Positions 1-64,000 of a stretch of DNA of 64,000 nt are shown here, piece by piece. A program made the translations under genes and the position numbers. The notes beneath the pieces are model-generated. The model saw only the letters and a program-made list of their open reading frames with translations, was not told where the DNA came from and did not search any database. How positions within the stretch are numbered: the first letter of the stretch is position 1; the number at the start of each line of letters is the position of its first letter. Source of the DNA: Podarcis melisellensis (Eukaryota). The stretch lies in the NCBI GenBank assembly GCA_964234715.1, contig OZ174286.1. One strand, given 5' to 3'.

Positions 1-1956
1 TCCCTGACAAAGTAGAAGAGCAAATCTCTCACCCATTATTCCTACTTTGTTCCTTTAGTATGTAGAGTTTGGGGGGCACTTGGTATTAACAACAACCTTG
101 CTGAGCCCCCTTCTGCACCTTCCAAGGGAGCAGCAGTAATAGTTGAACCAAAGCCTTCTGTGAAATCACTCCCAATTCCTAGTCCTTTCAAAACCGTAAC
201 CAAGGCTGAATATAACTCCCCTTCATTAGTCTGTTTCTATGACTGACAAATTTGGTAACTTAGTTTGAATTTATGGACATGCTGAAGCTTCCAGCCATTG
301 ACACACTGGTTTCTTAATTCAATGCCTAAATGAATTTCTCCTGCCTAAATATGAGGATGCCCAACTTCTACTGAGAGGAGGCTGGACTTAACCATGTATA
401 CTTCTTGCTCTGCTTCTATGTTAACTTGAGCTTCCCTAATATGGCTGGATGACCTCCTTGGCAATCCTCATCAGGACCAGCCCCTCCTCAAGATATTCAG
501 AGCAACAGCTTTTTGTGGATGATGCCACACTTGGCAGCACACAATTTGCAGCTCACTCTCTGGTGTCAGAAGGAGAACCTATGGTTGAAGCACTGGGATG
601 CTCATACCACAGCTAGAGTTGACTTATAGGGCAAATTTTCAGGGAATATGCCCTTAAAGATGGCTTAGTTAAATCTTGCAACAGAAGGAGGTTCTTGTCT
701 TTTCTTGCCTGGAGAGCTATTTCTTTTGTTGTTTTCCTTCATATGACTTTCCTGGCTTTTGTCCACAGGGCATGGCTTCAATACCCAACCACTCTTGCTG
801 AAACTAATCTTACTGCTCTGCAAGGCCCCAGCAAGATCCTAACTCTGGTCGAGGGTAGACCCCCTCTAAAGGGAGTCACAGCAATGATGCTAGTCTGCAT
901 CCAGTGGGAGGCAGTCTTCAGTCTTCAAATGTCTGAAAAGCCCAAGACCTTGGACAGATGGGTACTCAACTTCAGGGCTACAGGATTTATTTTCTAGCCC
1001 ATCGCCAACACATTGCTTTATACAATCTCTGGTTTCCAAATGACCAAAGAAGGAATGCCACCCAGCACCTTCGGAACATGGCAGGAATTGAGCCAGTTAC
1101 TCCAGGGGGAGTCCTTCTTCAACATCTACTCCATTCTTAATGGTGCTGAAGTCTCTAAGGCAGCTACACAAGCATCACCTAGCTCCTTTACTAGAAACTA
1201 CAGAATTGACCCATAAATCGTAGACCCTGCCCAACATAGGGAAGCTTGATATCACCCCTAAATCTAATAAATAACTACATAAATAAAAATAAAGATGACC
1301 TTCTACAGCAACGCAAGAGAGAATTGCTGGTTCCTGTGTGAATGGTAACTCTGTGTTGCTGGCAAAGGTCATGAGACCTCACCCTAGTTTCTTGACCACT
1401 TCATTTAAGTTACCTAGTTTTTAAATTTTCTGAAAAAATATGTAAAATGTTTACAATTCTAGTTCCTTATTATTAGGGCATTTTCTTCCTCTTTTTGTGT
1501 TTTGTCTTGTCCAGCTGATTTGTTTGAGCTTGATAAGGATGCAAATCAGATTCTGGAAGCTGCCTGCTTCCATCAAATTCTCTTTCCTGCCTTCAACTAC
1601 AAGGTGGTGCCTACAGAACTGCCATTCAGATAAGAACTAATGGTTCTTTATCACAGCTAAATGTCACTCTGCATCTCATATAATTCAAGTAGCAGAGAAG
1701 CATGTAAAACATTTTAAAAAGCTATTAATTGCTTTTTTGTGTTAATTTTTTTATTGATTTGTTTCAAAAGAAAAGTGCAAACATAACCAAAATAAAGAAA
1801 ACATAGAATCAAAAATGTAAACCATAAAGCATCACAGTCTATAAGGACAAACGTACAAAGATATAACACATATTCAAAGGGATAATAAAGTATTAACTCA
1901 TACAAAGGTTCCCATTGCAAATAATAAAAATATATAAAAGTATTCTCCACCATTGA

Positions 1957-2374
1957 TGTCAGGACTGGTCGTTGTCCTCTTCAGATCACCACACAAACGC
2001 TTCTTGTTCTTTTATAACTTTTTATTGTGTATTAACAAAATAATCTTATAAACAGTTCTTAACTATTATTCCTCAGAGTCACTTATTTCAGATACCTTCT
2101 GAGCTCTGCTTCTCCGTGACCAGCCACCCTCAAAATGGCGAGGCGCCTTTCCCTTTGTTTTCCTGCTCTTTTTTCTAACCTCCTGGCTAGAGCTGGCCTG
2201 TATCTCCCCTCCTCCGAATCTGAGCTAGAACTTAACCCTTGCCTTTCCTGTGAACAGCCGGTCCCTCCCTGTTGTTCCTCTTGCTCTCTTCTGTTAGATT
2301 CACTGCTCTCCTTCCCCCCTTGGCAGATGCTTTCTCCCTCTGAGAAACTGGAAACTCCTAACTCTTCCCTGACA
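1957..2374 (-). mobile_element. Solo LTR (418 bp)
   Basis: Termini TGTCAGG...CCTGACA; exact 5-bp TSD ATTGA (1952-1956, 2375-2379); minus-strand AATAAA at 2021-2026. Confidence 0.85.
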
Positions 2375-2627
2375 ATTGAGTTCTATAATTATTAAGCATA
2401 AAGGTTCTATATAGGTTAACGTGAGCCAGACATTTGCATATCCTCAGGGCACTGAGTGACCATGTGCCTCAATAGTTGTATAAGAAATAAAATAATGTCA
2501 TATATTTTAAAGAAACCATTCATTTGAGCTCTGTTCTTTAGATAGATGCTTTTAGTTTGTGAGAGATATTTTCAAGAAAGGCAATTTGCCAAACTACAGC
2601 TAATATTTGTAAAATATTTCTTTGTAG

Positions 2628-2747
2628 AGATGGCTTTGAAACAACTATATGACAAAAAGAAAGTGTTTTTGGAAAATCTGAGAACAAATTTTAGAGAACT
2701 GCAAGAAGCCCAGGTTCTTGCAGCTGCCGAGCCAGGTGGTATCAGTG
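2628..2747 (+). CDS. CCDC7-like exon a (120 nt, phase 1-1): MALKQLYDKKKVFLENLRTNFRELQEAQVLAAAEPGGIS
   Basis: tttgtag / gtaagt. Confidence 0.85.
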
Positions 2748-5700
2748 GTAAGTATTTTACTGGGCAATCCAAGTCATGGGAATGTGTCAAACAGCTCAGC
2801 TGCCAGTGATCCACCAACATAATAACCACAGCATCCAAACAGCATTTGGTGGAGTAGTCACTAGCACAATATGCCTATGACTGTATGATATCCACATGCT
2901 GCTCTCTGTTGCTTCTGCTCAGCCTCCAGCCAACTCTGCCCCTCCAGTCCACCCTCTCATTACTGTTGTAACTTTCTATTTATTCTCTGCACACTTCCTT
3001 CCTGCCCAGTATACTGCCAAAACACTCCTCTCTCTACCACTACTATGTCCTGGCAACCACTACTGCACACAGGCACTGTTGTCGGAGTCCATTATCGTCC
3101 TTGTCACTCCTTGAACTTTGACTCCTACTTGTTTGCTGTCTGGTTCCCCACCCTTTGGTCACCCCAAGTTGAGCTACCCTTCCACTGGTGTTGTGCCAGG
3201 CAGCCTAACCTCAACTGCTGAGCCAAGGTTTCTCTCCCTCCCTTGCTGCCTGTGAACCTTCCCATCCCTGAGTTAAGCCATGAGAACAAGTGATTGATGT
3301 TTTGGTATTTTTTCAAATTGAACTGAATAAAGGTTGCAACACAAGTATTGTGCAACAACCACCTCCCATGTTCACTTACTCCACAAAGAGAAGCAGATAC
3401 TAGTGTGCTCCCAATTGTACATTGGCAACGGAAAGTAGGTTTCCATTCTACTATCCATCAGCTGGTATGTAGGACCTTGGATCTAAGTAATCCTTTCTGG
3501 CAATAGTTCAATAATTCTCTGTGTGGCTTACAGTTCCTTTTACTGCACAGTTACCACTATACTTTTCTCATCTGTTATGCCTAATGCCTAAATTATTCAA
3601 TCTATAATCTACATCCTTTTCAAAAAATACTGTGTGACGGTTAAAGAGTAAAAATACTTATATTCAAAAGGCAAAAACTACATTTTGGTATATCTCATCT
3701 TTTATGTTAGTGTAAAATAAATGCATTTTGAGTTATGTTATATTCCTTTTTGTAGAGCTAAAGGTACAAGAGCTCATTCAGCAAAGAAGACTTTTGACTG
3801 CAGGTTTAGATGCAATTATGCAAAGCATGAAAGAGATAGAAAATCTTATTGCAGGCAATGTGGAAGTAGCAAAACCCAGTGGTGAGTATGAAATTTAAAA
3901 AAGTCATCAGACATGCAATACTTCAGAATTCTATTTTCACCTAAGTAGTGTGTGATAGAATGATGTGCTCAAAAATGTTCATCTCAGCTCCATACTGGCA
4001 AAGCTCTCTGATATGGACAGGGCCAGTTGCACTCCATGAGGGCTGTTGCTTCTTTCACTGCATTCCTCCATGGAATCTTGTTGCCAGACTTCTGACATAG
4101 TTACAGCCCTTGACATCTGCCCACCATTACCAGTGGACACTTCCAATAAAACTGTGCTCAGCTCTATAGTCTTAACAGCAGTGCTAATTCCAGTAAGTTT
4201 GCTAGTCTATCCATATGTGTGAATGTACAGAGACCATGAATAAGAACAGGGTGACTGCCTGCAGTTGTAGTTCTGCAGTTGTTTGTGCAAACACACAACT
4301 CCTTCCCTCCTTCCCCACTGCAGATATTTAGTGTGCTTGAAGTTTATCATATGACTATTTTATAGGGCCACTATATTGGTCAAGAATTTGAGCTGTACCC
4401 CTGTTGCATCTGCATGGAAGGACATCTACTAAAAATCTAGTTTAGCAATCTTCCCAAATGCACAGAGTGCATGTGTGTATACAAACGACAACCTGTTACT
4501 ATTTATCTTTGTAGAAATTGAATTAGAGAAAATATATGAGAAAAGAACATTGCTTTTGGAAAACATGGAATTAAATCTGCAAGAGCTGAAAGACCTTGCA
4601 AAAGGTGGTGTAAGTGGTAAGTAAAGTGTTAAATTTTAGTATGTTGTGCATTCCTGCTATTGGGCATAGCTTGGGCACCTGCCACCCAATCAATAAAAAT
4701 CAATACAAATCTGAGGTTCTGCCTCCCCTAACAAAAGCCTGCCCCCACAACAAAAATCCTGGCTATGCCCATGTTCTGAGAGTTATAACCAGAGCAAATG
4801 TGAGACAGAAGTTGTGTATTCCTGCTCCGTAGAACTCTTTGTGTTTGAAGCCATATACATGTGACATTCACTGCAATTCATATCTATCCTGTAGAGCCTT
4901 TAGAAATACTGCTGTTTGATGCATTTTCCTTTAAACCAGTTTTCATAAAATGCACTTCTCAGTTAAACTGAGGTGTGTACATTTAAGACAGTCTGTTGAG
5001 TAGGCAATCTGGTACTGTGGTATTGATGCTATTGAGTACCACTTCCTAAGATAATGTTATTTTTTATTAATAATCTTTATTAATTTTCATGTTGTATGTC
5101 CAAACAAATGCTATAAAGAAAGAAAAATATGACCAATAACAGAAAAAGGACAATTGATCTTACTTGAATAGTAGATTTATTAGGTGGATGATAGGGTATT
5201 TGGATTAGGCTGTTCCTCTTGCATGAGACTCAGGCAGGATCAAAGTATTGTGGGAGGTTTTTCAGACTTCAGTTTTTTGGACTTGCCAAAAGCAGGAGCA
5301 TTTTCAGAAGAATCTAAAAACCAATTAAACATACGGCCTACATGGGTAGATCTTACTGATAACCCTTGAAAACCATGGCTCTTTGAATGGGAGGAATAAC
5401 TTGAAAGATTGTGAGAAGCAATAGATGACCACGCTGGGTTTAGATGCTTTGTCTTTTGTTTTACTTTCTTATGCGTAAAACTACTCAACCTCAGATATGC
5501 AGATGATACAACCTTGATGGCAGAAAGTGAAAAGGAATTAAAGAACCTTTTAATGAGGGTGAAAGAAGAGAGCGCAAAATATGGTCTGAAGCTCACCATC
5601 AAAAAACGAAGATCATGGCCACTGGGCCCATCACCTCCTGGCAAATAGAAGGGGAAGGAATGGAGGCAGTGAGAGATTTTACTTTCTTGGGCTCCATGAT

Positions 5701-8700
5701 CACTGCAGATGGTGACAACAGCCACAAAATTAAAAGACGCCTGCTCCTTGGGAGAAAGGCAATGGCAAACCTAGACAGCATCCTAAAAAGCAGAGACATC
5801 ACCTTGCCAACCAAGGTACGTATAGTTAAAGCCATGGTTTTCCCAATAGTGATGTATGGAAGTGAGAGCTGGACCATAAAGAAGGCTGATCGCCAAAGAA
5901 TTGATGCTTTTGAATTATGGTCTGGAGGAGACTCTTGAGAGTCCTATGGACTGCAAGAAGATCAAACGCATCCATTCTTAAGGAAATCAGCCCTGAGTGG
6001 TCACTGGAAGGACAGATTGTGCAGCTGAGGCTCCAATACTTTGGCCACCTCATGAGAAGAGAAGACTCCCTGGAAAAGACCCTGATGTTGGGAAAGATGG
6101 AGGGCACAAGGAGAAGGGGACAACAGAGGACGCGATGGTTGGACAGTGTTCTCGAAGCCACAAAACATGAGTCTGACCAAACTGCGGGAGGCAGTGGAAG
6201 ACAGGAATGCCTGGTGTGCTCTGGTCCATGGGGTCACAAAGAGTTGGACACGACTAAACGACTAAACAACAACAACAACTCAAGCCTTGCAGAAACTCTT
6301 GAGGAAACCATGAAGATTTTCCATTTGCCGTGAAAGCAGACTGCGGGAGGGAAATAAGCAGCTGAAGGGCACTGTTGATTTCAATATTACTGTTGGCAAG
6401 ATGTGCTGCAATAGTCCTTTGTGCCGCTGAAATGGACAGGACTCACTGACATCTCTCCTTTCCGCCACTGCTGCGGACAGGAGGAAGATGATTTAATGCT
6501 GTGTTTTCTGTTGACTTCTTTTTTTCCCAACCAGCAAAATCACAGTTGTTGAAGTAAAGCCGGTGTGCTGAATAAAAGGTCCAAAGGATGCTGAGGCAAA
6601 CACGCAGAGCGGCTGTTAGTTGACAAAGCGCATGGTTGTTGCATCAGGCAGCCCACGCCGCAAAAATCATTAACGAAAATGATCCAACCACTGAAACAGC
6701 AGCAACAAGAACATAAAAAACAAGAAAGGAACGAAGTAAAAAATAGAAGTAAAGCAACTGAACACAGAATAGCGAAAGACCTGTAGCAAGGAGAAAGAGT
6801 GTTTTGTTTTAACCTTGACGGAGGACACGTAAAAATTGTGGGATGTCTACCTCCCACAGTTCTTTGCTCCTCTCTGAGTCTCGTGCAGGAGGAACAGCCC
6901 AGTCTGAATACTTCATCACCCACTGTCATAAATGGAACAAATCAAGACAATGTTATTTTAAATTGTGTTTTGTTACATTTTTATTGATTTTTCTACATAC
7001 TCTTCATAAAGTCTCACATATAGCATGTACAGGACAACATTGCACAACCTTTAGAGATTTAGACAGCACTCTAGCCTATGTCTTCAAGCAGCTCATATAT
7101 ATTTATTTATATGGGCTTACCGCATCCAATTGCTTTTGATGCATAAAATCTTTGGCAATCTGTCATTTGGGTACTAATGATTTCTGTCCACCTCTTCTAT
7201 TAGATACTAAAATGAATTTGTACAATGTGGCTGGTAAAACTATTCTGCAGCTATCTGGGCACATGGCATTTAAATTTAGTCTCTTTCAGTGCAACGTGCC
7301 CTCTGTAACAGCACTGTTTTTTAAGTTTACTTTTGTAGAGAACAGTTCTAAAAATGTAATTAGTAACTATCTTTTATCCAGAGAAGAAAATACAGGTGAT
7401 AAGTGAGAAAAGAAACCGTTTGGTTTCTAGTTTTGAGGCAATTCTTCAAAATATGGAAGAAGCACTTAGGTTAGACCAAGGAGCAAGGACAAGACCTGAT
7501 GGTAAGTCCAAAACAAAATTCCATGGAAATGGTGCTTCAGAGACACTGTCACAATAACTTCTGATTGCAGTTTGCTTCCAACCTAGAGCATTTTGTTCTA
7601 CAATACCTTTTCTGAGGATAATGTTTATTGACAGTAAATGCTGTTGTCTCTTGATTTTACTGTTTTATCTTTCGTAAATCATTTTGAGGGTTTTTTTTAC
7701 AAGCGAGCAGGGTATAAATCTTTATTAAATATATAAATAAATACATAAATAAATATCTCTATCCTCACAATGAGAACACAATCCTGTTTTCATGCAAAAC
7801 CAACTGAAAGGATTACAGGTTGCAGTGGCGTAGCGTGGGGGGTGCAGGGGGGGCCGGCCGCACCGGGCGCAACATCTGGGGGTTAGGGTAAGGGGGCGCA
7901 AATCCACGGGTTAGGGGGCGCAAATTACTTGCCTTGCCCCAGGTGCTGACAACCCACGCTACGCCACTGACAGGTTGCATTTTCTGCTGTTCTTTTCTAT
8001 AGCTCTGAAAAATGCCAAATAGGACCTGCCACTTTATTCCATCCTGCTATTTCAGAATTCTATTTGCTACAGAATCTCAATGTTGTATGATTCCAGTTTT
8101 AAAGGAAATAATAAATATTAATAAATATTGCTTTCTGTTATTGAATATAACCATTTTTACATTTCCTAGAGAGAAATATAAGTGATCTCATAGAACTTTC
8201 CAATCTAGAATCAAAACTGGATGAGATGGAAAATTTAGGAGTTTTTTCAGGCTTTCAACTGGATACTATAAGTGAGTAAAGAATTAACACCTTGTATATA
8301 CAGTAGCATGTATTCCAAACTGGATTTAGGCTGAGGTTTGCCTTTTTTAAAAAACAACTGGTCTATAAAGAACACAATATAATTTCCTTAGTAGATAAAT
8401 GCAAAAACCACTATTATATATAACAAAACATCTTTAAAGACATTTTTTTTCTTCATTTAGTTCATTAACATCTATTTTATTTTGTTAGGGAAAAAAATGT
8501 GCAAACTAAAAGAACAAAAAAAGAAATTGATTAGTAAATGGGAAAAATATTTTCTAGAAGAGTATCCAGAAGGATATATACCTGAACGTAAGTACAAATA
8601 TGATTATATTATTGGGTTATTGGCAATTTTAATGTCTTATAATTAATTCCTGTCAAGTATTTTTGTTCACCTGTGAATGTTAGTCAAGAAACAGAATTTT

Positions 8701-11700
8701 AAATGCATTATAAACATGCAACACCAAATGACGCCAAAGGGTATTTTTCTTTTGTTATAACAATTTAATTTTTTGACTTATTTATAGTGTTTTTTCCTGT
8801 GTGTAGATCCACCTCTGGTCAATAATATTCTGCTTCTTCAGGTGTATCTGAAGAAGTGTGCATGCACACGAAAGCTCATACCAAATTCTGCTTCTTGTAA
8901 GCCAAGGATGGGGAACCTCCAGCCCACCAGGTATTTCTGGACTGCAGATCCCCATCATCCATGACAATTGGCTATGCTGATTAGGGCTGATAGGAGATAT
9001 AATCCTACCACCTTTGGAGGGCCACAGGTTTTCTCATTCCTGTTGTAATCATTCTTTTCCATCCTCTTTCCAACCTAGTTTACTGTAACTGTACTAAAAA
9101 TGTTCAGTGCTGTCTTTCTAGAAAAAGAGGTTCTGGAACTCACCATGAACACATCCCTTGTTCCATTATAATGACAATGGCACCCATCTGAGAGGTGCTG
9201 GAACTGAGTTCCAATGAGTTCTAGCTGAAAAAAGCCCTGAGAATGTTCAACACAACTACACATGTCTTCAACTTTGGGGCATTGCCTTTTTTAATTCCCT
9301 GCTACCAGCTTGCAGATATAACATGTAAATGTATTGTGATAGAAGGTGAGCTATCGTGATTTACTAATCATTATTACCTGTTAGTTTTTCTTCCCTTCCT
9401 TACCATGCTTCCAGCTGCTTACTACCTCCTCGCTGCCATGGGGAAGCCCCACCCCATAGCTTCTCATAGTAACTGTATCTTGGGATTCCTTTGAAGCAGC
9501 TCTCTTCAGCATTCCCTCTCCTACCTCCTTGTGCTGACTTACCTGATGGAATGCACACATTCACCATAACTTCTGTAAGTTAATAGGTGCCAGGTGAAAG
9601 CACTCCTCTTCTCTCAGGCCTTTGGGCAAATTAAACTATCTGCGGCTTTTAAATGTGTGTGGGGGGGTATTGTTTGGTTTGCATTTTTGTGGTTTTACAC
9701 TGTACACCAGGGTGTATGGGATGTTAGGGGAGGGGTAGTACCTTTGGTAGGGGAATCATCGTGCTCCTTCTGGGGTAGTTTGACCACCTTTGTCCCCCAC
9801 CCTGCACTCAGCTCTCACCTGTGGCTCATAGAAGCTGTCAGCATGCAACAGCAGCCACACCCTGGGAAGGGCTTTGACTGGCTGGCTAAACCAGATGAGA
9901 GTAGTAAATGGCCTCAAACCATTGTTGAATTAGGAACTTTCCATGCATGTGAAGGCAGGCTCTTGTGGATTGAGTAGTTGAGACCAATTGTGGATACAAC
10001 AGTCAAGAAAGCAGCTTCTGCACAAGCTGTAGAGGGAAGTGAGGAGCAGGTGGGGCTCATCAACTTGGGAAAGTAGCCCATCTAGGAGAAGGAAAACTCT
10101 GATCCTAAACCTCTACTGCCTTCCAGGATATATTTGGGAGAAGAAACAGCTAAGGAGTAAACCTTACACAAATCAGGAGTGTAGGCTCTAAGATGGTTGG
10201 ATGGTGCCTTGTATGCCTTCTTCTGGCAGCTCCTGCTGCCCAGCTGGTGCCAAACACATTGCTCTGCTTTCCTTTAGACCACATCAGTGAGGCTGAGAGG
10301 AAGGTTTTGTCACCTGGGCAGCCTAGGACCGCCATGCACACTGCCCAGGTTTGAGCATTGGGAAGGTCACTTCAGAGCTGCTAATGCAGTAATTTGACTT
10401 CACCTCTGGAGATGCACTCCACTGTCTCTTGAGACAAATGGGTGCCAGCAATACTGTAAGCCACTGTGTGATCCTTGGACAAATGATTGTATGTAAATTT
10501 AATAAATAAAATAATAAATAAAAATACTTACCTTACACAAAAGTACTGTGCCTTCCCCGAAAAGCTATATCCTTCCTGACGTTCAAAACCTCTTCATTCT
10601 TTTATCTTTATTTTCAAAGGCCCAGTCTACATATTACATCTATCACAGAGAAATGTCAACAGATGATGGTGATAAGTTGTTAACGTATACAAAACACCAT
10701 TAATGTTGAAGGTGTTTTACAGAGTACAAAAGGTCACATGCCTACCACAATGGCATCACAATCTAAAATTCAACATGGAATACAAATGAAGAAGGGAGGA
10801 GGGAGTGGAGATGGGAGAAACATGGGAAGAATGTGTCATTATAGTAGTTACATGTAATTAGACTTAGTTACAGCATGGTATGTGAACTAGGGCAACCTCA
10901 TGGATACAGTGGCAGTTGAGGATAGGTTTTAGGTCAAAAGATTGGTTCTGGGAGGCAATTCTAGACATATGGCACAGCATGTGAGAAAAGTCAAAATTGT
11001 TTAAGAGAGCAGGGAACCTTTGGATAATTGAGAGTGGAGAAGCTCTGTAGCACTGGTGAACATGTACTACTTTCTCATCACATGGAGTGCCTCTGTGGCA
11101 GTGCCTTATGCTTTTGGATGGGATGGCACTGGCACAAAGTTTTATTTATTTATGATTAGTATTTGTTTAATTTATATCCCACTCTTCCTCCCCAAAGGAG
11201 CCCAAGGCTCTTGCCTCATGTGAAGTTAAATTAAATTTTCCACTAAAGGTTTGCTTTTGTTTTTGAAGCCACCAAAAAAGACAAAACACCCAAAGGATTA
11301 GCTGGAAAAGGTTTGTTCTCATATTTGCGATCAAGTATCAAAGATCTGCAAGAACAAGGCATTATTCGGCAAGATAGCATGTCTGGTAAGTATTGTAGTC
11401 AAACTTTCTGTGTTTCTTTGAGTTTTCTGAACAGATAGACTAGGGCAGGCTAGGGCTAGACTAGGGCAGATAGACTAGGGCAGTGCATGGGTTGCATTAA
11501 AGCTCCAAAGAGCTTTTGTGGTCCTTCTATAATGCTGACAAAATTTGTCATTTTAAATAATAAAAATAGTTGTTGCAGTTGTTAAAAAAAAAATCTTCTT
11601 ATTGCGTCTACGGGATCCCAGCTGTGATGCCAGCCTTCAGAGGGCTCTCAGCACCAATAGGCCACTCTGCTATCACATGGGCACACGCAAGCCACCTCAT

Positions 11701-14700
11701 TATGGGGGCAGTGCTGCTTTTTTCCTCTTTCCTCTGCTGCCTCCATTCTCCTCCTTTCCCTCTGCCCCTCTTAATTTTTTTAAAAATGTTCATTACCACC
11801 ATGTCAGCCCCATTTGCTAGACACTTGGACTTTGAGAGAAGGCCAAAGGCAGGGGTGGCACGTTCCATTTCAGTGCTCTGAAAATGTATAAAACATTTAT
11901 TTTCTGCCTTCTTGGTCTCCCTTTCTTTCTGCTGTTCTTCTAGTTTTATTTTAACCTGCTATTACAACGAAGGTGTGCAAATTAGTTTTTGCTTTTTTGG
12001 GGGGAGGGTTCCATAGTCAGGAAGCCATAACTGAAGTTTCAATCATCCCAATCCCACTTAAAGGATGCTAGGGACTTGGGTTTGATTTATTGGGTCTCTT
12101 AAATTTGTGTGTGTTGGTGCTTTATTGTACACCTGTACATCTTTTCTGTACACCTGAGTGAAATTTGAGCTAGGTACAATTAGTTATTATTTATTTATTA
12201 CCCACCCTTAAGTCCATAAAGTAAGTATATTTTTCAATAAAAACTGAAAAGTAGACTGCTCAGAAGTTTTTAAACTTAAAATCACAAAATCATAGAATGG
12301 TAGAGTTGGAAGGTACCTGAGGATCATCTAGTCCAACCCCCTGCAATGCATGAAAATGCAGCTGTCCCATATGGGGATCGAACCTGCAACCCTGGTGTTA
12401 TCAGCAACATGCTCTAACAGGCTATCCAGGAATAAATTCAAATTATTTTTCTTAGAGGTAGAATTGGATCAGCTAGCAAAAGAAAAAAGAACTGTGGACA
12501 GATATTTTGAAGAAGTTCCAATAGAATTCCTGCCTTCAGAGGTTGCTGCTTTAAGTACACAATATGAGGGTGAGTGGGAAGAATATAATATAGTAGGATT
12601 AACATATCTGATGGTATTGTTTAACAAAATCCAAGAACTTATACAGAATTGTTTGACCCAAGGATATAACTGGGGGTTTTTTCTGAATGAGGAGCAGTCA
12701 CAGGAATAAGACTTGTAATATATTGTAATATTACAGTACATTGTAATAATAATCTTTGCAGAACAAAACCCCCAGAAAAGGGTTGTTAATATATTCCACA
12801 AAATGTGGTAAAGATCACTGGTTTAGAGCTTAGATAGTTTTAAAGGATCGAGGAAAGAATGAATAAATATATTCACCTACATATTCCTGAGCTCCTGATT
12901 ATTAATATGTAACAAGTAGCAAACTCTTTCATTACGATCAGCAAGGGTGAAGTCTCTTTTGCAGGAAGCATTAGCACCAGTAGCCCTCCTCTCAAATTAC
13001 ATACTGCATTTACTTTAGCCCATGGAATTCATTGGTTGTCAGACTCAGAACCAGATGTATCATTAGGCAGAATAAGACAACCATTTCAGGTGACAGATAC
13101 TTTGGGGGAGGGGTGAGAACACGGATGCAGCAATGCCCTAGCTGTCCTCTTCTGTTGGTGCGTGGCTTTGGAATGACCTGCTGCATCATTGTGTAACCAA
13201 AAATCATGGTGAGACAAATTGCTGTTTTATCAAGGAACTAATGCTTGATTCTTATTACGTCTGAGCAATCTGAGCTGAACAAATTTATATTCCAAACCAG
13301 GTTATGTTGTCATCATGTCTAACTTGGCGTTCGAAGAAAATACAGTCGTACCTTGGAAGTCAAACGGAATCCGTTCCGGAAGTCTGTTTGACTTCCGAAA
13401 CGTTTGGAAACCAAAGTGCGGCTTCTGATTGGATGCAGGAAGCTCCCACAGCCAATTGGAAGCCGCAGAGGCCCTGTTGGATGTTCAGCTTCCAAAAGAA
13501 CGTTAGAAAACTGGAACACTCACTTTCGGTTTTCGATTGTTTGGGAGCCAGAAAGTCTGACTCCCAAGGTGTTCGGGAGCTGAGGTACATCTGTACTGGA
13601 GGCTAGCAACCCAATGATTCTATGCAGTTTTCTACTTTTATGAAAAATAGAGCTAGTGAATAGGTATTACGGTCCAGTCGACTCTCATCTTTTGTGCAAG
13701 TTATGTTCTAGGGATAGCATGTAAAGCCAAAATGACATATAGTCAAAACAGCCCTTTAAACACCAGAAAATGGCTTGTAAAAAGCACAGTGCAGCATTTA
13801 CTGGTTCCTGGTGACTGCATTACTTAGTCTGTGCACTCTCTAACTGTACTTCTAAACACTCTCTCTGCACCTCTGAACACTCCCAAGGTGAGTGCAATGA
13901 AGGGTGGGATTGCTGATGTTTTCCCTGCAATACCCACCCACCCCCTTTTCCCCAGCCAAGCACGTAAAGCTGAATTCACACCAGTTTAATGTGCATAAGT
14001 TGAGAGTCAGCTTTGTAAGAAATCTAACATTCTTTATCTGGTGGAATTGCATGCAGAATGTGTTTGACATGTACTGGGTCCACCTTCAGAAAATTTTCAA
14101 AACTTGTACACTTTTTTGTTTTGTGTAACTGCAATTTACTCTACTACTTCTGGCTGTGGCTTTCAGAGACTCTGAAATATAGATAAGCCCCTGTGATCCT
14201 ATATAGTTCCTGTGATTAAGTATACATATTTTATTTGTTTTATCTTATAGATGAGAAATCATTAAAACGAAGGGCTTTGGCTGCAAAATTGGAGGCAAAT
14301 ATAAGAGATCTTCAATCTGCTCTTCAAGTAGATAAACTAGAAAAACCTAAATTTGAGAGTGAGTGCAAAGGCAAATTATATAGCAGACACATCTTTTGCT
14401 CAGAAAATAGTTAATTACACAGTCTTTTGTCCAGGGCTTTTTTCAGCTGGAACTCACTGGAACCCTTCTGGCCCCTCCCAGTTCTGGCCCCTCCCAGTTC
14501 TGGCCCCTCCCAGTTCTGGCCCCTCCCAGGTGTGTACCATTGCCTTTATAAGAGAACAAGGAAAGCACCTTTTTCTAGAAAAAATACACTGCTTTTGTCA
14601 ACCAATAGATAAAACTATAAAACATGGTTAAACGATGTCCCACAGTCATCAGAGTGTTGGATCAGTTGCAACAGGAAACCATCTATGTCAGCCCTTAAAT

Positions 14701-17700
14701 GCCTGCTGAAAAATTTGTTCTACCAGTTATAGCTTTCCACAATGGTTAATTGTTGTCTCCTGTTATCTTTGTTATATTATTTTTATTATGCTTAATGTAT
14801 TATTGCTATAAACCACTTTTATACTCTTTCTTTTTATGATATAGCAGTATATAAATATTTTATAAACAAATAAATAGAAATACTTAACTACAAGAATGAG
14901 TTGCAGCAAGCCTCTTGCTTGTGCATACTGCCCTTCCCCTTTCACACTCACAAGGTGGAACTGCTCATGGGTGTGAAGCACAGTGATATCAGAACTCAGG
15001 GAACTGTAAACGTATCTTTACATATGTTTTCTAAGCATGGTTAAATTCAAGTGTTCTCATCTGTGGATGCTGACTTGAGTCGAAAAATTATGTAGAGTGT
15101 TTACATACATTTATGAGGGTCGCTCATTAAAGATTTCCCCTGACCCACTTCCGGTTATCGCAGGAGGATGAAATTGCACTTATATAATGATACATCTCTC
15201 CACAGGTAACGTGGTAATTTGTAGCTCTGAACTCCTAACAGTTGCTCTGCTACAGGTGCTAACGTGGAGTAATGTCTGATAATGGTACCAGTTGAATGCA
15301 GAGTGGTCATCAGCATCCTGTACTTGAAAGGGTGCACACCACGGGAGCTATCTGATGAGATGAAAAGGACTTATGGGGAGGATGCCCCATCGTATGATGT
15401 AGTCAAGCACTGGCATTGCCTGTTCAAGTGTTGTTGGACTTCGGTGGAAACTGCTCCCATTCCTGGGTGATCACAGTCTCCCATTGATGAAGACACCAAG
15501 TGGAGGCCACCATTTTGGAGGATTGCTACATAACCGTTCACCACCTAGCTGCAGATGTCAAGATCAGTGTGGGCTCTGTAGAAAAAACCCCATCCATGAC
15601 CATTTATACATGGGAAAGGTGTCCGCACGGTGGATTCCCCGGCTGCTGACGCCTTTCCAGAAGCAGGAACGAGTCACATGCTCACAGGCTCTTTTGGCCA
15701 TGTGTCACAAACCCATGATGACTTCTTTGCCAGACTAATTACTCAGGATGAAACATGGGTCCATCATTATGACCCAGAGACTAAATCCCAGTCCAAGCAA
15801 TGGAAGCACTCTGTTTCACCACTTCCAAAGAAGGCACATGTCCAACTGTCAGCGGGCAAGGTCATGCTCATGGTCTTTTGGGACTTTTCCATTCCACCTT
15901 TAGTTGCAGACATGGAACTGTTGCATGTCACATGTCTGTTTACGTTCCAGCACAGCTTGCTGGGAACTTCCATTGTGTGTATAGCTTTTGCTTTTCACTG
16001 TCTCTCTGAGGAGAACAAAGGGAAGCGACATGTTTTCTTTGTCCTGATTTATGCTTAATAAATCTGCAGCTTGTAGTACGTTTCCACAAGCCTCACACCT
16101 GTTCTGTTTGCGCAGTATGCATCTGCTAATATAGCGTGCTCAGGCTTTTGAATTCTGAGTCGCTGATTTACATCACACCAGAGATCGGGGGATCATCACG
16201 GCTGGAAAGGCATGATCCAGCTGGGAGCTAGCCAGCTGGCATCTCGACCCCCGAAGGATGCCAACACATGGAGCAGTGGTGATGGATTTCCTGGTAAAGG
16301 GTGCCACAATTACCAGGACATACTATGCTTCACTGCTGCAGAAATTGAGGAAGGCCATCAAAATTGAGGGGCATGGTATGCTGACCAAAGTTGTCCACCT
16401 CCTGCAGGATAATGCCCCGGTTCACAACTTGCATGTTTCTCAGACGGAAGCACAGTCCTGTGGCTATGAAGTCCTTCCTCCCCCCCCTTATTCTCCTGAC
16501 CTCACACCATCGGACTTCCACCTCTTTCCAACCATGAAGTTATTTTTGAAGGGCAAGCATTTTCCAGACGATGAAATGCTGATTTCTGAGGTCATGTTAT
16601 GGCTTCTAACACAACCTGCCAACTTCTACAGACGAGGTCTCCACAGCTGCATAAAACAATGGGGGAAGTGTGTGAATCTTGCTGGTAGCTACATAGAGAA
16701 GGACTAATAACTGTGCCCAGTTAAGTTAAGGGACACAGGTGGCGCTGTAGGTTAAAGCCTCAGCGCCTAGGACTTGCTGATCGAAAGGTCGGCGGTTCGA
16801 ATCCCTGCTGCGGGGTGCGCTCCCGCTGCTCGGTCCCAGCGCCTGCCAACCTAGCAGTTCAAAAGCACCTCCGGGTGCAAGTAGATAAATAGGGACCGCT
16901 TACCAGCGGGAAGGTAAACGGCATTTCCGTGTGCACCAGAGCAGCGATGTCACACTGGCCATGTGACCCGGAAGTGTCTCCGGACAGCGCTGGCCCCTGG
17001 CCTCTTAAGTGAGATGGGCGCACAACCCCAGAGTCTGTCAAGACTGGCCCGTACGGGCAGGGGTACCTTTACCTTTTACCTTTAAGTTTGTCTCAGTCCA
17101 AGGGAAGTACATCAGGGGAAATCTTTAATGAGCGCTCCTCGTATATACACACATCTAAAAGGTTATGGAATGTCCTCTGGGAACCAAAGGAGAAAGGAAA
17201 GGCTTTTTACCATGAATTCCTGTTACCATTTTATCTTGGAGGGCATTCCACCCACCACTGTATATTCCAGCAGACTATGGTTATCCTCCTCAGGCTTATA
17301 CCGTTGTATACATTTCAATGAAGTAGGGAGGGATTCCTGGGAGAGTTTCTTTCTGGTTTGTTTCATCTCCTGTCTCCTGTTCCTTCAGCTGTTCAGTATT
17401 GTGCTTCAGTTATGACCTCTCCTTCAGGTTTTTTTTATATAAAAAAAGATATTATGGCTTCTTTTGTTCTTCTATTCTGGTAGCCCTTCCCAGATTGGGA
17501 AGATGATCCACATTTTTGGATCCTGCCTGCTGTCCACAGGGAAATACTATCTTGAAGGTTCTGGAGTGTGCTCCAGGAGTCACAATGAACAGGAATTTAC
17601 AGGAAAGCCTCCCTTTCTCTACTTCCTCAGCTGCAGGTTTATCTGCAGGTTTATTTTATACTTTGCATTGATGAAGCTGATGTATGTTCTATTGTAGCAA

Positions 17701-20700
17701 AAGGAAGAACAAAATAAAAAAGTTGAAATGTAATAGTAGAGAGGTATTAAGTGGCTAGCTGTTTTTAGTCAAGGTTTAATGGGTCTATCTTGATTGAACA
17801 TCACGAGTGACTTCCTCCTGCCTCTCAACTCTTTCATTTTCAGCATCTTATTTACTTTGTCTTTTCTTTTGGGAAGGATTCCACATCCTGGGGATTGGAT
17901 GGGGGATCAGTTAATCTCTTCAGTGCTACAATGAAGCAACTGGAGGTCACATGCAGCAGCCCAAACCCAAGATGTGGTGTGGTATCCTGTGGCCACAATG
18001 GCTCTCACCATATGAATCTGTATTGCTATGATATCAAGTATTTAAATTCTCCACAGCAGGGTTAATCTACAAGTGGAATATTCAACTGCTGCAAGGGACT
18101 GCAAGTTTTGCAACATGGTTGTGTTTTTTAGGGGGACGGGAATTGTATATTGGACCTATTTCATCTTATTCTCTCCATAACATGCAAATAATCTCTCTCA
18201 GTACCAAAAAGCGTTTTACGGACAACAGGCAAACGGAGACTTAGTTCACTTGAGCCATCAGATCAGCTCGCATTGAGACCACAACTTTCAGGGCTGCAGA
18301 TACACATAAGTAAAGTACCTGGTAAGTACAAAACGTGTTATCTAAAGTATCGTGTGTGCTTCCAAGGATGCTCCTTATACTGTGCATTATTTGATATGGT
18401 TACTGAGGACCCGAATGAGGACCCGTGACGGTGGCAGGAGAGCAAAGAACTCTGGGAACTCTAATCTTCTCTGTCAGCTAAGTGTTTTTATCTTCAACAA
18501 CACTTTATTTTTACTTCTTTACTCTTCCCTCCTATATCCTTTCACTTTCTAGTATTGTGTGTATGTCCATTTTCAAACTTTACTCCTTTGTTTTCTTTCC
18601 TCCGCTGAGGTTAAATAAATAAAAACACACACACACAAAAAAACCCCCACCCCTCCTGCTTCCCGTTTTGCTTTTGCTTTCCCTTCTCATTTCCTTGTTT
18701 CCTCTATTTGACTGCAGGCAAGGCATTTTGTTGTTGTTGTTTTACTACTGATTATTTTGGATCCTTGAAGTGCCAATGGTTTTTCTATCATGCAACCATT
18801 GGCCTTCTCAACTGTCCTCTTCCATTACCGGCTCCTTAGCAACGGTTGCTGCCTCGTTCCCGTTGTGCGATTCCTCAGCAGCGTGTTCTGCTTTGCACAC
18901 AGTTGCCTGTTTATAACAGCTGGTGCCTGGCAAAACATTACATTTCACAAAAGGGTGGGATATTATGCAGTTGCAACAAAAGAATAAGGAGAATGTTGTT
19001 TGTGATGATGATATACTCTCAGATGTTTTTCCCTAGAACAAACATTGAAGGCAGGTTGAAAGATTAATAATGAGACAAGGAGTGCATCATCAAATTTCTT
19101 GCTTCATTTGGTTCTAATTGTCCATTTGAAATATATATATATTAGAATGCATTACTAGGTGTGTTTTTAAGTTTGCTTTATTTGCTATGTATAAATATTA
19201 TTGTGTTGCCTTGAATGTCTATTTTGATATGAGTAGAGGAATATAAATGTGAAAAGTTTATTTACACATTAAACAATATAACATATTCAGAAAATTAGCA
19301 TGATCTTACTGAAAGTGGTTAAAAGTGTCTTGTATAAAAGTAATATGAAATTGCAAGGCTGCAGTCAAGGATTTTTGTTGTTTTTGTTTTTATCTTTCAC
19401 TTAGTGATTAGTTTGATTGAAGCTGGACATTTAGGTTCATGAAACAGAGTGCATGTTTGTAATATGCCTGTTCACTCTGAACTCACACTTATGAAATCTA
19501 TGCTTGGGCACAGCTAGCTTCAGAAATTTCTAGAATGTAGGCAAAGTTATTGATGTTTAACCTTCTCTCACACAAAGGAGAGGTACTTATGCCTTAAGAG
19601 GTGGGGGTTTTGCCTTCCTTCTTCTCAAGCCTCTTCAAGCCACTGTGTGGACAGATACCATGGGGTATTGCAGTTATTGAGGTCACTGGCAACTATGTCA
19701 CAGCCACTAAATGTCAGATAGGAGACCAGATGGATCTAGTCGAGAAAACTATCAAAGGGGGAGGAACCTGGTAGAGAAAATAAGAAGAGACAATGGCTGC
19801 AGCAGTGGTTCAGTTCAGAATGACCATTTTGCAGACATGGAGCACTCTATCCCATGTTCTCTCCTCTCTGGATAAATTATCCTGCTATCAGCATTATGAA
19901 CAGTGTAGACTATCGTCTTGGGACAAACCTGATATGGTGCAGTAGACCAATTCATCCTAGACAGATTATTCAAAGTGCCCATTATCATGATAGTAGAAAT
20001 TATTCAGATGTCCAGGAGAATAAGCCCTCTGGTGGAGATTGTAGTTAATTGAACAGCAAAATTATTGTTGCTCCTTACGTTTAGTCAGAATTTCCTTTCT
20101 TGTAACTTGAATTCATTGATTTGGGACTTATCCTCCAGAGCAGGAGAAAACAAGCTTGCTCCATCTGCGATATGACAGCCCTTTAGATATTTGAGGATGG
20201 CTATCATATCTCCTCTCAGTCTCCTCTTTAACTGGCTATATTGCTTTGATATATTCCAATAATCTTGTCACAGTGGATAATCTAGAGAAGAACCTTGCCT
20301 ATAATTTGTATAATGTAATTCCAACCCCCACCTGTGGAGCCAAAAATGAAAGCCTATACAGGTAGAGAGATAACAGAGACTGAACTGAGGAAGAAGATTT
20401 GAAGATGTTTGTTTAATATTTGTAGGCTGGTAGATCTTTTGTGAATATAGTTCACTGGAGAGATCCCCTCTGCTATCACGTTGGTTTTTCAAATTACTTG
20501 AGCAATTTTCTATTTTTAATGCAGTTCCATTAGTTAAGGCTCTGTTTGGCGTCTGCTGCTTTCAAAGTTATCAGCTGGATGATTGCCTGAGGGAGCAGAA
20601 CAGTCTTCACTGCTTTTTGGATACACATCTGTAAATTACACTGAGCTATGGGTTACAACTCAGTTGCTTTGGACTGGTACTATAAATAAGTCAAAGGACA

Positions 20701-23700
20701 GCTTACCTATCAGGATCCAGCTGACTATAGTAGAAAATCATTTTTCATGTATGGAGAAAACTTATTTGTGTCAACAGTTAACTTTATGTATGAATATTTT
20801 CCTCCCCATTGTGCAATGGGAACATATAGTGGCAAACAGAATCAAGCGTGATAGCAAAACAGTAGATGCAGGATACGATACGACAGTCCAGGAGGAGCAA
20901 GACCAACTTCTAAGTAAGTCTTATACATGCTTACCATGCTCCCATGTAAAATGGGACACTGTTGAAAATCAACTTTAAGGAGGTAATGCACATTTAACCA
21001 TAGCCTTTATTTTGACAAGGTATTAACTCCACCCTTTAAAACATTTATATCATTAGGATAATATTGGGTTGAGGAATTTTTGAATCTGATGGGTGGTGGT
21101 TGAACCTTTTAGATAAACCACCATGTGCAGTCCCTTCTACAACATGCACAAGATCAGTGGGTATAAGAAAATCTACTGCATCCTGCTGCTAAAATTATGT
21201 GTGCACATGGTACTTACTCCAGCCAACAGAATCTCAAGCATATAGAAGGCACATAGTCCTGATATCACCTGGTGGGGATTTGGTACTGACAGCACTGTGG
21301 GAAACTTAAACATTTCCAAGGTAAATTATTAACTGTGCTGTTGAAGGACCACATATTTTGACAGAGAACAAATATTCAAGAAAATATGAAATAACATATC
21401 CATTAGTCATGCAAATATTACTGTGCAGTTTAAACCTTATTTTATAGATTAAAAACAAATTACTTGGTATCTTGTATTCTTTGCAATTTATTGGTTGTGA
21501 ACTGTCAGTTGTTAGGCTTTATATTAATAAGCCCTTTTCTGTGTCTGTCTTTGCAGAGAGGGACATAGAACTGGCATTAAAAGGACGGCATCTGGAAGAA
21601 TTTCCAGAGAGCAAAGTATCTTTGCCACAATTGGATAGTTCTTCTTACCTTCATGCAAATTCACATAGACTTGCTTGTAAGTAATGATTAGTATACATGA
21701 TGGGATATGGGCTTGATGAGTGAGTAAAATATGGGGTCCTGATTTAGGTAGAGAACAATAGAGTATTAAGACCAGTCAACAGACAACCTGCCAGACAAGT
21801 GTAGATTAAAGCATTTTATTATTTAGCAAGAAAAATTTGACAAACATCCTCCTCATACTACCAAAGCTTAAACATTTAAAAGGAGAAGACATTTTTACAA
21901 CTCTGGAGGTGGAACCTCTCAGTCAGAAGAGCTTAAGACATACATTTCATAGTTTCAAAGCTTCTCTAGACCTTGGCTTGATGATGCCAAACTTTTAGTT
22001 TTCAAGTTTGGATCTCACCTCAACCAATCAGATTCTGCTGATGGTGCAGAACTGGCTAACCTCTCCTATTTTTATGTCTTAGTCTGCTTGTTAAGACCCT
22101 TGCCTCCATCTGATTACTTAACATACCATATTTCATATCCTGTCCAGAAAAATATAACAAACACTTCTAACTTCACTAGATCAATTTGAAATTCATCCTT
22201 CCCCCTTTCCAGAAGCATTTAATCACCAGACAAGCTGAAACTTTCAATACCATTCACAAATTTGGTAAATGTAAAAGCCTAAAAGCAGTTAGCAAAGATT
22301 ACCCACCTGCAGTTTTGGATAGTGGATATGCAAGAAAAAATAAATGTTTTTAGAATGTTTTTTGAATTAAGTAAACAATTTGTTTTGTTTCAGTGGAGGC
22401 TGCAATGCAAGAAATATTAGAGTTTAACAAGAATTTACTTCCAAGCCATAGAACAAACCTGCAACAAGCATTGCATCTTGCAAGTTATCAGTTACAACAA
22501 AAACAGCTACAACAACAACATCAAGCCAATGCGCTTGGTAAGGAATGGGTTAATTGTGTACAAATATGGCATTCAGACTCTTTGTTACATTTCCATTTAC
22601 CCTGTGAGTATGCTGTTATCATGAATTATTTGATTATTTTAATCAAATTTCTGTGCAAATATTTTAAATTACTTACATCTTTTTTTTTTTTAAAAAAAAC
22701 CACTTTAAAGTAACTTTTCCTGATTATTTGAACTGGTGTCTTCCTGAATACACCCTTGCATCTCATTGCAATGTGATTTTTAAAATTTCTAAGTTATTTT
22801 TTAAAACAGAGATGTTAAGATGTCTTGATGTTAAGATGTTAAACAGAGATGTCTTGATTTCTCACTGTATTTTATTCCTCCCATCTCCATTTAAATATTG
22901 TCCTATGTCTTAGAATGCATTACTTTCAAAGACCACCCAGTGCATTCATAATCATGATGATACCTCCCTCTAGATCAGTAAGCTTTTCATAGGAAGGGGT
23001 GGGGGGTGCCCTGTTCTCCAGACTGAATCTGCCTGGTGCGCAGTAGAGTCTTTTCAAGCTCCCAAGAGCTTGACTTTTCTGAGCTTCTTATCCCTCACCA
23101 GCCCAACACATCCTTAACATGGATGAGAGGCCATTTACATAGGGATGGGAGGGGGCAACTGTTGATCCACAACTTGAGTGAAAGCTTTGTATTTTCATGG
23201 CTTGGGGCAGATACATGGATTGGGCTGTGTGTGACAGCATAGTTACAGAAAGACAAACTGTGGCAAGATGCTCAGGCCTGCTGCAGCCTTCTCAAGTACT
23301 GCTGCCATAATAAAGACAAGACACAGCAACACTGAATAGAAGGGCTGTTTTAGTGTTCGTCCATTTCACTCCTATCCATATAGGGAAGGCAAGGGCCAGG
23401 GCCAGAGAGACACCATCTCCTCAAGGAACAAGTTCTATGATGGCACACTTTCTAGCATTCATGGAAAGACCAGAAACCTGCAATGAGATGAGCCAGAGGT
23501 GCAGATCTTTGGGGCACTAAATTCATGTGAAGTGGGGGACATGAGACACAATTTCATTCTGCCAACACTACTTCCTTTTTAGTTTATGGGGTTTATCCAA
23601 TGGAATGGGTGTTCACCCTGTCACGAGAAACTAGACAGGAGCAGACTTGTGGCAAGTAGGCTGGACTCCCTCAGTTTTTCCTCCTGTCTAGACACAGACA

Positions 23701-26700
23701 GTACATTCCTCCTGGCTCTCCTGACTCAGCTAGGTTTTTTACTAGTTTCTGAACCCCCCTTTTTTCTTTTGGTTTTCCTTATCGTCATTTTTGTTTTACA
23801 GTTCTTTGTCCGCATGTTGTGGTTTCTTCCACACAAAAAAACTTTCTGTTGCTCTGTACGTTTGGTTGTTCTGCTTATTTGCCACCCTTCTTTTATTCCT
23901 TAGTTGTTTACTTACATTACTTATAGATAAATTTTCCAGAACGGTTGCCCTTGCCGTGGCGCCAATGGTCATTCAGGCATGGCAGCCCTCTTTTGGTGCA
24001 CTCTATTTCTTTCCCTCAGCAGCCTCAATGGCTGCCACCATTTATCTTGGGTCAGAACTGTATTTATTTATTTTGTTGGTGTGTGTGGTTGTGTCCTACT
24101 TGTGTGACTGGTAGTGTGGCGTTTGCGTTCTCCTGCCCTGATTTAAAAATGGCTTGGCCAGCTCCTCCTGGTTTGCTTTTTTTTACACCGGCAATGGAGT
24201 GAGTGTTCCTATTATGTCCCTGCCTGACTGCTTCTATTTGCCTTTAATATTGAGCCCTGACTGCCTCCTGGTTCACTTTGGAGGCGACAGTGCCTGCCCC
24301 TCATCGTTATCCTCCTGGTTGGCAGCTGTGACAAGGAGTGTGTGTGTAGCTGCTGTTTTCCTCCACTCTCAGTCCACGGTGTGGCAAACAGTGTGTGGTT
24401 TGGCATAAGGCTTTTGCCTGCCTCTTTTCTCCTGATCCATGGAGTGCAAACCTTTGGGGCTGAATTTCTATAATCTTCCTCTTAACGATAAGAACAACAA
24501 ACATTATCTTCCCAAAACAGGAGATGTAGAACACCATTGCTGTTCATTACTGTAGCTGGAAACCTGAAATGCTAACCGGAATATATGGCTAGATGTCACA
24601 CATTTTTTTTCCATTTAAAAAAACTATTATTTTTTGCTTTCTTAGGCTTGCTTTTCATTAGAATTATTGGATTGTTCTGTCTCTCATACAGACTGTTTTG
24701 TGTTTTAATTTTCAGCTGACAAGTTCAGAAATATGCCATTATTTCCCCCACCACCACCTGGGACAGCTAGGTTCCAGGACTATACTATACCTGTTCAAAA
24801 ATCAGGTAACCTATAAAGTTGGCTGTATAAAAAAAATATCCCAATTTGGGGGGGGAGTGTATCTCATTCATACTGTAGGTTGCATTTGTTCTAGTATAAA
24901 CCATGTTTGATAGTAATGTTCCAAGGGAAGGGCATGTTCAAGGTGTTATACAAACAATTACAACAGAACTTAATTCATAAAATCTCTGAACAAAATCCTA
25001 GCATTCCTAGCTGAAAATATACTCCTCAAGTGTCAAAAGTCAGGGTAAAGTAGTGGATCATGGCATGCTGTACAATTAAGGTACCAGACACACCTCTGTG
25101 GGGACGGAGTCCCGCAATTTGTGGACCACCACAGAGAATGCCTTCTCCTGAGCAAGCACCTCATGAGGGTTTATAGGGAAAGAAGCAGTCTTTCAACTAC
25201 TATTTGGGGCCTGAGTCATTTAAGGCTTTAAACACTAATGTGAGCACTTTAAATCAACCCAGGAAACAAGCTGGTTCACAGTGCAGCTGTTTTAATACAT
25301 GGGCTATATGAGATCTAAATGAAACCAGTCAGTAATTTTGCTGCTGCATTTTAGACCACTTAAAGTTTCCAAGTCATATTCAAGGGCAACCTCATGTAGA
25401 ATGCTTTGCAATTATCCAATCTGCAAGTTAACGTGTTAGCCAATTGCCCTGTTAAATTTATTGTCCCATGCTGCCTCAGAAACTAATAAGGGAGGGAAAT
25501 CATTTGACTTGATAAAGAAGATTCTTTTTGCTTTCGATCAGTGGTTCCCAACTTTTTTTGGCCATGCCCCACCTAAGCATCTCTAAAATCCTGATTCCCA
25601 CCCCACCCCGTGACACATACCGCTAATTCTTATTATTCCAAAAGTATACTCCTATGCACATGGAGGAAGCCTAAAAGGCCATTAGCTTGGTCTAAACAAG
25701 CTTCAAAATTGCCCCCCTTAAAAATCAAATTGCCCCCCTGTGAGGCATGTGCACCACTTTGGGAACCACAGCTTTAGATTTATTAGGGAATGGCAGACTG
25801 TGTCTCTGTAGTCTACTTGATACATTTATGCATTCATAGTCTCTCTCACACTGTAGTCACCAAAAATTGTTATATAAACTGTTTCCATAAAAGTGATTAT
25901 AATTATTTTTGATCAGTTACAAAGACATTCCTGTATTCAAAACAACATTGTGTTTTTATATATTTCCTATGCAGGATGGGAAACAAACCAGTTACCACAA
26001 AAAGACTACCTCCAAAAGCTTGCATTATTAAAACGAAAGATTTTGGGGCCAGAGATGAAAGGTAACGAATCTCAGTGGAAAAGGGTTCTATATTCACTTT
26101 GGATTTAAGAGGGCAGGTTATCTTCTAAAATTCCTACAAAATGTCAAGGGAGGAGAAAATGTCTCTGTGTGGGTTGGCAGAATGGAAACCTCATACCACT
26201 GAAAGGCAAGAAATTTCTGGCAGCTGCAATTTCTATACTGCACTTTGCAGGGCAGTTTACAATATAAAAACACCAGAATACATAACATAGTAATAAACAG
26301 AAACAATACCTCCACCTACTTTAAAAGGCCATAGAGTGTTTAGTTAGCCAAAGGCCTGGAAGAAGAGGAATGCTTTTGCCTGTGCAAAATGAAGGCTCCT
26401 CAGATGATGATCCTGTTAGATTTGTAAGTCAGTTGGCCCATAACCTGTTAGACTTAGACCATCTCACACTCCTGCCAAACTGCTGCTGAATCTACTACAC
26501 ATACATATATTCCTTAGAAAAAGGGAGGGTGGATGAGGCATGCTTTAGGCTTGGACTGTCTCTAACAAGCAGACATGGGGGATGGGCTGCTCAATACATG
26601 GCCCAAGCAGTGCAATTTCACATTTTTCTCCAAATTACACGAACAGATTGCAGGATCCAGGCCAGTTCATATGGGGAGAGGTGATCCTTGAGGTATTGCA

Positions 26701-27623
26701 GTCCTGAGCCATTTAATACTTTATAGGTCAAAACCAGCATTTTGAATTTAGAAACTAATTGGTAGCCAGTGCAGTCAGGCCAGGATTGGTGCTATATACT
26801 CAACCTGCCTTGCCCTGGTGAGCAACCTGGCCACTGAATTCTGCACCAGCTGAAGTTTCTCATCTGTCTTCAGAGGTGGCCCCATATATAACACATTGCA
26901 ATAATATAATCTAGATGTTACCAGAACATACATGACAAGTGGCACTGCATTTGCAACATATGAAAATGTTAATTTTCATATTATGGCAAGTCAATTTAAT
27001 ACTATAAAAACTAACCCTTTCAAGTATACAGATAAAATTAATAAATATCAGGTAGACTTTCAAATGGTATGACAAAGTAATGTGGATTTTATTTTGTTTT
27101 GTTTTAATAGGGGGAGGTCCTTCATCAGTCACTCAGGGAGATGTTCAAGATCAAGTAGAGGTAAGTAACTATAGCTTACCCTAGAAAAATTAACATTTGT
27201 GAGATTAAGCCGGAGGACATTCCTTGGTAGGGATGACTCTTCCTATTGGGTCCTAAGAGCCTTTTCATCTTCTCTCCAAGAGGAGGAGTCCTTCCCATCA
27301 GACTGACCCTGCCTGTGGTCAATGAATCTGAAACTGATGAAACACAGATATTTTAGAGTTATCCTGTTAACAAAGCATTCAATTCACAATTGCAGCAGAG
27401 CATTCAGTTCACAACTGCAGCAGGCAACAGATAGCAAAATGAGATTTGCATATAGTAATCTAAAATGTAATCTTAAATATAGGTGGATTAACTCAGTTGT
27501 AAGTACCCTGAATAATTGTGTTTCATTTTTTAGGACCCAATTGTTATTTCTGGAAAAGGATGCAACCCCTACAGAAAAGAAACCACCTTCCCAGTCATAA
27601 AGCAAAGTTCAAAACATAAATGA
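2628..27623 (+). CDS. CCDC7: 3' part of multi-exon coiled-coil repeat protein gene (CCDC7-like), 17 exons, about 596 codons
   Basis: 17 AG/GT exons splice with no stop until TGA at 27621-27623. The name rests only on the known tail-to-tail CCDC7-ITGB1 arrangement in mammals, not on recognised sequence. Confidence 0.6.
3756..3881 (+). CDS. CCDC7-like exon b (126 nt): LKVQELIQQRRLLTAGLDAIMQSMKEIENLIAGNVEVAKPS
   Basis: tttgtag / gtgagt. Confidence 0.85.
4515..4616 (+). CDS. CCDC7-like exon c (102 nt): IELEKIYEKRTLLLENMELNLQELKDLAKGGVS
   Basis: tttgtag / gtaagt; similar to exon a. Confidence 0.85.
4661..4771. mobile_element. Small MITE
   Basis: 10-bp inverted ends tgggcatagc / gctatgccca. Confidence 0.55.
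5486..6279 (+). mobile_element. BovB (RTE clade) LINE, 5'-truncated and frameshifted
   Basis: NLRYADDTTLMAESE; KRRLLLGRKAMANLDSILKSRDITLPTKV; LQYFGHLMRR; (AAC)n tail. Confidence 0.95.
7382..7501 (+). CDS. CCDC7-like exon d (120 nt): KKIQVISEKRNRLVSSFEAILQNMEEALRLDQGARTRPD
   Basis: tatccag / gtaagt; similar to exon b. Confidence 0.85.
7823..7969. mobile_element. hAT-type MITE (young, CpG-rich)
   Basis: Perfect 17-bp TIR cagtggcgtagcgtggg; 8-bp TSD acaggttg. Confidence 0.9.
8170..8271 (+). CDS. CCDC7-like exon e (102 nt): RNISDLIELSNLESKLDEMENLGVFSGFQLDTI
   Basis: ttcctag / gtgagt. Confidence 0.8.
8489..8587 (+). CDS. CCDC7-like exon f (99 nt): KKMCKLKEQKKKLISKWEKYFLEEYPEGYIPE
   Basis: ttgttag / gtaagt. 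Confidence 0.8.
8844..8881 (+). ncRNA. Minimal type I hammerhead ribozyme motif of Penelope-like element type
   Basis: gtat-CTGAAGA-a-gtgtgcatgcacac-GAAA-gc-TC-atac. Confidence 0.6.
9105..9239. mobile_element. hAT MITE (same family as 14432-14591, opposite orientation)
   Basis: CAG...CTG ends; TSD aaaatgtt/agaatgtt. Confidence 0.75.
9705..10452 (+). mobile_element. Probable non-autonomous RTE-derived retroelement inserted in an L2-like 3' end
   Basis: actgta duplicated at both ends; no long ORF; RTE-like motifs recognised from memory. Confidence 0.45.
11269..11385 (+). CDS. CCDC7-like exon g (117 nt): TKKDKTPKGLAGKGLFSYLRSSIKDLQEQGIIRQDSMS
   Basis: tttgaag / gtaagt. Confidence 0.75.
12287..12350 (-). 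mobile_element. CR1 LINE 3' end fragment
   Basis: Reverse complement ends in ...ccattctatgatt, the CR1 tail. Confidence 0.75.
12456..12569 (+). CDS. CCDC7-like exon h (114 nt): VELDQLAKEKRTVDRYFEEVPIEFLPSEVAALSTQYE
   Basis: ttcttag / gtgagt. Confidence 0.8.
13343..13593. mobile_element. Tc1/mariner (Tigger-like) MITE
   Basis: TA-cagtcgtacct...aggtacatctg-TA; same family as 63387-63628. Confidence 0.8.
14251..14358 (+). CDS. CCDC7-like exon i (108 nt): EKSLKRRALAAKLEANIRDLQSALQVDKLEKPKFE
   Basis: cttatag / gtgagt. Confidence 0.8.
14432..14591. mobile_element. hAT MITE with internal 16-bp tandem repeat (ttctggcccctcccag x4)
   Basis: Perfect 8-bp TSD cttttgtc; CAG...CTG ends. Confidence 0.85.
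15282..16707 (+). pseudogene. Mariner transposase pseudogene (DD34D type)
   Basis: Stop at 15468-15470, frameshifts, about 380-bp insertion after VFWD. Confidence 0.9.
16730..17082 (+). mobile_element. Sauria SINE nested in the mariner 3' UTR
   Basis: tRNA-like A box (tggcgctgtagg) and B box (ggttcgaatccc); (ACCTTT)n tail. Confidence 0.9.
18202..18321 (+). CDS. CCDC7-like exon j (120 nt): PKSVLRTTGKRRLSSLEPSDQLALRPQLSGLQIHISKVP
   Basis: ctctcag / gtaagt. Confidence 0.75.
20050..20240 (-). mobile_element. CR1 LINE internal fragment
   Basis: Resembles the reverse complement of a CR1 ORF2 C-terminal region (LRGDMIAILKYLKGC). Confidence 0.6.
20830..20913 (+). CDS. CCDC7-like exon k (84 nt): ANRIKRDSKTVDAGYDTTVQEEQDQLL
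   Basis: Weak acceptor (catatag), gtaagt donor; phase fits. Confidence 0.6.
21557..21676 (+). CDS. CCDC7-like exon l (120 nt): RDIELALKGRHLEEFPESKVSLPQLDSSSYLHANSHRLA
   Basis: tttgcag / gtaagt. Confidence 0.8.
22394..22537 (+). CDS. CCDC7-like exon m (144 nt), Q-rich: EAAMQEILEF...QLQQKQLQQQHQANAL
   Basis: gtttcag / gtaagg. Confidence 0.8.
24716..24805 (+). CDS. CCDC7-like exon n (90 nt): DKFRNMPLFPPPPPGTARFQDYTIPVQKS
   Basis: ttttcag / gtaacc. Confidence 0.75.
25539..25771. mobile_element. hAT MITE
   Basis: cagtggttccca...tgggaaccacag; TSD ctttcgat/ctttagat. Confidence 0.8.
25975..26061 (+). CDS. CCDC7-like exon o (87 nt): WETNQLPQKDYLQKLALLKRKILGPEMK
   Basis: tatgcag / gtaacg. Confidence 0.75.
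27111..27160 (+). CDS. CCDC7-like exon p (50 nt, phase 1-0): GGPSSVTQGDVQDQVE
   Basis: ttaatag / GAG|gtaagt. Confidence 0.75.
27534..27623 (+). CDS. CCDC7-like last coding exon: DPIVISGKGCNPYRKETTFPVIKQSSKHK*
   Basis: tttttag acceptor; phase 0 matches exon p; TGA; candidate AATAAA at 28156-28161. Confidence 0.7.
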   Translation, partial: DPIVISGKGCNPYRKETTFPVIKQSSKHK

Positions 27624-28329
27624 CCTTATTATTGCGTTTTTAGAGACTGAGTCAGTGATGCAGCCATCTTATAAAATTCATCTTTGCTGAACTGTGAAAA
27701 GGAAACATGAAAACCTATGCTGTTGTATGAATTTGTTCTGAGAACTTAATTGTACTGGAACAGCAGTTAAAATATATGATACCTGAACCACCAATGCTCT
27801 AATAGTAGTAATTTTTAAAAATTGTTTAGCAGATCATAACTAGGTTATTTGTGACCAAAGCTACGTACATTTTTATCTGGCTATGGTACAACCAACCCCA
27901 TAATCAGATGTTTGAAACCAACCAGAGCCTTCGCCCTAGAATTGATCACAAAACACAACTAGATGTTAGAAGTCATACAACACCAACAGGGAGTGAGTAT
28001 TCCTGTAATTCATGTTAGCTAAAGTACAGAAAATTGCACTATACACATGGTTAGGTAGCCTAGTTATCAATCAGTTTCAATTATGCTAAGTAGTAGTCTT
28101 GGTTCTTTGGATATGGGGGATAGCATCAGCAATATTGGATTTTATGTTCCTGAAAAATAAAGGTAGCTTCTCCTCCACCCCATAACAGTGGTGGGAAACC
28201 TCTGGAGCATAGGCCTAATTAGGCCTGCCAGACCATTTTGTGCATACTACACCCAACTTTCCCTGGCTTGACATCAAATATGGTGTCAGATGTGATAAAG
28301 TTCAAGGTCCAGTTAAAAGGAAAAATCAG

Positions 28330-29820
28330 GACTACACTCTTAAGTATGCTCCCAGTTTTTCCTTTATATCAAATGGCCATGCTTAACTGCCTGGCATTTG
28401 AATGCTCAGTTTCAACTCAGTGATTATTTCTACCTTCAACACTCACAAAGATCATCTACAATTCAAATATATCAGGCTACTTGGTCAGCCTTTTCCAGTT
28501 GGCACACCGACAGTCACCTACCAGTACATACAATGACAGTGCCTGACTTGCTCACCTTGTTGCAAAGCGAACTACATGTCTCAAATCAAACACTTTAAAG
28601 AGACAGGCCTCTGGCACATCCTCTGTTTTATCTTCCACAGGCCACCCGCCACTTTGGTCTCAACCCCTTGTGAAATGTTTCTAAAGGGAGTTATTCTTCA
28701 ATGTCCTTCAGTGGCTGATCATTTGCCCTCCTGCCTGCAGGGGTTTCCCTTCAAACCACTATAACAAGTCTCCCTCAAAGTTATGTATTTTAAAGTTCTT
28801 TCTCTTATGGCAGTTAGCTCAGCTCAAATATTTTCTGAGCTGGGAGCCTTATCTGTAGCTAAACATTTGAGCACATTTCATAAAGATAGGGCAGTTCTGA
28901 GGATGGACCCATCATTTTTGTCTAAGGTTTGTCAAAGCTGCATGTGCAGCAAGAGGTGATCCTATCTTCCTTCTGCCCAAATCCTAGGCATCCGTTAGAA
29001 AAGGCTTGGCTCTCATTAGATGTTCACAGAACAGTGAATGTATAATGTACATAAACAGAACAAAGGACATTAAGTCCACTGAATCCCAGTTCAAATCCTT
29101 TCACCCTTCCACAATGGGTAAAAAAGTGTCTGCAGCCACACTCTCTAGAGATGGATTAGGGCATACATTGATATATCCTATGAGTTGCTTAAACCTCCCA
29201 GATCAACAAATCTGGCAGCGCGTTCCACAAGATCAGTGGCAACAGTGGCTGCCTTTTCTTCTAATGTCTCTTAAGTAGAAATCATTAGAGCAGCAACTGG
29301 TCTGTTCCTAGGACTATTATGAGGCACTATAAGATGGGCTTGTTTGCATCAGCAGAGACCACCTTTGGTCCTGCATCAGGTCCTGCCTCATTAATTATGT
29401 TGCAGGTGGACCCACCCTAATAGGGAAAGCCATGGTATGTCCCAACCCAGTGATTGCACGATGACTGACTAGTATGAGTGGTACTCACCTGAAGAGTAGA
29501 TTTGTGAGGTCATCACTGGGGCCTTTCACTAATATGGGCTGCAACTAAAATTCTTCCTATATAGCACAATGTTATGGTTATTATATTTTGAGTTAAGCTA
29601 TGGTTGATATTATTGATATTGTTGGGAAGTGTGCTTTTTGCTTGTTTTTTCCTTACTTGTAATGTGAGAGTCTGATGATGGTACAAGCTTGGCAAGTCTG
29701 CAAACTGGGAGCCCACCCACTTCCTAGAGCTGTTCATTCCTGCCTTCGACACCAGAGGGAGCCATAGCCCAACACAGTGAATGCATGGTGACCTCACAAA
29801 TCTACTCATGTGAGTACCAA
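28330..29820 (+). mobile_element. DIRS-type retrotransposon remnant (tyrosine recombinase pseudogene plus terminal repeats)
   Basis: Fragments STIQIYQATWSAFSSW, SELGALSV, FHKDRAVLRMDPSFLSKV, FCPNPRHPLEKAWLSLDV, RSTRSVAT, IIRAAT, MRHYKM; inverted repeat 29479-29515 / 29786-29819. Confidence 0.85.
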
Positions 29821-29896
29821 TCATACATTTTCTTTCACTGTGCTTAGAATGCAGTCCTGACTTTTCTTTAAAAATTGTTTTATGCTATTATGATAT

Positions 29897-29957
29897 GGCG
29901 TGCTCTGGTCCATGGGGTCACGAAGAGTCGGACACGACTAAACGACTAAACAACAAC
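29897..29957 (+). mobile_element. Extremely 5'-truncated BovB (61 bp)
   Basis: Matches the 3' end of the BovB at 5486-6279; 10-bp TSD attatgatat. Confidence 0.9.
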
Positions 29958-31200
29958 ATTATGATATTTTTATTATTATTACTGTTGTTATTTTTTTAAC
30001 CACCCCTCATCTGAAGAGCACAGGGGAGTTCACTACATAATTATGAACTGCTTTGGGACCCAAGAGCCCACAGATATGCTATTTATTCAGAATAAATAAA
30101 TACTTGCCCCAAAGCAAGTCCAAGTTCTATAGTGATTACTCCCAGCATTAATTCTGCAGCATTAATTCACCAAACAAGTAAATATGGCTTCAATCTTAAG
30201 CCCCATCTGGGAGTAGCAGGGGTGAGTAGGGCCTACTCAGAGCAACCAGGATGGAAGGTGGAGGCAGAGACAGATTTTGCTGTAGCAGCTCTAGGCCATC
30301 ACAGGACAGAGGCCCAGAATGGGTTCACTGCCAGTAGCCAAACTAGTTTAGGAACCAGCAGGTCCCTTAGTGGCCCATTTCCACCCCCACCCCCCAAAAC
30401 ACCCTGGTACAGGGCTTTACTGGCTAATAGAGCACTAGCAGTAGGTTCCACATGCCCTGCCTTTGACAGGTGCAGTGAGGATCTCTGGATTCACATCCCA
30501 TGTCACACACCCCAGCATGGTGGATCAGGGCGTAGGATTGCACTTCAAGTGTCAGTTTCCTGCAGCAGTTGGAAAGAAGTATGGCGTAGCAGTTTCCAGC
30601 AGCTGGTCTTCTTTGGTAGGAGATAATCACATTCAAACCTTGCTCAGCCATTTAGCTCCCTCTCAGCCAATAGCTACTTTGCAAGTGAGTGTGAGGTTAA
30701 CCTCTTTCTGAGCTAATTTTAAGTGTTAGAAGAAAAGGAAACCACATAGAGAATTATTAACAGTTTAAATGCAATATGTTACTCAGAAGTTGTGGGTGAT
30801 GGGAAGAAGGGGGGTGGGGAGGAAACCAGTAGAAAGTCCATGTAAGAATATGTTTGAACACAACTGGTTCAAACTGCAGTTAATTGCATTGGACTGAAAA
30901 CATCAAATCCAGGCTTGTGATGTGAATGTCTTAACCCACATGTGTGTCTACCACTCATGTATTTCCTCAATATACAGCTCCGAGAGGGGTAGGACCCTTT
31001 GCATGAAACACTACATGTGTCTGTTAAAAATGTGTGTGGCTTTAATTCTTATGCTAAATAACTTGCACACCAGGAATTAGAAAAAGATTGTTTATTACAC
31101 TTAACTAAAAGAGACCATGTGTTTGGATGCTGCTGCAGAAATCAATATGACTATTCCTTTGGGGTTTAAGTACAGTTTGTCTCCCACTATGTTCTATGAA

Positions 31201-31540
31201 GGGACATGGGTGGCGCTGTGGGTTAAACCACAGAGCCTAGGACTTGCCGATCAGAAGGTTCGAATCCCCATGACGGGGTGAGCTCCTGTTGCTCAGTCCC
31301 TGCTTCTGCCAACCTAGCAGTTCGAAAGCTTGTCAAAGTGCAAGTAGATAAATAGGTAATGCTTCAGTGGGAAAGTAAATGGCGTTTCCGTGCACTGCTC
31401 TGGTTCATCAGAAGCGGCTTAGTCATTCTGGCCACATGACCCGGAAGCTGTATGCTGGCTCCCTCGGCCAGTAAAGTGAGATGAGCACCGCAACTCCAAA
31501 GTTGGCCACGACTGGACCTAATAGTCAGGGGTCCCTTTAC
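31201..31540 (+). mobile_element. Sauria SINE
   Basis: A/B boxes; 10-bp TSD gttctatgaa. Confidence 0.92.
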
Positions 31541-32939
31541 GTTCTATGAAGAGGACTTCGCGAGTGAGGTAATAATGTAACACTCATGTCTTTTGTACCA
31601 TTGTTTACTTATTCCTGCTAGTTTTTCCTTCTCGAGATGACTTTGATATGACCTTAATTTTGGGGGAAACACAACTTTATCTCTACAGTTCCTGAAAGCA
31701 GTCTTCATAGTCTATTTGAAGTCTGCTTCCTGCCAGGAGGAGGTTGTTTACTAATCCTTGTATTGCCAGGTAGATCTAGGTTTCTGATATTTTCTACAAC
31801 TCATTGGGGTCAGGCTGTTAGTTGCTCACTTAGAGGTCATCTTTAAGATAAGAGCTTGTACCAGGGTCACAGCTAGTAACAAGTCTAGACTGGGCCCCAT
31901 TGTTACACAAGAAACTCTTGCCACAGAAGATATTGCAAGAGTGAAATTTGGTATCACTTTTCCAGGACACAACAATGCACATAGACACCATGGGGCTATA
32001 GTTATGTCAAAAAAGTAACATGGACATCATCACACACAGGTCTGGGCTACAAACTCTAATGCTAAATATTGCATTTACTTGGAAGTAAACCCTGTGAAAA
32101 TTAATGGGAGTCACTTCTAAAGGGTGATGCAGCCTCTAAGCGTGTTCATTCAGAAGCTTCTGAGATTAACCTTTTGAATGCATGTACTGCCAGGGTTGTA
32201 GGCAGCCATTAATACGCTCCCCAACTGTAGCCAGTTTTGGCATGCCCAAGCTTGAGAGCACCTTCACTCAAAGAACCATTGGGCTTGTAAGTTATTTTTC
32301 TTTTGAGTGCAGAAATGCTCTCCAGGCCTCACTATGATTGCTTGACAAGTTTCTGATTTGATCTGATTAGTGCCATTGATAAATTGCCTCATATGTCCAG
32401 AGTACTCAGGTGTGTTTTTTTTGTCCCACTTCTTGTCATTCTTATGTTGATTGTGGGTGGCTGCCTATTAGTCATGTAAACAGGTGGAGGGGGTGTGCCA
32501 GGCTGAGAGCAAAATGCCCTAATCCAGCTGCAATCCTGCCTTCAAGCTTAGAGAAATCTCACCTGAGAACATATTCACTCCAAGAAAAATACCCTTTACA
32601 GGTAAGCCCAATTTTTCTCTCTAGTGTTACATGAAGATTAGATTATTGTTACTGTATAACTAAAACCAGAATGTTTCTCCTCAACATTTTGATTGTAGTA
32701 TTTATTTGCAAGACTTTCTCTTTTTAGAGATTCTTAGGTCCAGTTAGTATGTTTAGGATTAAATTTCAAAGCTGCTCCTCAATAAAAAACTTTTGTATTA
32801 TGTACATAATAATTGTTAGGACTGATATATTTTGTGTTCAGGTAAGTTATTTGTAGTAGATAACTCAAATTGTTTTTACCTCAGTCTGACAGGTTTCTTC
32901 AAGGGGTACTAAGTTACAAAGCGCAGAAAGGAAACTCAG

Positions 32940-34069
32940 GTGTGATGTTTTAAAAGATTTTTTATTTAATAAATAACTTCCATGATAGCACTGTAAAAAG
33001 TGAACATTTGTTAAAATAAAAGGCACTTAAAATAAGAATGTGGATAGTATAGAACACATGACAGAATGGGCAGCGGCAAATATACATGGCACATCAAACA
33101 ATGTTATCTCAAAACTGAAAGTCATGTTACATGACAATTGTGCAGTCTTAGCTACAATATGAAGGTAAATTTACAGCCAAGACTGCAAAAAAGTTGTTTT
33201 TACAACAATCATCTTACACAAAATGAAATCAAATACATTAAAGAAAAGGGTGACAAAGCACCAGGCTTTAACCTAAGCAAAAACATTAGAAAAACCACCA
33301 CCACTGACGAATTAAGGCCCTTATGCATTCAGAAGATGTATTGGCAGACTTTTTTCTGTACCAAAGTCAGGATTTGAGTTTACAAAGTAAAATTCTTTTT
33401 CGGTCACCATGCAGCAATGTCATAAAAAAAGAATGGCACAGTATTAAAGCTATTATTCTGAATCTATTTTTTCTTCCTATTTCTTATACATCACCCCTGA
33501 CAGTTTAAAATGCATCTGTACATATTAAATTGTCTTTTACATCATGATTTCTGTCTCATTAAAATTACTGCATCAAGTAAGGTTAAATCTTGCGAAAAGT
33601 CCATTATTCACAAGCTAAAGTTAATTTTGTAATTTACAAAGAATTATTTGGTTTGCATTTTAACTGTGCAAACCAAAGCCCTGATGTGCCTATGAAGAAA
33701 AAGAAAAACTGATCTAATATTAATACTTAATGGCTAGGCAGAACCCTTATACTGGTTACTTTAGCCATTTCACTCCAGATACAGGTCAGAAAGGCACCAT
33801 GTGACCTTAGTTAAGGAGGCTATGCAGTGTCAAGTTTTCTTACCAATCTCCTGGCACTATTTGCAAAAAGGAAAAAAAAAACCTTCAAAAAATAAAAACA
33901 TACTGTACAGTTTTAAAACCTGCATAGAAAACAAACCTATATGTAATGTATTGAATTAGTAAATTCATTGCGATATTGCTCTAAAGCTATGTTACCGTGA
34001 CTACAAAACTGCTACATTGCATACAGTGTTGTGGAGTTAGAAAGCAGTTGTAGAATTAGAAAGCAGTTT
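32940..34069 (-). other. ITGB1: ITGB1 3' UTR (about 1.1 kb)
   Basis: AT-rich stretch with no recognisable TE after the stop, ending near AATAAA/ATTAAA. Confidence 0.8.
32961..32970 (-). terminator. ITGB1 polyadenylation signal (overlapping ATTAAA/AATAAA)
   Basis: Plus-strand tttatttaat reads ATTAAATAAA on the minus strand. Confidence 0.75.
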
Positions 34070-56708
<22,639 letters not shown>

Positions 56709-57047
56709 CTGTAAAATAAAATATAAATAATTGAACTAGTTAACTATTTCTATTCCTTTGATACAAGCACTTATGTCAAGAGTATATACATAGCACTGTC
56801 AACTGTGTTGTAAAAAGAAGGTTATACATATACAGTCACTGTTTAAAATGTTGCAGTAAAAGCAGAATGAATACTGTATTCTGTCCTTCTGGAAGCAAAG
56901 TTCTACAGATCAGAAATAGGCATGAAAAACACAGCATAGAAAAACAGAGACAAACACACAGATCTCATGTAACAGTATTTTTTCTTTAACTGCATTTGCA
57001 TGTTTGCATATGAATTACTACTTTGAGCTTTATTCATGTTTGTAGTA

Positions 57048-57268
57048 CAGTGGAAGCACAGGTTGCAAACGTGATCCATCCGGGAGGCACGTTTGCAACC
57101 CACAGTGTTCGCAACCCACAATGCTGCGTGTGTGCAGGTCATGATTCGGCGCTTCTGTGCATAGCACAATTTAGTGCTTCTGCGCTGAAACCTGGAAGTA
57201 ACCTATTCCGGTACTTCTGGGTTCAGACCGGTGCACAAACTGAAGCGTCTGTAACCCGAGGTATACAG
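57048..57268. mobile_element. Degenerate Tigger-like MITE
   Basis: TA-cagtgg start and gtaacccgaggta end, as in other family members. Confidence 0.6.
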
Positions 57269-57609
57269 TATTGTATAGTTTAATTGTGGAAAGGTATTCA
57301 ATATACTTAGAAAAAAACTAGAAAAGAATCCACGACATCCCCACATCACTGCAGTGATTCCAATTATAAATTTAAATACAGTGTACAGTTGTAGAAACTA
57401 ACTAATACCTCTTTTATCACAAGTACATGAAGCACAGGGAAAATGTGGGTGTACCTTTTTTTTTTAAAAAAAGAATTTGTTATGGGTCAGTATTGGGGGC
57501 TCTTGTATTGGGAATCTCAATTTCTCCCAACTAGGCTTGCTTTTATTAACATCTTAATTCCATGCATTTCTGATTTCTGACCAGGGAACCACGACAAAAG
57601 ATCAGGGGG

Positions 57610-58200
57610 ATGCTGGAGACATAGTGTATCTTGATTTCAGTAAGGCTTTTGACATAGTCCACCACCATAGTCTGATGAAGGTAACTGTTAGGTGGATTTG
57701 TAGCTGGTTGACTGACTGAACCCAGAGAGTTCCTCATCATCCTGGAACTAATGATTCCTTGTCATCCTGGGGGAAAAGGGACAAATGGGGTGCCACGGGG
57801 TTCCCTCCTGGGCCTGTTGTTGTTCATCTTTAGATGAAAGAATTGTGGGGATGCTCAACAAATATTGAAAAGGCTGTCTGAAAATAGACTGAAAATAGAG
57901 AAAGATTGTTTTCTCCTGCTTGGGGGGCGGGCGGGCGGGGTGGGTTAGGACTCAAATCAACAGCTTTGAGTTACTAGAAAGGATATCCCAACTAAACATT
58001 AGGAAGAACTTTCTGACAGTAAAAGTTGTTTGATAGTGGAACTGTCTCCCTTGGAAGGTGATGGGCTCTCCTTCCTTGGAGGTTTTTAAGCAGAGGTTGG
58101 ATGGCCATCTGTCATGGATGCTTTAGTTGAGATTCCTGCATTGCAAGAGGTTGGGCTAGATGACCCTCAGGGTACTTTCCTACTCTACAATTCTATGATC
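57610..58200 (+). mobile_element. CR1 LINE fragment with internal deletions
   Basis: DIVYLDFSKAFD; GVPRGSLLG; 3' tail attctatgat. Confidence 0.85.
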
Positions 58201-58215
58201 TGATGGGGAAATATA

Positions 58216-58424
58216 CAGTGGTACCTCGGGTTACATACGCTTCAGGTTACACACTCCGCTAACCCAGAAATAGTGCTTCAGGTTAAGAACTTTGCTTCAG
58301 GATAAGAACAGAAATCGGGCTCTGGCGGCATGGCGGCAGCAGGAGGCCCCATTAGCTAAAGTGGTGCTTCAGGTTAAGAACGGACCTCCAGAATGAATTA
58401 AGTACTTAACCTGAGGTACCACTG
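58216..58424. mobile_element. Tigger-like MITE
   Basis: TA-cagtggtacctc...gaggtaccactg-TA. Confidence 0.88.
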
Positions 58425-60757
58425 TATAGTTTTAGCAGACTGCAAAGCACTTTGGACTGAGGTGGCCTGTTTTCCAAAGCACCATAATGCATTTCAAAAC
58501 AAGCATTGTAGTTGAGGCAGATCCCTAATAAGGATCAGCTTTTACTTTTTCAAATGACGGGAAACTATTTATTTCCTACAAATAAAGACATCTAATTAGC
58601 AAATGCTGTTTTAATTATGTAGCAGATGCTGACTAGCATTTTGTCATCACCTTAGTTCATTTTGTTAGTCTGAAAACCCTTACCTTACAATTAACCAAAA
58701 ATCTCACTCCCACTCCCCCCGCAACCAGAAATCACAGTAGAGGCAATGACTGTTTTATGCTCGTCCAATATGCATGTGACCGCACATGTGCGCATCACTG
58801 CAACCAGGAAGTGGCCAGGAAAGGGGGCAGGGTGTAACAGGGTGAGCAGGCTTATGCATGCTCCACCGACATGTGCAGGAGTCAAGAACATAACCCCTGT
58901 GTAGAACCATTGTTACCTGTACAACAATTCACCAGACATTTCTTAATGCAGTTTCTGGTGGAAGCAAAGTTATTGCCTCATTCTTTGAGCAAACTCAGCA
59001 CCATAGATGCTTCCCACCCACAACTTCTTCAAGAAGAGATTATTCAGCCGGGTGTAACTTAAAAGCCCATATTTAGCTACACAAAATCAATTTTGTTTGG
59101 AATATAAATAGTTCTTACACAGCTTACTACAGCCTGTATGTATTACACAGCAGTATTTCCACACCATACCTTAGCCTTCATAAAGGCATGACTTGCTTTA
59201 AAAAATCCCAACTATCATTAAGAGGCAGCACCCTATGATGACTACAATCTTACTGAGAGAAAAAAGATAAGTAGAAAACTAAGCTTCTTTGTTCATCCAT
59301 ATTAAACCTGGAAACACTTATCTCATTATTCATGTAATAGGAGGATCAGTCAAGAGACAGAAAAGAATCATACAATTTAAGCCCTATAATGACAGGCTAT
59401 TCTTGGGAGTTTTCTCCAATCACCAGCACCAACCAGGACAGCTGTTACATGGTTTGACTTTTTTGCCATGTGGCATTGCTCTCCTAAAAGCAGCATGTTC
59501 ACTACATATTCAAGGTGAGGTAAAAAGGAAATTTCTGCCTAGTACATGCATAACCCAATGTCTGTCTATCTTCAGTAAAAGGAAGTTCACCATTTCCTTT
59601 AGAACTCAGACTTTTAGATGCTCCCACCCAAGAAAGCCAACAGATGCTCAGCGATAGAGCTTTAAACATCTTTGATGTTCCGAGTATTCTCAGTCAACCA
59701 TAAAGTATTTAACAGATCATATGTACATTTCTTATAGATAGTAAGTAGGTATTGAGCACCTAACCATGCAGCAAAAGTGAGGCTTCCCACCCTCTCATTT
59801 TTAGACTCCTACCCAAAACAAAAAGAAGAAACAATTCAGACAATTTGTGACCCCCCCAGTTCCCCAACTCAAAAGCAAGGATGCGATGGGGCCTGTGGCC
59901 CTTCAGCTGCTGTTGGACACCGACTCCCATCAGCCACAGCCAGGATGGCCAATGATCTGGGGTTATGGGAGGTATTGTGCAACAACACCCAGAAGGTCCC
60001 CATCCTGCTTTAATGGCTTCAAAATATGTAAAAAAATGAGATCTCAGATTTAGAAATGGGGAGGCTGTGTGTAAATCACAATTATCACAGTTATTTTACG
60101 GGCCTCTTTTCAGCTCTAAAAAGGGCCCTAAAGCAGCTCACATAAAAATGTTAGAATGATAATTAAATATTCTATATGATAGAATACATAAGATTGGTAA
60201 GAATCTCGGCTTCTATTGAACAAGTCGACAGATATATACAATAGAGTTTCTAGTCCTCAAGGAATGTGTGGAGATGAAGCAGCAGGAGTCAGAGAAATTC
60301 CAGAATAGTGTTTTTGGCGCTCAGTGGGCGCTCAGTGCCCTTTATTGCTTCTCGCCCCCCAATAACTGGCAGAAGCATACTCTAAAAGAAGCCCTCCAAC
60401 ATAATGTATACAGCTGTGTGAGTGTTCCCCAGCCAAATTAATCTTTATTTCCAGTGTGCATTGTTTACTTAACTCTCTGTTGTAAACTCATGAAATGAAA
60501 AGAAAAACTTTTCTCGTATTACATGAGAATCCCATACAGAATAATACCATGGGAAATGGCAATTAGATTTTAAAAAGATTTAAAATTGGTAGTATTATCT
60601 CCATTAACACCACACCCAAAGGAAGGGAGTATTTCCTGCTGTGTGTGTAAGTCAACTAATGAAATAGATTAGAAACACTTCTGACCATTCTACTGTAGCC
60701 ATCAAGTGAATATCAAGGTGCTATTGTGCTATATATGCTCTCACAGACTCTCATATA

Positions 60758-60983
60758 CAGTGGTACCTCGGGTTAAGAACTTAATTCGTTCCAGAGGTCT
60801 GTTCTTAACCTGAAACTGTTCTTAATCTGAAGCACCACTTTAGCTAATGGGGCCTCCAGCTGCCACTGTGCCGCCGGAGCACGATTTGTGTTCTCATCCT
60901 GAAGCAAAGTTCTTAACCCGAGGTACTATTTCTGGGTTAGCAGAGTCTGTAACCGGAAGCGTATGTAACCCGAGGTACCACTG
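60758..60983. mobile_element. Tigger-like MITE (inverted relative to 58216-58424)
   Basis: TA-cagtggtacctcgggtta...taacccgaggtaccactg-TA. Confidence 0.88.
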
Positions 60984-63386
60984 TATATACATATACATGC
61001 ATGCATACATATCCCAGCACATTATCAAACTGAGGAAGGGCCACATGCTTTACATGCAATATCTGGCTTCTACAGGTAAGGCTGCAAATGACTCCTGTTA
61101 GGAACCCTGAAGAGATGCTGCCAGCCAGTGTAGACAATATTGTGCTAGGTGGGCTGATGGTCTGGTTTGGCATCAGATTCCTATATTCCCAAAGTCATCC
61201 CATGAAATAGAACCCTAGGTGGGGATATACAGGTAAGAGTTGGCTCAGTTCTCAATGGATCCCAGTGCACATGTTTTGCAGAGAAATGTCCAGGTTCAAT
61301 CAATGGTACCATCCGTTAATAAAAAAAGGAGAAGGTAGCAGATTTCAGAACTCCCTGCTCAAGATACTGGAAAGCTGCTACAAATCAGAGTAGGCAATAC
61401 CAGGTTAACTGGATAAATAATCTGACACAAAAAGGTAGCTTCCTAAGATATCTGCAGTATACAGCGCTCTCTCCTCACACACATAACCACCTACCATACT
61501 GACTGGTATTTCATTAATGGGATATTAATGGGAAATTTCAGTGGTTTTTTTTACTGCCTGTGAAGAAAGAGGCAACCATGAAGGATGAGCCTTCATGTAT
61601 AGCATCTCTAATAATGGTCTAATTCACATATATAAACCATGATTAACAAATGAAGAGGGAATTCACTCCTCCCCTGGTCTTGTTGTACTACCTAGGGCTA
61701 AGCCATGGTTTGGCTTTGCACTGCGTCAGAACCCGAAACCTTGGTATGTCTCCCCCAAACTACAACCAGTAAATCAAGAAACTTAAGTTTGTTTTTGCTA
61801 AGCCATTGTTTGGATTATTATGTTCATAAGTACTAGAAATTCACATTTTGAGCCATCCTGCTATCATACATACATAAAAACCACACAAGTTGCAGCAGCA
61901 ATTATGGTTCCTAGAACCATTGGCAAAGTGACTACCACAATGTTAAGACTACAGCTAAAATAGGAGACACAGGAAAAACCCATCTATCTGTAAAACACTC
62001 CTGAAAATTCCATTCCCCTGTCCCCCCAAAATCACTACCCTGAGAAAGGCTGAGTTGAATGGGTTGGCTGAAATTTAGTTTTTTTTTAATCCCATTGTTG
62101 GTATTGAGCCATTTTTAAAAATCCAGAATAAGCTCTTAATCACATGTTTTGGGTGTTTTGGAAGTTCTGCATTTCAATAAACAAAAATACGTACTTGCTT
62201 TGAAATAATTAGTGTTAAAGCTTGGTACAGATTTACATTCTTCTCTGTAAAAGAGAAAGACAAATACAAAATGCAAATAAGAAATCAGGATCTGAAATCT
62301 TATTTTGTTACTGCTTTCACAAGAGTTTAAACAAACCAAAGCTCTAAGTTCAGACATTATGAGAAAATGTGGTTTGTTTAAAAAGCAAGTGTTTCTTATC
62401 TCTGCGCCTGTTGGTAGTCTGAGAACTCACATACATGGAGAACATGGTTTGCTATTAGTGAGTTAAAGTCCTTTTCAGATGTATCTTTTAGAGATCTCAT
62501 TATTGCTGACTGCTTCTATTTAGTACTTTTTGATACGTAATCATTTACTGCCTAGAAAAGGCTGCTTAATCATTTCCTTGGGATACATTTTTTGGTGACA
62601 CAATAATTAGTCATGTTTTGTCATCATTTGGGTAAATGCTTACAGCCTATGCCTCACTGCCTTTAAAAACGTTACAGGTAAGACGCTATCTCTGATTGTA
62701 CTTGCTAAATTATACCAAAGAACAGCCAATCTAGTCATTCTTCTTCCTAGTTATTTTGGCTACAATCCAATCTACATGCACAGAAAGGTTCCGCAGCAAG
62801 CTATAAAAGCCATAAAGACTTTTTGGTTTACGTTATTCTGCAACTGATGAGAGGATAATCTTGGGAGGGGAGGACTGCAGCATTTCTTTGCTGGGTTGCA
62901 ACCAATATTATCAGAACTAGTGTGATACTAAATTTTTACTTTCATAAACTTCATTTCATGCAATTCCACCGGCTTCCATGCCATATATCAACGTGACTAA
63001 ATTGCCATTTGCATGTCAGTACAATACAACACGTAGCATCAGAGTGTGACCTGCAGTCCCAATTTCAAATCTCACTTCAACAAGGCAGCCTCAGCTCTTC
63101 TTACATGGCTACGGTAAGGATTACATATGAAGTTCTTCAAACACTCTAGAGCACTATATAAATAGCAATTAGCACACACTTTTAAACTATCATAATTCCA
63201 AACAATCACTAACAGATGAGTACTTAATAGAGCGGTGTAATGCCCAAATACATACAATATTACTTATACCAAGAAATGTTTTGGTATTTTTATAGTTACC
63301 AGTAACATTCTTAATCTGAGTTTTGTCAACAATGTTAGGAGCTGAGTAAATCCATCTTTAAAACTGGGTAATGCCGCATCCCAATA

Positions 63387-63628
63387 CAGTCGTACCTTGG
63401 TTCTCGAACGGAATCCATTCCGGAAATCTGTTTGACTTCCAAAAACATTCGAAAACCAAGGCGTAGCTTCCAATTGGCTGCAGGAGCTTCCTGCACTCAA
63501 TTGGAAGCTGTGTTGGACGTTCGGCTTCCAAAATATGTTCGCAAACCGGTAGACTCACTTCCAGGTTTGCGGCATTCGGGAGCCAAAACATTGGAGTTTC
63601 AAGGCATTTGAGAACCAAGGTACGACTG
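63387..63628. mobile_element. Tigger-like MITE
   Basis: TA-cagtcgtaccttggttctc...gagaaccaaggtacgactg-TA. Confidence 0.88.
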
Positions 63629-64000
63629 TAAAGTCATTGAAAAATTCCTATTATTATTATCAAACCTGAAATGTCTTCCATTAATACATGTTTGGAAGCC
63701 TTCTTGGCCGGTGTTGGGAGAGATGTACCATACTATACGTACCCACTGCCATCTTTCAACTTGGGCAGTAAGAAACTCTTGAAAGCGTAGGTGACAATGA
63801 CAAATAAACCTCAAACTGTAATACAATCTATAGTGCACAGAACTGGGTTAAACACAACATAGTTAATAAGATTAAACAGTGTGTTAGTTTTTCAATAGTT
63901 AACTAAAAATAAATAAATCACATGTTAAACTCAAGGGGATAAGAGTCAATGTGCCTTTTCCCTTAGAACAATCCACACATGTTCTGAATACACAATAACT

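Follow-up and report, generated by a model that had tools for sequence, protein, structure and literature searches.

A stretch of 64,000 nucleotides from Podarcis melisellensis (contig OZ174286.1; the whole stretch is referred to as the window) contains fifteen consecutive exons which all begin and end in the same phase, and this raises the question to which gene they belong and how such a run came into being. The reading favored here, with a probability of about 0.9, is that the interval represents the lizard orthologue of CCDC7 with its final 17 coding exons, which hold 596 codons, and that the run originated from tandem exon duplication.

Exon model and transcript evidence

Scanning the window identified 15 exons on the + strand in the lengths and order listed by the preliminary description, each being a multiple of 3, with AG before and GT after at 15/15 exons, phase 1 open in 15/15 and a sense codon, never a stop, at all 15 junctions where a codon is split. 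The places implied there and the lengths, splice dinucleotides and open junctions given there were hence all borne out, and the same applies to the phase 1-0 exon, the terminal exon and the joined peptide of 596 residues, as the exon lengths add up exactly, i.e., (1653+50+87-2)/3 = 596 codons. Phase-1 introns or boundaries counted in the window amount to 16. The coding exons are as follows, whereby A-type and B-type denote the alternating repeats considered below and identities refer to P. muralis CCDC7.

2628..2747, + strand: exon 1, 120 nt, phase 1-1, A-type repeat exon; 87.5% identity with aa 2439-2478 of isoform X1
3756..3881, + strand: exon 2, 126 nt, phase 1-1, B-type repeat exon; 97.6% identity with aa 2479-2520 of isoform X1
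4515..4616, + strand: exon 3, 102 nt, phase 1-1, A-type repeat exon; 88.9% identity
7382..7501, + strand: exon 4, 120 nt, phase 1-1, B-type repeat exon; 86% identity
8170..8271, + strand: exon 5, 102 nt, phase 1-1; 94% identity, 1:1 orthologous exon in Candoia
8489..8587, + strand: exon 6, 99 nt, phase 1-1; 96.9% identity
11269..11385, + strand: exon 7, 117 nt, phase 1-1; absent from Podarcis isoform X4 models
12456..12569, + strand: exon 8, 114 nt, phase 1-1; absent from Podarcis isoform X4 models
14251..14358, + strand: exon 9, 108 nt, phase 1-1, degenerate repeat; 100% identity, absent from Podarcis isoform X4 models
18202..18321, + strand: exon 10, 120 nt, phase 1-1, strong donor; spliced contigs
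20830..20913, + strand: exon 11, 84 nt, phase 1-1, weak acceptor; spliced contigs on both sides
21557..21676, + strand: exon 12, 120 nt, phase 1-1; spliced contigs
22394..22537, + strand: exon 13, 144 nt, phase 1-1, conserved helix with Gln-rich tail; contig joint
24716..24805, + strand: exon 14, 90 nt, phase 1-1, Pro-rich; 96.7% identity
25975..26061, + strand: exon 15, 87 nt, phase 1-1, best-conserved C-terminal motif
27111..27160, + strand: exon 16, 50 nt, phase 1 to 0, best splice score 3' of exon 15; 100% identity with aa 2989-3005
27534..27623, + strand: terminal coding exon, 29 codons plus TGA; 100% identity with the final 29 aa

The 3' UTR probably ends at about 27714, with which the length of the RNA-like contig is in line. 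Upstream, no exons were found in 1-2627 at the splice-score thresholds applied.

As the formal features of these exons are shared by 366 segments of the + strand and 293 of the - strand within the interval, they are by themselves not discriminating, and the run could in principle be an artefact of choosing open AG...GT segments in non-coding DNA. When the 366 + strand segments were ranked by splice-site score, 14/15 exons were found within the top 16, the exception being exon 11 (rank 59/366), which is directly supported by spliced contigs. These contigs of about 3.5 kb (depth 300-480) were identified in three samples, and in runs X1-X3, which are recorded only as 'RNA?', they link exons 10, 11, 12 and 13 in series through the predicted GT..AG sites, namely 18320/21 to 20829/30 (exon 10 to 11), 20913 to 21557 (exon 11 to 12) and 21676 to 22394 (exon 12 to 13). 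The contig overhang before 18202 corresponds to the 3' end of exon 9 save its last letter, and that behind 22537 to the start of exon 14 with one letter differing; run X4, which is DNA, lacks the exon 10-13 joints. Spliced sequence across the predicted junctions, proposed as a check in the preliminary description, was thus seen in contigs of three RNA-like runs for exons 10-13. Furthermore, every exon is colinear with orthologous proteins which have no such matches elsewhere, and the boa Candoia repeats the structure exon by exon. Chance origin of the run is therefore ruled out by the spliced contigs together with the colinear matches to Rhineura and P. muralis, its residual probability being negligible.

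Identity of the gene

To identify the gene, each exon was searched on its own, and complete natural orthologues were in turn aligned with the window. The P. muralis 'uncharacterized protein CCDC7' X1 (3034 aa) was found to cover all 17 exons with its aa 2439-3034, at 82-100% identity per exon, and a Rhineura protein (aa 2029-2635) is colinear with all 15 exons and the terminal exon. Exon 13 alone, searched against the whole library, retrieved proteins of Elgaria (76%) and Rhineura (73%), in both cases near the C-terminus, whereas a word search with this exon, in which candidate length is limited, gave no candidate, as was to be expected. A turtle (Mauremys) 'coiled-coil domain-containing protein 7' matches only exons 2 and 9. 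On the + strand, no orthologue match with E<0.01 was obtained beyond the exons of the model. The Rhineura protein carries an N-terminal BioT2 domain (E=1e-30), and BioT2 and this C-terminus reside within one protein in 19 further squamate models. The window exons make up about the last third of the lizard CCDC7 gene; as the 5' two-thirds including the BioT2 exons are located outside the window, gene membership rests on the orthologues. Pfam returned nothing significant for the 15 exon peptides (best E=0.035, below the cut-off), and no Pfam family covers the part of the protein encoded in the window. The gene extends over 419 kb in Rhineura and 125 kb in Varanus.

The neighborhood is consistent with this assignment, as an integrin beta gene follows on the opposite strand:

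34070..55723, - strand: ITGB1, with Integrin_b_cyt, Integrin_B_tail, EGF and PSI_integrin Pfam matches

For its terminal exon this gene has two alternatives, both with twin NPxY motifs, which end at 34070 and 36662. CCDC7 (+) and ITGB1 (-) are arranged tail-to-tail, the end of CCDC7 lying about 6 kb from the ITGB1 3' end, and in Rhineura, Candoia and Rhea an integrin beta gene likewise follows tail-to-tail, at a distance of 2.6-3.5 kb downstream. The adjacency to the ITGB1 3' end, which the preliminary description cited for mammals, was thus confirmed here and in three other sauropsids, and the initial guess of CCDC7 proved correct in view of the colinear P. muralis CCDC7 matches and this neighborhood. 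The fast divergence assumed at the same time agrees with a dN/dS of about 0.7 against the boa, to which exon 13 (pN 0.21, pS 0.67) and exon 15 (pN 0.17, pS 0.64) were also compared. The gene is not, as had been stated, a hidden one, since close relatives already have an annotation (Podarcis muralis CCDC7, 3034 aa).

Models of Podarcis muralis, Pogona, Paroedura, Liasis, Pantherophis and Mauremys are named CCDC7 by their sources. Squamate orthologues are often misnamed, however, and were found under more than 12 unrelated coiled-coil names (plectin, golgin, rootletin, lava lamp, AKAP9, myosin, nesprin and others), and as automatic naming scattered them in this way, their orthology is hidden from comparative studies. 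In mammals, CCDC7 / BioT2 (Pfam PF15368) is a testis- and tumour-expressed coiled-coil gene adjoining ITGB1, and by analogy a role in the male germ line may be assumed for the lizard gene. High expression of Biot2 was reported for testis and cancer cells (PMC7838428). In the literature on CCDC7 in reptiles nothing on this exon array was found, and the paper on circCCDC7 contains no information on exon phase.

Origin of the same-phase run

Peptide comparison between the exons revealed homology among exons 1-4 and 9 and, more weakly, for exons 6 and 7 (z 4-10), with exon 1 being similar to exon 3 (z=9.8), exon 2 to exon 4 (z=8.4) and the pairs 4-9, 7-9 and 4-6 each scoring about 6. At the DNA level, the similarity of exon 3 to exon 1 reaches a few bases into both splice sites, beyond which the introns of the A/B units show no similarity, so that even the most recent duplications must be old. 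A reverse-transcriptase-like frame in intron 3 gave no Pfam match. In the window as in Candoia, repeat boundaries coincide with exon boundaries, and in an AlphaFold model of the orthologous 608 residues the predicted helix breaks at exon ends, giving one helix per repeat exon; of this low-confidence model (mean pLDDT 53.6, pTM 0.28) only the helix positions were taken.

The phase pattern extends beyond Podarcis: Candoia possesses 19 consecutive phase-1 introns and then one phase-0 intron, and in Rhea the corresponding series, likewise closed by one phase-0 intron, comprises 12, the preceding N-terminal part having mixed phases; in both, an exon with a phase change like that of exon 16 is present. 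Profiles of the A and B repeats counted 24-52 alternating repeats in squamates versus 5-7 in turtle, rhea and alligator, and even congeneric Podarcis species differ (42, 44 and 46), whereby these counts derive from gene models and assemblies may collapse or inflate such arrays. With its 15 exons the window covers only the end of a far longer same-phase array, which in Podarcis-like lizards probably comprises more than 50 consecutive phase 1-1 exons, as judged from 46 repeats plus 11 unique exons. Since squamates parted from the other sauropsids, the array has grown 5- to 10-fold.

In the favored reading, an ancestral symmetric exon of about 40 residues encoded one helix of about 32 residues plus a short Gly/Pro linker and was copied repeatedly, mostly as an A+B pair, whereby each copy inherited phase 1. 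Exons 1-4 are then the last two A/B pairs of the array, exon 9 is a decayed copy and exons 6 and 7 likewise, though less clearly so, and exons 10-15 are unique C-terminal exons sharing phase 1. As exons 10-15 have no similarity to the repeat or to one another (z<3), their shared phase may have another origin, i.e., they may be older decayed copies or owe their phase to ancestry. With every exon symmetric, the length could change through unequal crossing-over or exon skipping while the frame stays intact, and the protein would hence be a segmented helical rod of evolvable length, in which the constraint on sequence is weak and that on an open frame is strong.

Predicted exon skipping and a possible short transcript

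In the preliminary description the run was understood as a cassette system. As every exon is symmetric and thus frame-neutral, the skipping or duplication of a single one indeed keeps the frame; whole-exon skipping occurs among the RefSeq models, and copy number varies between species, so that this part of the proposal stands. Isoform X4 of P. muralis and P. raffonei lacks exactly exons 7+8+9 (113 aa), Elgaria isoforms X6 and X7 lack one 41-aa B exon and one 81-aa A+B pair, respectively, and Anolis isoforms lack blocks of 42, 43, 48 and 82 aa. What does not follow is a purposeful tuning, i.e., a regulated inclusion or skipping which adjusts protein length for a function: the isoforms concerned are computational models, any same-phase array should show some in-frame skipping as noise, and the three RNA-like runs yielded only the full-inclusion form of exons 10-13, although contigs drop rare variants. 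The evidence is that of a by-product of duplication together with some predicted isoforms, and regulated tuning is considered unlikely. Still more speculative is the idea that array length, which rose from about 5-7 to 24-52 repeats in squamates and differs even within Podarcis, might itself be the selected, fast-evolving trait of a structural protein of the male germ line, for example under sperm competition, with skipping adding to isoform variety.

Somewhat better placed, yet still less likely than not, is the suggestion that the interval encodes, solely or in addition, a separate C-terminal protein of about 1100 aa without BioT2, transcribed from a promoter inside the repeat array. The contigs of three samples (3511-3594 nt) share a start 2641 nt 5' of exon 10, equivalent to 1633 nt before exon 1, and an older P. 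muralis model, 'myosin-14-like' (1106 aa), which starts at an internal Met located 510 residues (1530 nt) 5' of exon 1, fits them; models of Elgaria, Sceloporus, Heteronotia, Varanus and Candoia likewise start inside the array and are devoid of BioT2. On the other hand, what used to be two P. muralis models is a single CCDC7 gene in current RefSeq, the 19 squamate models mentioned above unite BioT2 and this C-terminus, and a contig end common to three assemblies could be a branch point of the graph instead of a transcript start. Given that the RNA-like contig has 1633 nt upstream of exon 1 versus about 7.3 kb needed by the full-length P. muralis model, the abundant transcript may be a short C-terminal isoform, or the difference may reflect an assembly break.

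Comparison with known systems

Repeat genes built from tandem symmetric exons are known from the 35-residue repeats of nebulin, titin PEVK and the two-exon doublets of NBPF/Olduvai. Like these, the CCDC7 array has one repeat per exon or exon pair, a single intron phase, a copy number varying between lineages and, in predicted isoforms, in-frame skipping, but its sequence is unrelated, and here one helix and a linker are found in alternating A/B exons separated by phase-1 introns. With mammalian CCDC7/BioT2 it shares the orthologous locus tail-to-tail with ITGB1 and, in full-length relatives, the N-terminal BioT2 domain. Squamate CCDC7 differs from that of rhea, alligator and turtle, having 2100-3150 aa and 24-52 copies of the 40-residue repeat versus 880-1386 aa and 5-7 copies. 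Introns of phase 1 are mostly discussed in the context of shuffled extracellular modules. In one study, exon phase symmetry is described as the key signature of frame-keeping module exchange and linked to disordered regions (PMC3632108); the CCDC7 array fits this modular frame, but it represents duplication within one gene and not exchange between genes.

As the gene is already known and annotated in close relatives, the main value of these findings is clarification: exon duplication explains the symmetric-exon run. The CCDC7 of lizards and snakes has one of the longer same-phase exon arrays and as such may be of interest to specialists, as may the misnaming of its squamate orthologues.

Exon model of the window

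Scanning the window, which contains no N and has a G+C content of about 41%, for AG-exon-GT segments that are open in phase 1 and of the lengths given in the preliminary description recovered all 15 exons claimed there, on the + strand and in the order described. By themselves, these formal features are weak, as they are shared by 366 segments of the + strand and 293 of the - strand; when the 366 are sorted by a simple score of their splice sites, 14 of the 15 exons fall within the top 16, exon 11 (rank 59, poor acceptor) being the sole low-ranked one. The codons split by the junctions are sense codons throughout, Glu being found in five of the first seven. The top-scoring continuation after exon 15 is a 50-nt exon of phase 1-to-0, the next being a terminal exon of 29 codons, and the total of 596 codons is the one described before.

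Exons of the model (exons 1-15 as recovered by the AG/GT phase-1 scan)
2628-2747, +, exon 1
3756-3881, +, exon 2
4515-4616, +, exon 3
7382-7501, +, exon 4
8170-8271, +, exon 5
8489-8587, +, exon 6
11269-11385, +, exon 7
12456-12569, +, exon 8
14251-14358, +, exon 9
18202-18321, +, exon 10
20830-20913, +, exon 11
21557-21676, +, exon 12
22394-22537, +, exon 13
24716-24805, +, exon 14
25975-26061, +, exon 15
27111-27160, +, exon 16 (50 nt, phase 1-to-0)
27534-27623, +, exon 17 (terminal, 29 codons)

Identity of the gene

Searching Pfam with the exon peptides matched no family to any exon. Exon 13, when searched against the whole library, gave two matches, both near protein C-termini, namely Elgaria 'plectin-like X6' (1204 aa, 76% identity) and Rhineura 'protein lava lamp' (2636 aa, 73%). 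The Rhineura protein carries BioT2, the hallmark of CCDC7, at its N-terminus (E=1e-30), and its residues 2029-2635 were placed by tblastn, in colinear order, onto each of the 15 exons and onto the terminal one. With these natural proteins about 30 squamate models were found, most of them possessing BioT2 and several being named CCDC7 by their source. The proposed identity as CCDC7 is borne out by the Podarcis muralis 'uncharacterized protein CCDC7 isoform X1' (3034 aa), whose residues 2439-3034, exactly 596 in number, align with all 17 exons at 82-100% identity; the Lacerta and Zootoca orthologues match at 76-77%, which places the window in a lacertid near Podarcis. On the + strand, no orthologue match at E<0.01 was found beyond the exons of the model. 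That the gene is hidden, as had been assumed, does not hold, because it is annotated in close relatives. An older annotation of P. muralis divided it between two entries, 'CCDC7' (521 aa) and 'myosin-14-like' (1106 aa). RefSeq names assigned automatically to squamate orthologues comprise plectin-like, myosin heavy chain-like, lava lamp, rootletin, golgin A4/B1, AKAP9, GRIP and coiled-coil 2, COP1-interactive protein 1, CEP250-like, nesprin-1, pericentrin, MLP1 homolog, interaptin and NuMA1.

In the window CCDC7 (+) and ITGB1 (-) lie tail-to-tail. The gene models of Rhineura, Candoia and Rhea show this arrangement too, at a distance of 2.6-3.5 kb from each other. Four frames of the - strand (37541-37852, 38087-38392, 39768-40019 and 55520-55723) correspond to integrin beta domains, namely the cytoplasmic, tail, EGF and PSI ones, and two alternative last coding exons (34070-34129 and 36662-36730), each with twin NPxY motifs, were identified, which we take to resemble the ubiquitous (A) and muscle (D) forms of integrin beta-1.

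Transcript contigs

Contigs from three small runs (X1-X3; all of the same study, close relative or same species, recorded only as 'RNA?') were aligned to 18150-24149. In each run, one contig of 3511-3594 nt (depth 300-480) covers exons 10, 11, 12 and 13 and lacks the introns between them, the GT..AG joints (18320/21 to 20829/30, 20913 to 21557 and 21676 to 22394) being those predicted. The overhang upstream of 18202 equals the end of exon 9 except for its last letter, and that past 22537 differs from the beginning of exon 14 in one letter. These joints were not found in the DNA run X4, which covers the introns; hence they result from splicing, a processed copy as their source being ruled out, and exons 10 and 11, the weakest two of the model, are directly confirmed. 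Small length differences were also seen: an in-frame 3-nt deletion at 22509 in X1-X3, within the Gln-rich region of exon 13, and a 16-nt deletion at 18330 in X4, nine bases past the exon 10 donor.

The three contigs all begin exactly 1633 nt before exon 1 and 2641 nt before exon 10, while the full-length Podarcis model needs about 7.3 kb upstream of exon 1. This common start may reflect a shared break in the assembly graph. Alternatively, the abundant transcript may represent a genuine short C-terminal isoform that lacks BioT2 and is made from an internal promoter: with about 3.5 kb, the contigs agree in length with the older 'myosin-14-like' model, whose first residue is an internal Met 510 residues ahead of exon 1, and models of several other species also begin within the array and lack BioT2.

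Intron 9 (15306-16374, +) holds a Mos1/mariner-type transposase remnant (Pfam Transposase_1, E=1e-6; HTH_48, E=0.0035, below cut-off). In intron 10 an element of about 100-150 nt (20079-20230), probably a SINE, is of very high copy number (X4 word depth 3-5 x 10^5 vs about 80 around it) and recurs in many short contigs of X1-X3. Frames in intron 3 (5400-6250, +) resemble by eye a LINE reverse-transcriptase fragment with a YADD-type motif; two short pieces of them gave no Pfam match.

Origin of the shared phase

Measured against shuffles, similarity links exon 1 with exon 3 (z=9.8; both type A) and exon 2 with exon 4 (z=8.4; both type B); exons 9, 7 and 6 resemble exons 1-4 more weakly, and exons 10-15 resemble no other exon of the set. 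Profiles of both types revealed long alternating ABAB arrays in the orthologues: 24 repeats in Paroedura, 32 in Zootoca and Pogona, 34-37 in snakes, 38 in Lacerta, 42, 44 and 46 in three Podarcis species, 45 in Anolis and 52 in Lerista, with 7 in a turtle and 5 each in Rhea and alligator. In an AlphaFold model of the Rhineura counterpart, poor overall, each repeat exon corresponds to one confident helix of about 30-38 residues with breaks at the exon ends, confidence being low where exons 10-12, 14, 16 and 17 correspond.

Two gene models were placed exactly on their own DNA. That of the boa Candoia possesses 19 consecutive phase-1 introns, after which come an exon of phase 1-to-0 and a last exon of 29 codons, and from exon 5 on corresponds one-to-one to the window, all length differences being multiples of 3. 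The Rhea introns are of phase 0,0,0,0,2,0,0 in the BioT2 part, followed by 12 of phase 1 and the same terminal pattern. The common phase is best explained by tandem exon duplication, and the phase-1 run is older than the squamate-archosaur split and much lengthened in squamates. Around the A/B units of the window, the intron sequences can no longer be aligned; therefore the last duplications there are old.

Exon skipping and constraint

The exons had been read as a cassette system tuning protein length. The frame arithmetic behind this is right, and RefSeq models of relatives skip whole exons in frame: isoform X4 of P. muralis and P. raffonei lacks 113 residues, exactly exons 7, 8 and 9 (339 nt), in Elgaria one 41-residue B exon is missing from X6 and one 81-residue A+B pair from X7, and Anolis isoforms lack blocks of 42, 43, 48 and 82 residues. 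These isoforms are, however, predicted models, and the contigs of X1-X3 show the inclusion form of exons 10-13 only (minor forms being not visible in contigs). A regulated, purposeful tuning of length is unlikely. On a simpler interpretation, frame-neutrality arose as a by-product of duplication and permits copy-number evolution and tolerated skipping.

Comparison with Candoia over exons 5-15 (365 aligned codons) gave 41% amino-acid identity, pS 0.45, pN 0.36 and a dN/dS of about 0.7, in agreement with the fast divergence suspected earlier. Of these exons, 13, 15, 9 and 5 alone have a pN clearly below pS. Frame, splice sites and multiple-of-3 lengths are nonetheless conserved across all lineages examined. 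What selection maintains seems to be an open, helical, modular protein more than its exact sequence. The growth of the A/B array in squamates and the chaotic automatic naming of the orthologues, on neither of which a literature search found a paper, are modestly new.

Follow-up and report, generated by a model that had tools for sequence, protein, structure and literature searches.

An uncatalogued family of alternating exon-encoded repeats, traced by sequence comparison to the 3' end of the CCDC7 array of Podarcis melisellensis

The window, i.e. the whole stretch of 64,000 nucleotides from Podarcis melisellensis that was analysed, carries nine exons on the + strand between positions 2628 and 14358, all of which were found where they had first been claimed. 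By comparison with database proteins, these are the last nine exons of an array of about 40, belonging to the lizard gene CCDC7 (BioT2 family), and the window holds repeats 34-40 together with the C-terminal tail. The exons range in size between 99 and 126 nt, every length being a multiple of 3; each starts and ends in phase 1 and is bordered by an AG acceptor and a GT(A/G)AGT donor. Two types of repeat unit alternate: the A unit is 40 aa long and ends in a conserved Q/E-P-G-S-x-S turn, the B unit is 42-45 aa long and ends in a variable, Pro-containing linker, and an A+B pair covers 82-85 aa in two exons. The features of the locus are the following.

2628-2747, + strand: exon a, 120 nt, phase 1-1, A-type, equivalent to repeat 34 of Lacerta agilis CCDC7, with a P-G-G-I-S turn at its end; 90% identical to residues 2079-2118 of that protein (P0062); contig joint 2746/3755
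3756-3881, + strand: exon b, 126 nt, phase 1-1, repeat 35, of B-type, joined at either end in the X1 contig; 97.6% identical to a 56-aa gene-call fragment (P0013)
4515-4616, + strand: exon c, 102 nt, phase 1-1, repeat 36, an A-type unit whose linker is shortened; 94% identical to P0062 residues 2161-2196
7382-7501, + strand: exon d, 120 nt, phase 1-1, repeat 37, of B-type, based on contig joints, splice sites, shuffles and an orthologue match
8170-8271, + strand: exon e, 102 nt, phase 1-1, a probable repeat in decayed form; joints 7500/8169 and 8271/8489
8489-8587, + strand: exon f, 99 nt, phase 1-1, likewise a probable decayed repeat, based on a contig joint and a d-f z of 5.9
11269-11385, + strand: exon g, 117 nt, phase 1-1, in which a basic lead-in precedes a core still recognisable as the repeat
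12456-12569, + strand: exon h, 114 nt, phase 1-1, predicted from splice sites, phase and orthologue matches
14251-14358, + strand: exon i, 108 nt, phase 1-1, corresponding to unit 40 in Lacerta and the last of the clear repeats; 97% identical to P0062 residues 2413-2448
18202-27620, + strand: predicted non-repeat C-terminal tail of the same gene, from tblastn with squamate CCDC7 proteins and splice and phase bookkeeping
18202-18321, 20830-20913, 21557-21676, 22394-22537, 24716-24805 and 25975-26061, + strand: predicted tail exons, phase 1-1
27534-27620, + strand: predicted last tail exon with the stop codon; one small tail exon was not located
37.5-48.9 kb, - strand: integrin beta gene in convergent orientation, some 10 kb further downstream, with cytoplasmic, tail, EGF and VWA domains

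Exon borders were compared with a 3511-nt contig (depth 483) from a close relative, obtained in a run, X1, which is putatively RNA, this label being a guess. In the contig the introns a-b, b-c, c-d, d-e and e-f are skipped exactly, with GT..AG ends, and its loose end past 8587 matches the start of exon g (11269-11298) with 3 mismatches; the b-c and d-e joints were also seen in a second run (X5). A six-frame scan of the window with a profile of five exons detected no extra units up- or downstream of the array, and ARAGORN found no tRNA-like gene. In the Lacerta model the acceptor of exon h lies about 97 nt further upstream; an interspersed repeat in intron c-d and an open stretch upstream of exon h are left unnamed by Pfam.

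Along the window, 16-17 loci match, in the same order, residues 2079-2709 of Lacerta agilis P0062 and the Zootoca protein P0055, with a mean identity of 77% and values up to 97%; the span matched is formed by the C-terminal 630 residues of the CCDC7 proteins of both species. Many of the full-length matches are named CCDC7. The BioT2 domain (PF15368) was detected at the N-terminus of full-length matches (P0001, P0002, P0005, P0062, P0010 and P0068; E 1e-23 to 1e-40) and is present as a precomputed annotation in all 45 matches, the N-terminus of the gene itself lying upstream of the window. A search with the profile of five window exons against 1.84 billion representatives retrieved 26 proteins only, every source-named one sauropsid, the best of them 2100-2900 aa long with 25-41 matched stretches. 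Taking Lacerta agilis CCDC7 as a guide, about 33 more repeats are located upstream of the window, and the X1 contig carries 1.6 kb 5' of exon a, including an upstream exon absent from the window. The earlier note had expected the array to continue upstream, as is the case, exon a being repeat 34 of about 40. The tail exons show no similarity to the repeat profile by hhalign. In human, ITGB1 presumably adjoins CCDC7.

The window exons were analysed singly, and database orthologues stood in wherever a long chain was needed. Unit spacing alternates between 40 and 42, or 40 and 45 aa, along entire arrays. In six species, identity at lag 2 (0.41-0.53) exceeds that at lag 1 (0.24-0.29), with peaks at even lags, and unsupervised clustering of 428 units returned a strict ABAB order in 14 squamates; A and B units nevertheless fit one common 28-position profile. 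Predicted isoforms are distinguished by the presence or absence of a single whole A unit, a single whole B unit, or e+f. Symmetric phases, a single unit in each exon and a periodicity at even lags, all found here, are the hallmarks of tandem exon duplication. The proposal that a two-exon A/B unit had been duplicated in tandem is borne out by the alternating spacing, the even-lag identity, the clustering and the dimers of a softshell turtle described below. Overall, the locus is very probably the 3' end of the central CCDC7 repeat array, built of alternating A and B helix exons by tandem duplication of the pair.

Both unit types give a Fourier peak at 3.5 residues, corresponding to heptad spacing, and positions 2, 5, 12, 16, 19/20 and 23 of the core are occupied by L, I, V, M or F in 50-98% of 259 units. 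The hydrophobic period spans about four heptads, four being the minimum taken for a coiled coil. AlphaFold models place one helix in each exon. An Anolis fragment shows a single helix for each repeat, with a confident A-to-B turn and a B-to-A linker of pLDDT below 50; in a kiwi fragment A and B form an antiparallel hairpin, with helices at pLDDT 88-96, and B runs into the following A as a single 75-residue helix. All are monomer models (pTM 0.27 and 0.40) from shallow alignments of 20-21 rows, in which repeats may be mis-registered. Within these bounds, the predictions suggest that A and the following B may fold back on each other as an antiparallel hairpin. This refines the helix-linker-helix rod originally proposed, a straight rod being disfavoured by the predicted hairpin.

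A possible, though rather unlikely, arrangement of the same exons in the same gene is a long segmented rod, golgin- or myosin-like, in which two chains pair as a parallel dimeric coiled coil, interrupted every four heptads by flexible linkers. Such a rod agrees with the clear 3.5-residue period over some four heptads in both unit types, with the low overall pTM of the array model, and with an APC-corrected mutual-information scan of 202 A+B units, in which no antiparallel or otherwise interpretable contact pattern, and hence no intramolecular A-B contact, was detected; it fits poorly with the Pro/Gly-containing breaks found every 40 residues, with an A-to-B turn which is conserved, short and confidently modelled between arms of equal length, and with the kiwi hairpin, modelled at pLDDT around 90. 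Foldseek returned nothing significant for a 792-residue array model, its top rows being helical bundles and repeat proteins and not long coiled coils.

In order to establish whether the repeat is catalogued, single exons and whole arrays were compared with Pfam. No model reached threshold, with E values up to 1 considered, apart from the N-terminal BioT2, and nothing rose above the gathering score in the all-repeat proteins P0004 and P0008 or in the exons. Sub-threshold rows for AAA_7 (E 0.14), DUF4653 (0.035) and Phycobilisome (0.19) were discarded as chance matches, that of DUF4653 disappearing on whole proteins. No relative was found among PDB sequences, no description of the repeat in the literature searched, and only weak unnamed clusters in the ESM Atlas with exon a. 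The repeat is supported as an uncatalogued family in a known gene, judged against Pfam, PDB sequences and the literature searched; the suggestion that the family was undescribed thus holds for the repeat, while its host proteins are already predicted in RefSeq, either as CCDC7 or under arbitrary coiled-coil names. Those automatic names (golgin, plectin-like, AKAP9, lava lamp, myosin-8-like) might be taken to mean that the repeat is nothing new, but a spectrin, nebulin, apolipoprotein-type or other Pfam repeat; this is very improbable, given the Pfam and PDB results and given that the borrowed names conflict among orthologues of one gene.

The relationship among the window exons was evaluated by Smith-Waterman alignment against 1000 composition-matched shuffles. 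Scores were highest within types, as the earlier note had read from the letters: z is 9.2 for a-c and 8.1 for b-d. Further pairs followed (d-i 6.5, d-f 5.9, g-i 4.8, c-d 4.7, b-c 4.0), and a-b (1.4) and a-d (0.1) remained at chance level in the same test. The same picture emerged from the DNA, where a and c are 63% identical (z 9.5) and b and d 66% (z 9.9), cross-type exon pairs being at chance. No similarity past the splice consensus is seen between the 60-nt intron flanks within a/c or within b/d; for this reason tttgtag and gtaagta, which are indeed present and had been listed as shared splice contexts, are regarded as generic signals and not as evidence of duplication, and only the exonic GGTGGTnnnAGTG among the quoted pieces belongs to the repeat. 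Exons e-i had been described as decayed versions of the unit. When orthologue alignments were compared with the repeat profile by hhalign, with the downstream tail exons as control (P 0.01-0.7), g (P 6e-8) and i (4e-11) proved to be clear repeats; e (1.6e-4), whose match is in register across the whole profile, and f (3.2e-4) are probable ones, and h, at P 3.5e-3, is at most a possible one. Degeneration toward the C-terminus is confirmed by this comparison and by the order of repeats in Lacerta.

Arrays of 25-45 units were found in 14 squamates. The same 40/42 alternation occurs in turtles, an alligator and ratites, with only 2-13 units: ratite birds and the alligator have about three A+B pairs, and the softshell turtle Pelodiscus has six near-identical A+B dimers, which by their sequences are a recent and independent duplication of the two-repeat unit. 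Lizards and snakes, as judged from the same comparison, have multiplied the repeat far past turtles, crocodilians and birds. Between Lacerta and Rhineura, 29 repeats are reciprocal best matches and perfectly collinear, and in Gekko kuhli, where 15 pieces were mapped at locus L001, 10 of them coincide exactly with an exon of one repeat, 120 or 126 nt in length. Mammalian CCDC7 (930-1620 aa) is the same gene, with BioT2 present and about 33% identity to the sauropsid proteins over the first 420 residues, and does not align with them beyond residue 420; no repeat unit was detected in it by HMM, BLASTP or hhalign profile-profile comparison, hence function cannot be transferred from mammals. That unrelated exons should have come to resemble one another through convergent coiled-coil composition, as the chance-level a-b and a-d pairs and the unlike intron flanks would allow, is refuted by the shuffles, beaten at z 8-9 in protein and DNA, by the conserved 40/42 aa lengths, phases and turn motif, by the lag identities and the clustering, by a profile common to A and B whose only matches among 1.84 billion proteins are CCDC7 orthologues, and by Pelodiscus, where duplication is caught in the act, so that next to no likelihood is left to it.

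According to the explanation proposed for the A/B array, each exon would encode a single amphipathic helix, heptad-spaced and some 28-35 residues long, followed by a short linker, and the duplicated unit would be the A+B pair, 82-85 aa in two exons, added in tandem. About three such pairs would be represented by the ratite and alligator genes, six would have arisen separately in the softshell turtle, and the squamates would have built up their 25-45 units. Since every exon is frame-neutral, units may be added, lost or skipped without breaking the frame, and the length of the helical region can both evolve and vary by splicing. If, as in the models, each A packs with the next B as a two-helix hairpin, the squamate array would be a chain of about 20 hairpins. 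The array may also serve as an extended spacer or as a scaffold in the male germ line.

Partial parallels exist among known systems. Nebulin consists of helical modules of 35 aa, largely one per exon, which are grouped in super-repeats. Like the CCDC7 array, it has a short helical module per frame-neutral exon, duplication of a higher-order unit, and a length governed by exon number and splicing; however, the two are unrelated in sequence, Pfam gave no nebulin match, the CCDC7 unit is 40/42 aa with a heptad core, the period is two instead of seven, and no link to actin is known for CCDC7. Olduvai (DUF1220) domains of the NBPF genes are each encoded by an exon doublet and have been tandem-amplified. 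They share with CCDC7 the lineage-specific tandem amplification, within a single gene, of a unit of two exons, but have another fold and sequence and reflect a gene-family expansion in primates, whereas CCDC7 has a single-gene array in squamates. Spectrin and dystrophin rods are likewise long, rod-like series of tandem helical units, whose last helix may run into the next unit; they have three helices in about 106 aa versus two in 82 aa, and no Pfam spectrin match was obtained. The A-turn-B of the kiwi model superposes on CHMP4B and the ESCRT-III core, on prefoldin arms and on the seryl-tRNA synthetase arm (rmsd 1.4-2.4 over 77-97 residues, 4-17% identity), at Z values of 10-11 which are ordinary for helical models, making the likeness generic; none of these hairpins forms a tandem array.

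In mammals, CCDC7/BioT2 is reported to be expressed in testis and tumours (PMC7838428; Pfam family name), testis expression being known for mammals only. A decidedly speculative proposal, to which we assign a low probability, is that the squamate rise in the number of frame-neutral helix exons, from about 6 to 25-45, produced a length-tunable chain of hairpins acting as a spacer or ruler for a squamate-specific sperm structure. If so, a physical dimension would be set by unit number and cassette-exon splicing, and variation in array length is a testable candidate link to sperm morphology. While function is a proposal only, the new repeat family, defined here in a poorly understood known gene and with neither a database model nor a paper found, is solidly established. 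The repeat explains why orthologues of one gene bear a dozen unrelated coiled-coil names in RefSeq, an annotation which a profile for the unit would tidy. It also provides a natural series for the duplication of a frame-neutral exon pair, from about 3 dimers in ratites and the alligator through 6 in the softshell turtle to 12-22 position-conserved ones in squamates. In the same genome, the sperm-tail gene QRICH2 likewise contains a repeat domain specific to squamates, a hint that sperm scaffold proteins may have been remodelled more widely in this clade.

The nine exons a to i lie at the 3' end of the repeat array of CCDC7, in which two helix types, A and B, alternate with one repeat unit per exon. 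They are listed below, together with a convergent integrin beta gene, which is probably ITGB1.

Exons a to i and the convergent gene
2628-2747, plus strand: exon a, 120 nt
3756-3881, plus strand: exon b, 126 nt
4515-4616, plus strand: exon c, 102 nt
7382-7501, plus strand: exon d, 120 nt
8170-8271, plus strand: exon e, 102 nt
8489-8587, plus strand: exon f, 99 nt
11269-11385, plus strand: exon g, 117 nt
12456-12569, plus strand: exon h, 114 nt
14251-14358, plus strand: exon i, 108 nt
37538-48919, minus strand, convergent with CCDC7: integrin beta gene exons (cytoplasmic, tail, EGF and VWA domains, Pfam E 1e-10 to 1e-32)

All nine exons feature an AG acceptor with a preceding pyrimidine tract, a GT(A/G)AGT donor, a length divisible by three and split codons, with two bases at the start and one at the end (phase 1-1). 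They were translated, searched and compared singly, while orthologous database proteins served for long chains. Public runs were aligned to 2600-8599, and read evidence covers exons a to f and the start of g. In one run, X1, whose RNA label is a guess, a contig of 3511 nt (depth 483) shows few substitutions relative to the window, which indicates a close relative as its source. Introns are removed at 2747/3756, 3881/4515, 4616/7382, 7501/8170 and 8271/8489, with GT..AG in all; the b-c and d-e joints are also present in a second run. The 30 letters beyond 8587 match 11269-11298 and so locate where exon g starts. For the 30 letters preceding exon a, there is no match within the window. If X1 did not represent transcripts, six canonical intron removals at that depth, in an assembly of 74 Mb, would be difficult to account for. 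The related transcript differs from the window by six substitutions, five of them amino-acid-changing, which fits fast evolution at non-core positions, though the sample is tiny.

Pfam searches with single exons a to i gave no match. A five-exon profile, run against 1.84 billion representatives, detected 26 proteins, all the source-named ones being from sauropsids; the best are 2100-2900 aa long, with 25-41 matched stretches each. Their source names conflict (CCDC7, lava lamp, golgin A4, COP1-interactive protein, plectin-like, myosin-8-like, AKAP9, MLP1). The Pfam domain BioT2 (PF15368) is N-terminal in all full-length matches, and homology of these to mammalian CCDC7 covers the first ~420 residues. 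The window exons are collinear with residues 2079-2709 of Lacerta agilis CCDC7 and with the Zootoca protein (mean identity 77%, up to 97%), which assigns the window to a lacertid. The earlier note had held it probable that the array continues 5' of the window: exon a indeed corresponds to unit 34 in Lacerta CCDC7, which has about 40, and, since it starts at X1 contig position 1634, at least 1.6 kb of transcript lie upstream of it. Downstream, a predicted non-repeat tail carries the gene onward to a stop at 27620 on the plus strand; the Lacerta gene spans 158 kb.

The relationship among exons was evaluated by comparing Smith-Waterman scores against 1000 shuffles. Pairs a-c and b-d reached z-scores of 9.2 and 8.1, followed by d-i (6.5), d-f (5.9), g-i (4.8), c-d (4.7) and b-c (4.0), while a-b and a-d were at chance level. 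At the DNA level, identity was 63% for a-c (z 9.5) and 66% for b-d (z 9.9); neither intron flanks nor pairs of unlike type exceeded chance. Two types therefore exist, as had been claimed; the shared splice contexts offered as further evidence (tttgtag, gtaagta) are splice consensus only. For exons e to i, described as decayed repeats, the orthologue alignment of each exon was compared with the repeat profile. Exons g (P 6e-8) and i (4e-11) are repeats and e (1.6e-4) and f (3.2e-4) probably are, while h reached only 3.5e-3; the controls, six tail exons further downstream, gave 0.01-0.7. These six tail exons (18202-26061) are all phase 1-1 and 84-144 nt long, despite such hhalign values.

An HMM, as suggested earlier, was built iteratively and used to count units per protein; its 28-position consensus is KLQELSEKRRLLLENLESNLKDLQEAQA. 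Units are spaced by alternating 40/42 aa in Rhineura and Hemicordylus, and 40/45 aa in Pantherophis. Mean inter-unit identity in six species is 0.41-0.53 at lag 2 versus 0.24-0.29 at lag 1, and k-means on 428 units separated two classes, strictly alternating in 14 species: A (40 aa, K-K at positions 8-9, Q-P-G-S-I-S end) and B (42-45 aa, Q-R-R, variable Pro-containing end). The exon boundaries recur at the Gekko kuhli locus L001: of 15 pieces mapped there, 10 are exons of 120 or 126 nt that cover precisely one repeat. What distinguishes predicted isoforms in Pantherophis and Hemicordylus is precisely a single A unit, a single B unit or the e+f pair, as expected of frame-neutral cassettes.

HMM units per protein
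Squamates (full-length proteins): 25-45
Turtles: 2-13
Alligator: 4-6
Ratites: 6
Six mammals: 0

Neither did hhalign detect the repeat in mammals. Among birds, protein searches matched palaeognaths only (emu, rhea, kiwi), with no neognath among the matches. The 40/42 alternation is common to turtles, alligator and ratites. In Pelodiscus sinensis CCDC7 (P0010), residues 871-1402 comprise six almost identical 82-aa A+B dimers. These either arose by very recent, independent amplification in this softshell turtle or are an assembly or annotation artefact; if genuine, they demonstrate directly that duplication acts on the two-repeat unit. Together with lag-2 identity and strict alternation, they uphold the proposed tandem duplication of a two-exon unit. 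Lacerta and Rhineura share 29 reciprocal-best units, perfectly collinear; against iguanians, snakes and geckos the array ends correspond one-to-one, the centre does not. It follows that the large array is of old standing among squamates and that, in Lacertoidea at least, its units have kept their positions.

Hydrophobic core positions are 2, 5, 12, 16, 19/20 and 23, with a strongest period of 3.5 residues; a-position 9 is a conserved Lys/Arg, and Pro/Gly are restricted to linkers. The AlphaFold model of an Anolis sagrei fragment (792 aa, 21-row alignment; pTM 0.27) shows each repeat of its well-formed part as a single helix of 28-36 residues and has a six-residue A-to-B turn of moderate to good confidence; in the B-to-A linkers pLDDT drops under 50, and confidence therefore oscillates with an 80-residue period. 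Foldseek found no significant match for this model. In a kiwi B-A-B fragment (helices at pLDDT 88-96), a continuous B+A helix breaks at the A-to-B turn before the next B, and the model superposes on solved antiparallel hairpins (rmsd 1.4-2.4, 77-97 residues), namely those of CHMP4B and prefoldin and the seryl-tRNA synthetase arm, a likeness of geometry, not of kinship. The covariation scan was uninformative on contacts. Of the helix-linker-helix rod envisaged earlier, the models retain a helix per repeat and the linkers; the predicted arrangement would, with somewhat better than even chances, be a chain of A-turn-B hairpins, the alternative, a parallel segmented dimer, also a prediction, being less likely.

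Symmetric-exon tandem duplication is a well-known route to repeat proteins, and the host proteins are already predicted in RefSeq. The repeat unit itself is not described in Pfam, PDB sequences or the openly accessible papers searched, in line with the novelty suspected earlier. The BioT2 family name refers to spermatogenesis, sperm-proteome studies are among the papers that mention CCDC7 along with sperm, and expression of Biot2 in testis and tumours is reported for mouse and human (PMC7838428). On this thin evidence, the best reading is that the array may serve male germ cells as a long helical spacer or scaffold whose length can evolve.

The frame of exon h is open for ~100 nt further upstream (12350-12455), a segment which is coding in the Lacerta agilis RefSeq model (93% identity), while the Zootoca model begins at the 12456 acceptor. 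ARAGORN found no tRNA-like gene there; use of an alternative acceptor could account for the segment, as could exonisation of repeat-derived sequence. Open frames at 5615-6333 give the impression of the 3' part of a LINE ORF2, with no Pfam match. Interspersed repeats lie at 5400-6400 (intron c-d) and 7800-8000 (intron d-e), where summed contig depth reaches ~1e5, in all four runs.
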